A DNA stretch of 64,000 bases from Macrostomum lignano (taxonomy: Eukaryota), in the NCBI GenBank assembly GCA_002269645.1, contig NIVC01002298.1, forward strand, positions 1 to 64,000, read 5' to 3'. Positions within the stretch are counted from its first letter, which is position 1. Each line of letters starts with the position of its first letter. Both the position numbers and the translations under genes were made by a program. Below the pieces are notes generated by a model. That model searched no databases. It saw only the letters and a list, made by a program, of their open reading frames with translations, and was not told where the DNA came from. Below are positions 1 to 64,000 of the stretch, piece after piece.

Positions 1-422
1 TTACAAGGTAGTTCCTTTTAGCCTAGACGCTACTGAAGTATATTGGCGTCTGAAGTCATTCCTGCTGACCCATGAAAATGCTGCTTGCTTTGCTACTGCA
101 TATATCCCATCCGCCGTACATGGTACATGTACGTAGCAGTGTACAATGGTATGCCATGCCAGTGTGTGCGCCGTGAATGCATAGAATTTACTTTAGAGTT
201 CTTTATACGCGTACGGTATGAGCTGGAAATACGAGTAGAAAGAAAAAGTACGCGCTTGTTGTAAAGTTCTAGTGTTCGCCGCTCTTAATTTAGACACAGT
301 TGACCTACAAGGTAGTACCTGCTAAACTAGATTAATTTATTATCCACATGTTGTACTGTCTGTGATCAGGATAAGGCCAGCAGCAATTTTATATAAGTTT
401 AATCTTAGGGATTTACAGAATT

Positions 423-916
423 ATGTCCGCTGGCATTGTGCTCTCCACGCGCGCCCTCGCAGCCAGCCTGGTAGACGAGCGCAGTCTGCCAAGCCACCTG
501 CGCTGCAGCAGCTGCTCCAGCCGGTGACCAACTCATTCCAGACACCGCACGGCTGCCGCCTGTGCCAGTCCTGTGTGGACAGCCTGCCAGCAACCGACAA
601 GGTGCCGTGTCCGGGCAAGAGCGACGCCTGCAAGGACCCTGATGAGGAGATCAACATCTGCCAGTCGTCCTGCTTTCCCGACATCGCATCTCGGCGAGAG
701 CTCACTAAGCTGAAGGTGTTCTGTCCGAATAAGGCCGACGGTTGTCCGGCTGAGTTTCCATGGCGACAGGCCGACGCTCACCTGGCAGATTGCGAATTGA
801 GAAGGTGAAGTGCGAAATGTGCGGTGAGGCAACGCTGAAGAGAGAGTTGGATGAGCACAAGAGGAGCGCTTGCAGACGGAGGCTGGTCAACTGTGATGAG
901 TGTCGTACCAAGTTAA
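423..916 (+). CDS. TRAF-family protein, exon 1 (RING-like domain + TRAF zinc finger); needs two +1 corrections (~517, ~798)
   Basis: From ATG 423: ...HLRCSSCS, then frame change to QPVTNSFQTPHGCRLCQSC...CFPDIASRRELTKLKVFCPNKADGC (TRAF post-RING motif), then frame change to EKVKCEMCGEATLKRELDEHKRSAC (TRAF ZnF). Donor a|gtacag at 917 joined to acceptor 4289 restores C-x2-C-x12-H spacing; donor choice is inferred. Confidence 0.8.
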
Positions 917-1084
917 GTACAGTTACGTACCAGAAGTGCGTACTTTTGCTGGTGACAATTTCCCGTTACAGTTTATAATTTTTTAAACTGATTTATAGTA
1001 ATCAGCAGTTAGACATCTGTTTCTGTTTGTTCAATGTAGGTAGCACAAGCAAATTATAGCACTAGAAACCCTCCACAGCACAAT

Positions 1085-4016
1085 GTTCAGGTGGGGCGCG
1101 TTACTAGAGACGGAAAGCCGCGGAGGGTGTGGCCAAAAGCCTTCATCGCCGTGCCATGAAGACCGGAAACCCGGAGGACATGGAGCTTTTCCGGCAAGCC
1201 TCCCGCAATTTCAAATCTGAAGTGCGCAAGGCCAAGGAATGTAAGTGGCGCCAATTCTGCAATGAATTGGATCAAGACAGACCTACTTCTAGGCTTGTCA
1301 AGGCCCTTACAATGGACAAAATGTCCAAATTAGCCATGATCAAAAAAGATGATGGCTCTCTTACTAAAGACCCTGAAGAAGTGCTTCAGCATATGCTCAG
1401 CACTTTCTTCCCGAGGGTACCTACTGCTAGACCGGAGCCCAACCATTCGATGGATGGAGCCACCCTAGCGGCGGGCATTGTCACTGAAGACCTAATCGCT
1501 CGTGCGGTCAGAACCTTCAAACCCTTCAAATCTCCTGGACCTGATGGTATCTACCCTGTTCTCCTTCGTGAAGCAGCCAAGATACCCTCGTTCCTGAGAC
1601 TCACCCGCAATCTTATGCGGGCCTCTATCCAGCTGGGATACGTTCCCAAATGCTGGACTGAAGCTCGGGTAGTCTTTATTCCCAAACCTGGGAAGGGTGA
1701 CTACCAAAGCGTCAAGGCCTTCCGGCCTATTAGCTTAACGTCAGCAATGCTTAAGCTCACTGAGAGGCTTATTCTCTGGCGGCTGCTGTCCTGCGAGCTG
1801 ACAGCGATGCCCCTCAGCAATAATCAGCACGCCTTCCGTACCGGGAGGTCGACTGACAGCGCCTTGCATGCGATTGTCGAGAAGATTGAAAGGGCGGTAC
1901 TGGGTGACGGTTACGCTCTGGCTCTCTTTCTTGACATTGTTGGCGCCTTCGACAACGTTATCTTTGAAGCGTTTCAGAGGGCCCTTCAAAATCGCAAAGC
2001 TCATGCTACCCTCATACGGTGGATCATGTACATGATCTCCAACCGTACGGTCACTGCCCAACTTCTTGGGCAAACTGCCTCCACCAGAGTCTGTAAGGGT
2101 GGACCCCAAGGCGGAGTCCTCACCCCGACGCTCTGGAACCTGGTCATGGACGCTCTTTTGAGTGACTCCCGACCCGACCCCGTCTTCAAAGTCGGGTATG
2201 CTGATGACGTCACGGCCATTGTGGCAGGACCGTCTCCCAGCACGCTCAGGGATCTGATGCAGAGCTTTATCCGCAAAGCAGAATCCTGGGCCAATGACAA
2301 TGGTCTGGAACTCTCTGAGCCCAAAACCGTTGCCATTATGTTTACCAGCAGACTACGCTGGAACATACGTCCTCTGCAGCTCTACGGCAGAGATATTGCC
2401 TTCGCGCACCAGACCAGATGTCTCGGGGTCATACTTGACCACCGGCTCAACTGGTCCTCCACGTGAAAGCAAAAGCCAAGCGTGCCTCAGCCATCCTGGC
2501 CCAGCTCCGACGAGCACTTGGCACTTCTTGGGGTCTATCCCCAAAGCGGCTTTGGTGGATCTATACTTCCGTAGTTAGACCTGCCATTACGTACGCCTCT
2601 GTTGTCTGGGTTAGCGCTACCCAGGTCAAAAGCCATGCAGACCTGCTCAACACGATCCAAGGCAGAGCGTGTAGGCTCATCTGCAACGCCACCAGGTCCA
2701 CGCCCTTTGCTGGCATGGGGGCCTTCCTTAATCTTCCGCCTCTTGACCTCTTCATCAGGGGTGAGGCGGCTAGAACGACGCGGCGTCTAATTGATGCCGG
2801 CGTCAAATTCATTTACATGAGAGCACCTGCTAAGCGGAACCTTGTCCCGCATAGCGATCTGTGCCTCAACTTTCTCAACGAGTGTCAGGCCAATCGCGTC
2901 TTCACCGATGGCATTGCCTCAACGCTCAACCTGAGACAGCGCTACTCCGTAGCTATCGACTCGCGCGATAACATCAATGACCAATGGAACCCTGGTGAGC
3001 TTCATTGCTACACCGATGGTTCTAAGCAGTCAGCCAACACCGGCTTTGGTGTTGGAATCTTTCTGAACGGGAGGGTCATCGCTACCCACGCTCAATACAC
3101 TGGGGTCAACTCCAGTGTTTTCCAAAATGAAGTTCTGGCCATCAGCTCCTGCACTGCAGAGCTTCTCGCCACTGGCGTTACTGGTAAGAACATCATTTTC
3201 CATTCGGACAGCCAAGCTGCCTTGCACGCCATCAGTGGCTGCAGCACCAACTCTGCTACAGTCCTCGACTGTATCAAACTCCTCAACATGTTGGGTTCCG
3301 CCAACAAAATTACCCTTAAGTGGGTTCCGGGGCATGTGGGGATCCGAGGAAATGAGTTGGCTGACACCCTTGCAAAAGTTGGTGCCTCCGGCTCCTCTCT
3401 CGGCCCCGAACCTCTTGTCCCGATTCCTGGCTGTGTCATCGACTCGCGCATCAAAGCGTGGATCAGGACTCAGCACCGCTCGACTTGGGCGAACCGCACG
3501 AACTGCAGGCAATCCAGAGGCGCTGTCCCTCAGCCCTCTCACCAGCTCCGGAAGCTCCTCTTGCGCCTCTCGCGCAGAGACATCCGGGCTGCCACCATGA
3601 CCCTCTCTGGTCACGGCTGCTTCTCCAGGCACCAGTACCTGCAGGGCAACGCCACCAACGCCACCTGTAGCTTCTGCAACTCAGGTGACGAAACCGCTGA
3701 GCATTTCGTCAGCATCTGTCCCGCCTTCACGCGGGCCAGACTCACTTACCTCGGGCCACACACATCTATTACTGAAGCGTGCAAACCCGAAAACTTTAAT
3801 CAGCTCATGCGCTACCTTCGGGCCACCCGCAGGGCTGAACTCTCCTTTCCAGAGAGCACCATAGCTGCTGGCGACACTGGGGGACCTCCCTGGGCGGCGC
3901 CAACCCTCCGTCCATAGCGACGCGTCGGCCGTTCAGGGACTAGCGGAATGGGCGCCCGCGCCTTCCCGCTGTGTCCCCTTCGGGACAGCCCTGCAGCTAA
4001 GTCAAGTAAGTCAAGT
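1085..4016 (+). mobile_element. 5'-truncated non-LTR retrotransposon, LOA/Lian-like clade (RT + RNase H + C-terminal CCHC), inside the TRAF intron
   Basis: RT motifs FKSPGPDGI, FRPISLTS, LDIVGAFD, GPQGGVLTPTLW, YADD. RNase H motifs YTDGSK, SDSQAAL, WVPGHVGIRGNELAD. CSFC...ETAEHF...C. 3' end is a short taagtcaag tandem. The 5' boundary is approximate. Confidence 0.92.
1129..3917 (+). CDS. LINE ORF2 (RT 1129-2466; RNase H 2463-3917), split by one -1 frameshift at ~2460
   Basis: Adding one C to tcctccacgtg gives NWSSHVKAKAKRA and a single continuous ORF; no other disruption seen. Confidence 0.88.
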
Positions 4017-4289
4017 GCACCCACGTTTACACAAGCACGAGTCCCCTGGGTGCATGAAGCTTTGGCCTTGGGGCATGAGATTGTCAAACTCTAAATTACT
4101 GGACTTGCGTACTGGAATTATAGAGAAATCTTTCATTAATAACACTTTATACTACTTCTGCAGTAGACAGTATAGTGAAATATACCTTTGCTTCCTTAAA
4201 TTTTTACATGTATCGCAGGCATCGCAAAAATAACTTCGTAAAGCCCAATCAATGAAACTTAAATTTAATTATTGATAACCCACAGGTAG

Positions 4290-5503
4290 TTGCTGGCGCG
4301 ATGGACTCCGAGCACAAGAACCTGCAATCGGCGTCCTGCTGTCGGGAGTTCAGAGCTCCGTGTCCGCACTGCCGTGAGGGAAATTTCAAACGGCAAACAT
4401 TTCTCAGCCACCTGTCCCAGTGCCCTCAGAAGCCGACGCCGTGCAGATTTGCTCATCTTGGCTGCGACTTTGTCGCTCCGGCCACAGAGATGGCGGCTCA
4501 CTGCAGCGAAGCAGCCGACAGGCACCTTCAGCTCATCGATGCCAAACTGCAGGTCTCCAGCGCATCAGCTCAGCACAGCCCTGCCAGTGGCTTTCCAGGT
4601 GCGGCTGCAGCTGGTGCAGGTGGTGCAGGTGCCGCAGGTGATGGAGCGTCCGCGGTCACCGTGTAAGGAGAGGCCGTATCCAAGGAGATGAAGGATTTGG
4701 AGCGCAGAGCCATGAATATTTTCAGCAAATTCAAAGGGCTGCAGCCAAACATAGCGACTTGGGCACTGTCTACAATGAGTCTGGAAGACTTCATCAAATC
4801 TTTCGGAGGTCTTCAAGGATTCAAAACAATGCTGACAAATATGGACGACAAGTTGAGACAGATGGAGGCTGCTGAGCGATGTTCCGGGGTCCTAGCGACC
4901 GCAGTTTCAACTACGCCTGCTGAAGTTTGGCGTCTGATGAAGCTGATGCAGACGGTAGCTCTTCAAGAATCCGGTGACTGCACTAAGGATAGCTCTGTGT
5001 GGCCTTTTAATGCGCAGCATCAGACCTCCTTGGACGGTTGCATCACGTGGAAGATTGACGACGTGGCCGCTAGACTTGAGAAGCTGAAGAAAGACGCGTC
5101 CGCCTGCTTGTTCTCGCCGCCGTTCATGTCCAAGCACTGCGGCTACTTTTTCTGCGCTCGGCTGCTTCTAAACGGGCAGGCCGAGCCAGGCGAGGGTCAC
5201 GTGACGGCCCAGTTGGTGCTCAACCGAGGCGAATACGACGACACGCTTGAATGGCCGCTTGTTGCCAAAGTCACTTTCCGTCTGTTTCATCGACAGTCCC
5301 GCTTGGGGGATGCTGTGGCTGAGACAGACCTGACTGCCGAGCGCCCTGCGGCTGCGCCCGATCTGGCAAGGAATGCGACCGTCATGCACTTTGTTAAAAT
5401 GGACACTTTGATGGAGAATTTTGTGAGAAACGACTGCGTCTACTTGGACGTAGAGGTGGAGCCGCGGACCAAAGAGGCATGTCGGCGGTCCCGTCGCAGG
5501 TGA
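4290..5503 (+). CDS. TRAF-family protein, exon 2 (TRAF zinc fingers, linker, MATH/TRAF-C domain); in-frame TAA at 4664-4666
   Basis: CPHC...HLSQCPQKPTPCRFAHLGCDF...HCSEAADRHLQL. MATH motifs DGCITWKID, FSPPF...GYFFCARLLLNG, GEYDDTLEWP, FVRNDCVYLDVEV. ORFs 4301 and 4688 are in the same frame. Confidence 0.85.
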
Positions 5504-5923
5504 TGATGATAGACTTCTGCATGATGCAGCTCTTTGATAATGGGATTTGCATTGATTTTAATTGTTGAATTGAAGGCATGACGTTTGTAATTGTAATTAA
5601 CTTTTTAATGAATTCATGCATAATGTATTCGTCACAAACTTGGACAGTTAATTAAAAAAATTCCTTCTAACGGTGTATTTAAATTTAAGCTTTTCTTTTT
5701 CTTAAAAATGATTTAGATTTTGCCTCAAAATAAACGTGAACTCAAAAATTATTATTTGAGTCAGCTGGTGTAAGAGACTTAATAGATATGTTTTAAGGCA
5801 GTTTAGCTAATGACGCCGCGCAAGTTGCAGCGGTAATTAAGCGGAATAACAAAAAGCAGTTTTGTGTTAAGGCACACCAGGAACCAAAAGCCAGCAGTAA
5901 TTACTGGATTTAAACGGTTTTGG

Positions 5924-6181
5924 TTACAGGACCTCAGTGACAATGGCCTCTAAGTAGGCGCAGCTGCTCTTCACAAACTGCCAGCTTCCCTCATCATCCA
6001 GCTGGTCGCGAAGATGCCGCAGCTTCGCTGGCCAGTCGCGCAGGACGCAGCAGGTTCGCTCCGACGAGCTTTGGTCGATGATGAACGTCTCCGATTGGCC
6101 GGTCAGGCCTCCACAGGATGGATCTCGCAGATCAATCAGGCGGGCTTGCAGGCGGGCTCTTAGGGGCCTCTGGACGGTGCT
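5924..6181 (-). CDS. MATH-only protein A, exon 2
   Basis: Acceptor ttacgcag at 6182, phase 0, 86 open codons STVQRPLRARLQARLID...WQFVKSSCAYLEAIVTEVL*, matching the MATH C-terminal strand (cf. FVRNDCVYLDVEV). Not in the ORF track because it lacks a start codon. Confidence 0.7.
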   Translation of the reverse strand, partial: STVQRPLRARLQARLIDLRDPSCGGLTGQSETFIIDQSSSERTCCVLRDWPAKLRHLRDQLDDEGSWQFVKSSCAYLEAIVTEVL

Positions 6182-6392
6182 CTGCGTAATCGGTGAATGA
6201 ATGCTTCATGGCTGCACCACGGTACACTATGGTTTGCTTGTGGTTCCAGAGGATGCAAAAGCATCTCGCATGCAATCGCATTATTTTAGTTTTAAGGCGC
6301 TTAAGCTGAACTACAGCAGGACGCTATCTGCATGTACAAGAACTCGTAACTTTTGTCCCTGCTCGCGAGTTGGGTTAATCGGCTCGGCTTAC

Positions 6393-6806
6393 CTGCAACA
6401 GAAGCAGCTCAACTTCCAAGGCAGCTTCATCTTCACCACCAGCCTCTGTCGCCGGGGCCGCTCGCAGCTGCAGACGAAGTCGAGACCTAGCGTCCGGCCA
6501 CTTGAAGTCCGGCGAAGCCAGCGAACTCTGCCGGGCACTGGCTCCGCTCTGCAGGCGCAGTCTCGGGTGGGGGTAGTTGATTTTCCACACGAATCGCCCT
6601 TCAATGCAGCTCGGCGAGGCCAGAAGTTCGAGCAGGCGGCAGCAGGCGTCGAAGCGTTCGGGCTGGAGGTCTCCTGGCCAGACACCCTCTTGCGATCGGT
6701 AGTCCATCACACTGCTCAGCAGCTGCTCAATTTGCTCTTTCACGGCGTTGACTTGATTGGCCAGGGTCATCGGAGCAGTGCCTGCAGCTTCTTGCGTGTG
6801 CTCCAT
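6393..6806 (-). CDS. MATH-only protein A, exon 1
   Basis: EGRFVWKI and SPDF MATH N-terminal motifs; ends at cag|gtaagc donor, phase 0. Confidence 0.75.
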
Positions 6807-7245
6807 CGCTCGCTGAGATCCTGTGGAAAGCTGGGACTAAAGTTTCGCCTTTCTGTAATGCTTAGCTGCATGCTTATTCTTATAGAGAAAGCGGAGGCGT
6901 TATGGCGAGACCCGCGGGAATCCCCCGTGAAACCCCTGCAGTTAAATATCAGGTACTGTACTAGGAAGTTTTGTCGTCATTGCTGCACAGCTGTTCTATT
7001 TTTATCCCCGCCTGCTCCCTGCCCCAGGCAGTTTAGCTGTGAACGGCTACGCTATACTAGAGCTGGAGTACACTTGCTGCAAATGGCGAGGGAATTCCAT
7101 GGCTTTTTTTACAATCGAGGCCTTGCCCATGGCACCGCCATTGTCTTGACTACAAAACAAAGGGAACTTTTACCTTGCCGAAAAATGTCTCCATTAGCTA
7201 CTAAACTGAGACATATTGAAGCTCTTCACTGGTTTGCCGCCATCA

Positions 7246-7851
7246 ATGTCGCACGGACCGGATGCTCAGCAGGATGTGGCAGCCATCGATCAGTGCAAGC
7301 AGTCGATTTTGCAAGCCCTGACTGCTCAGGAGACTTCAACGGACGATGCCATGCTGCAAGAGGCGATACATGAGAGCAACCGTCTCCAGCTTTTGCTCTG
7401 CGAACCTTGCGACACTGGGATGACTGTGCTCAAAATCGTTGAGCCTGAGCGTTGGGCCAGGCTGAGCTCAAGGCATCGCATCCAGCTGCTCTCCAACCAT
7501 TTCTATTTTGACAGCCCCAATGAACCCCGCTATGGGTACAAGTTTCAACTGAGGCTGCAGCTCGAGGATGGCTCGGCCACGGCTGCCGTGCTGGCAGCTG
7601 TCGGTGAGTTCGATGACCTGCTGACGTGGCCGATGGCCGGACCAGTTTCGGCCGAGTTCGGCTCGGAGAGATGCAGCTTCGGTAGAGCGCCGTTTCTCCG
7701 CAATGTCCACCGTCCGACTTTGACTACTGGAGCAGCTGCCGATGAAGAGGAGCCACTCTGCTGCCAGATGCAGCTACCTGAGAACTGGCTCAGGGAGGCC
7801 ACAGTTAACAATGCGGCCTACCTGACCGCCCACCTGACTGCATCATTCTGA
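7246..7851 (+). CDS. MATH-only protein B (intronless, divergent TRAF-C-like)
   Basis: PCDTGMTVLKI, SNHFY...GYKFQLRL, GEFDDLLTWP, NNAAYLTAHL. First ATG is at 7246. Confidence 0.8.
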   Translation: MSHGPDAQQDVAAIDQCKQSILQALTAQETSTDDAMLQEAIHESNRLQLLLCEPCDTGMTVLKIVEPERWARLSSRHRIQLLSNHFYFDSPNEPRYGYKFQLRLQLEDGSATAAVLAAVGEFDDLLTWPMAGPVSAEFGSERCSFGRAPFLRNVHRPTLTTGAAADEEEPLCCQMQLPENWLREATVNNAAYLTAHLTASF

Positions 7852-8610
7852 GGTGCTCCTAAGATTGTAAACCCATTCCCGTTGAGAAAGGCATCAGTGA
7901 AATGCTTTGAACAGCTTTGGTTTTTATGTGTAGAGCAGCTGTTTCTGAGCTCAACCAGCAGCAATATCCAGATTTTTCTTACTAATTTTATGAATTTTTA
8001 ATCACCTTTTTTTCTGATACTTTTGCTTTCAATGAAAATATTTTGACATTTTCTTCTATTTTGGCTTGAAACGCCAGTTTGTTTATCCTGGGTATCTTTC
8101 AGCAGACAGCCATGTCTCGTTAGGTAGGAAGAACTTAAATTTTATCAAAGAGTGCCTGCCTTTTCTTTTCTTCTGTTAAGTTTGTGCTCTATAAATAAAT
8201 CAATATACAGCCCCATTTTCAAGGTAAATTTGCTTTAGTAATGTTAACTGGATAGTACGCTCGTACTTTAACAGATTTTTTAAATTACTAATAAATTCAG
8301 TTACTAATTACTCTAGGGATTTTCCATGAAAACGGAGTGGATAAGTCTGCGTCTATTTTTAGAGCATTATTAATAAAGTACTTTCAACCGGGTACCAAAC
8401 TGTGACACTTGGCTGGTCTATTATTATCTAGAACTGGGAATCCCATGGAGGTGCCGCAGCGCGTACATTGCCGCCAGTTTCTGGCGCCCAACTTCTGTTT
8501 TCGTGGGCTAACCGCGGATGCACCTCTGCCTGCACCTGGCTGGCTATACATACAAACCCGAGACCATTCCCGGGTCAGCAGAAATCAGCAACCAGCAATT
8601 CAGCAACACC

Positions 8611-9207
8611 ATGGCTCATAACCAGTCGAAGAAGCAGCTAAAAGAAAAAGTAGACCTGCATCTGCGGGCCGCTCTGATGGCCACCAACAATCCCGCGCTC
8701 CAGATCGAGCACCAGAAGACCGCGGAGACGGCGCACCACGCGCTCCAGAAGGTGCTGGAGGCCCCCTGCGACACTGGAGACACCTGCCTGAAAATCTTCC
8801 AGCCCGATCAGTGGCGGCAGCTGAGCTACCAACAGACAGTCGCGCAGCTGTCGAACCACTTTTACAGCCCAATTGAGGCTGGCAACCCGTACAGCTTCAT
8901 CCTGAAGCTGAAGATCGAGCAGGGCGCGGCCGCAGCTGCAGTGCTGACTGTTCCCGGACAGCTGGACGACCTGCTGACGTGGCCGATTGTCCGGCAAGTG
9001 TCGGCCGAGTTTGTCGGTGGCAAATTCCAACCTAACGGGCGCGCCTTCGGCGTCGTGAATTTTCGACCCGATGTCGACCGGCCGAGTGAGTCCGACGGCG
9101 ATGAGAGGCGGCGCTGCTGCGAGCTGCAGCTGCCGGAGGACTGGCTGGACGCCGCAACCGTCGGGGAGGCCGCCTACCTGCACGTGCACACGAAGGCGAT
9201 GCAGTGA
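8611..9207 (+). CDS. MATH-only protein C, tandem paralog of B
   Basis: PCDTGDTCLKI, SNHFY, GQLDDLLTWP, LPEDWL, AAYLHVH align with B. The 3' flanks share gtaga(a)gcagctgttt (7930 and 9411). Confidence 0.8.
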   Translation: MAHNQSKKQLKEKVDLHLRAALMATNNPALQIEHQKTAETAHHALQKVLEAPCDTGDTCLKIFQPDQWRQLSYQQTVAQLSNHFYSPIEAGNPYSFILKLKIEQGAAAAAVLTVPGQLDDLLTWPIVRQVSAEFVGGKFQPNGRAFGVVNFRPDVDRPSESDGDERRRCCELQLPEDWLDAATVGEAAYLHVHTKAMQ

Positions 9208-9599
9208 GCGGTGCAGTTTTGTTAAAACTCGTGCTGACCTGACAGTGACCACAGCTGCACTGTAGTTTTATGAGACTAACTCGCCATGCGCATGAAATGC
9301 AGAGGTTTGGGGCGCGTATAAAAATTGAAAGCAACAACCTTCAGTAGAATGCTGGCAGAAGGATTTTTATGGCCCAGAACTCTGTGTGCGGCTTTTGTGC
9401 GCACTCTAGCAGTAGAAGCAGCTGTTTATTCAATTTCATTTTCATGCTTTACTTATTCTGAAATATTTTGTATTTGAATTGCTGCTGCTCGGATTATACC
9501 GAATCTCGTTTCGAGTTGAGACCTCAAAGTTACTCAATTTACCTGTCACTTTTTTGTTCTCGAGTCTTTGTTTTAATTTTTAAATAATTGTGAGAAAAT

Positions 9600-9843
9600 A
9601 TGAAAATGGGAGGAGGGAGTTGGGAAAAGAGAGATAAGAGGAGAGGAGAAAGATGACAGAAGAGAGATGAGAGGAGAAAAAGGGAGGAGAGGAGAGGAGA
9701 GGCGAGAGGAGAGAAAAGAGAGGAGAGGGGAGAGAGGAGAACTGAGAATAGACACAAACCATGAGGGTGTCGGATTGCTATTGTGAAGTTTCAAAGGACC
9801 CGAGGGCTGGATGGCCCGTGGGCCGGAGTTTGGCGACCCTATT
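9600..9843 (+). mobile_element. Degenerate 3' half of the hAT-type MITE found at 15301
   Basis: gctattgtg..gtttcaaaggacc.gagggc.ggat...gggccggagtt.g.cgaccc matches 15860-15930; GA-rich body similar. Start is approximate. Confidence 0.6.
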
Positions 9844-9862
9844 GTAGGGGCAATGACGCTAT

Positions 9863-10590
9863 TAGAGCAGCTGTTTCTGAGCTCAACCAGCAGCAATATC
9901 CAGATTTTTCTTACTAATTTTATGAATTTTTAATCACCTTTTTTCTGATACTTTTGCTTTCAATGAAAATATTTTGACATTTTCTTCTATTTTGGCTTGA
10001 AACGCCAGTTTGTTTATCCTGGGTATCTTTCAGCAGACAGCCATGTCTCGTTAGGTAGGAAGAACTTAAATTTTATCAAAGAGTGCCTGCCTTTTCTTTT
10101 CTTCTGTTAAGTTTGTGCTCTATAAATAAATCAATATACAGCCCCATTTTCAAGGTAAATTTGCTTTAGTAATGTTAACTGGATAGTACGCTCGTACTTT
10201 AACAGATTTTTTAAATTACTAATAAATTCAGTTACTAATTACTCTAGGGATTTTCCATGAAAACGGAGTGGATAAGTCTGCGTCTATTTTTAGAGCATTA
10301 TTAATAAAGTACTTTCAACCGGGTACCAAACTGTGACACTTGGCTGGTCTATTATTATCTAGAACTGGGAATCCCATGGAGGTGCCGCAGCGCGTACATT
10401 GCCGCCAGTTTCTGGCGCCCAACTTCTGTTTTCGTGGGCTAACCGCGGATGCACCTCTGCCTGCACCTGGCTGGCTATACATACAAACCCGAGACCATTC
10501 CCGGGTCAGCAGAAATCAGCAACCAGCAATTCAGCAACACCATGGCTCATAACCAGTCGAAGAAGCAGCTAAAGGAAAAAGTAGACCTGC
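9863..10590 (+). repeat. ~729-bp near-identical duplicate of 7931-8659, including the promoter and first 16 codons of MATH gene C (ATG 10542)
   Basis: Direct sequence match, offset ~1931-1932; the duplicated ORFs are visible in the track (8409/10340, 8518/10449). Confidence 0.95.
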
Positions 10591-11464
10591 TGGATGGCCC
10601 GCGGGCGGAGTTTGCCGACCCTGTTGTAGGGGCAAATGACGCTAACCAGAGAAATGACGCTAACCAGAGAAATGACGCTCCAATTGAAGGAGATAACCGA
10701 GGAAGGAAATTGCAATTATGACACCTCAAAAAATATATCCAAAACAGATACGCGCAACTATGACGCAGTAAAAATTCTTTCTAGCCTACTGCAAGTAGAA
10801 ATGTTAATTTATTTTTTTACACATCCAAACGATAAAAGTAAAATAAAATTCCCAGAAATTGTTAAAGATTAAAACGTCTACCAAACAATAAGACGCAAAC
10901 TAGCTAAAAAAACTAAAAGAAAATTCATATGACTAATGTATCATTTCAAAGCACTCCATTTGATTCTATATATTGGCAGCGCTAGTTAGAGATGCTGAGA
11001 GTAGCGGGCAGTCTGTCTGCGTCATTCGTTGTCGGGAAGTGCATCATACATGTACTGTGTACTTCTGCATTTCTGCATGTACTTCTGCATTTGCCACTCG
11101 ATTCGGAATTCGACAGGAGTGATACGCTCTTAATTTGCTAACAATAGGAATTCGGTATTACGAGCGTAGGAATTTTGACGTTTCCTAAGTTGTAATACAG
11201 TTGTACGTGTAAACTGCATATACAGGTTGGCGAAAAGGTGGCGTGGCGTGATAGGCTACGCCAACACCCCCGGCTTAGCGAGCCGGCTAGCTTGACGCAG
11301 CCACCCACCTCAGCTAGACAGAGGTTGGGGGTTTCCAGTGCGGCTGCACTGGTGCTTGCGGTCGCATACATACTGGCCGCCACAGGCATATTTACTCGTG
11401 TTTAGAGGTAACTTTCTGAGCTGTCTCAAGAATTCTGTAGCTTCTGAGCTAATAAAATTTGCAA

Positions 11465-12597
11465 TACCATTTTGAATCCCAGTGCCATAATAATCTCAGT
11501 GCCATTTTGAATCCCAGTGCCATAATAATCTCAGTGCCATTTTGAATCCCAGTGCCATAATAATCTCAGTGCCATTTTGAATCCCAGTGCCATAATAATC
11601 TCAGTGCCATTTTGAATCCCAGTGCCATAATAATCTCAGTGCCAGTTTGAATCCCAGTGCCATAATAATCTCAGTGCCATTTTGAATCCCAGTGCCATAA
11701 TAATCTCAGTGCCAGTTTGAATCCCAGTGCCATAATAATCTCAGTGCCATTTTGAATCCCAGTGTCATAATAATCTCAGTGCCAGTTTTAATCCCAGTGC
11801 CATAATAATCTCAGTGCCAGTTTGAATCCCAGTGCCATAATAATCTCAGTGCCATTTTGAATCCCAGTGCCATAATAATCTCAGTGCCAGTTTGAATCCC
11901 AGTGCCATAATAATCTCAGTGCCATTTTGAATCCCAGCTGCCATAATGATCCCAGTGCCATTTTGAATCCCAGTGCCATAATATTCTCAGTGCCATTTTG
12001 AATCCCAGTGCCATTTTGAATCCCAGTGCCATAATATTCTCAGTGCCATTTTGAATCCCAGTGCCATTTTGAATCCCAGTGCCATTTTGAATCCCAGTGC
12101 CCTTTTTAATCTCAGTGCCATTTTGAATCCCAGTGCCATAATAATCTCAGTGCCATTTTGAATCCCAGCTGCCATAATAATCTCAGTGCCATTTTGAATC
12201 CCAGTGCCATAATAATCTCAGTGCCATTTTGAATCCCAGTGCCCTTTTTAATCTCAGTGCCATTTTGAATCCCAGTGCCATTTTGAATCCCAGTGCCATA
12301 ATAATCTCAGTGCCATTTTGAATCTCAGTGCCATTTTGAATCTCAGTGTCATTTTGAATCCCAGTGCCATTTTGAATCCCAGTGCCATAATAATCCCAGT
12401 GCCATTTTGAATCCCAGTGCCATAATAATCCCAGTGCCATTTTGAATCCCAGTGCCATAATAATCCCAGTGCCATTTTGAATCCCAGTGCCATAATAAAC
12501 CCAGTGCCATTTTGAATCCCAGTGCCATAATAATATCAGTGCCATTTTGAATCCCAGTGCCATAATAATCCCAGTGCCATTTTGAACGCCAGTGCCC
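11465..12597. repeat. Minisatellite, 35-bp dimer of related 18- and 17-bp subunits (gtgccattttgaatccca / gtgccataataatctca)
   Basis: Regular dimers at the 5' side, irregular subunit order toward the 3' side. Confidence 0.95.
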
Positions 12598-12693
12598 TTT
12601 TTAAGTCTATTAGCCCCAATGAACTCAACATTGCAGAAAATTCTCTAGTTTTATACCTCAACATAAAAAGCATTGGAAAAAAATCAATCTCAC

Positions 12694-13319
12694 CTGTCCT
12701 TGGATGACTGCGCTTCTGCCAGCACAGCATCCTTCATCTCAAAGACAGCTTTAATTTGCTCGCTCGCTTGCTTCAGCATTGACCAGGACAAATTACTTAT
12801 CCAAGTACGCGCTGATTTTGTCGCGCAGATCCTCGCTGATCAGCTGTGTGAAACTCGGATGTTGAGACGCTGCATCAGCCGTTTCAAATAGCAGCGGATC
12901 TCTCGGACCGTAGCCGCGGCTCCTTCCGTCCGCCGAGAGAGCTGGCCAGGAAGCCACAAAGTGCTTCTACATCAATTGTGGCCGAAGAGTGCTCGACCAC
13001 CGCTGCTCTGGCCGGCACTGTGGCCGTGGCGTCGACCAGTTTTTGTTACTTTTCGGCTCGGACTGCGTCAGGGTGCTTCTCCACTCTCCGCAGACTTCAC
13101 ATTGTCGCGCCGTCTCCGGCATCGGGCCAGCAGTGCGCGTGCAGCTTTTCTTTGCAAGGCATCTGCCGGTAGCTGTGCAGCTGCTGCCAGCTTTTCCTTT
13201 GCGCTTTCCAGCACAGGCGAATGAGCCCCTTTAAAATGCTCGCTAAACCGAGACATTCTGATGGGCAAGCAGTTGCCAAACGGGCAGATGTACTCTTGCC
13301 CGGCCCGCATTTTCTTCAA
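12694..13319 (-). CDS. Putative exon: C2H2/SIAH-like finger plus helical region, continuing from the PANVQQ array; disrupted downstream
   Basis: LKKMRAGQEYICPFGNCLPIRMSRFSEHFKGAH (C-x4-C-x10-H-x4-H). GC-rich coding-like sequence ends at an ag|gtgaga donor near 12694, but stops and frameshifts occur between 12750 and 13070. Confidence 0.35.
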
Positions 13320-14427
13320 CTGCTGGACGTTGGCGGGCTGCTGGACGTTGGCGGGCTGCTGGACGTTGGCGGGATGCTGGACGTTGGCGGGCTGATGGAC
13401 GTTGGCGGGCTGCTGGACGTTGGCGGGCTGCTGGACGTTGGCGGGCTGCTGGACGTTGGCGGGCTGCTGGACGTTGGCGGGCTGCTGGACGTTGGCGGGC
13501 TGCTGGACGTTGGCGGGCTGCTGGACGTTGGCGCGCTGCTGGACATTGGCGGGCTGCTGGACGTTGGCGGGCTGCTGGACGTTGGCGGGATGCTGGACAT
13601 TGGCGGGCTGCTGGACGTTGGCGGGCTGCTGGACGTTGGCGGGCTGCTGGACGTTGGCGGGCTGCTGGACGTTGGCGGGCTGCTGGACGTTGGCGGGCTG
13701 CTGGACGTTGGCGGGCTGCTGGACGTTGGCGGGCTGCTGGACGTTGGCGCGCTGCTGGACGTTGGCGGGCTGATGGACGTTGGCGGGCTGCTGGACGTTG
13801 GCGGGCTGCTGGACGTTGGCGGGCTGCTGGACGTTGGCGGGCTGCTGGACGTTGGCGGGCTGCTGGACGTTGGCGGGCTGCTGGACGTTGGGGGGCTGCT
13901 GGACGTTGGCGGGATGCTGGACATTGGCGGGCTGCTGGACGTTGGCGGGCTGCTGGACGTTGGCGGGCTGCTGGACGTTGGCGGGCTGCTGGACGTTGGG
14001 GGCTGCTGGACGTTGGCGGGATGCTGGACATTGGCGGGCTGCTGGACGTTGGCGGGCTGCTGGACGTTGGCGGGCTGCTGGACGTTGGCGGGCTGCTGGA
14101 CGTTGGCGGGCTGCTGGACGTTGGCGGGCTGCTGGACGTTGGCGGGCTGCTGGACGTTGGCGCGCTGCTGGACATTGGCGGGCTGCTGGACGTTGGCGGG
14201 CTGCTGGACGTTGGCGGGATGCTGGACATTGGCGGGCTGCTGGACGTTGGCGGGCTGCTGGACGTTGGCGGTCTGCTGGACGTTGGCGGGCTGCTGGACG
14301 TTGGCGGGCTGCTGGACATTGGCGGGATGCTGGACATTGGCGGGCTGCTGGACGTTGGCGGGCTGCTGGACGTTGGCGGGCTGCTGGACGTTGGCGGGCT
14401 GCTGGACGTTGGCGGGATGCTGGACGA
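13320..14427. repeat. 18-bp tandem array (ctgctggacgttggcggg) x~61; reads (PANVQQ)n on the minus strand
   Basis: Very homogeneous units with one 1-nt deletion at 13998-14002. Confidence 0.97.
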
Positions 14428-15300
14428 CTCCAATGGACGGCTTGGTCCATTGCTCTCATTATAACAATTTTTCGATAAATGTTTTATCCATTTGAGTTTA
14501 ATTGAAGAATTGAAATCGGCTAAATGATTCGAAATAGGAATTCGTGAAATAGATAAAAATATGCAAGGAAAAGATGCATGTGCTCAAAAGTGGGGGACGA
14601 AGTCAGTCATCAACAAATCAAAGAGTAGATAAAATTTCATTGGTTGCAATCTGAACTCCACTTTGGTGACTAATTAAAGCTTACAATATTTGGAACTGCT
14701 TGACAAAATTCTTTACGATAATGCAATCGTTACTCTCTGACTTACTCTCGTTAGACGCGCCGGGCGGTGCCGCTGTACATGCTTCTGTACACTGGCGGGG
14801 GTTGAGGTGTGGCGGTGTTGGAACTGACTGAAAAATCGCCTCAGTTTTTTCACGCCATCAACTGACTTTTACGAGTGATCGCAAGCGTTCACTGCAATCA
14901 ACTGACTGATACTGAGGAGAATGACTGGGCTGGGGTTTAGAGGAGGGTGACGCAAGTTTTACAATTTGTTGCGCGAGCAACACTGTGCGCACATTCTCCA
15001 GCTGAGCCCAGGTTCGTACATATTTTCAGCAGGTTTGAGAAAACCATTTTTTGCTTTGAATTCAACACCAGAGAACAGTCTGTATCAGAGTACAAAGGCC
15101 CGCGCTCTTATTGATACAACTGGCGCGAGCTAACAAAAAACCTAGCACCTACACTTTTCCGATCGTCCTTTTTCCTGTTATTTCGATTGTCACGATGCCG
15201 AGGGTCGCATAGAGCAGGATTTTCTTGCACCTTGTTTACCGGGGGTTCCTGCGGCAACCAACAGGCGCTGTTTTTTCACGCTTGCTCATTTCGCTTATGC

Positions 15301-15932
15301 AAGGGGTCGGCAAACTGTTTTACCCCAAGGGCCAGATAGAGAACCTTGAGCAGGGGTCGGCAAACTGTTTTATTCCAAGGGCCAGATAGAGAACCTAGAG
15401 CAGGGGTCGGCAAACCGTTTTACCCCAAGGGCCAGATAAAGAACCTTGAGCAGGGGTCGGCAAACTTTTTTACCCCAAGGGCCAGATAGAGAACCTTGAG
15501 CAGGGGTCGGCAAACTGTTTTACCCCAAGGGCCAGATAGAGAACCTTGAGCAGGGGTCGGCAAACTTTTCTACCCCAAGGGCCAGATAAAGAATATTGAG
15601 CAGGGGTCGGCAAACTGTTTTACCCCAAGGGCCAGATAAAGAACCTAGAGCAGGGGTCGGCAAACTTTTCTACCCCAAGGGCCAGATAAATAACCTTGAG
15701 CATGACTGCGGTCCGGAGGAAAGAGGAGATGCGAGGGAATAAAAATGAAAGAAGGCAGATAGGAGAAGGGAGAGGCGAGGGAATAAAGGAGCAAAGAGGA
15801 GAGAAGAGAGAAGAGCGCTGAGAAGAGACAAACATCGAGCGGGCCGGATTGTGCAGTTGTGCTATTGTGCGGTTTCAAAGGACCGCGAGGGCCGGATGAA
15901 GAGGCTTTGCGGGCCGGAGTTGCCGACCCCTG
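15301..15932 (+). mobile_element. hAT-type MITE whose 50-bp left terminus is tandemly repeated 8 times
   Basis: TIR caggggtcggcaa / ttgccgacccctg. Degenerate 8-bp TSD gcttatgc (15293-15300) / gctcatgt (15933-15940). Units start at 15301, 15351 ... 15651. Confidence 0.85.
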
Positions 15933-16109
15933 GCTCATGTGATGGAAAATAATGAAATAGTTAATAACCTGACTGGTGTGATGAACAATCAATTTTGAAG
16001 CGACAGTCAGACTAGACGGAGAGTTGTTGAAATAGAGTGGCTTGAGTTGAATTTTGTGTGTTTCGCAACTTGAGGGCCGCCATTTCTCTTTTTTTGCTCA
16101 GCCGCCGTC

Positions 16110-17095
16110 ATGAGTGCCAGCCCAAAGCGACTCAACGTGCGCCAACTCAAGGCTGAGCTGCGAAACAGAGGCCTGCCTACTACAGGCCGCAAACAACAGC
16201 TTGCCAAGCGCTTGTCTACTGCACTCGGCTTAGAGCAAGCTGACGAAGACTTCAACAACTCAAAGCCCTCAGTATGGAGGCCTTTCACCTTCCTGGTCGC
16301 ATGCAGATTTTGCTGATGCTCGCCTCCTTTTGCAGGTCGCCCTCGCCCTCTGGAGACGCCGCCCGCCCCCCGCTGTGTCCGCCGGACACCTGTGCCGCCT
16401 CGGCCTGGCGGAGAACTCCTGGAGATCCTACCTCAGCCAGCTGCGCTCCTGGGAAGCCCTCTGTGTCATTCTCCAGCCTCTGAGCCTACGTCCATGCCGT
16501 CTCGTTTCTGCACCAAGCCACCGGCGCCCCCGACCCAGCGAAAGACTTCACCGTGCAGCTGGCCCTCCGCGGCGCCAAACGTCATCTGGGCCTGCGATGC
16601 AAACAGGCGAAGCCGCTGACCATCGGGCACCTCAAGAGCATCCATCAGCAGCTCCCGCGCTCCATCTCAAGCGCAGATCTCAGGGCCGCCTTCTGGGCGG
16701 CTCTCCTGGTGGGCTGGTGGGGCATGTTGCGCCTTGGCGACTTTCTATCGACCCGCGGCAGCCGCTCTGTCTCGCGGGCTGCCTGTCGGCTTCATCTGGC
16801 TGCTGGAAGTTGGCCCTCCCTAAGACCAAGACCAACCAGTTCGGGTCGACGCCGCATGTCGTCCAGAGTCACCACTCTGCCCTGTGCGCGCCCTGTGGGT
16901 TTCTCCGGCCACAGCATCCGGCGTGGGGGTGCCAGCTTCTGTCATCAAATCGGCTTGTCAGATTCGGACGTTCGGGCTCTTGGGGGCTGGAGATCGGACG
17001 CTGTGCTCCGCTACTTTTCTGCCAGCTCTGCCCTGTCGCGCCGCCAGCGCTCTGCTTCTTTCATGACTTCGCAGCTGCAGGCTGCTTCCACCTGA
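16110..17095 (+). mobile_element. Internally deleted DIRS/Ngaro-group element: SAP domain, RNase H C-terminal stub, frameshifted tyrosine recombinase
   Basis: SAP: LNVRQLKAELRNRGLPTTGRKQQLAKRL. RH stub: AFHLPGR..(fs)..FADA. YR: GLAENSWRSYLSQLRSWE, AALLVGWWGMLRLGDF, KTKTNQFG, GHSIRRGGASF, LGGWRSDAVLRY (R, H-x-x-R and Y catalytic pattern). Element ends not identified. Confidence 0.8.
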
Positions 17096-17367
17096 TTGCC
17101 TTCCCGCTTTTACTCCTTCCCTTCCCCATCATTGGGGTTGGGATCCGCTTTCTCGGCCGCTGCCTGCTTTTCGCAACTGATTTGTCTCGTTTGGCTCCTT
17201 CCGGCGTGTTTAATGGCGCAATCGTAAGTTTGGTGCAGCAAATTGCTGCTTAGATGGCCTTCCAACATGAACCACCTACCACTTTCACTAAGCATTGCGC
17301 CATTTTGACCATACTCGGCGCACGTATTTGCTTTTAAACAGTCAAAAAACAGTGATCCTTATCTTTA

Positions 17368-19585
17368 TGATGTAACCACGCTCTGGTCGCGGGATAGGGC
17401 ATGGGAACTTTTTCGAAAGTGCCTCCTATCCCGTGCACCCTCTGCACAGAGCTGTCGAGACTCGGCCAGGTCTCCGACCGGGCCTGGAGACTCCCGCTCT
17501 GCTGCACCCCTCCTGCTGCCTTGGTCCCGTCTCTCCTGCCGCCACACCTGCCTTTCCGGAGCCCCTACCCCTTTCTGTACCTCCCCCTCTGCCCTGTCTC
17601 TTCTGTTCCCGCCCTATTCTTCCTGTACTTTCTCTACCTCCTCCCTTTTTTTTGTCTCCCTCTGCACTCTTTTCCTGCGCTGTCCCCTCTTTCCCTGTGT
17701 CTACTTACAGTACTTTGTGTGCTCACCGTCTCCCCATCCCCTCTCAAACTCCCAAACGGTGACGCAAGTCGTGTGACCCCTTCTCCCCCTCGGTGACTCA
17801 TCGATGACTCATCCCCCTCTCTTGCGCAACCTTTTCTCACGCTATTGTTCTCCTTCCCAAATTTCTCATGTGACACCCACCCCACCTCCGCTTCTATTGT
17901 TCTCGTTTTTGCTTCTTTTGTTCTCTCGACCCCCACCAATTATCACATTTTCTCCGATTTTCTCTTTCTTTTGTTCTCGTTTTCGCACCTAATAATCACC
18001 TTTTCTCCAATGTTTACTTTTCCATTGTTCTCAGTTTTCCCCAATTATCCCCGATTTCCAATTCCTTTGTTCTCGACCCCAGCCCTATTGTTCTCAATGT
18101 TTGCTTGCGCAACACTTTCGCGACCACCCGCTGCGCCAATTATCCCCCACCCCACCTCCGGATTGCGCAATTTCCCGATTTCTCATGTTGCTATGCCGGT
18201 CTCATGCTTCTCATCATGACTCATTCTGACGTCATTCTGCCGGCAGCCAATCAGAGAGAGGGAGCCATGGTAACGACCTTGAGGAGGCGGCTGTGAGGTC
18301 TATAAAAGGAAGCGATTTCGGCATGAGAATACTCAACTGAGTTTATCTCTGTTCCTCTCCTCGTCCTTCTTTGGACTTGCTGTCAGATTGAGTTCTGACC
18401 CATTCGTCTATAAGACGAATCCCTGCCGGTCCGCGGTCTGTTACCGCCAAGTTATCCTTAGCTCCCCAAGTGAGCTCGCCTATCGGCCAGCGGTCTGATA
18501 CCGCCCAGCATCATCAGCATCGCCTGATCTACATCAGCGCCTCGTCGCTCCAGCGCATCGCCGCTTCACCGTCTGCCTGACTGCAGCCTACAGCCGCCCT
18601 CGGTCACTCCGCCTCTCTCTCTCTCTGTGCAGCTGCCGGTAAGTTCCTGCTACTAATTTGTGCTCTAATTGCCTTTGCTTATCCGGGGTTTGCCTATTTT
18701 CCATTGTCTGATTAGAGAGCTGAGCCAATTGTGATACCGTATCTTTTGCTGTATCTTACTCAATAGTGAAGCCGCCTAATTGCCTGCTTATTTGCCTAAG
18801 GGCCTAATTATTAACTATTAACTAACTTCATCATTATTCAATCTTTCACCATCATTTCACTCATGGCTTGCTAAGCCTTTCCCCCGGGGTGGCAAAGCAT
18901 AAGGAAGTTTGGGTAAGCTAATGGCCTCTCCCCGTGCACAGCCCGCCTGTGAGTGCGTGCTGCGGGGCCGCGTGTGCGTGCAGTAGAGGGATTAGCGAGT
19001 CTTGGCACAGAATGGCAGTAGGAAGGTTGCAACCCCATGCTAACGCGTCCCTTCGCCCTGAGCAATCTAAACTGTAGATAGTACATGTTCGCCTCATACT
19101 ACTCTTAGTAATCAAAGTCGCAAGTCAGCCTCGCTCACAGCCACAAAGGATCCCCTGCTGAGAAATCCTCCAGGATTGAGCCCAGAGTTCCCGATCATGC
19201 CCCAAGCAGAGTCCCTGTACTCGGCTGCATGCGTCTCCCCTGTTAGCCTAAATCCCCTGGTAACCAATCCAGGCGGGGCTCTAGCCTCGAGAGGTCTGGT
19301 AGAAAGATCCAGGTGCGCCAGGTCACATAGAGTGGTGGCAGCCACTCGGTCATACCATGACCGAGTGACCAACTATTGCACCTTGGCTACAGGTGGGGTC
19401 CATGTGGGTCCTTGGCCCTCTGGTCACGAAGCGCTACCAAAGCTACTAATCATGTGGGCGGGACAGTCTGGTGCTGGAGGTCCGTCAGGTCATTGCCCGG
19501 TCCTAGGCAGCCTACGGTCATTGCCCCCTCTAGCCATGCGTTCGTCTCTCTACGGAGCGGACAGGCGACAAGGGCGGTTACATCA
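17368..19585 (+). mobile_element. ~2.2-kb solo LTR, gypsy-like
   Basis: 10-bp inverted termini tgatgtaacc / ggttacatca, 4-bp TSD ttta (17364-17367, 19586-19589), an internal promoter, and no long ORF. Confidence 0.8.
18217..18307 (+). promoter_or_regulatory. LTR promoter: AP-1 (18217), CRE (18227), CCAAT (18247), TATAAAA (18301)
   Basis: Exact consensus motifs in canonical order and spacing. Confidence 0.7.
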
Positions 19586-19942
19586 TTTACTCAAACTCCA
19601 CCTACAATGGAAATGTGGGAAAAGCGCGAATCACACATCACAAAAGGAACAGCTGTGCATAATGCATGGAAAAAATAGATAAAAAATTGCTCGCTCACAG
19701 CGGACTCACAGTGGGAAACCAAAACCAAACCAAAACTAGCAGCAAAACCAAATTGTATTTTGATACGAGGTAGAAAGTCCTTACTAAAGAAACTGGCGTA
19801 ATAATTCTGAGCGCTGTCAATATATAGAATCAAATGGAGAGCTTAGAAATGACACTAAAATGGAGCTGGTATACACAGCTGCAGAGATGACGCAGACAGA
19901 CTGGCCCGCTACTCTCAGCATCATTAACTAGCCGCATCTTTT

Positions 19943-20115
19943 GCTTCTCACTGCTGCTGCTGTTGGGGCCGCATCTTTTGTTTCTCATTGCTGCTTTTGC
20001 TGGGGGCCGCATCTTTTGTTTCTCATTGCTGCTTTTGCTGGGGGCCGCATCTTTTGTTTCTCATTGCTGCTGTTGCTGGGGGCCGCATCTTTTGTTTCTC
20101 ATTGCTGCTGCTGAT
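19943..20115. repeat. ~34-bp minisatellite x~5 (ggggccgcatcttttgtttctcattgctgct...)
   Basis: Direct repeats; a related monomer lies on the minus strand at ~25105-25140. Confidence 0.85.
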
Positions 20116-20269
20116 GCAGGCTGCCTCACGCATCACTTCTGAAATTTTTTCTTTACCGCTGCAGCACCAGTCAACGCCAGCATTAAAATGAAACAAGAAA
20201 ATGCATGAAACTTTGCTGCTGCTTCAATTGTCCCTCCACTTCACACAATGAATGCCACAGCAACAGCTG

Positions 20270-20700
20270 TGTAGCTTTTACAGCAGCTGCCATCATATTT
20301 TTAGTCACTGGCTCAGCTCAAGATCAATCCTTGCCGCCAGGTTTCTATCGGTTGATCAACGGCTTTGACTGTACCGATTCTGAGTTTGTCCATCACTCCT
20401 AATGATGTCACTTCTCTGATTGACTGTGCAGCTGTGTGCTCAGTGACTTTGTGCTCAACCAATGCAAACAGAGTGTGAGGGAATGCGCCTGCACCAAAAC
20501 TGCACAAAGCTGTGATGAAGCGATAGGTGCGGCGTGAAGTACAGAGTTTTGAGTGAGTCGAAAACAGAGCAGAAGGCTGTGTGTTGCTGTCAGTGATGGC
20601 TGATGTGATTGATGAGTCAGAGAGGCAGCCCATTCGAAACATGGCGTACATGATCAAGTTTGGACAATCGACTATCCGCCAGGGGCTGCATGTTAGGAGA
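20270..20700 (+). pseudogene. Possible remnant of a secreted Cys-rich, PAN-like gene
   Basis: Signal-like AAAIIFLVTGSA, then VTSLIDCAAVCS (cf. KKFDCLSLCS in the neighbouring PAN domain); several frameshifts and stops. Confidence 0.3.
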
Positions 20701-21121
20701 TGAGCAGGCAGCAGGCAGCAAGGATCCTGCAGGATGCTGGCACTGCAGCTGGTGCTGTGGATCCGAGTTTTGCGGCAGAGCGGGCAACCAAATAATTATG
20801 GCGTTGGTGAGTCAAGAATAATTTGACGCAAAAACAGAGATTTTTTGATGCAGCCATTTTTCGGGCTATGTTTTGATTTGACTCGAATTTATTATTGAGA
20901 AGGTAAAACACCTTAATCACAGCAGCTTATTCACTTAGGATTGTTCTGAGAAATACAGCGAGTACTCATCAAGTACTACTTCGAAGTATCAAAGGGAAAT
21001 TGCCTTCGATACGTTTTCTATTAAAAAATTTTCATGAAGACTTCTCTGTTTAATAATCTATTAGATCTATTATTGTTCTATGTAAAAGTACTTCCTTCTA
21101 GTGAGGTCTTCAGCAAGATCA

Positions 21122-21814
21122 TCAGTACACCTTCACGTACTTCTTCCAGTTGGGGTCCAGCTCGATCGCGTCACCAACACTGGCGTCAGTGAAGTCCAGC
21201 ATCCGGCACCTGCCCTGCACAGCATTGTGCAGAGCAGCTCTGCACTGCCAGCGGCGTGAGCAGAGGGACAGACAGTCAAACTTCTTGTTAACAGCCGCGA
21301 CCTCAGTGAAGCAGTAGTCAGGACTGATGTCACCGAGCTTGAGGAACTCAGCGACCTTGAGGTAGGAGCTGTTCGGCGTTGTGATTGGCTGGCAGACTGC
21401 GCCATTAGTGTTCAGCATGCCGTCACCGAGTCCAGTGTTGAATATCAAGCCGAAGTCGTCATTGGCAGCGGAATTTTGGGGAGAAGGCTCATTCCAATCA
21501 GAATCATTGGACTGAAGCAGCGAGCCATTCGTGAGCTGCCAGCCAGTGCGGGATGTCTGCCGCTCGCGCGTCAAGTCCGAGAATCCAACCCAGGACCAGG
21601 CGGAGATTTGCGATCGCACGGCTCGCATCACCCCAAGATCCAGCAGCAGTTCGCCACCGATTTGCAAGCAGCGCTCAGCTGCATCGCACCACAGTCTCTT
21701 CGGGGAGTATTCGATGAAGAGGCAGTGGCCGTTTGTGATGGTGAAAGGGAGCTGACAGGCGGATGCTGCAGTGAGAAGCAGAAGCTGCAGCTGCATAAGC
21801 GGTTGCAGCTGCAT
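21122..21814 (-). CDS. Secreted C-type-lectin-like domain + PAN/apple-like domain protein, intronless
   Basis: Signal peptide MQLQPLMQLQLLLLTAASA. CTLD motifs CQLPF..NGHCLF, WCDAAERC..IGGEL, WVGFSD, VCQ. C-terminal C-x12-C-x3-C-x4-C-x11-C pattern (DCLSLCSRRWQC...GRC). Confidence 0.8.
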   Translation of the reverse strand: MQLQPLMQLQLLLLTAASACQLPFTITNGHCLFIEYSPKRLWCDAAERCLQIGGELLLDLGVMRAVRSQISAWSWVGFSDLTRERQTSRTGWQLTNGSLLQSNDSDWNEPSPQNSAANDDFGLIFNTGLGDGMLNTNGAVCQPITTPNSSYLKVAEFLKLGDISPDYCFTEVAAVNKKFDCLSLCSRRWQCRAALHNAVQGRCRMLDFTDASVGDAIELDPNWKKYVKVY

Positions 21815-21989
21815 GATGTTGCTTTCTTTGGCAGTGATGCAGATGTGACAAATGGGCAATGTTTTGTCAAGTGTGAGTTCAGTATGACGAAATTTAATTG
21901 GCATTTGCTTTTGTTCCAGGCAGCCAATCAGAAGTGAGAAAGTAAAGAATTTCTTTTGTGGCTTTTGAGATGCGTTTTACAGTTGCTGA

Positions 21990-24900
21990 AGTAGTGAGGC
22001 TGGCTCCTCCCGTGGCGGGACCTCTGCCTATGTGGAAACTCCCACGGCCGCGGAGGGATCCAAAGCGGGGGGCGCTGGCCAAACCACTAAGCCGAAGCGC
22101 ACTTATGCGGCTATGGTCAAGAGACAGCCGGACCTGATCATCCAAGGCCAGAAGATGCCTCTTACGACCGAACAGCTCGACCAAACCTGAAGCAGGTTGG
22201 AATCCCACCTGGTCAGGATGGCCTTGAGCGGTACTTAAGAAGTCCTAAAGTCGAGGACCACGCCTCTACAGGTAGGACGAGCGACCCCGGACACACCGGC
22301 ACCGTGCCTGGATCCCGGCTCGCAGCTCCATCACCAAGGCCGACGAGCTGCGTCGCCTGCTAGTGGCTACCAACCCGGAGCTGCCGGCCAATGGCGTCGT
22401 AGTTCACGAGACCATCTCCAAGCCGGGCGGAGACGGTTTCACGACTATTCTCGGACTGTCGGATAGCTGGATGCTCCGCTACCCGGACATGTCCCTTATC
22501 CCTGTTGTGATAAATAGGCAATTAGATAAATAGCATGCACGGTGAGCAATTACGCTCGTATTTAGGCCCTAGACAAACCTACTTGGAGCGTCAGAGGTTT
22601 TAAAGCTATTGATCCTAATCGCCTATCGCCGGTCGGCGAGTTCTACCAGTCTTCTCCAATAGCCACAGGTACAGTACAAGAAAAGAAAAGAACACGAGGG
22701 AACACGAACCGAAAGATTTAGAGAGTGATAATCCTGTAAGAATAGCTAATAAGCAATTGACTTGACGGTTTAATTTGACACATTCAATAGTTACAAGATT
22801 CAAATTCAAAGCGGCGCAGATAACTAGAGTTGACAAAACGACGATAACGGTTAATAATAATAATTAGATTACGCAACTGGCAAGCAGATCTCAGCTGAGA
22901 AGAAGAGGAAGAGGAACCGAACACGACCACGGAGAAGACTCCTAACCCCTGGCCTAAACCAGAACCTACTCTCAAACGAGAGCCCTGCCGAATTGATCGT
23001 TCAACGGAGCACTGACTAAGTTCTATCAGCGCTGCCCTTCAGTGTGACACTGAGGCCCTCGGGGTCGAGGCCGCGTACTTGATCAGATCCGACAGTCTCT
23101 ACCTAAACCGCGCTTGACAGCGACGACGTCAGACAAGGATGCCGAATCGTTACGCTACAAGACTGAAGCGGTTGGGCGGGGAACAAAGTATGGACCGGGG
23201 GTGACGAAATCAAAACGCCTCAAAGCGCGAACCAAAGGGAAACAGGCCACCGGCCGGGAAGCTGGAACACAAATCAAAACCGGGGACGGAGCAGGAAAGA
23301 GAAGGCGAGATCTGATTGCCAAACACACTTTCATATATAGTCAGAGTCACAACCCCCCAAAACCCCCTCAAGCCGGGCGGTGGTCGTCTGTCCGGCCGCT
23401 TGCTTAAGCCGAATTGCACTGTGCCCGCGGCGCCGGGTAGAACTGGAACTTGCCGCGTGCCAGGGTCCAGGCCGGTTCTGATTGGCTGACCGTGCAAATC
23501 TGGGGTTCGCAGAAAAAAACTCAACCCTCCGCTGAGTCGCAATTGGCGTCTGACTTCTAACCTGTTTACAAATTTAGATTTTAACTAACAAGAAAAAGTA
23601 CATCAAAAACGCATGACTAAACTAAAGCAAAATAATAATTCAATAACAATATAGAAACTAATACAATCAATTAACTAACAAAATACACGCAAAAGATGCT
23701 CACACTACACTGTCGGGCTGATGCAGATTCAAATCTTCAGCTTTGAGTCTGACACCACCCGCCCACCGCCCCCGCAGAAGCGTAAGCGGGCGAGCTGGGG
23801 CCTTGCCTGGCGGAGACGCCCAGGAAAAGAAGCTCCCGTTTGTCACGACCCCTCCGAGGACGTGGACCCCGTCAGGGGAAGCCTCGAAAGCTGCAGCAAC
23901 AGGCGGACGTGGAAAGGGCCGGAAACCCGCCCGGAACACTATCCGCTCTGGTCTGACTCAGCGCACGAAGCAGCTGCTGGACACCGCCAAGGCCCACAAC
24001 CGCAGCAACCCCCAGCCCAGTGTCACCACTGCGGCCCCCAGGAAAACCTGACCAAGAGTGAGAATGCCGCCCAGGTGGCGGCCCCGCGCTCGACCATGGA
24101 GACCATCAGGGAGGGAGGAGCCCATGGAACTGGATTCTGGAGCCATCGGCAAGGCAGAAGAGGCAGCCCTCCTGCACAAAGCGCCCTGAGCCGGCAGGAA
24201 ACTGCGCGGACCACTCGTGAAATCCCAGGAGTGGACATCCTGCAGCTTAACATGCACTACTGCATTGCGTGATGCCCCAACCTGATGCGGGTGGCAAACT
24301 ACGTGAAACCGGGCATCATCCTACTTCAGGAGCCCTGGACGAAGAAAGGTTAGATTCCGAATAATCCTGCTGGTTTTGACTGTTTTCAGGACCCCCAAAA
24401 CCCCAGAGCAGCCATTTTCGTGTCTACCCATCTCGCAGCTTGGCACAGATCAAACCTCTCTGACAGAGACCTCTGTGTCATTCAGTCTAATCACATCACC
24501 AACCGCACGGTCATCATCGCCTCGATCTATATCCCTGGCGATGGCCCCGCGGTTCCACCCAACCCTCACCTCCCTCGTGGACTACTGCTCTAACCGTAGG
24601 TTTGAGCTGCTTATGGCGGGCGACGTCAACGCCCCACAACATCCACTGGGGCAGTAATACCTCCTACAGCAGAGGCGGAGGAACTTCTTGCTTACATCTG
24701 CACTACCAACGCTGAGTTTTGCAACACTGGTGGAACCCCCACCTTCGACAACGGGCGATGGACGGAGGATCACGACGGTAACCCTCGTCTCCCATGGTTT
24801 GGCTTCTCTGGTCAAGGACTGGGAGATGTGGGACGAAGAGGAGTCTGTCTGACCACCGCTTCGTTCGTTTTCGATTGCAATCCTCTTGCCTCAAACCTGT

Positions 24901-25030
24901 GGAAAAGGAACGTCTGGAACACTGACTAGACGGCTTTCGCAAAAACCCTGAAATGCTAGACAGATCAGCTGTCCACCGCCGCTCCAACCACCTTGCAGAC
25001 TTGCTCAACCGTCCTGACAGCCCACTCCTG
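21990..25030 (+). mobile_element. Degenerate 5' half of a LOA-type LINE (ORF1 + APE endonuclease), interrupted by a solo LTR
   Basis: ORF1-like KRTYAAMVK, LRRLLVATNPEL, PMELDSG..EEAALL. APE motifs ILQLNMH, LLQEPW, RAAIF, IASIYIP, AGDVNA, TPTFDNG, SLSDHR. Many stops and frameshifts; boundaries approximate. Confidence 0.8.
22506..23709 (-). mobile_element. 1204-bp solo LTR (TG...CA) nested in LINE ORF1
   Basis: TSD ctgt at 22502-22505 and 23710-23713. Removing the insert restores the frame YPDMSLIPVGLMQIQIFSFE. CCAAT (23481-23485) and TATATATGAAAG (~23328-23339) lie on the minus strand. Confidence 0.8.
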
Positions 25031-25149
25031 TACTTTCAAGGCCTACAAAGGCAAAAAAATTCCACCCCCCTTTGTGGCACCCGGCGCTTGGATCCCAGCA
25101 GCAGCAGAGGTGAGAAACAAAAGATGCAGCCCGCAGCAACTGTGGGGGT

Positions 25150-25445
25150 GAGAGTGAGTGAGTGAGTGAGTGAGTGAGTGAGTGAGTGAGTGAGTGAGTG
25201 AGTGTGTGAGTGATTGAGTGAGTGAGTGAGTGAGTGAGTGAGTGAGTGAGTGAGTGAGTGAGTGAGTGAGTGAGTGAGTGAGTGAGTAGTGAGTGAGTGA
25301 GTGAGTGAGTGAGTGAGAGAGTGAGTGATTGATTGATTGAGTGAGTGAGTGAGTGAGTGAGTGAGTGAGTGAGTGAGTGAGTGAGTGAGTGAGTGAGTGA
25401 GTGAGTGAGTGAGTGAGTGAGTGAGTGAGTGAGTGAGTGAGGGAG
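25150..25445. repeat. (GAGT)n microsatellite
   Basis: Direct. Confidence 0.97.
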
Positions 25446-25724
25446 TGATTTTGCCAATGTTGGTGGTTTTTGCTACCAGACACCCCGAGGAGAATCATTG
25501 AATATCTCGACGATGCCGATTTTTCGTGATTATCGAAGTTGCTTCATCGAATAGAGCAGAAAATTTTAGCCCGTGTTCTGGATTTTCATTGCGATTACAA
25601 GTGGTTGAATATTTTTGGAGATCCAGACAAAGTAAAAATGTGTGCATTTGAAACACACCCCCATGGTCTTTCTACTGTTAAAGCCTTCACTTCACCATTC
25701 TATACACTTCTATGGCCTACTGCA

Positions 25725-26070
25725 GGGGGGGGGTCGTAGCCCAGCGGTAGCGCGCAGCACTCGATTCCAAGTGCAGTCATTAATTTGGGGCTGAATTGGA
25801 ATCTCGGCTTGGCTCTGCTCGTGCAATTAACGGCCTTGAGAGCCAACCTCCCAAGGCACAGTGAAGTGTACATGCCTAACGATAAAATAAAGTTAGGGCC
25901 GCTGTACACTCCTGTGAGTGTGCGCCTGTGCGTTTGACTGCGTACGTATCCGCTTGTATGCCTGCTCAGGGGAGTCGGCGGAATGGGCAGTAATGTCTCT
26001 CGCCGGTTGTGTGCCTATGTCGCTTAAAGTCCGCCAGGGTGCACACAACCCCCCTGCCTCTAATAAAAAA
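25725..26070 (+). mobile_element. Full-length tRNA-derived SINE (346 bp)
   Basis: A-box TAGCCCAGCGG at 25737-25747, degenerate B-box ~25795, A-rich tail, perfect 13-bp TSD atggcctactgca (25712-25724, 26071-26083). Confidence 0.88.
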
Positions 26071-26196
26071 ATGGCCTACTGCAAGTAGCAAGTAAAGCTT
26101 TCAAATTTTGTTTAGCTCACGGATGTTAAGCTTGTTGCAACCAGATTGAAGATTGGAGAGACTCACGGGAGTTAGGAGACTCCTTGAGTTCGCGAA

Positions 26197-26298
26197 AAAG
26201 GCAAGGGAAGGGACTACTTGCCTTCCCTTGCCTTTCCTGGTTTGGACTCTAACCCCCAGACCACAACCCCCATTGTGGTCTGGGGGTTAGAGTCCAAA
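26197..26298. other. Two adjacent perfect inverted repeats (15-bp stem/9-nt loop; 26-bp stem/6-nt loop)
   Basis: 26197-26211 pairs with 26221-26235; 26241-26266 pairs with 26273-26298. Confidence 0.9.
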
Positions 26299-26966
26299 AA
26301 CCTTCACTCATTTTGGCACTCATTTTGGCGCCTCAGCCACATTTTGTACTTGGCTCTTGAGGCAATACAGCTTGCTGACCCCGGATTTAATCAATATCAA
26401 ACAATATGCTGAGATTGGGTGAGTTCGGCAGCTCCAGATTCCAGCTCACAAGATCTCCATGGCCCAGCCCTTTGCAGTTTATTATTGCAGGGGTTTAGAA
26501 CGGGGGCTGCCCACCTCACTGGCAACAAAGCCAACTGGAGGGGGGGGGCAGGCATTCATTCGAAGCTCTGATTGTCCAACAGAAATCTGATGCTTGCGCC
26601 CGCCCGCCCGCCTTCCTGCTGTCTCTCTCTGTCTGCCCAAAAAGAACTTTGCTGGATTGTTTTTTAAGCAGATGCTCCTCTCTCTCTCTTAACCCCCCCC
26701 CCAGTGTGCAGCCCATATACAATGGAGACTGCACAAAGCAGTTATGACTGCACAAATTCTACCTATTTATGCTAAAAAGCGGCAGAAGAGGCTCGAAAGC
26801 AGTCAAAGAAGGTTTTCGAGTCAGAAGACAAGAACTTACGCTGGGGGAAGGATCCGGCACCAATGCATGATTAAGTGCACTCAAACTGATCTTGCAATGA
26901 GACCTTAGAAAAGCTTCTCAGCTGCTGAAATATTCTCCCTTGATTGATTTTCCCGCAAATTTCGAA

Positions 26967-27090
26967 ATGTCTTCGGGTCAGGATGACGGCTCCGGCTGCC
27001 CCGGACACGACGAGGGCAACTGCCATCTGGACGACTTCTTTGCTCAGGCCTTCAAGTCTTTCGAGGCGGAGGCGAACGCGACGGCCTCAG
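26967..27090 (+). CDS. DOCK-like gene, putative exon 1
   Basis: ATG 26967, g|gtatgg donor, phase 1 matches the next exon; no family motif in this exon. Confidence 0.55.
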
Positions 27091-27103
27091 GTATGGGAGA
27101 GTT

Positions 27104-27209
27104 AATTAGTTAGTTAGTTATTTAGTTAGTTAGTTAGTTATTTAGTTATTTAGTTATTTAGTTATTTAGTTAGTTATTTAGTTATTTAGTTATTTAGTTA
27201 TTTAGTTAT

Positions 27210-27240
<31 letters not shown>

Positions 27241-27399
27241 TTTTAGTTATTTAGTTATTTAGTTAGTTAGTTAGTTAGTTAGTTATTTTAGTTATTTAGT
27301 TAGTTAGTTATTTAGTTAGTTAGTTAGTTATTTAGTTATTTAGTTATTTAGTTATTTAGTTAGTTATTTAGTTATTTAGTTATTTAGTTATTTAGTTAT

Positions 27400-27430
<31 letters not shown>

Positions 27431-27760
27431 TTTTAGTTATTTAGTTATTTAGTTAGTTAGTTAGTTAGTTAGTTATTTTAGTTATTTAGTTAGTTAGTTA
27501 TTTAGGTATTTAGTTATTTAGTTATTTAGTTAGTTAGTTAGTTATTTTAGTTATTTAGTTATTTAGCTAGTTAGTTAGTTAGTTAGTTATTTAGTTAGTT
27601 AGTTAGTTAGTTATTTTAGTTATTTAGTTAGTTAGTTATTTAGTTAGTTAGTGAGTTAGTTAGTTAGTAAGTGAGTTAGTTAGTTAGTTAGTTAGTTAGC
27701 TAGTTAGTTAGTTATTTAGTTAGTTAGTTAGTTAGTTAGTTATTTTAGTTATTTAGTTAT

Positions 27761-27791
<31 letters not shown>

Positions 27792-27902
27792 TTTTAGTTA
27801 TTTAGTTAGTTAGTTATTTAGTTAGTTAGTTAGTTAGTTATTTAATTATTTAGTTATTTAGTTAGTTAGTTAGTTAGTTAGTTATTTTAGTTATTTAGTT
27901 AT

Positions 27903-27933
<31 letters not shown>

Positions 27934-28207
27934 TTTTAGTTATTTAGTTAGTTAGTTATTTAGTTAGTTAGTTAGTTAGTTATTTAATTATTTAGTTATT
28001 TAGTTAGTTAGTTAGTTATTTAGTTATTTAGGTATTTAGTTATTTAGTTAGTTAGTTAGTTAGTTAGTTATTTAGTTAGTTAGTTAGTTATTTAGTTATT
28101 TAGTTATTTAGTTATTTAGTTAGTTATTTAGGTATTTAGTTATTTTGTTTGTTAGTTAGTTAGTTAGTTAGTTAGTTATTTTGTTAGTTAGTTAGTTATT
28201 TAGTTAT

Positions 28208-28246
<39 letters not shown>

Positions 28247-28247
28247 T

Positions 28248-28284
<37 letters not shown>

Positions 28285-28289
28285 GAGTG

Positions 28290-28338
<49 letters not shown>

Positions 28339-28370
28339 TTTAGTTAGTTATTTAGGTATTTAGTTATTTT

Positions 28371-28402
<32 letters not shown>

Positions 28403-28427
28403 TTTAGTTATTTAGGTATTTAGTTAT

Positions 28428-28474
<47 letters not shown>

Positions 28475-28475
28475 T

Positions 28476-28524
<49 letters not shown>

Positions 28525-28529
28525 GAGTG

Positions 28530-28590
<61 letters not shown>

Positions 28591-28630
28591 ATTAGTTAGT
28601 TAGTTAGTTAGTTAGTTAGTTGGTTGGTTT

Positions 28631-28676
<46 letters not shown>

Positions 28677-28932
28677 CAGTCAGTCAGTCAGTCAGGCAGT
28701 CAGGCAGTCAGTCAGTCAGGCAGTCAGTCAGTCAATCAGTCAGGCAGTCAGTCAGTCAGGCAGGCAGTCAGTCAGTCAGGCAGGCAGTCAGTCAGTCAGT
28801 TAGTCAGTCAGTCAGTCAGTCAGTCAGTTAGTCAGTCAGTCAGTCAGTCAGTTAGTCAGTCAGTCAGTCAGGCAGGCAGTCAGTCAGTCAGTTAGTCAGT
28901 CAGTCAGTCAGTCAGGCAGGCAGTCAGTCAGT
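27104..28932. repeat. Intron 1 compound microsatellite (TTAG/TTAT)n grading into (CAGT/CAGG)n
   Basis: Direct. Confidence 0.97.
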
Positions 28933-28956
28933 CCCTCACGCCCCCCCGTCACGCAG

Positions 28957-29215
28957 GTGCCGCATCACCCCAGTCCCCGCCGGGACCTGCAGGCGGGCCA
29001 GCCGTAGACGAGGAGCCGGCGGCCCTGCTGGTGAGGCTGGTGGGCCTGGACTGCCCCAACTGCCCGGACCCGCTGGAGCTCACACTGACGCTGTGCACCG
29101 AGTCCGCCACCGGCTGCAGCATTGAGTCCGAGTGGGAGCCGCTGACGCTGCTCTGCGACCCAGCCTTGGACCTGCAGCAGCAGCAGCAGCAGCTGGATGC
29201 ACCAGTTCTGTTTCG
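28957..29215 (+). CDS. DOCK-like exon 2
   Basis: cgcag acceptor, cg|gtgag donor, open frame ending PVLFR; phases consistent. Confidence 0.75.
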
Positions 29216-29331
29216 GTGAGTTTTTGAATCCTCCTAGCTCCAGGGGCGGGTCCAGGAAAAGACGCTTTGGTTCGGGGGACACCCACAAGGACTGCACTGC
29301 CAAAGACAAAGCTCTGCCTACTGGCTCTAAC

Positions 29332-29640
29332 CACAGATACCCCCAGACACCCTAGACACCCCAGACACCCTCCAGACACCCCCAGACACCACAGACACCT
29401 AAAAATCCTCCCAGACACCCCAGGCACTCTTCAGACACCCCAGACACCCAGACACCACAGACACCACAGACACCCCAGACACCCCCAGACACCACAGACA
29501 CCTAAAAATCCTCCCAGACACCCAGGCACTCTTCAGACACCCCAGACACCCAGACACCTCAGACACCCCACGCATCCTCCAGACACCCCTAGACACCCCA
29601 GACACCACATAAACACCAGACATCCCAGAAATTCCAGAAC
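29332..29640. repeat. Intron 2 degenerate cagacacc repeat
   Basis: Direct. Confidence 0.85.
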
Positions 29641-29772
29641 CTCGGACAGCGTCAAAAAGGAGACACCGCAAATACGGGCAATTAGTGCAGCAGTGTACAT
29701 GTATCAAATGAGCCCACAGTGCTTGAACCCTTTTCAAAAGGCGCGCCACACCCACCCCATCCTCTCCCGCAG

Positions 29773-30334
29773 CGAGGTAGGCGGGTCGCTGGCCGCCACC
29801 TCATCGATGCACATCCGCATGGACCGCCGCGGCCGCCTCCCCAGCCCGCGCCTCAGCCTGGGCGGTGCGCTTCGAGGCGGCGGTGGCGGCGGTGGCGTCA
29901 ACGGAGGCGCCGGCAGCGGCAGCTTCGTGCTGCGCCCGTTCGGCCAGGGCTTCGCCGATGTCGGCCGGGCTGCCACCGCAGGCGAGGTGCTCAGCGTGCG
30001 GATCGGCCTGATTGGAGACACCGGCGACAGCGGCGGCAGCGGCGGCAACACTGTAGGAGGCTCGGTCAGCAGCCGGATGTCCCGGGCGGCGTCCGTAGCT
30101 TTCGACTCGCCGCAGCGACCGTCCGCAGCGGGCTCGGTGCTCGGCCAGCTGAAGCTGCACGCCCGGATTGTCGTCGGAGCCGCCGCCATCGCCGCCGCCG
30201 CCAACTCGGCGCTGCTGGCGTCCCGGCCGACCAGCCAGCGCGGCCTCGGGCGGGCCGACCGCGATGAAGCCTACCTGTGGCTGCAGCGCGGCGAGTTCGG
30301 GATCAAGGATCCCAATGTGGAGATCAAAGCTCAG
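29773..30334 (+). CDS. DOCK-like exon 3 (start of DHR-1/C2)
   Basis: LRPFGQGFADV (cf. DOCK1-5 RRPFGVAVMD) and LWLQRGEFGIKDPNVEIKAQ. Confidence 0.85.
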
Positions 30335-30554
30335 GTGAGCTGAAGCTGACTTTTCTGTGCGATCCGCTGACCTTGCTGCATGCTGCATCAGTCCTGCTAA
30401 AAAGCCTCTGAAAAGACTGCAGGGGACTCCGGGCATCCCGGATACAGCTGGGGTGGCGATGACCTCCCATTCCTCTGGTGCTGCGGTGTCGCGCAGGGAG
30501 ATCCGGTGGCGCCGGTGTCCGCAGCGCCCCCCCCCTTCTGGAGTGTCCAGGAGG

Positions 30555-30795
30555 TGGATTTTTTATTAGAGTCAAGGAGCTGTATTCACTCTGGCGCACT
30601 TTAAGCGACATTGTCACACAACCGGCGAGAGGCATTACTGCCAATTCCGCCGACTCGCCTGAGCAGGCACACAAGCGCGCGGATACGTACGCAGTCATAC
30701 GCACAGGCACACACTCACACAGGAGTGTACAGCGGCCCTAACTTTATTTATCATTAGGCATGTACACTTCACTGCGCCTTGGGGGTTGGCCCTCG
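30555..30795 (-). mobile_element. 5'-truncated copy of the 25725 SINE
   Basis: Reverse complement matches ~25840-26070, including the ctctaataaaaaa tail. Confidence 0.9.
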
Positions 30796-30809
30796 TAGGA
30801 ACTACTGTG

Positions 30810-31160
30810 GTCAGCTGATCTGTCTGGCATTTCAGGGTTTCTGTGAAAGCCGTCCAGTCAGTGTTCCAGACGTTCTTTTTCCACAGGATGTTAGGCTTGG
30901 GGCAAGAGGATTGCAACCGGAAACGAACGAAGCGGTGGTCAGACAGACTCCTCTTTGTCCCACACCTCCCAGTCCTTGACCAGAGTGAGACGAGGGTTAC
31001 ATCGAGGGCCTCCGTCCATCGCCCGTTGTCGAAGGTGGGGGTTCCACCAATGTTGCAAAACTCAGCACTAGTGATGCAGATGTAAGCAAGGAGTTCCTCG
31101 CCTCTGCTGTTGGAGGTATTACTGCCCCAGTGGATGTGTTGGGCATCGAGGCAGTGATGA
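30810..31160 (-). mobile_element. LOA LINE APE fragment directly fused to the SINE body
   Basis: HWGSNTSNSRGEELLAYI...TPTFDNGRW...LDVTLVS...SLSDHRF; closely similar to 24630-24970. Confidence 0.88.
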
Positions 31161-31189
31161 TTGTGCGGTTGTTGATAATAGATACCTTC

Positions 31190-32045
31190 CTGCACCCTCC
31201 AACACCTTCCAATACCCTCCAGTGTCCTCCATACCCTCCAACACCTCCAATACCCTCCAGTGTCCTCCATACCCTCCAACACCCTCCAATACCCTCCAGT
31301 GTCCTCCATACCCTCCAACACCCTCCAATACCCTCCAGTGTCCTCCATACCCTCCAACACCCTCCAATACCCTCCAGTGTCCTCCATACCCTCCAACACC
31401 CTCCAATACCCTCCAGTGTCCTCCATACCCTCCAACACCCTCCAATACCCTCCAATACCCTCTAATACCCTCCAACACCCTCCAATACCTCCAATACCCT
31501 CCAACACCCTCCAATACCCTCCAGTGTCCTCCATACCCTCCAACACCCTCCAATACCCTCCAGTGTCCTCCATACCCTCCAACACCCTCCAATACCCTCC
31601 AGTGTCCTCCATACCCTCCAACACCCTCCAATACCCTCCAGTGTCCTCCATACCCTCCAACACCCTCCAATACCCTCCAGTGTCCTCCATACCCTCCAAC
31701 ACCCTCCAATACCCTCCAATACCCTCTAATACCCTCCAACACCCTCCAATACCTCCAATACCCTCCAACACCCTCCAATACCCTCCAGTGTCCTCCATAC
31801 CCTCCAACACCCTCCAATACCCTCCAGTGTCCTCCATACCCTCCAACACCCTCCAATACCCTCCAGTGTCCTCCATACCCTCCAACACCCTCCAATACCC
31901 TCCAGTGTCCTCCATACCCTCCAACACCCTCCAATACCCTCCAATACCCTCTAATACCCTCCAACACCCTCCAATACCTCCAATACCCTCCAATTCCCTC
32001 CAATACCCTCCAATACCCTCCAATACCCTCCAATACCCTTCAATA
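31190..32045. repeat. Intron 3 39-bp minisatellite built of ataccctcca-like subunits, with higher-order blocks
   Basis: Direct. Confidence 0.95.
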
Positions 32046-32077
32046 CGCTCCAAAACCCTCCGTCCCGCCCTCCACAG

Positions 32078-32956
32078 GTGGTGGACTCCGCCGGCTCGCC
32101 TGTGCCCGCAGCTCTGGCCAATCTGGAAGCCGCCCTGAGCGGCCGCGGCGGCCCCCGGCCAGGTGAGCAGCAGTTCCGCAGCCGGGTGCTGCACCACCAG
32201 GCCAGGCCGGTGTGGAATCAGATCGTCCGCCTCGACCTCAGCCGCCTGCTGCTCAACGCTGAGTACCAGGTGGCTCTGGAGGCCTGGCACCGCTCCAGCA
32301 TGTCGCAGCGCGGCGAACGTCGCCTCGGCTTCGCCCGCCTGCCGCTGGTGGCCGTGGAGCGCGGCGTGGCCTGCCTCAGTCCGGCCGGCAGCCGCATCGT
32401 CGTCTTCCACGACTCGGAGGACGCCGCCGTCGCGGCCGTCGCGGCCACTTCGCCGACTTCCACGGACAGCCGGTCGAATTTGAGCAGCCTGGACGACAGG
32501 GCGAGCAGCGGTGAAGCCGGAGATGCAGTCGATGGCCGGGCGAGGCGGCCGGTCAGCAACCGAATCACCGTCATTCTGGACTTCTGCACCGGCCGCCGAT
32601 CCACCAGCTGGCGCCTGGCCAGCCTCCTGCTGCCGCTGCCTCATCAGCGCTCGCCGCACAGACCGGCGGAGCTCCGGCTGGACACGGAGGATCAGCGCGA
32701 CCTGCTGGCGTGCTTCCACCGCCTGCTGGCCAGCCTGCTGCCGCGCCTGTGCGCCCAGGAGTCCAGCGTCAGCGACCCCGCCTTCGCCAGCCTCGTCCGC
32801 CTGCTGGCTCTGGCGGCCAAGCAGCCGCAGCAGGAGGCCGCCAGGATTGCCGCCTGCGTGGCGGAGACGCAGATGCCCGTCGGGCTGCACCGGGTGCTGC
32901 TGCGGCAGCTCGCCACCGAGGTGCACCGCGACTTCCGTCTGGCCACGGGGTCTCAG
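32078..32956 (+). CDS. DOCK-like exon 4 (DHR-1 core)
   Basis: QFRSRVLHHQARPVWNQIVRLDL, AWHRSS, LGFARLPL; cag/gtgag sites, phase 0. Confidence 0.88.
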
Positions 32957-33019
32957 GTGAGCGGCATCAGGTGATCCGGATCCCTAAATACGGATTCTAA
33001 GTCTTAGCTATCTAACCCA

Positions 33020-33635
33020 GTCCCCACCTACAGATCCTAATCCACATCTACAGATCCCAATCCTCATCTACAGATCCCAACCCCCATCTACAGATCCCAA
33101 TCCCCATCTACAGATCCCAATTCCCATCTACAGATCCCAATTCCCATCTAAAGATCCCAATTCCCATCTACAGATCCCAATTCCCATCTACAGATCCCAA
33201 TCTCCATCTACAGATCTCAATCCACATCTGCAGATCCCAATCCTCATCTACAGATCCCAATCCCCATCTACAGATCCCAATCCCCATCTACAGATCCCAA
33301 TTCCCATCTACAGATCCCAATTCCCATCTACAGATCCCAATTCCCATCTACAGATCCCAATTCCCATCTAAAGATCCCAATTCCCATCTACAGATCCCAA
33401 TTCCCATCTACAGATCCCAATCCTCATCTACAGATCCCAATCCCCATCTACAGATCCCAATCCCCATCTACAGATCCCAATTCCCATCTACAGATCCCAA
33501 TTCCCATCTACAGATCCCAATCTCCATCTACAGATCTCAATCCACATCTGCAGATCCCAATCCACATCTACAGATCCCAATCTCCATCTACAGATCTCAA
33601 TCCACATCTGCAGATCCCAATCCCCATCTACAAAT
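33020..33635. repeat. Intron 4 20-bp minisatellite (cagatcccaattcccatcta)
   Basis: Direct. Confidence 0.95.
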
Positions 33636-33781
33636 GTTCACATCCCACCCAAAAGCCCAAATCGCATCCCAGAGAAATAGATTTCACACCCTAATCCCAG
33701 ATATCCCAATCCAAACCCCACAGATCCCAGATCACAATCTCATAGACTCTCATGTACATCTCAACTCCCCTGTCGCCGCAG

Positions 33782-34201
33782 GCGGTGATGCGCGACCTGT
33801 ACGACAGCGTGCGGCCCATCCTGCGCCTGGTGGCCGCGTCCGCCAGTCGCGAGGGCCAGCAGCGCTCCGAGGTGGTGCAGCCGGAGTTCGAATTCCTGTT
33901 CCGCGCATTACGCGAGCACCCGATCCGCCCGGACAACGAGCTGCAGTGCAAATTCGCCTCCATGCTGGTCACGGACTGCCTGCCGCTGCTGGTGGCCGCG
34001 GCGGAGCCCCGCTGGCTGTGGCAGCAGCTGCGGCGGCTGCTGACGGACCTTCGGGCAGGTCAGAACGGCCGCCTGCCGCTGGGGCTGCTGCGGTTCACCC
34101 ACCTGGTGGAGATCGACGAGTTCTGGCAGTGGCCGGACACCCGGCTGCAGCTGGCCGAGGCCGCGGCTGACCACGCCATCGAGGTCCTGATCGCGCAGAA
34201 G
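33782..34201 (+). CDS. DOCK-like exon 5 (armadillo-type region)
   Basis: Acceptor at 33781; 140 open codons; the donor gtcaag is weak, so the end is tentative. Confidence 0.75.
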
Positions 34202-34359
34202 GTCAAGATTGAGGAACAGGCGAGTTGCGCGCTTGCTTTGGGGATTTTTCGGGAAAAGGGAGATGGGATGAAATGACCTGCTGCTGTTGTGGGACATGTG
34301 GATAAAATGCGGATGGGATATTCTAGAGAATGACGATCACATTAAGCGTGAAATATTTT

Positions 34360-34940
34360 CTCAAATCCCATCCTCAAATCCAATCCTCAAACCCCAATTC
34401 CCCATCCTCAAATCCCATCCTCAAATCCCATCCTCGAATCCCATCCTCAAATCCCATCCTCGAATCCCATTTTCAAATCCCATCCTCAAATCTCATCTTC
34501 AAATCCCATCCTCAAATCCCATCCTCAAATTCCATCCTTAAATCCTATCCTCAAATCCCATCCTCAAATCCCATCCTCGAATCCCATCCTCGAATCCCAT
34601 CCTCAAATCCCATCCTCGAGTCCCATTTTCAAATCCCATCCTCAAATCCCATCCTCAAATCCCATCCTCGAATCCCATTTTCAAATCCCATCCTCGAGTC
34701 CCATTTTCAAATCCCATCCTCAAATCCCATCCTCAAATCCCATCCTCAAATCCCATTTTCAAATCCCATCCTCAAATCCCATTCTCAAATCCCATCCTCA
34801 AATCCCATTTTCAAATCCCATCCTCAAATCCCATCCTCGAATCCCATTTTCAAATCCCATCCTCAAATCCCAAGATCAAATCCCATCCTCAAATCCCATT
34901 CTCATCACATTTTCAAACCCCATCCTCGAATCCCACCCTG
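34360..34940. repeat. Intron 5 13-bp minisatellite (caaatcccatcct)
   Basis: Direct. Confidence 0.95.
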
Positions 34941-35030
34941 AAATCTCAAATATTTTGGATTGCATTGACATTTCCAACAAAGGTGGGATGAACAAAGATG
35001 ATATTAAACCCCCCTCTCCAACACCCGCAG

Positions 35031-35321
35031 GTGCGGCCGGGCAACCTGGGCATGCTGGAGTCCACCATCCGGCCGCTGAATGAGCTGCTCCGTCGTCTGG
35101 GTCTTCTGGACGCCGCGACCGTAGAGCCGGAGGTGCGGCTGCTGGCTAGTCGCCGCCTCCTGCGGCCGCTGCTGCAGGTGTGCGCGCTGGTCGCCTTCGA
35201 CCGGCCCGTGGCGAACATGCGGCTGCCCCAGAAACCGCAGGAGCCCAAGTACCTCCGCTGGATCCTCACCAGCATCGTGTCCTTGATGGAGCTGTTCAAC
35301 CGCTCTGAGGGCGCTTGGCAT
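35031..35321 (+). CDS. DOCK-like exon 6
   Basis: cgcag acceptor, gtgagt donor, phase 0/0, 97 codons. Confidence 0.8.
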
Positions 35322-35397
35322 GTGAGTCTGAAGTCCCCTGAGAGTCTCTTCAATTCCTATCAGGTGTCTTAGATTATTAAATCCCCAGGACTCTTTA

Positions 35398-35870
35398 AAC
35401 CATCCTCAAATCCCATCCTCAAATCCTATCCTCAAATCCCATCCTCAAATCCCATCCTCAAATCCCATCCTCAAATCCCATCCTCAAATCCCATCCTCAA
35501 ATCCCATTCTCAAATCCCATTCTCAAATCCCATCCTCAAATCCCATTCTCAAATCCCATTCTCAAATCCCATTCTCAAATCCCATTCTCAAATCCCATTC
35601 TCAAATCCCATCCTCAAATCCCATCCTCAAATCCCATCCTCAAATCCTATCCTCAAGTCCCATTCTCAAATCCCATCCTCAAATCCCATCCTCAAATCCC
35701 ATTCTCAAATCCCATTCTCAAATCCCATCCTCAAATCCCATTCTCAAATCCCATTCTCAAATCCCATTCTCAAATCCCATTCTCAAATCCCATCCTCAAA
35801 TCCTATTCTCAAATCCCATCCTCAAATCCCATCCTCAAATCCCAAGATCAAATCCCATCCTCAAATCCCA
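35398..35870. repeat. Intron 6 13-bp minisatellite, same unit as intron 5
   Basis: Direct. Confidence 0.95.
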
Positions 35871-35883
35871 CCCGGATCCGCAG

Positions 35884-36453
35884 GCCTGGCTGGAGGCAGC
35901 CGACGGAGCCTCAGCGGACGCGGCCGCAGCGGCCTGCGCAAGCTGGTCGCCGGTGTTGGGCCTGGAGGTCTGGCCCTCTCTGCCCGCGGCCCGCACCGAC
36001 TTGGTTGATGAGGCGGCGGAGATGCTGCAGTTTCTGTCCGGCATTTTCGATCAGTACGGCGGCCGCTGGGGTGCCTGGAACGGCTTGCTGCTGCTCGAGT
36101 CCGCAGTTACCATGGAGACCATGCGCCGGCTGGCCGCGCTGCTCCCGCTGGAGTCGCTGCCGGGCCTGGCTGGCGCCGCCCTGTCCAGCCTCTTCAGCTT
36201 CATCCAGCAGCCGCAGGCGGTGGCCTCCATGGGCGAGCGGCGACGGCATCCGCGACTGGCGGCGCTGCCTCCCGACCTGCGCCAGCCGGCGCTCGAGACG
36301 GCGCGCTCAATTTGGGCGCGGCTGTCGGCGCCGACGCGCGCAGATTTGGCGCCGAGCCTGGTGCCGAGGCTGCTGCGCTGCGCGGCTGCGGCGAGGCCAA
36401 ATCAGCTGGAGCTGCTGAGCGAGGCGGTGGGCATGCTGGCCGACCTGCTGCAG
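35884..36453 (+). CDS. DOCK-like exon 7
   Basis: DLRQPALETARSIWARL...LVPRLL...MLADLL (cf. DOCK GDMR...W..L..FIP..V..L...FFDMM); phase 0/0. Confidence 0.82.
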
Positions 36454-36489
36454 GTATGGGGCGTGTATGGCCTCAGCTGTAAGAGAGCC

Positions 36490-37690
36490 CCTACAATCTC
36501 ACACATGCAATCTCACCCCTACAATCTCACACATGCAATCTCACCCCTACAATCTCACACATACAATCTCACCCCTACAATCTCACCCATATAATCTCAC
36601 CCCTACAATCTCACCCTTACAATCTCACCCCTACAATCTCACCCCTACAATCTCACCCATACAATCTCACCCATACAATCTCACCCCTAAAATCTCACAC
36701 CTACAATCTCACACCTACAATCTCACCCCTACAATCTCACCCATACAATCTCACACCTACAATCTCATACCTACAATCTCACACCTACAATCTCACCCCT
36801 ACAATCTCACATCTACAATCTCACCCTTACAATCTCACCCCTACAATCTCATCCCTAGAAACTCACCCATACAATCTCACACCTACAAACTCACACCTAT
36901 AATCTCACCCCTAAAATCTCACACCTAAAATCTCACACCTACAATCTCACCCCTACAATCTCACCCATACAATCTCACACCTACAAACTCACACCTATAA
37001 TCTCACCCCTACAATCTCACACCTACAATCTCACCCCTATAATCTCACCCCTACAATCTCACCCCTAAAATCTCACACCTACAATCTCACACCTACAATC
37101 TCACCTCTACAATCTCACATCTACAATCTCACCCTTACAATCTCACCCCTACAATCCCATCCCTAGAATCTCACCCCTACAATCTCACACCTACAATCTC
37201 ATACCTACAATCTCACACCTACAATCTCACCCTTACAATCTCACCCCTACAATCTCATCCCTAGAAACTCACCCATACAATCTCACACCTACAAACTCAC
37301 ACCTATAATCTCACCCCTAAAATCTCACACCTAAAATCTCACACCTACAATCTCACCCCTACAATCTCACCCATACAATCTCACACCTACAAACTCACAC
37401 CTATAATCTCACCCCTACAATCTCACACCTACAATCTCACCCCTATAATCTCACCCCTACAATCTCACCCCTAAAATCTCACACCTACAATCTCACACCT
37501 ACAATCTCACCTCTACAATCTCACATCTACAATCTCACCCTTACAATCTCACCCCTACAATCCCATCCCTAGAATCTCACCCCTACAATCTCACACCTAC
37601 AAACTCACCCCTACAATCTCACCCCTACAATCTCACCCCTTTAATCTCACCCCTAAAATCTCACCCCTACAATCTCACCCCTATAATCTT
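36490..37690. repeat. Intron 7 14-bp minisatellite (tacaatctcacccc)
   Basis: Direct. Confidence 0.95.
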
Positions 37691-37705
37691 AAAAACCACC
37701 CACAG

Positions 37706-38200
37706 ATCCCGGACTCCGCCCACGCCAGCGCCACCCAGCTCACCCTGGCGCTGGACAAGCTGATGGAAGAGCAGCGCGCGGACGAGGGCTTCAGCGCCAG
37801 GTTCCGGCGCCAGCTCGCCGAAGCGCTGGACGAGGCCAACGGCGCCCCAGGCAGCCAGCTGGTGTCCGCGGTGAGCGAGCAGCTCAACCTGCTGCGGGAG
37901 AGCGCGCGGAGGCCTTCCGGTAGCGCCGGCAGCGCTGCTGAGCTGGCCGACGACCCGCAGGCGCTGGCGCTGCACCGGCTGCAGCGGTTCTACCAGGAGG
38001 CTGGGCTGCATCAGCTGGCCTGGCGCTGCTGCCTGCGCCTCTGGCAGCTCCAGCAGCGGGCGGGTCGCCTGATCGAGGCCGCCTGCTGCCTGGCGTCCGT
38101 GGCGCGGAGCCTGGATTGGAGCGACGAGGCGCCACCCGGGGGCGACGGCTTCAAATTGCCGGTGGAGCTGCGGGACTGCACGACTCAGGCACAGCTCAAG
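37706..38200 (+). CDS. DOCK-like exon 8 (start of DHR-2)
   Basis: RCCLRLWQLQQRAGRLIEAACCL...LDWSD...QAQLK (cf. RYL.KL..LH...NY.EAA..L...L.WSD...QLKE). Confidence 0.85.
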
Positions 38201-38202
38201 GT

Positions 38203-38877
38203 AGCAGAGTAGCTGAGTAGCTGAGAAACTGAGTAGCTGAGTAGCTGAGTAACTGAGTAGCTGAGTAACTAAGTAGCAGAGTAGCTGAGTAACTGAGTAG
38301 CTGAGTAACTGAGTAACTGAGTAACTGAGTAGCTGAGTAACTGAGTAGCTGAGTAACTGAGTAACTGAGTAGCAGAGTAGCTGAGTAGCTGAGTAACTGA
38401 GTAGCTGAGTAACCGAGTAGCTGAGTAACCGAGTAGCTGAGTAACTTAGTAGCTGAGTAGCTGAGTAACCGAGTAGCCGAGTAACCGCGTAGCTGAGTAA
38501 CTTAGTAGCTGAGTAACTGAGCAACTGAGTAGCTGAGTAACTGAGTAGCTGAGTAGCTGAATAGCTGAGTAGCTGAGTAGCTGAGTAGCTGAGTAGCTGA
38601 GTAGCTGAGTAGCTGAGTAACTTAGTAGCTGAGTAACTGAGTAGCTGAGTAACTGAGCAGCTGAGTAACTGAGTAGCTGAGTAACTGAGTAGCTGAGTAA
38701 CTGAGTAGCTGAGTAACTGAGTAGCTGAGTAACTGAGTAGCTGAGTAACTGAGTAGCTGAGTAGCTGAGTAAATTAGTAGCTGAGTAACTGAGTAGCTGA
38801 GTAACTAAGTAACTGAGTAGCTAAGTAACTTAGTAGCTGAGTAACTGAGTAGCTGAGTAGCTGAGTCATAACTAACC

Positions 38878-38926
<49 letters not shown>

Positions 38927-38987
38927 GCTAACTAACTAACTGACTAACTAACTAACTAGCTAACTGACTGACTAACTAACTAACTAG

Positions 38988-39046
<59 letters not shown>

Positions 39047-39095
39047 GCTAACTGACTGACTAACTAACTAACTAACTGACTAACTAACTAACTAG

Positions 39096-39134
<39 letters not shown>

Positions 39135-39175
39135 GCTAACTAACTAGCTAACTGACTGACTAACTAACTAACTAG

Positions 39176-39221
<46 letters not shown>

Positions 39222-39250
39222 GACTAACTAACTAACTAGCTAACTGACTG

Positions 39251-39290
<40 letters not shown>

Positions 39291-39339
39291 GCTAACTAAC
39301 TAACTAGCTAACTAACTGACTGACTAACTAACTAACTAG

Positions 39340-39393
<54 letters not shown>

Positions 39394-39447
39394 GACTAAC
39401 TAACTAACTAGCTAACTGACTGACTAACTAACTAACTAGCTAACTAT

Positions 39448-39497
<50 letters not shown>

Positions 39498-39543
39498 GAC
39501 TAACTAACTAACTAGCTAACTAACTGACTAACTAGCTAACTAG

Positions 39544-39618
<75 letters not shown>

Positions 39619-39643
39619 GCTAACTGACTGACTAACTAACTAG

Positions 39644-39710
<67 letters not shown>

Positions 39711-39711
39711 G

Positions 39712-39749
<38 letters not shown>

Positions 39750-39807
39750 GACTAACTAACTAACTAGCTAACTGACTGACTAACTAACTAACTAACTAAC
39801 TAACTAG

Positions 39808-39842
<35 letters not shown>

Positions 39843-39874
39843 GCTAACTAACTAACTAGCTAACTAACTGACTG

Positions 39875-39913
<39 letters not shown>

Positions 39914-39915
39914 CA
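38203..39915. repeat. Intron 8 compound repeat: (ctgagtag/ctgagtaa)n to ~38866, then (TAAC)n
   Basis: Direct. Confidence 0.97.
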
Positions 39916-39954
39916 CTCACTTAAAAAACTAAACATCTCTCCCCAAAACCGCAG

Positions 39955-41270
39955 GAGCGCCTCCTCCAGACGGCCAGCGAGAGATTTCGCGCCGGCGGCC
40001 TCCCGCTGAAGGCCAAGCAGCTGACGGAAGAGCTGTGGCTGCACCTGAAGGACCGGTTGCTGGAGTTCAAGCGGGAGCGAGCGGTGCTGCTGCGCCTGTC
40101 GGGCCTGTGCCAGGAGCTGCAGAGCCCAAATCTGTCGGACTGGCGCTGCCCCGCGCCGGCCTACTACCTGGCGGCGCTCCGCAGTGGCGCCGAGGCCGAG
40201 CTGCCAGCCGGTTTGCGCAGAGCAGCCGGCGCCACAGACGCGCCGCGTCACTTCGTCTGCGCCTTCCCGGACGGTGCGTCGATTGAGGAGGCGGCGGCGC
40301 GGCTCGAGCGCCTCCTGCATGGCGCCATCGTGCTGCCCGCCGCGCTGGCCGGCGCTGAAGACGCCTTTAGCGAAGATCTGGACGAGTCGGACGGCGAGGA
40401 CGAAGAAATCTTTGAAGACCCGGATGCTGCGGACACGCAAAGCTGCGACTCGCCCGCCCTGCGCATCCGCCTGTACCCACTGACCCCGGTGCCCGAACCG
40501 CCCATGCCCGGCCTGGTCGGCGGCGGCAGCGGCTTCGGCGGCTTCTCAGCGCTGTCCGCCATGCGCCATCACCGGTACAATGACGTCCGACGATTTCAGC
40601 GCTTCGACGCGCCGCGAAGAAGACGCCAGCGGCACCGCCTGCTGAGACTCTACGAGACCGAGGAGCCGCTGCCCGCCCCGTGCGCCTCCTGCCCGCCCGC
40701 CTGCTGGAGACCCGCCGCCAGGGCCCGCTGGAGGTCGCCACCGCCAGCGCCGAGGCCACCGTCTGGCAGCTGCGCTGTGCCGCGCGCCAAATCGCCGAAG
40801 CCGCGCCAGCCGACCCGGAGGAGGCCGCCGAGGACTGGCGCCAGGTTGCAGAGCTGTCACGCCGCTCTGTGGCGGAAGTCGACGCCGCCCTCGCTGAGCT
40901 CCGAGCCGCCGAGCTCGTCAATGATGCCGACGAGGCCGCTGACGGCGGAGACGCCGGGGCGGGCAGCTCCGGCCATCGAAGTCGCCTTCTGGGCGAAGCG
41001 CGACAGCTTTTTGAGCAGGCAACCCGCTGCCTGGAGCTGCTGTACCATCGCCGACCTCCGGGCATCGGCACTGGCGGCAGTAATGAAGAAGTCGTGGACA
41101 TCTCTCGCCAGCTGCTCCAGCGGCTGTGCAGCTTCAGGGACTTCAGAGATGTCACTGTGGCGGGCTCTGCGGCCACCGCCTCCTGCCGCGACCGCCTGGA
41201 ACTGCTGGAGTCGGGCTCCGGGCCGCCGATCGTGTCCCGCAATTTCTGCAAGCGGCCGAGCCTCCTCTGA
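39955..41270 (+). CDS. DOCK-like exon 9 (DHR-2 lobes B/C, stop); one -1 frameshift at ~40676-40680
   Basis: PAYYLAAL, RHFV, GPLEVA (cf. SPLENA), LSRRSVAEVDAALAEL (cf. LSM.LNG.IDAAVNGG). One extra C in gccccgtg joins ORFs 40057 and 40680. Confidence 0.82.
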
Positions 41271-41297
41271 CCGGTTGGGGTGTCCTAACTATCCAAC

Positions 41298-41800
41298 ACC
41301 TGACTCTCCGCCTCCTGACTCACCGTCTCCTGACTCACCGGTCTCCCGACTCTCCGTCTCCTGACTCTCCGTCTCCTGACTCTCCGTCTCCTGACTCTCC
41401 GTCTCCTGACTCTCCTCCTCCTGACTCTCCGTCTCCTGACTCTCCGTCTCCTGACTCTCCGTCTCCTGACTCTCCGCCTCCTGACTCTCCGCCTCCTGAC
41501 TCTCCGCCTCCTGACTCTCCGTCTCCTGACTCTCCGTCTCCTGACTCTCCGCCTCCTGACTCTCCGTCTCCTGACTCTCCGTCTCCTGACTCTCCGTCTC
41601 CTGACTCTCCGTCTCCTGACTCACCGGTCTCCTGACTCACCGGTCTCCTGACTCTCCGTCTCCTGACTCTCCGTCTCCTGACTCTCCGTCTCCTGACTCT
41701 CCGTCTCCTGACTATCCACCACCTGACTCTCCGTCTCCTGACTCTCCGTCTCCTGACTCTCCGTCTCCTGACTCTCCGTCTCGTCTCCTGACTCTCCGAC
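41298..41800. repeat. 15-bp minisatellite (ctgactctccgtctc) just 3' of the DOCK stop
   Basis: Direct. Confidence 0.95.
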
Positions 41801-43524
41801 TCTCCGCATCCGTATTCTTCACATTTCTGAGACTAATTTCTATCTTATTTATCTCCAGCTTAAAGCCAGAGTTTCGCCAACTACTGACAGTAGCTTTCAA
41901 GCGAATTGCCGTCAATTTTCCGCTTTTTGAACGCATTTTTAAAAAGCACCAACAGAATCAAGAAAAAACACGCCAGCTTGCTAATTTAACTATGATATGC
42001 CAGGTATTTTCCTCAATTGTGATTTGCTTAGTTTAAACCCATTGCATGCTTGTCGGATTATGCTACTGCCAGGGATATTATGCACGTATTATTGTATACC
42101 ATTCTCATTGAAATAAAATTAAAGTTCCCCCGGTTCAATGTATTCTAAGACCTGCTATTATTTCTGACTTGACTGTATCACAGGTCAAGGAGCAGAATGG
42201 ATTGCTAATCTAGCCAATATCACAGGTCAAGGGGCAGAATGGATTGCTAATCTACATGCAGCCCTAGTAAATGAGAAAGTCCTCAAGCACTGTGATTTTT
42301 TTCTTCGGGAAATTATTTTTCCAAGCGCACAGTGCGATCGCGGCAAAGGTGTCAAATATTTATTGAATCCAAGACTGGCCTCGGCCATCAGAATCAAGCC
42401 ATCATCATTCCAGCAGGCATTTGGGGCGGGCAAAATCGAAAGCAAATAGGCAGAGAAGCGAATTATGAGCAGGCCTAGAGAAGGTATTTTGAAAATCAGA
42501 GTCTCACATTCAGAGGTGAACGTCAAACGGTCAATATTATCATCAGGTAAGTGTAAATTTCTAAGATAGAAAAGTTTTGTAGATTTTTTTAAATCCATTT
42601 TTTAGATTACAGAACGCGATGGAAAGATAAAGATGAAATTAGCGAGAGCAGCGGTTCAGCGAACTACAACCTGCGCGGGTGAGCAGTTGCTCATAGCAAC
42701 CAAAAAACATCGGCCCAAAATATGAAAGCAGACACTTCAATTCGAAGAATGACAAGGATGACAGAGTTGCAAATCAAACACCAATGCTTGGGTCATGGTA
42801 CAATGCAAAATTTTGGCGGAGGTGGATAAAAATTGCCCGGCAAGCAACCGCAGGCTTAACAATAATAACAGGTGCGAATTCGGCAGCCTTTCAAATTCGA
42901 TGATAAATTTGGGAGTTTAAAACTGCAGCCGGCAAGTCAGACTGGCCGACAGAGACGCAGGAAAAATATTTTTTGTGTTTGTAAAATTTTATACGCAAAG
43001 GTATACAGGTGTGTGTGAGCACGGGACAGCTCAAAAGAAGCAGATCTTCTCGTAGGAGATTTCAGCTCGGTAAAAAAACCCACGAAGTTGAAAAAATTTT
43101 ATACGAATATAAACGTTGAAAGCCAAACTATTTGTAATAATAATTTTCTTCTATTGCTACTCATTTAAGTCATTGAAAGTAGAGCATCGCGAAAATTTTT
43201 GTTGAAGTTTTTTGTTAAAGTGGGAGCGGAAATGTTCGCTAGTAAAGTCCGGGTGACTGAGCAGCACGCGCTGAGAACTTGAGTCACCAGTTTTCATATT
43301 ACATGTAATATCTGCATCCGTAACGACCAGGTTCCTACATGTACATGCACCTGTACAATGCAGGTACCTCGAGTACTTTTTATGAACGAACGAACAAAGC
43401 CGAGTTCTGAAACGAAAATTGGTTACATATGCGGCGCGGCTGCGTCACAATGGGGTTCTGAAAGTCGAAATCAACGTCAATCAATTTCAGTTATGCCCTA
43501 CCTTGATTAGCTGGCACCTGTCCA

Positions 43525-44616
43525 TCAGTGGGCGTAGCCGTGCAGGAACGGGCAGCCCGCACCTTTGAAGCACTGCCCAGCAGCCCAGAACTTGCAGGTC
43601 ACTCTGCTCAGGTCGTGCGCGAACTCGCAGTCCTCCTTGCGGCAGCGGCCTTTGAGCAGGAATGAGCAAGCTCGCTTCGACTTGTCGAGGAGCTGCTGCG
43701 GCTGCGGCTGCTGCTGGGCCTCGGGCCTCGGCGGGCAGGGCTCCGGTCGCCACAGCAGCCAGCGGATCCGGTCCAGCGGGCCCCAGTAGTCCATGGCCTC
43801 CAGCACCGCCTCCTGCGGCATGCGGAACAACCCGGTGGCCAGGAAGGCCGACGGCTGCTTCTGCGGCTGCCGCGGATCCGCCGATGCCGCCGACGCTGAG
43901 CTTCCTGACGAGGACGCCTCGTTGTCGGCGTAGTCTCCGTCCTCCTCCTCCTCCAGACTGTCGGTGGAGTCAAAAAAGTACATCACCGGCGGGGACTCGC
44001 CGCGGTCCGCGGCCTCCCAGAACGCCTCGTCGTCATCATAGTCGGAGTCTTCGTCAGCTCCGTCCGTCGGCACGCGGAAGCTGGTAGCCAGAGCCGAGGC
44101 GCTGAGCAGCCCGAGGACTTCAGCCGACTCGCTCGCCTCCTCCGCTGCTCCGGCCGACTCCGCCTGCACCTCCAGGTTGAAGGCGAGCAGCAGCTGGTCC
44201 ACCATCTGCAGGATCTCGGAGCCGTCGCTGGAGGCCGAGCTCTCCAGGTCGTCATCGTCGTACGGTCCAGGCCGGTCCAGCGGCGCCAACGGCAGCGGGC
44301 GAGTCTCCGCGGCGGCGCCCTCCAGGAAGCCCTCATCAGAGGGGATGACGGAGACCTCGGCGTAGCGACCGCCTCCGCCGAAGTCGCCGAGGTGGGTGAA
44401 GCCGCCGCCAGCGAATCCAGAGCAGCCGAAGCCCCCGCCGCCGTTGCCGCCACCGGCCCACCAGCCGCCGCCGCCGAAGTCTTCCACCGGCGAGTTGGAC
44501 ATCGCTGAGTCCCAGGAGTCGGCGGCGGCTGCGGCCGCGTTGAGGAAGGCAGCCGCCTGAGCAACTTTCCGGCAGCTGAGCTGCTCTGAAAATTCTGTCC
44601 CGGCGCTCAAATCCAT
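43525..44616 (-). CDS. Tandem CCCH zinc-finger protein with long acidic/Gly-rich low-complexity N-terminus, single coding exon
   Basis: CSFLLKGRCRKEDCEFAH and CKFWAAGQCFKGAGCPFLH. A possible 5'UTR intron runs 45062-44671 (cag|gtaagt ... tttttattag). Confidence 0.85.
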   Translation of the reverse strand: MDLSAGTEFSEQLSCRKVAQAAAFLNAAAAAADSWDSAMSNSPVEDFGGGGWWAGGGNGGGGFGCSGFAGGGFTHLGDFGGGGRYAEVSVIPSDEGFLEGAAAETRPLPLAPLDRPGPYDDDDLESSASSDGSEILQMVDQLLLAFNLEVQAESAGAAEEASESAEVLGLLSASALATSFRVPTDGADEDSDYDDDEAFWEAADRGESPPVMYFFDSTDSLEEEEDGDYADNEASSSGSSASAASADPRQPQKQPSAFLATGLFRMPQEAVLEAMDYWGPLDRIRWLLWRPEPCPPRPEAQQQPQPQQLLDKSKRACSFLLKGRCRKEDCEFAHDLSRVTCKFWAAGQCFKGAGCPFLHGYAH

Positions 44617-45310
44617 GCCGCTGGCTGTGGCTCAGAGCTGATTAGTGAACTCAAGTCTGCCCGCACTCAGCTAATAAAAAAGCACGTTGATCAGTTTAAT
44701 TAGCCATGTTTTTATTATGCCTGAGGACGCCCACCCCACCTCCGCCAGGCTGATTTCGCCCGCCACCCCATCAGCGGCCCCAAGCCGTAGGTAAATCTCA
44801 ACCTGCTATTCACACCTCTAAGGTGAGTTGTCTAACATCAGGTGGGGGGGTCAGCGCTTAATTATCGACCGTCTGGTTGAGAAATCAGAGGTAGGTGTCC
44901 CCCTGCCGAGAGGAGCCCCCTGCCGAGGGTTGATCTGGGTTTTTGGCCCAATTGTCGGCCACCTTTGATGTACCTGGCTTTTCACGTGTCTCGTAGGCGC
45001 AATTATTGATTCTCTTCCCGTGTGCACGTAATTAATTCCGATCGATAAATCAATTAACTTACCTGAGCGCCGGGCTGAGGTCTGTGTACGGTTGGCCCAA
45101 AACAATACGGTAATTACTGGCTGCATCTTACTGCTTTAAGTAGCCTATTACGAGTTGCAGTGTGTGAGAATCCGCCTGCCCAACTTGCCTGCCTTAAACC
45201 GCATTTAATCAATACAAATCAAATTCATCTGGCGATCTGGCGGCTTTGTGCGCAAAAATTGGTCGTAGGAATTCACAGCCGTGAAGGCCAACCCTCAAGA
45301 CACAGAGTGT

Positions 45311-45803
45311 ACGTGCCTGACAATGGTAAGTAGGGCCGCTGTACTGGCGGGGACATGCCTGACAATGGTAAGTCAGGGCCGCTGTACTGGCGGGGACATG
45401 CCTGACAATGGTAAGTCAGGGCCGCTGTACTGGCGGGGACATGCCTGACAATGGTAAGTCAGGGCCGCTGTACTGGCGGGGACATGCCTGACAATGGTAA
45501 GTCAGGGCCGCTGTACTGGCGGGGACATGCCTGACAATGGTAAGTAGGGCCGCTGTACTGGCGGGGACATGACTGACAATGGTAAGTAGGGCCGCTGTAC
45601 TGGCGGGGACATGACTGACAATGGTAAGTCAGGGCCGCTGTACTGGCGGGGACATGCCTGACAATGGTAAGTCACGCTGTACTGGCGGGGACATGCCTGA
45701 CAATGGTAAGTCACGCTGTACTGGCGGGGACATGCCTGACAATGGTAAGTCAGGGCCGCTGTAGTGGCGGGGACATGCCTGACAATGGTAAGTAGGGCCG
45801 CTG
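45311..45803 (+). repeat. 43-bp satellite x~11-12 derived from the SINE central region
   Basis: Unit acatgcctgacaatggtaagtcagggccgctgtac... matches SINE acatgcctaacg...aagttagggccgctgtac. Upstream 45280-45310 also matches the SINE. Confidence 0.85.
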
Positions 45804-45919
45804 AGTTGCCGCAGCGCTGATGTTGTGCGACGATGGCGTTGCGCCAGGGTGCCTGCAGCCCTCCTGCAATTATTATTATATTACAAATATTATTATTTCA
45901 ATTATTTATTTTATTAGGT

Positions 45920-46460
45920 GTCTCTCTGGTCTCACATTCCTCTCATCCATCTCAATTCACTCTCACATCCCTCTCACGCCCCTCTCACAAACTCTCAATC
46001 CTTTCTGACATCTATCTCACATCCCTCTCACATCCCTCTCACATCCCTCTCACATCCCTCTCGCATCCTTTTCACATCCCTCTCACATCCTTTTCACATC
46101 CCTCTCACATCCTTTTCACATCCCTCTCCCATCCCTCTAACATCCCTCTCACATCCCTCTCACATCCTTCTCACATCCCTCTCACATCCTTCTCACATCC
46201 TTTTAACATCCCTCTCACATCCCTCTTACATCCTTTTCACATCCCTCTCACATCCCTCTCACATCCTTCTCACATCCCTCTCACATCCTTTTCACATCCC
46301 TCTCACATCCTTCTCACACCCCCTATCACAACCCTCAATCCTTCCCACATCCCTCTCACATCCTTCTCACCCCCTCTCACATCTCTCTCACATCCCTCTC
46401 ACATCCCTCTCACATCCCTCTGACATCTCTCTCACATCCCTCTCATATCCATCCCACACT
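45920..46460. repeat. 11-bp repeat (ctctcacatcc)
   Basis: Direct. Confidence 0.9.
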
Positions 46461-46954
46461 GGTCTCACAGAATGCCACTTTAAAAGGCTGACCTCAACTG
46501 CGCCAAACGGGATCGGTCGAGGGTCTCACGCAGGAAGCAGATTATCCACTCGCTCCACAAAATCCCCAAACCCAGCCCAGCTACGGCGTTGAAATCGGAT
46601 TCGCGCAACCCCGGGGAGAAAAGAATAAATTTGAAAAGGGAAATTTTCAGCTGAAAGCTGACACTGTCTGCTCCGGTTGTCCCGGCTTTGGGATCTGCGC
46701 ATTTTCTGCCCCTCGGGCCTGTCAGCGGATTCTGAGAAGATCCAGTTTTCAGCCAAGAGAAAATTGCCTTCCCTAAAACTGCTGTTTTTTGAGTCGCTCT
46801 TTGATTTTAACAAATGTTGCCGCCAAAACGCAGCGATTATTTGCTTGTGTAAGTGCGCGATTACTTGAGCCGGCAGAACATGCAGCATGGAACCTTGGCC
46901 AGTGTTGAGGCTTAAAATGCATACACGCAGTACACAGCCTTTCGCTTTGTTGAA

Positions 46955-47310
46955 TGGGCCGCCGCTACCTCCTTCCAGGGTCCTTTGTTGGGCCGCCGCT
47001 ACCGGTCCTTCAATGTGCCGCCGCTTCTCAACTTCCAGGGTCCTTTATTGGGCCGCCGCTACCTCCTTCCAGGGTCCTTTATTGGGCTGCCGCTACCTCC
47101 TTCCAGGGTCCTTTGTTGGGCCGCCGCTACCTCCTTCCAGGGTCCTTTATTGGGCCGCCGCTTCCTCTTCCAGGGTCCTTCAATGGGCCGCGCATCCATA
47201 CTTCCAGGGTCCTTTATTGGGCTGCTGCCAACTCCTTCTAGGATCCATTAATCGGCCGCCGCTATCTCCTTCCAACGTCCTTTTTGGGCCGCCACGTCCA
47301 AACTTCCTGG
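46955..47310. repeat. ~34-bp degenerate minisatellite (gggccgccgctacctccttccagggtcctttgtt)
   Basis: Direct. Confidence 0.85.
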
Positions 47311-47490
47311 GTCCTTCAGCGGTGCAGCTCCTGTGCTAGTCTGGACCCAATAAGGCAGAATTGTAGATTTTACAGCCACCCTTGTAAGCGGCAGAGACCA
47401 GACTGGCTGCAACTCCTGCATACAGGACCGCAGCAGCTGCACTCCGCCATCATTCGGCCCAGCCTCCAGCCCTTCATCAGCCCGGCTCGG

Positions 47491-47615
47491 CCAATGCGGT
47501 GTGAGGCGGCGGCGGCGCTCCTGTCAGTGCCCTCTCCCAGTGCAGTCTGCAGCAGCTGCCGGGCCAATGGCCGCCCAGCCTCCGCGCCAAGCCCCATCGC
47601 GGTGCCGGCTATAAA
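47491..47615 (+). promoter_or_regulatory. bHLH-1 proximal promoter: CCAAT (47491, 47564), TATAAA (47610)
   Basis: Consensus motifs ~100 bp upstream of the ATG. Confidence 0.55.
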
Positions 47616-47712
47616 GAGCCCGCCGGGGCCGCCCCTCAGCCTCCCAGATTTTTCATTGCCTTAGAAAAATCCAACTAAACTTCTTATCAGAATTCCTTAC
47701 AATCTCCGGAGA

Positions 47713-48459
47713 ATGTCTTCCCAATGGTCATGGACCGGCATCCCTGAGCAGCAGCAGCAGCAGGGGTTCCATAACCAACAGGACGGTCTCTACCAGTGGC
47801 CCTCCGCTACCGACTTTCCCGTTGACGTCCTCGACCAGCTGCCGTTGATGCAGCCGCCTCCAGCGCCAGAGAAGCGTCAGAGAAAGCGCCGACAGCAGCC
47901 GCAGCCGCAGCAGCAGCAGCAAAAGCAACAGAAAAAGCAGCAGCGAAAGCAACAGCAGACAAATCCGCAGCAGAAGCAGCAGGCGGGCCTGAGCCAGGTC
48001 GAGCGCCAGGCGGCCAACCAGCGCGAGCGGGAGAGGATGCACGTACTGTCCAGGGAGTACCACCGGCTCAAGCTCGCCCTGCCCAACATCCCGCCCGACA
48101 CGAAGCTGTCCAAGCTGGACACCCTGCGGCTGGCGGCTCGGTACATCCGGCATCTGACCGAACTGCTCCGGCAGGATGACGACGGCGCAGACAGCAGCGG
48201 CTTCCAAGCCGACGATGAGGCGGTTGAGAACGCTGAGAATTTGAAGCCTGCGCTTGAGCAGCAGCAGGTGGTGCCCTGGAGCTTCGCCAGAACCGCCGAT
48301 CATCACGGTGGTCGAAGGCTCGCAGCGGCCGCGCCAGCCCCGGCACCGACAAGCCGAGGAGGAGGAGGCCGCCGAAGTGACGGCAGCTCCAGCAGCGCGG
48401 CGGACGCATCTGGCCTGAGCTGCGGCTGCTGCGAGCTGTCCGGCCAGTGCTTCGACTGA
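47713..48459 (+). CDS. bHLH transcription factor, MyoR/TCF21 (musculin/capsulin)-like, poly-Q
   Basis: [51 protein letters not shown]; the downstream VVPWSF resembles the TCF21/MSC TWPF motif. Confidence 0.9.
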
Positions 48460-48689
48460 CTGTCGAGCGCTCGTGTTGCTGCCATTGTACAGTCCGTTTG
48501 CTCACCTGTTTGTTGCCATTCGCTTGGATACACGCACTGTAATATAAACTGTTAAATAGTAGATCTTTAATGTGCATTTCCCATGCTTTCAAAAACTGCT
48601 TTTTTATTTTGTTTCTTTACAGCTGCTTTGAAGAGCGCGGCTATAGTAGACAGATTATTAGATGCGAAGAACTATACGAAACGGAGTGG

Positions 48690-49935
48690 GACTAGATCAG
48701 CTTCTAAGAGAGACTAGATCAGATTCCAAGAGAGACTGGATCAGATTCTAAGAGAGACTAGATGAGGCTCTAAGACTTCGGTAGATGAGGTTTTAAGAAA
48801 GACTAGATAAGGCTCTAAGAGAGACTAGATGAGGTTTTAAGAGAGACCTGATTAGATTTTCTACTAGATCAGATTCTAAGAGAGACTAGATCAGATTCTA
48901 AGAGAGACTAGATCAGATTCCAAGAGAGACTAGATCAGATTCTAAGAGAGACTAGATCATATTCGAGGAGAGACTAGATCAGATTCCAAGAGAGACTAGA
49001 TCAAATTCCAAGAGAGACTAGATCAAATTCAAGGAGAGACTAGAGAAGATTCGAAGAGAGACTAGATCAGATTTTCTAAGAGAGACTAGATCAGATTCTA
49101 AGAGAGACTAGATCAGATTCCAAGAGAGACTAGATGAGGTTCTAAGAGAGACTTGATAAGATTTTCTAAGAGAGACTAGATAAGATTCTAAGAGAGACTA
49201 GATCAGATTCCAAGAGAGACTAGATGAGGTTCTAAGAGAGACTTGATAAGATTTTCTAAGAGAGACTAGATAAGATTCTCAGAGAGACTAGATCAGATTC
49301 TAAGAGAGACTAGATCAGATTCTAAGAGAGACTAGATCAGATTCTAAGAGAGACTAGATCAGATTCTAAGAGAGACTAGATCAGATTCTAAGAGAGACTA
49401 GATCAGATTCCAAGAGAGACTAGATCAGATTCTAAGAGAGACTAGATCATATTCGAGGAGAGACTAGATCAGATTCCAAGAGAGACTAGATCAAATTCCA
49501 AGAGAGACTAGATCAAATTCAAGGAGAGACTAGAGAAGATTCGAAGAGAGACTAGATCAGATTTTCTAAGAGAGACTAGATCAGATTCTAAGAGAGACTA
49601 GATCAGATTCCAAGAGAGACTAGATGAGGTTCTAAGAGAGACTTGATAAGATTTTCTAAGAGAGACTAGATAAGATTCTAAGAGAGACTAGATCAGATTC
49701 CAAGAGAGACTAGATGAGGTTCTAAGAGAGACTTGATAAGATTTTCTAAGAGAGACTAGATAAGATTCTCAGAGAGACTAGATCAGATTCTAAGAGAGAC
49801 TAGATCAGATTCTAAGAGAGACTAGATCAGATTCTAAGAGAGACTAGATCAGATTCTAAGAGAGACTAGATCAGATTCTAAGAGAGACTAGATCAGATTC
49901 CAAGAGAGACCTGATTCGATTTTCTAAGAGAGACG
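48690..49935. repeat. 22-bp minisatellite (ctagatcagattctaagagaga) with a larger internal duplication
   Basis: Direct. Confidence 0.95.
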
Positions 49936-50384
49936 AGACAAGAGACTAGCGAGAGGAGAGTAACCAAGCCAATGATTTTACCCAGCAAAATTGTGTTTGG
50001 TACACAGATTAAAATAAACGAAGTAATTAATAGGCGTTGGGCTCCGTGAATTGGGCCAGTGATGGGCAGAAATAATTTTTTCACGCACCCGCTGCCGCAA
50101 GGTGGCTTCAATCGCCTCTCGGGCGTGACGCAGTGGCCCCCTCGTTATGCCGCGAGTTCGAAAGGCGGGCAGCTGCGGGCTTCCCCGCTGCGGTCGTGGG
50201 CGAAACTCCCAGCGGGTGCTTTAAGAGGAGGGGCTCCCGACCCCCTCAGAACTGGCGGATATTGGGGACTGGGGTTGATCTCTGCGCAGCCCCGTATGTC
50301 CGTCTTGGAACTGCTGGGTGGCTTTTCTGTCTGTCTGGTACAGTCTCTGTCTCAGCGTATGTGTCTGTTGTACTGTATTTCTGT

Positions 50385-50627
<243 letters not shown>

Positions 50628-51059
50628 CGCTGTGTCCTGTGTGCATCCGCAGGCCGCAGCAAACTAACCTTCAAGTACGATTTCCCTTTTATCTCTGGTC
50701 AATTACCATCGCTCCACCTGCTCCCCGCCGCCAGCCCTTCAGCCTCAAGAATCACAAGTCTTTAATGACGCAAATCTCCTCTATCTGAAGCCTCGCCAAT
50801 ATCGAAATTGAAATTGCGGGCCTATAAATCATCCGGGCAGGCAGCTGGAGCTGGAGAGCAGGTGGTGGCGGCTCAGAAATGCTGATAATGCATTTGGCCC
50901 GGTTCTGCTTTAGTAAAGCTGGCGACGATTTGCTGGGATGAAGCATTCTCTGTCAGCGAATGCATTACTGTTCTGTGTGTGTGCGAACTGATGGGAGCGC
51001 TGAATTACAGTGCTGATAGGGAAGATGACAGCCAGCAAGATTATTTATGTTAGGGGATA

Positions 51060-51445
51060 GACGGAGAGAGGGGAGATAAGAGAGAGGGGAGATGAGATAG
51101 CGGAGATGAGAGAGCGGAGATGAGATAAGGGAGATGGGAGAGGAGAGACGAGAGATGAGAGACGGGAGATGAGAGAGGGGAAATGAGAGAGGGAAGATGA
51201 GAGAGGGGAGATGAGAGAGCGGAGATGAGAGAGCGGAGATGAGAGAGCGGAGATGAGAGAGGTGAGATGAGAGAGGGGAGATGAGTGAGGGGAGATGAGA
51301 GAGCGGAGATGAGAGAGGGGAGATGAGAGAGGAGAGATGAGAGAGCGGAGATGAGAGAGCGGAGATAAGAGAGGGGAGATGAGAGAGGGGAGATGAGAAA
51401 GCGGAGATGAGAGAGCGGAGATGAAAGAAGGGAGACGAGAGAGAT
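51060..51445. repeat. GA-rich ~14-bp repeat
   Basis: Direct. Confidence 0.9.
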
Positions 51446-52134
51446 AAGGGCTTGTAATTTGAAGCCTAATTAATTGCATCCTGTCATAGGAGGCCTCGGT
51501 ACTCACACAAGCCGTCAGCACAGACCAACAGGCTAACACGAACCGAGGAGGGAATATAAAAATCCTTATTTCGATAAATTCTAAGGATTTAAAACAGGAA
51601 ATTTTTGTCAGGAAAGTCAAATCCCGTGCGAATTTCGTTGAGAAGAACGCAGTGACGATTCGGCCAGAGGGTCCAGGCAAGAAAGCCGAGGCCGCCTTCT
51701 CCTGCTTTCAGGTATTTCATAGGCAGCGCTGAGGCATTCCAGGAATTTATTGGGCCGCCCCAGCCTCCGGTGGAATGCGAGCCCTCAGCCCCCTGTCAGG
51801 CGGACAGAATCGGGGCTTCCTTGAGAATTTCTCAGCGTCAGCTGCCCAGAGCTGACGGCGGAGCCAAGAGCACCTGGCGCATTCGCGGACAACTCCTTTC
51901 TTAATAAATCCCGTCTCTTCTTCAACAAACATTTTCCTGTCCGACAGTGATGACCCAAGTCCAAGCCAAGAAGCCAAGATGCCCATCCTTCATCAGTTCC
52001 TGTTGGTGCAGCAAACATTTTCGGGATTGAAAAACCTGTTTTAGCAGCAAGCGAAGAGGCAAGGCAGTCCCACACACGCTCACGCAGTGTGTACTTGCGT
52101 GGCTCTTGACTTTCTCTTTGCGCATCTCTCCTCG

Positions 52135-52995
52135 TGAGGGAGAGATGAGAGTGAGCGAGAGATGAGAGTAGAGATGAGAGTGAGGGAGACATGAGAGTGA
52201 GCGAGAGATGAGAGTGAGGGAGAGATGAGAGTAAGGGAGAGAAGAGAGTGAGGGAGAGATGAGAGTAAGGGAGAGATGAGAGTGAGGGAGAGAAGAGAGT
52301 GAGGGAGAGATGAGAGTAAGGGAGAGATGAGAGTGAGGGAGAGATGAGAGTGAGGGAGAGATGAGAGTGAGGGAGAGATGAGAGTGAGGAAGAGATGAGA
52401 GTGAGGAAGAGATGAGAGTGAGGGAGAGATGAGAGTGAGGGAGAGATGAGAGTGAGCGAGAGATGAGAGTGAGGGAGAGATGAGAGTGAGGGAGAGATGA
52501 GAGTGAGGGAGAGATGAGAGTGAGGGAGAGATGAGAGTGAGGGAGAGATGAGAGTGAGGGAGAGATGAGAGTGAGGGAGAGATGAGAGTGAGGGAGAGAT
52601 GAGAGTGAGGGAGAGATGAGAGTGAGGGAGAGATGAGAGTGAGGGAGAGATGAGAGTGAGCGAGAGATGAGAGTGAGGGAGAGATGAGAGTGAGGGAGAG
52701 ATGAGAGTGAGGGAGAGATGAGAGTGAGGGAGAGATGAGAGTGAGGGAGAGATGAGAGTGAGGGAGAGATGAGAGTGAGGGAGAGATGAGAGTGAGGGAG
52801 AGATGAGAGTAGAGATGAGAGTGAGGGAGAGATGAGAATAGAGATGAGAGTGAGGGAGACATGAGAATAGAGATGAAAGTGAGGGAGACATGAGACTAGA
52901 GATAAGAGTGAGAAAGAGACTAGATTGAGAAAGAAATAACAGTGAGATAGAGTTGAGAGTGACATAGAGACTAGAGTGAGATAGAGATGAGAGTG
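52135..52995. repeat. GA-rich 17-bp repeat (gagatgagagtgaggga)
   Basis: Direct. Confidence 0.92.
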
Positions 52996-53777
52996 GGGGA
53001 GAGATATGAATGGGAGACAAGAATGTCAGAGAGAAGACCCTCATATGCTCAGGTGCAACTGCCAAGGAAAATATTCGATAGCATGATGGGTGAGCCAGCC
53101 TCGAGCGCCTATCAAATTCCCAGCGAAAATATTCGAAGCTCGATGGCTGTTGGCTTGTAAAAGCGGCTCCAAATGCAGCCATAAAAATATTGCTGCATTA
53201 ACCATAAAAACATTTTGGCGGCTGGGGATCAGGAAATTGCAGCTGGCGAAGGTCTGTCTCGATCTGCCTGCGTGATTAATGAGGCCACCGACCCCGTGTC
53301 CATCTCCTGCACCCCTCAGCAGCGCCTGTCAGGTGTTCACTTCCGGGGGGAATGCGGGCTGGGGGGTGGCGGGCGATATTTTCAAAGCCCACGGACAACA
53401 ATAACTTGACTTTGCAGCAGCTGACGCAATCAGCTCAGGCTAATTTTTTCAGGGAATGTCACTTGTCTCGGAGGAGTGAGGGGGATTTCTGCTTGATCTT
53501 CCTGTAGTTTCTTCCTTCAAGATTGGAATTTGACAAATTCCTTTGAGCCTTTCTGTTCGCGTGCCAGCGTCTTCTGCCTGGCCGCCATTTCAGCAGCCGC
53601 TCTCTGCTGTGCGAAATTTTCCAATGCTTGATGATGAATGAAGAAATTCGAACTTTTTTGCACCTTCATTGTGCTCGGATATGTCTGTCCTCAGGATGGA
53701 GTAAGGATTGAGAGAGAGAAAGTTGGGAGTAGAGTGGAATTTAATGATAGTTAAGAGATGAGAGGGAGATAGATACT

Positions 53778-53961
53778 CCCACGGCTCATCCAGTTCCTTC
53801 GGGCGACAAGACGTAAGATCACGCTGCAGGATGGATGGACCGGCGGACCACCCTGACCGGCCCCAAGCCTCTGCCTGTCTGCGGGCCTTCTGGGGCTGGC
53901 GGAATGGGCGACCCTCGCCTCCCCTCTGTGTCTACGGACCACCCCGCAGCTAAGTCAAGTA
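53778..53961 (+). mobile_element. ~185-bp 3' stub of a related LOA LINE with TSD
   Basis: RLIQFLRATRR...TGGPP (cf. QLMRYLRATRR...TGGPP), gcggaatgggc, gcagctaagtcaagta tail; 15-bp TSD with one mismatch (53763-53777 / 53962-53976). Confidence 0.85.
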
Positions 53962-54902
53962 AGGGAGATATATACTAGAGTGAGATAGTGATAAGAGGGA
54001 GATAGAGATTAAAATGAGATGGAGATGAGAGGGAGATAGAAACTAGAGGGCGATGGAGATGGGAGGGAGATGGAGACTAGAGGGAGACAGAGGCTAGAGT
54101 GAGATAGAGATGGGAGGTAGATAATGACTAAAGAGAGATATAGACTAGAGGGAGATAGATATGGGAGGGAGATAGAGATAGAGAGATAGAGATAGAGATG
54201 AGAAGGAAGGATAGATGAGAGTGACGGAGGGGTGAGAGTGAGATAGAGATGAAAGGGAGATAGAGATTAGAGTGAGAGATGACCCTAGTCAAATGCTATG
54301 AGAGATTCGATAGCTCACTAAATTTATCCAGCCACAAGCAATGATCAGCAGCCAATACATGACAAAACAAACGTGAATTCGGTTCAGCCTTGGCACAGCG
54401 CTCCGGAATTACCCACTCTCGTGACGGACAGCTCCATGTTGCATTGTTTTTTCTTCATAAACTCGTGCCCGTATAGCGAGCTGTGCGCAAGTTTCCTCTC
54501 AAGGTGTGCCTCATCTTTGACACCCAGAACTGGCCTGACTGACTCCACAGCACTGGGGCAGGTCTGTCTGCACTGCACCCCCCCCCCCTGGGGTCCCTGT
54601 GCAATGCCTCATTAGTGCCTCACGGGGCGCTGGGCCTCACAGCCTGATTCTAAATAGGAAAAAATCAATTCATTACTGCACGCTGATTTTGTCAGCAAAG
54701 CAAACTCAGCAGGCAGCTGTTGATGATGCCAGGTCGCGGGTTCGATTCTATACAGTCTCCTCTAATTACTGGCGTAGCGAAATTTTCGGAATCCCAACAA
54801 TTCAACAGTAATTAAGTCGTAAAAAGAAATTATTAACACAATCTAAAATTAGAATTTGAAGGAGACTGAACTTGAATTTCGCTGAAGCTAATGGGTGCGC
54901 TC

Positions 54903-55110
54903 TTGTGACAGTGTGTGCTTGTGACAGTGTGTGCTTGTGACAGTGTGTGCTTGTGACAGTGTGTGCTTGTGACAGTGTGTGCTTGTGACAGTGTGTGCTT
55001 GTGACAGTGTGTGCTTGTGACAGTGTGTGCTTGTGACAGCGTGTGCTTGTGACAGTGTGTGCTTGTGACAGTGTGTGCATGTGACAGTGTGTGCTTGTGA
55101 CAGTGTGTGC
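54903..55110. repeat. 16-bp repeat (tgtgacagtgtgtgct)
   Basis: Direct. Confidence 0.95.
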
Positions 55111-55699
55111 CAGGTTTTTTCAGACGCTGAGATACTCAGGATGCCAAGTTAGCGCTAAAAAGGCTGCATAAAAACTTCCTGTCATATCAGGCAGCATTCG
55201 CTTTAATTAGCTTTTCGAAGTAGTATACCCCGAATTTTATTTAAGACAAACAAAGACAAAAAGGCAAATTTTTTTAGTTTTAAATGCAAAACGAATCTAA
55301 ACTTTGGCTATTTTTATTGGTGAATGTAAACAAAATGAAAATAATTGTAACACGCAAACTCGATTTCATACTACTTACAGCGATATCAAGCGAAAAGTTG
55401 TTGAAATAGAATACGAACAGAAAAAATGCGAAGGAAAATACGAAGTAGAAAATATTTGATGTGACAAAAATGAATCTAACAGGGAAAATCACAAAAGCAG
55501 CACCAAAAATGAGGAAAAATTCTAAACTGAAACGCTCTGAAGGATAATAAAATCGATTGCTTAAAACGCTTGCGCTGCATTGTGATTGAAATTCGATGGA
55601 GAAGAATGATTGCCGGACTCAATGTGATCCGAGTGACTGCAGCCTTGCCTGCGGGCCTGCGTCACGATGGACTCCTGCTCTGGAGGGAGAGGTGGAGAA

Positions 55700-56300
55700 A
55701 TGGGGAGAGAAGTAGATATAATGGGGTAGAGGTAGATAGGGGGAGAGGTAGATAAGGGGGTAGATAGGGGGAGAGGTAGATAAGGGGAGAGGTAGATAGG
55801 GGGAGGTAGATATGGGGAGAGGTAGATAAGGGGAGGTAGATAGGGGGAGAGGTAGATAGGGGAGAGGTAGATAGGGGGAGGTAGATAGGGGGTGAGGTAG
55901 ATAAGGGGAGAGGTAGATAGGGGGAGAGGTAGATAGAGGGAGAGTAGATAGGGGGAGAGGTAGATAGAGGGAAAGGTAGATAGAGGGAGAGGTAGATAGA
56001 GGGAAAGGTAGATAGAGGGAGAGGTATATAGGGAGGAGGTAGATGGAGGGAGAGGTAGATAGCGGGAGAGGTAGATAGCGGGAGAGGTAGGTAGGGGAGA
56101 GTTAGATAGGTGGAAATGTTAGATAGAAGAAGAGGTAGGGAGAGGTAGATAAATAGGGTGAGGAAGACAGCTTAAAAGATAGGTAGATGGATGGGGGAGA
56201 GGTAGATGGATTAGGGGAGAGTTAGATAGATGGGGAGAGGTAGATGGATTAGGGGAGAGTTAGATAGATGGGGAGAGGTAGACAGATTAAGGGAGGGGTT
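55700..56300. repeat. Degenerate ggggagaggtagata repeat
   Basis: Direct. Confidence 0.88.
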
Positions 56301-56418
56301 AATCAATGGGGATAAAGTGAAGACTGTCTTGCATGTGTTCCATGCCAATCAATCGCAGAGAGAGAAACCCAACCTGAACAGCATCAGCCGAGATGTCAGC
56401 GTCATTCTGGATTCAGCC

Positions 56419-56916
56419 TCAGTGCCGGTGCTGCCGCTTAGCCGGCGGCTCCTGGCCATCGTCAGCTCCCCCGTCGGCTTCTCGCTGATGCCGCTGCAGC
56501 AGCTCAGTCAGATGCCGGATGTACCGGGTCGCCAGCCGCAGGGTGTCCAACTTGGAAAGTTTGGTCTCCGGCGAGATGTTGGGCAGGGCGAGCTTGAGCC
56601 GCTGGTAGCCGCTGGCCAGGACTCGCATCCGCTCCCGCTCGCGCTGGTTGGCCAGCTGCCTCTCGGAGTCTCGGAGCCGCTTCCGGCTTTTCTGCTGCCG
56701 CTGCTGTTGCTGTTGTTGTTGCTGTTGCTGCTGCTGCTGCATGTGTTGTTGCTGCTGCTCAAACAAGTGCCGAATCCGCACCCATTCAAGCAAAGCTGGT
56801 GACGGTGGCGGCTGCAGCGACTGGTGGTGCTGATGAAGCCAGGTTGCTTGTTGTTGATGTTGCTGATGATGCTCTTTGCCGTGCTGCGGGTCCATTGTCT
56901 GATTTTGCAGTGTCAC
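56419..56916 (-). CDS. bHLH transcription factor, paralog of 47713 (MyoR/TCF21-like), poly-Q/H
   Basis: [51 protein letters not shown]. Confidence 0.9.
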
Positions 56917-57604
56917 AGGCTTCGAAAATGATTGATTGTTGTAATTTGGGTTCTGTGTGTGTGTGTGTGTGTGTGTGAAGAGATAGAATTTATCCTCTGA
57001 GCGATGGAGCGGGGCGTCTGTGGTGGGGTTGGTCCGTGAAGGCCAGCCATTGGCTGCGACCTACCTGGACAGCCCTCTCTCTCTCTCTCAGAGGTATCGC
57101 GCGATGGGGTCATCGCATTCGGACAGTGCAACAGGTCCCGTGCTGGCGCTTGTGAATTGAATCTGGGATTAGAATTCGACTGCAAGCTCTTTGTTTGAGT
57201 GAAATAATAACAATTATTAGTGAATGTTTCAAAGAAGAGTTTGAGAGAGGGGCTAAGAAAGAGAAGCTAACAGAGAAGCTAAGAGAGAGAGGCTAGAGAG
57301 AAACTAAGAGAGATGCCAAGAGAGAGATGCTAAGAGAGACATGTTAAGATAGAGATTCTAAGAGAGAGTAGTTAAGATATAGATGCTGAGAGAGAAGCTT
57401 AGAGAGAGTGGGGCTAAGAGATAGATGCTAAGAGAGAGATGCTAAGCGCGGAGAGAGGCTGAGAGAGAGGCTAGGTGAGAGAGAATTTGATGTTCAGATG
57501 TGCTGAAGATCCAGCTGGAACACAAAGAGATCCAAAAGCCAGGTAAAACGGAAGCGTCCGTTGCTTGCCTGGCACTTTGAAATCTTCACGGTTTGGATTG
57601 TTTT

Positions 57605-58525
57605 TGCTTGCATGGAGCGGGCGGATTGGAGCGGATGGGGCGGATTGGCGAGGATTGGAGAGGATTGGAGAGGATTGGAGAGGATGGGGCGGGTTGGAGC
57701 GGATGGGGCGGATTGGAGGGGATGGGGCGGATTGGCGAGAATTGGAGAGGATTGGAGAGGATGGGGCGGATGGGGCGGATTGGAGAGGATTGGAGAGGAT
57801 TAGAGAGGATTTGAGAGGATTGGAGAGGATTAGAGAGGATTGGAGAGGATTGGAGAGGATTGGAGAGGATGGGGCGGATGGGGCGGATTGGAGAGGATTG
57901 GAGAGGATTAGAGAGGATTGGAGAGGATTGGAGAGGATTGGAGAGGATTAGAGAGGATTGGAGAGGATTGGAGAGGATTAGAGAGGATTGGAGAGGATTG
58001 GAGAGGATTGGAGAGGATGGGGCGGATTGGAGAGGATTGGAGAGGATTGGAGAGGATGAGGCGGATTGGAGAGGATTGGAGAGGATGGGGCGGATTGGAG
58101 AGGATTAGAGAGGATTGGAGAGGATTGGAGAGGATTGGAGAGGATGGGGCGGATTGGAGAGGATTGGAGAGGATTGGAGAGGATGGGGCGGATTGGAGAG
58201 GATGGGGCGGATTGGAGAGGATTGGAGAGGATTGGAGAGGATGGGGCGGATTGGAGAGGATTGGAGAGGATTGGAGAGGATGAGGCGGATTGGAGAGGAT
58301 TGGAGAGGATGAGGCGGATTGGAGAGGATTGGAGAGGATTGGAGAGGATGAGGCGGATTGGAGAGGATTGGAGAGGATGGGGCGGATTGGAGAGGAATGG
58401 AGAGGATTGGAGAGGATTGGAGAGGATGGGGCGGTTTGGAGCGGATGTGGCAGATTGGAGAGGATTGGAGCGGATGGGCGGTTTGGGGCGTGTTGGAGCG
58501 GATGGGGCGGATTGGAGCGGATGGG
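57605..58525. repeat. 10-bp repeat family (ggattggaga / ggatggggc)
   Basis: Direct. Confidence 0.92.
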
Positions 58526-59166
58526 TGGATTTTAGCACTGCCTTACCGGATTTAAACGAAGCATAAGGTAGCGGTCAAAAATGAGCAAATGCTCTAAAAA
58601 AGTGGTAGCCCTAAACCCCACTCGAGTGGCATCCCGCTGGGTGCATCTCGCTTCGATCGGTCAGCCCCTCTATCTCACTTTCACACCTAACAAGCAGTCC
58701 GGTCCCAAGTCCGCTCGGTTCGGCCCTCACATTTTAGGATCAACTGCTCCGAGCAAAGCCCCAAACCATGGAGATGCCCGCCCCCCGCTGTTCGAAGCTG
58801 GCTTTAGCGCATTTTGGTTCAACAGATGCTCGCAGATTTTCGAGGCGTTTTGGACTGGGCCGCGCGGCACCCCGCCGAGACCTGCCAATCTGGCAGTGAG
58901 CTGCCGGAGCCTTCCGAGACCCCTGCGCCTCTCCGGTTCGCCAGGATTGGTTTGTTGCTGGGCCTGCTCGGACCTGCCGGAGGTTAAACCGAAATTTTCC
59001 CAAAAAGTTTTCCAAACCTCCAAATAGCTGGCAGAGATGAGTCCTTATCAGAGCGTTCACACCTTGCGTGCGACAGTTTGGGGACGGCTGTTTACGGGTG
59101 AAAATGTTGCTTGTGTCACCTCAACACGACTGCCGCGTGCTTGCTATTTAGTTTTAAATATTTCTT

Positions 59167-59656
<490 letters not shown>

Positions 59657-60022
59657 CAGATAGTTAAAAGTTCGCATCGGTAAGAAATCAATCTTGCTAC
59701 TTCAAGTAGGGCAATACACAAGTCTTTTATTTCAAAGTTATCCCAAAATTTTGGAGTGCAGTAAAAGTTGAAATCGAAACTCTGCATCCCATCCTGCCCA
59801 GGAAGCGGCCTCATCCGAGGACTCTCATACAGCACGGAGCTCTCCAAGCGGACGCCAGATGACGGTCAGCATCACATCCTGAAAATCCTGCTGTTCTCAG
59901 CCCACAAGCCAATCCTGCGGACTCCTCCAATTGAGTTTTTTTATAGAGGGATGAAATTTTTTCTGAGTCCCAATCTTTCCTCATCTCTTTCCCTCATCTT
60001 GTTCCTCTTCGGCCCACCCGAG

Positions 60023-60051
60023 GCAAACACTGGCTTGGTAACCATGGCAAC
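60023..60051 (+). promoter_or_regulatory. Forkhead motif GCAAACA (60023) + RFX X-box GTAACCATGGCAAC (60038) upstream of nanchung
   Basis: Matches RYMAAYA and GTHNYY-AT-RRNAAC; ~170 bp upstream of the ATG. Confidence 0.7.
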
Positions 60052-60218
60052 AGCGATCGATGCCCCGCGAGTGGACTCAGTTTGCAGCCACCCCCGCCCC
60101 GCAGCAAGCAGATGAAGCAATTAAACAAGCCGCAGCCGCCTCCCACACGAAAGCCTGAGTTGGTAACTGCCTTCCCAGTCCGAGAAGTTTTCCCGCGTGC
60201 TAATCTGTGACTGCGGCA

Positions 60219-60315
60219 ATGGGCAACAACCAGCCCAACATCCAGTCCTCGGTCAAGGAGCAGACCGACAACAAGGCGTTCAAGGCCTACAGATTTGTTG
60301 ACCTGACTGGCGGAG
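60219..60315 (+). CDS. nan: Nanchung/OCR-type TRPV channel, exon 1
   Basis: MGNNQPNIQSSVKEQ...AYRFVDLTGGG (cf. Nanchung MGN..SN..SGVKKQ...LYKFVNLKGGG); g|gtgag donor, phase 1. Confidence 0.85.
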
Positions 60316-60346
60316 GTGAGCCGCTGATGAATGCTCCATTGCATAG

Positions 60347-61085
60347 AGGGGCGCTAGTGAGGGGCGCTAGTGAGGGGCGCTAGTGAGGGGCGCTAGTGAG
60401 GGGCGCTAGTGAGGGGCGCTAGTGAGGGGCGCTAGTGAGGGGCGCTAGTGAGGGGCGCTAGTGAGGGGCGCTAGTGAGGGGCGCTAGTGAGGGGCGCTAG
60501 TGAGGGGCGCTAGTGAGGGGCGCTAGTGAGGGGCGCTAGTGAGGGGCGCTAGTGAGGGGCGCTAGTGAGGGGCGCTAGTAAGAGGTAAGGGGCGCTAGTG
60601 AGGAGCGCCAGTAGGAGGTAAGGGGCGCTAGTGAGAGGCGCTAGTAAGAGGTAAGAGGCGCTAGTGAGAGGCGCTAGTAGGAGGTAAGGGGCGCTAGTTA
60701 GAGGCGCTAGTAGGAGGTAAGGGGCGCTAGTGAGAGGCGCGCTAGTAGGAGGTAAGGGGCGCTAGTGAGAGGCGATAGTAGGAGGTAAGGGGCGCTAGTG
60801 AGAGGCGCTAGTAAGAGGTAAGAGGCGCTAGTGAGAGGCGCTAGTAGGAGGTAAGGGGCGCTAGTTAGAGGCGCTAGTAGGAGGTAAGGGGCGCTAGTGA
60901 GAGGCGATAGTAGGAGGTAAGGGGCGCTAGTGAGAGGCGATAGTAGGAGGTAAGGGGCGCTAGTGAGAGGCGCTAGTAGGAGGTAAGAGGCGCTAGTGAG
61001 AGGCGCTAGTAGGAGGTAAGAGGCGCTAGTGAGAGGCGCTAGTAGGAGGTAAGGGGCGCTAGTTAGAGGCGCTAGTAGGAGGTAA
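60347..61085. repeat. 13-bp repeat (tagtgaggggcgc) evolving into a ~28-bp dimer
   Basis: Direct. Confidence 0.95.
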
Positions 61086-61322
61086 GGGCCCTGTACCAAC
61101 ATGAGACAGACCTGCATCGCAAAAGTCTGAGCGACAGACTTGGCAAAGTGCTTTTACAACCCATGCAGATGCAGAGCCAGCTGCCGTCCTCTCTGGCATG
61201 GAATAATATTGAAGCTGCATGCAGTCTTGAGTGCTTCTCCCCCGTTGCAGCCTCAGTATTGAGTCCCACTTTTCCCAGTAAAGCCTCCCAAATCCCAACT
61301 GCCGAAGCCAGTGCAGGGCCCG

Positions 61323-61347
61323 GTTTCCATAGCAACTAAATATTGAT
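61323..61347. promoter_or_regulatory. Second X-box GTTTCCATAGCAAC (61323-61336) with adjacent forkhead motif (ATCAATA, minus strand) in nanchung intron 1
   Basis: Consensus match; function inferred. Confidence 0.5.
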
Positions 61348-61989
61348 CCACAAGCGCCACAGCTTTCTTTCTCCAAGTTCTTCCTGCCTCTCTCTCTCCC
61401 TTCTCTCTTCTTTTCCAGCAGTTTTTTGTCTTGCAGACTTTGGCCTCTGCCTCTTCCGGAGACCCCTCGGCCGCCCATTGTTCCCCGCGGATTCTGAATG
61501 AATGGAAGAGGCAGCCGGTTTTTCTGCACTTCTCCCATTTTTGCCCCTCCTCAACTGTTTCGCTAATGAGAGTCGCAGAACTGCTGCTTCTAGAAGAGAA
61601 AAGCCTCTTGTTGTGCTCAGACATTTTTCTGTGCTGGCCGCTGCGGATTAACAAAACCATCCGACAGAGGTGCGGGGCTGAGTCAACAGGATTTTGTTGA
61701 CCTTGGGCGAGCGCCGTGCGATGGGGCAGCGCGCGAGGTGAATGTCAATAAAGGCAGTTTCTGTTGAGCTATCAGCATTTTTCTGGAGCTGCTGGGATCT
61801 GCTTGCTCAGAACTGGCGTGGAAATCTTACTCAAACCTCAGCTGGATCCACAGATTCGTCTGGCTGAATCCTGACTGCGATAATCCTAGCTTAAATCAGC
61901 TCATAAAATAGAGCAAAGTGCTCACGCCTGCTGCACACCTAGATGAGTTTAAACAAACATCAGCGTGGTCTCAAAGCTGTGGATTCGCT

Positions 61990-62520
61990 ACAAACCCCCA
62001 AAAAAATCCGCCCCTAAATCCGTCCCTAAAATCCGCCCCTAAAATCCACCCCTAAAAACTGCCTCTCAAATCCGTCCCTACAATCCGCTCTTAATTCCTC
62101 CCCAGAAATAGCTACCCAAGACCCGCCCTTAATCCGCTCCAAAACTCCGCCCCCTAAATCCGCCTCTAAATCCGCTTCTAAACTCCGCCTCTAAAACCCG
62201 CCCGTATAATCCGCTCCGAAATCCTACTCTAACCCCCCCCCCCTAAGATCCGCCTTTAAAAATCCACCCTAAAATCCGCCCCTAAAATCTGCCTCTCATA
62301 TCCACCCCTAAAATCCCACTCCTAGTATCCGCCCCTAAAAATCCGCCCCTAAAAAATCTGCCCCTAAAAATCCGCCCCTAAAAATCCGCCTCTAAAAATC
62401 CGCCCCTAAAAATGCGCCCCTAAAAATCCGCTCCTAAAAATCCGCTCCTAAAAATCCGCACTTAAATCCGCCCCCTAAGATCCGCCCTTATAATCCGCGT
62501 CTAAATCTGCTCTAAAATCT
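61990..62520. repeat. Degenerate aaatccgccccta repeat
   Basis: Direct. Confidence 0.88.
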
Positions 62521-62532
62521 GCCCCTCCCCAG

Positions 62533-63217
62533 GCGAGCTGATCGAAGCGGCCAAGAAGTGCCAGACGGCCGAGGACTACCGCCTCCTGGACGAGCGCATC
62601 AAGCACGAGATGGGGCTGTTCCTTTATAACAACGGCGAGGGCAAGAAAGTGCACGTGTCCGAGCTGGTCAAGTATCGAACTCGGGACGGCAATCCGCCAC
62701 TGGCGAAGTCCCCGGCCGGCCGGCACGGAAGGAGGTCGACCCCAACTGGCAACAATGTCTACCCCATGCTGGACATTGTCCACGCCGATACCGACGCCAC
62801 GGGAACTTGCGTCAGCGGCGGTGGCGGCGGCGGCGGCACCAACCCGGAGGTTGACAACGGCTACAGGGACGTCTGCTGGGACCTGGAGCAGCGGGGCGCG
62901 GTGGGCGAGACCTGCCTGCACCTGTGCTTCCTGAATGCCACGCCGATTCACATGGATGTAGCCAGGAGGATCATCGAGTTTTATCCCAAGGTGGTCAACG
63001 ACATCTACCTGCTGGACGTGTACTACGGCGAGGCTGTGCTGCACATCGCCATCTCCAACGAGGACCCGGTGATGGTGAAGTTCCTGCTGGATCACGGGGC
63101 CAACATTCACCAGCGCTGCTTTGGCACCTTCTTCGGCTGCGAGGATCAGAAGGACCAGAGAATCAGCTACCTGGATGACGAGTACCTGGACCTGAAGGTG
63201 GACACCAACTATGAGGG
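62533..63217 (+). CDS. nan: Nanchung/OCR-type TRPV channel, exon 2 (N-terminus and ankyrin repeats); remaining exons lie beyond this window
   Basis: FLYNNGEG, YRDVCWDLEQRGAVGETCLHLCFLN, YYGEAVLHIAISNEDPVMVKFLL, QRCFGTF...ED.K, TNYEG; phases match exon 1. Confidence 0.92.
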
Positions 63218-63289
63218 GTGAGCGGCTGGGAATTCTCTGCGGAGTTTCCAGGCTGGTAGAATTCTGCGATCAGGGAATTAATCCTGGAA

Positions 63290-63800
63290 TTCTCTGCTTC
63301 TGCAAGGGAAGTTCTGTGTTGGGGCAAGGGGAATTCTGTGTTGAGGCAAGGGGAATTCTGTGTTGGGGCAAGGGGAATTCTGTTTTGAGGCAAGGGAATT
63401 CTGTTGAGGCAAGAGGAATTCTGTTTTGGGGCAAGGGGAATTCTGTTGAGGCAAGAGGAATTCTGTGTTGGGGCAAGGGGAATTCTGTGCTGGGGCAAGG
63501 GGAATTCTGTGTTGGGGCAAGGGGGATTCTGTGTTGAGGCAAGGGGAATTCTGTGTTGAGGCAAGGGGAATTCTGTGTTGGGGCAAGGGGAATTCTGTGT
63601 TGGGGCAAGGGGAATTCTGTGTTGGGGCAAGGGGAATTCTGTGTTGAGGCAAGGGAATTCTGTGTTGGGGCAAGGGGGATTCTGTGTTGAGGCAAGGGGA
63701 ATTCTGTGTTGAGGCAAGGGGAATTCTGTGTTGGGGCAAGGGGAATTCTGTGTTGGGGCAAGGGGAATTCTGTGTTGGGGCAAAGGGAACTCTGTGCAAG
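63290..63800. repeat. 22-bp minisatellite (ggggcaaggggaattctgtgtt)
   Basis: Direct. Confidence 0.95.
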
Positions 63801-64000
63801 GACTAAGGGAATTATTTTTTTAAAGGAACTCCTACTGACGGATAAAGGCATGTCTGAGAGAATTCCTCTACAAGTTGGGAGAATTTTTACCGAATTTAAA
63901 TGCCAAGGAAATTCACTTTAGTATCAGGAAATTCCATGCTCTAAAAAGAGGATTCTACAGCTTCTCTCTCCTACTCCGCAGCCACGTGTACTGGGGGGAA

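What the first reader, a model, noticed from the sequence alone, without database searches (positions are those of the whole stretch)
40854..40901. DOCK-family protein with the catalytic nucleotide-sensor motif replaced: candidate pseudo-GEF
Seen: LSRRSVAEVDAALAEL aligns without gaps to the DOCK1-5 DHR-2 motif LSM.LNG.(V/I)DAAVNGG. DAA is kept, but the invariant Val and NGG read L-A-E-L. Established: that Val in the alpha10 loop displaces Mg2+ and is required for Rac/Cdc42 exchange. The gene otherwise keeps 9 in-phase exons with DHR-1 and DHR-2, and no N-terminal SH3 is visible. Inference: a maintained, catalytically dead DOCK acting as scaffold, Rac trap or dominant negative.
Basis: partly seen in the sequence, partly recalled or inferred. 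Interest (0 to 1): 0.75.

Follow-up and report, generated by a model that had tools for sequence, protein, structure and literature searches.

The report
Flatworm DOCK paralog lacking its catalytic loop
The peptide lies in the tail of a highly diverged, shortened copy of a DOCK-type Rac/Cdc42 activator gene in the flatworm Macrostomum lignano; the catalytic loop cannot be found in it, so it is either a non-catalytic DOCK relative or a decaying duplicate, and the data here cannot say which.

Summary
The peptide LSRRSVAEVDAALAEL is at 40854-40901 (+). It lies inside a 1,316-bp terminal exon (39955-41270), not in a separate 40676-40901 exon. The gene has nine GT-AG exons (26967-41270) and encodes about 1,638 aa. 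It belongs to Macrostomum lignano.

- **Family:** it is a divergent paralog of a more canonical M. lignano DOCK-A/B protein (PAA54466.1), which keeps SH3, DOCK-C2, TPR, DHR-2 and the sensor "ATVGGG".
- **What is recognisable:** DHR-1, the solenoid, DHR-2 lobes A and B and the first lobe C helix (hhalign 99.3%; Foldseek top hits DOCK5/DOCK2).
- **What is not:** homology stops just before helix alpha10.
- **Sensor:** no V-x-G-G motif exists in the protein or in any frame of the window. AlphaFold gives a continuous helix there.
- **N-terminus:** no SH3 or N-terminal exons were found upstream.

The core idea, a DOCK without a recognisable nucleotide sensor, holds. The specific "Val to Leu, DAA kept" reading does not.

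"Maintained" is unproven. The frame has 0 stops in 1,638 codons, against about 25 in the other frames. However, a 1-nt frame change at 40679/80 sits just upstream of lobe C, and sister copies are frame-jumbled. Expression and dN/dS could not be tested.

The parts
26967..27090 (+). Exon 1. It starts at the first ATG of its ORF (MSSGQDD...) and ends in phase 1.
   Evidence: The junction ASG|AASPQ is reproduced in the M. lignano model P0005.
28957..29215 (+). Exon 2. This is where homology to paralog P0007 (from its aa 229) begins.
   Evidence: The junction VLFR|EVGG is reproduced in P0005.
29773..30334 (+). Exon 3. It ends with the start of the DOCK-type C2 (…AYLWLQRGEFGIKDPNVEIKAQ).
30263..32359 (+). 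DHR-1 / DOCK-C2 match (aa 292-409), spanning intron 3.
   Evidence: Pfam PF14429, E 1.4e-7, 32.1 bits against a cut-off of 33.6. It aligns to the C2 of P0007, which scores 78.5 bits.
32078..32956 (+). Exon 4: the rest of the C2 and the start of the helical solenoid.
   Evidence: tblastn with P0007, E 6e-17.
33782..34201 (+). Exon 5 (solenoid). Alternative in-phase donors exist at 34183 and 34219.
   Evidence: P0005 reads AIEVLIAQK|VRPGNLG, which matches the donor at 34201.
35031..35321 (+). Exon 6 (solenoid).
   Evidence: tblastn with P0007, 44% identity, E 3e-13.
35884..36453 (+). Exon 7 (solenoid).
37706..38200 (+). Exon 8: the first part of DHR-2 lobe A, including the ...RLIEAACCL... helix.
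39955..41270 (+). Exon 9, the terminal exon. It holds the end of lobe A, lobe B and lobe C, and ends with the stop TGA at 41268-41270. The finding lies inside it.
   Evidence: The junction AQLK|ERLL is reproduced in P0001 and P0002. This is the only intron position shared exactly with the paralog.
40672..40680 (+). Site where the reading frame changes by one base (frame 0 to frame 2), in ctgcccgCCCCgtg. It lies 58 codons upstream of the peptide and 13 codons before lobe C.
   Evidence: P0002 reads straight through (LPAPVRLLPARL), while P0001 shares the shift. Downstream, frame 2 keeps the coding GC pattern .78/.55/.80.
40126..40718 (+). DHR-2 lobe B (aa 1258-1455). It carries an acidic insert and a Gly-rich low-complexity insert.
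   Evidence: hhalign aligns it to the DOCK-A/B profile. AF2 gives beta strands with two low-confidence inserts. Identity to P0007 is 24%.
40719..41153 (+). DHR-2 lobe C equivalent (aa 1456-1600): four predicted helices. Only the first (GPLEVATASAEATVWQL...) is alignable to DOCKs.
40815..40940 (+). The alpha10-equivalent helix (aa 1488-1529), predicted as one unbroken 42-residue helix with no Gly or Pro. It contains the reported peptide.
   Evidence: AF2 helix 449-490 of the fragment, pLDDT about 61-70. In the control paralog the helix breaks right after VGGG.
40854..40901 (+). The reported peptide LSRRSVAEVDAALAEL (aa 1501-1516).
   Evidence: Its motif score is not above chance.

Best explanation
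The peptide is part of the second helix of DHR-2 lobe C in a lineage-specific, fast-evolving paralog of the DOCK-A/B (CED-5/DOCK180-type) exchange factors of Macrostomum lignano.

Compared with its more canonical sister gene (PAA54466.1), the protein differs as follows:
- It has lost the N-terminal SH3 and about 230 residues of the ELMO-binding region.
- It keeps the DOCK C2 (DHR-1), the helical solenoid and DHR-2 lobe A, the dimerisation lobe.
- Lobe B is weakened, and everything from helix alpha10 onward has diverged beyond recognition.
- The helix-breaking V-x-G-G insert, which in all characterised DOCKs pushes a valine into the GTPase Mg2+ site, is absent. The helix is predicted to run through unbroken.

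Inference: if the protein is made, it cannot catalyse exchange by the canonical DOCK mechanism. It would then act non-catalytically. The most plausible route is through the parts that are still conserved: C2/solenoid interactions, and homo- or heterodimerisation through lobe A with the canonical paralog. Trapping Rac is less plausible.

Shown here: gene structure, family, domain content, absence of the motif, and an open reading frame. Inferred: loss of GEF activity, the scaffold or dimer-partner role, and current expression.
For: Organism and family:
- All close hits are M. lignano proteins.
- phmmer against paralog P0007 gives 362 bits over model aa 76-1257, then only 7 bits for aa 1398-1478.
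- P0007 carries SH3 (by its sequence, ALYNY motif, and its UniProt name 'SH3 domain-containing protein'), and Pfam DOCK_N (weak), DOCK-C2, TPR_DOCK and DHR-2 lobe A and a weak, sub-threshold lobe C match (20.7 bits). Its sensor GIVCATVGGGIDNF is intact.
- The next hits are CED-5/DOCK1 orthologs at E about 1e-6.

DHR-2 membership:
- hhalign of the single sequence against an 8-sequence DOCK-A/B DHR-2 profile gives 99.3%, E 1.8e-20. It covers lobes A and B and the first lobe C helix, and stops at aa 1482.
- The AF2 model (pLDDT 68, pTM 0.67) hits DOCK5 (7dpa_A, E 1.8e-13; 9lx0_B, TMq 0.62) and DOCK2 DHR-2 (TMt about 0.7).

Sensor absent:
- The lobe C HMM scores -1.2 bits.
- The motif profile finds nothing above shuffles in the protein. 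The best hit in any of the six frames of the window is 18.6, whereas real motifs score 52-72.
- Identity in the alpha10 segment is 10-14% to homologs, against 24-38% among real DOCKs.
- AF2 predicts a continuous helix, whereas the paralog control breaks after VGGG.

No SH3.

Frame kept open: 0 stops in 1,638 codons, against 25-26 in the other sense frames and about 29 in shuffles. All eight introns are GT-AG.

Background: the sensor Val is described as invariant across DOCKs 'in all species' and essential for exchange (PMC10152721).
Against: - A one-base frame change at 40679/80 lies just upstream of lobe C. If it is real, the peptide is not translated at all.
- Other M. lignano copies of this gene (P0002, P0003, P0004, P0006) are riddled with frame jumps. 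Models of the canonical paralog from the same assembly are clean.
- The amino-acid composition has drifted strongly towards GC-rich codons: A+L+R = 38%, K 1.0%, Y 0.7%, and GC1/GC2 .75/.52 against .64/.41 in the paralog at equal GC3. This looks like relaxed protein-level constraint.
- No transcript-based (PAA) protein for this gene turned up, although the searches were not exhaustive for that.
- No ortholog outside M. lignano was found, so conservation of the sensor-less state cannot be shown.
- One alignment retains a Val (V1509) at the sensor column.
- AF2 confidence in lobe C is only about 60-70, and the MSA contained canonical DOCKs, which biases the fold match.
Confidence: 0.45

Rival explanations
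1. Decaying duplicate. The locus belongs to a small family of near-identical copies of an old DOCK paralog that is now being lost in the partly polyploid M. lignano genome. On this reading the frame change at 40679/80 is real, lobe C is no longer translated, and the 'replaced motif' is simply neutral drift in a dying C-terminus.
For: - The frame change sits immediately upstream of lobe C and is shared by P0001.
- Sister copies are 43-76% identical to the window's protein, with 13-48 gap openings caused by frame jumps. Models of the canonical paralog from the same source are 96-97% identical with 3-5 gaps.
- Lobe C has the lowest GC3 (0.76, against 0.82-0.91 elsewhere).
- There is a GC-driven amino-acid drift.
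- No transcript-based protein for the gene was seen.
- The DV1 line carries extra chromosome copies and 180 Mb of duplicated blocks at 95% identity or more (PMC5730564).
Against: - The frame has 0 stops in 1,638 codons, where about 25-29 are expected, and all 16 splice sites are intact.
- The frame downstream of the shift keeps the coding GC periodicity and ends at a proper stop.
- The shift lies in a C-run, the classic position of a long-read consensus error, and one copy (P0002) reads through it.
- Both public assemblies reuse the same PacBio reads, so the shared shift is not independent evidence.
- GC-rich, repeat-flanked exons may simply be polished worse than those of the paralog.
- At 33% identity to the paralog and with almost no shared intron positions, the gene survived as an ORF for a long time after duplication.
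Confidence: 0.3
2. Still an active but very divergent GEF. On this reading an aliphatic residue of the helix (V1506, V1509 or L1513) substitutes for the sensor valine, and the protein activates a Rho-family GTPase of M. lignano without ELMO.
For: - The overall DHR-2 fold is retained, with all three lobes predicted.
- One MAFFT alignment puts V1509 in the invariant Val column.
- The paralog P0007 is itself divergent (lobe C only 20.7 bits in Pfam), so the lineage evolves fast.
- The open reading frame through lobes B and C is intact.
Against: - No Gly or Pro occurs anywhere in the 42-residue helix, so the seven-residue alpha10 insert that presents the valine cannot be modelled.
- The paralog keeps VGGG and shows the break.
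- The most conserved segment of all DOCK DHR-2 domains (PMC10152721) is here at random-level identity.
- The GTPase-contacting lobes are the least conserved parts of the protein.
Confidence: 0.15
3. Artefact of assembly or gene modelling. On this reading the true gene has a normal sensor that is hidden by indels, a missed exon or a wrong frame.
For: - The window has at least one frame inconsistency.
- The public M. lignano models of this gene are chaotic and mis-named.
Against: - A scan of all six frames of the whole 64-kb window with the alpha10 profile finds nothing (maximum 18.6, against 52-72 for real motifs).
- tblastn with lobe C of P0007 and P0008 finds no extra exon.
- P0001 has the identical peptide and C-terminus.
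- Frame 2 is the coding frame by GC periodicity.
Confidence: 0.05

Closest known systems
M. lignano PAA54466.1 / BOX15_Mlig008420g2 (P0007), an SH3-containing DOCK-A/B-type protein of 1,814 aa
   Same: - It is the closest relative: 362 bits and about 31-32% identity across the pre-C2 region, C2, solenoid and lobe A.
- Both genes have 9 exons, with every intron filled by a tandem array.
- GC3 is the same (about .87).
   Different: - P0007 keeps SH3, a DOCK_N remnant and the sensor ATVGGG. Pfam recognises its lobe A (31 bits) and gives a weak, sub-threshold lobe C match (20.7 bits, cut-off 26).
- The window gene lacks the first ~228 residues of P0007, has no recognisable alpha10 to alpha12, and has inserts in lobe B.
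- It shares only 1 of 8 intron positions exactly.
DOCK-A subfamily: DOCK1/DOCK180, DOCK2, DOCK5, CED-5, Myoblast city
   Same: - Same architecture: C2 (DHR-1), then the TPR/ARM solenoid, then DHR-2 with lobes A, B and C.
- The best structural matches are DOCK5 and DOCK2.
- The best non-Macrostomum sequence hits are DOCK1/CED-5 orthologs.
   Different: - No SH3 or ELMO-binding N-terminus.
- Pfam DHR-2 models do not fire at all.
- The nucleotide-sensor valine loop, reported as invariant in all species (PMC10152721), is not present.
Pseudoenzymes among signalling proteins (pseudokinases and similar); no DOCK-family pseudo-GEF was found in the literature search
   Same: The fold of an enzyme family is retained while the catalytic signature is missing, and the reading frame is kept open.
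   Different: Maintenance by selection, expression and lack of activity are not demonstrated here. A search for pseudoGEF or pseudo-GEF together with DOCK or DHR2 returned no DOCK paper that uses the term.

Membership tests
DOCK family (CZH/DOCK180-related GEFs) | DHR-1: a DOCK-type C2 domain upstream of DHR-2 | tested here: met
   Pfam PF14429, E 1.4e-7, 32.1 bits over aa 292-409. This is 1.5 bits under the curated cut-off. The same region aligns to the C2 of P0007, which scores 78.5 bits. UniProt names the near-identical P0005 a 'C2 DOCK-type domain-containing protein'.
DOCK family (CZH/DOCK180-related GEFs) | DHR-2 domain with lobes A, B and C at the C-terminus | tested here: met
   hhalign gives 99.3%, E 1.8e-20, covering lobes A and B and the first helix of lobe C. 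All 19 Foldseek hits at E<=1e-3 are DOCK DHR-2 structures. No Pfam DHR-2 model fires, and the last three lobe C helices are placed only by order and predicted structure.
DOCK family (CZH/DOCK180-related GEFs) | Invariant nucleotide-sensor Val on the alpha10 insert (V-x-G-G type loop) | tested here: not met
   No motif is found in the protein or in the six frames of the window. The lobe C HMM scores -1.2 bits. hhalign stops before alpha10. AF2 gives an unbroken helix, whereas the paralog control breaks. Caveat: one of four alignments puts V1509 in the Val column.
DOCK family (CZH/DOCK180-related GEFs) | Rac/Cdc42 nucleotide-exchange activity | not testable with these tools
   This needs a mant-GDP or similar assay with the recombinant DHR-2 and M. 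lignano Rho GTPases.
DOCK-A/B subfamily (DOCK1-5) | N-terminal SH3 domain | tested here: not met
   There is no SH3 hit in the 1,638-aa model. tblastn with P0007 aa 1-229 and with P0008 finds nothing upstream in the window. Exon 1 starts at the first ATG after an in-frame stop. An exon beyond the window or a trans-spliced 5' end cannot be excluded.
DOCK-A/B subfamily (DOCK1-5) | DOCK_N / ELMO-binding helical region | tested here: inconclusive
   Pfam DOCK_N does not fire. Model aa 76-~200 does align to P0007 aa 229-350, which lies inside P0007's weak DOCK_N match at aa 87-348. This is a C-terminal remnant only.
DOCK-A/B subfamily (DOCK1-5) | Closest sequence and structure relatives are DOCK-A/B rather than DOCK-C/D | tested here: met
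   Relatives in order: P0007, then cuttlefish DOCK1 and nematode CED-5. In Foldseek, DOCK5 and DOCK2 rank ahead of DOCK10, 9, 8 and 7.
Pseudoenzyme (pseudo-GEF) | Homolog of an enzyme family that lacks the catalytic signature | tested here: met
   See the rows above.
Pseudoenzyme (pseudo-GEF) | Maintained by purifying selection and expressed | tested here: inconclusive
   For: 0 stops in 1,638 codons against 25-29 expected, and intact splice sites. Against: the frame change at 40679/80, jumbled sister copies and compositional drift. dN/dS and RNA-seq were not available.

The most novel reading that the evidence does not exclude
This would be a naturally occurring DOCK-family pseudo-GEF. It would be a selectively maintained, ELMO-independent, sensor-less DOCK-A/B paralog. 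It would keep the C2, the solenoid and the lobe A dimer interface. It would modulate Rac signalling by heterodimerising with, or competing against, the canonical M. lignano DOCK. That would be an exception to the rule that the sensor valine is invariant in every DOCK of every species.
Probability: 0.25. Interest if true: 0.65.

Novelty: new variant of a known kind. Interest (0 to 1): 0.42.

Why it matters
DOCK exchange factors are described as using one invariant valine-bearing loop in all species (PMC10152721). No catalytically dead family member turned up in the literature search here.

A maintained DOCK that keeps its membrane-targeting, solenoid and dimerisation parts but has lost the catalytic loop and the ELMO-binding end would show that DOCK scaffolds can have exchange-independent roles. 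It would also provide a natural 'GEF-dead' allele in a transgenic, RNAi-amenable regeneration model.

If it is instead a decaying duplicate, it is an ordinary by-product of the redundant M. lignano genome. It then mainly serves as a warning about the quality of the public gene models for this locus.

Tried and rejected
1. Separate exon at 40676-40901: rejected. There are no splice signals, the ORF is continuous to 41270, and P0001's in-frame 'fix' needs a 14-nt intron.
2. A short real intron to explain the frame change: none with plausible GT-AG and length was found by reading the sequence.
3. Pfam on single exons and on the full model: only a sub-threshold DOCK-C2 hit, no DHR-2.
4. phmmer against PDB sequences: only low-complexity Gly-run noise.
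5. A custom lobe C HMM: no signal.
6. An intact motif in another frame or in an unannotated exon: none found.
7. Orthologs outside M. lignano: none found in an exhaustive HMMER scan of 1.84 billion representatives.
8. Genomic DNA of the sister copies for dN/dS: P0002 is not on record, and the other copies are UniRef-only.
9. Word-index protein searches. One timed out. The others missed known relatives such as P0005 and P0006. They therefore cannot be used to argue that a transcript-based annotation is absent.
10. The DOCK-B, C or D alternatives: not supported by hit order.
11. The N-terminal 480 aa of P0005 as real exons: rejected. They come from reverse-transcriptase/endonuclease-like ORFs upstream, so the model is chimeric.
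Full report
**What is at the coordinates**

window:40854-40901 (+) translates to LSRRSVAEVDAALAEL. The opposite strand has a stop there.

The window is eukaryotic. It has GC-rich exons separated by introns that are almost wholly tandem repeats.

All close protein hits are from the flatworm Macrostomum lignano. P0005 (UniRef A0A1I8I3H5, 'C2 DOCK-type domain-containing protein') is 96-98% identical to the protein encoded here.

**Gene model**

Reading the boundaries gives nine plus-strand exons, all with GT-AG introns:

| Exon | Coordinates |
|---|---|
| 1 | 26967-27090 |
| 2 | 28957-29215 |
| 3 | 29773-30334 |
| 4 | 32078-32956 |
| 5 | 33782-34201 |
| 6 | 35031-35321 |
| 7 | 35884-36453 |
| 8 | 37706-38200 |
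| 9 | 39955-41270 |

The junctions are reproduced in the public M. lignano models P0001, P0002, P0005 and P0006. The product is about 1,638 aa, and the reported peptide is aa 1501-1516.

The peptide lies in the 1,316-bp terminal exon.

- One sister copy (P0002) reads straight through as LPAPVRLLPARL. I restored the frame the same way.
- Another copy (P0001) shares the shift and bridges it with an impossible 14-nt 'intron'.
- Downstream of the shift, the frame containing the peptide has the same GC periodicity as the rest of the gene (.78/.55/.80 against .76/.51/.83). It ends at a proper stop.
- Both public assemblies were built from the same PacBio reads (PMC5730564). The shared shift is therefore not independent evidence, and a homopolymer under-call is a realistic explanation. 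I cannot decide this here.

**What family it is**

- Pfam on the whole model finds only DOCK-C2 (E 1.4e-7, 32.1 bits, cut-off 33.6) and no DHR-2 model.
- A sequence search of the PDB finds nothing.
- An exhaustive HMMER scan of 1.84 billion representative proteins finds the M. lignano copies, then one bridging protein, P0007 (E 8.5e-83), then DOCK1/CED-5 orthologs at E about 1e-6.

P0007 is M. lignano PAA54466.1. It has an N-terminal SH3 by its sequence (ALYNY motif) and by its UniProt name 'SH3 domain-containing protein'. Pfam finds a weak DOCK_N match, DOCK-C2 (78.5 bits), TPR_DOCK, DHR-2 lobe A and a weak, sub-threshold lobe C match (20.7 bits). Its sensor, GIVCATVGGGIDNF, is intact.

The window's protein aligns to P0007 with 362 bits over aa 76-1257, which covers the pre-C2 region, C2, solenoid and lobe A. 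After that it aligns with only 7 bits over aa 1398-1478.

A profile-profile comparison of the single DHR-2 sequence with eight DOCK-A/B DHR-2 domains gives 99.3% probability (E 1.8e-20). It covers lobes A and B and the first helix of lobe C, and it stops at aa 1482, immediately before helix alpha10.

An AlphaFold2 model of aa 1040-1638 (pLDDT 68, pTM 0.67) finds DOCK5 and DOCK2 first, then DOCK10, 9, 8 and 7. The MSA contained canonical DOCKs, so this match is not fully independent.

**The motif itself**

Other modes give different answers:
- the sensor Val opposite D1510;
- the sensor Val opposite V1509, that is, Val kept and GG changed to AA;
- the whole segment deleted.

Further tests agree that no alignment is supported:
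- I built an ungapped profile of the alpha10 segment from eight homologs. In 37% of shuffled lobe C sequences the best window scores at least as high as the best real lobe C window, which is a different register at aa 1517.
- A lobe C HMM scores -1.2 bits.
- Identity to homologs in the alpha10 segment is 10-14%, against 24-38% among real DOCKs, P0007 included.

The specific reading 'DAA kept, Val to Leu, NGG to AEL' is therefore not supported.

The broader point is supported. No V-x-G-G-type sensor is present at the expected place, anywhere in the protein, or in any of the six frames of the 64-kb window. tblastn finds no missed exon.

By order of predicted helices, the peptide lies in the alpha10 equivalent. 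AlphaFold draws this as a single unbroken 42-residue helix with no Gly or Pro. With the same alignment, the paralog control shows a break right after VGGG. Both predictions have only moderate confidence there.

**N-terminus**

No SH3 or DOCK_N is found in the model. No exon matching the first 229 residues of P0007 is found upstream.

The long N-terminal extension of P0005 comes from retroelement-like ORFs and is a chimeric prediction.

**Maintained or decaying?**

For maintenance:
- The coding frame has 0 stops in 1,638 codons, against 25-26 in the other sense frames and about 29 in shuffles.
- All splice sites are canonical.
- The duplication is old. Identity to P0007 is 33%, and only one of eight intron positions is shared exactly.

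For decay or relaxed constraint:
- The frame change lies just upstream of lobe C.
- The sister copies (P0002, P0003, P0004, P0006) are 43-76% identical to this protein, with 13-48 gap openings from frame jumps. Models of the canonical paralog from the same source are 96-97% identical with 3-5 gaps.
- Lobe C has the lowest GC3.
- The amino-acid composition is pushed towards GC-rich codons: A+L+R = 38%, K 1.0%, Y 0.7%, and GC1/GC2 .75/.52 against .64/.41 in the paralog at equal GC3.

Expression could not be tested, and no DNA of other copies or species was available for dN/dS.

**Most likely mechanism**

The conserved parts are the C2, the solenoid and lobe A. Established DOCK structural work identifies lobe A as the dimerisation lobe (PMC10152721, PMC3458822).

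The two lobes that touch the GTPase are the least conserved, and the ELMO-binding end is gone.

If the protein is made, an exchange-independent role through those conserved parts is the best guess. Candidates are membrane or partner binding, and homo- or heterodimerisation with the canonical paralog.

| Explanation | Weight |
|---|---|
| Sensor-less non-catalytic DOCK paralog | 0.45 |
| Decaying duplicate | 0.30 |
| Still-active divergent GEF | 0.15 |
| Artefact | 0.05 |

**Comparison with what is known, and novelty**

[quoted passage not shown] A search for pseudo-GEF together with DOCK or DHR2 found no use of the term in any DOCK paper. No paper links Macrostomum with DOCK proteins beyond a passing mention.

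The locus is a new variant of a known kind. It is moderately interesting if it proves to be expressed and constrained, and ordinary if it is a dying duplicate.

Noticed in passing
window 27091-39954 (all eight introns) and 41299-41782; L001 10880-19174: Every intron of this gene consists mostly of one or two tandem arrays with unrelated units (periods 4, 9, 39, 20, 13, 13, 14, and 16 plus 4), and a 15-bp array follows the stop codon. In intron 8 the array starts at the donor GT itself. The paralog's eight introns are each filled by a different tandem array as well (periods 16-42). I did not check whether this is a general property of the genome.
   Followed up: partly
window exon junctions compared with L001 10001-19771: Both paralogs have nine exons, but only one intron position is shared exactly (model aa 1200 = P0007 aa 1346, phase 0). 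One more is 4 residues off (aa 315 against 463). The other six differ by 20-50 residues. This points to extensive intron turnover or sliding since the duplication.
   Followed up: partly
P0001-P0006 (UniRef M. lignano entries matching this gene): The public models of this gene family are frame-jumbled. They also carry misleading UniRef names, such as PI3K/PI4K domain-containing, Separase, and serine/threonine protein kinase. Models of the canonical paralog from the same source are clean. P0005 is a chimera that runs through retroelement ORFs and an unrelated stretch of about 740 aa (P0005 residues 1343-2080) between the exon 6 and exon 7 matches.
   Followed up: partly
window 40280-40520 (aa ~1310-1390, lobe B): Lobe B carries two low-complexity inserts that are absent from other DOCKs. 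One is acidic (AEDAFSEDLDESDGEDEEIFEDPDAAD) and one is Gly-rich (MPGLVGGGSGFGGF). Both have very low AlphaFold confidence.
   Followed up: no
whole coding sequence 26967-41270: The amino-acid composition is extreme: Ala 14.3%, Leu 14.2%, Arg 10.0%, Lys 1.0%, Tyr 0.7%. It is driven by GC at codon positions 1 and 2 (.75/.52, against .64/.41 in the paralog), while GC3 is the same in both genes (about .86-.87).
   Followed up: partly
window 1108-3914 (+), and roughly 21260-24700 (+): Retroelement ORFs: reverse transcriptase (RVT_1, E 2e-28) followed by RNase H (E 2e-11). Further transposon-like ORFs lie upstream of the DOCK gene and were pulled into P0005.
   Followed up: partly
window 4667-5500 (+), 7210-7848 (+), 43528-44631 (-), 47665-48456 (+), 62505-63218 (+): The neighbouring ORFs carry TRAF/MATH domains (two pieces), CCCH zinc fingers, a bHLH domain (E 3e-15) and ankyrin repeats. 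No gene models were built for them.
   Followed up: no
window 13071-14483, 50224-50700, 59147-59700: Long, nearly perfect short-period tandem arrays lie outside genes. Examples are a roughly 1.4-kb array read as PAARQ repeats, and GACA- or ATCT-type arrays. They give long spurious ORFs in all frames.
   Followed up: no
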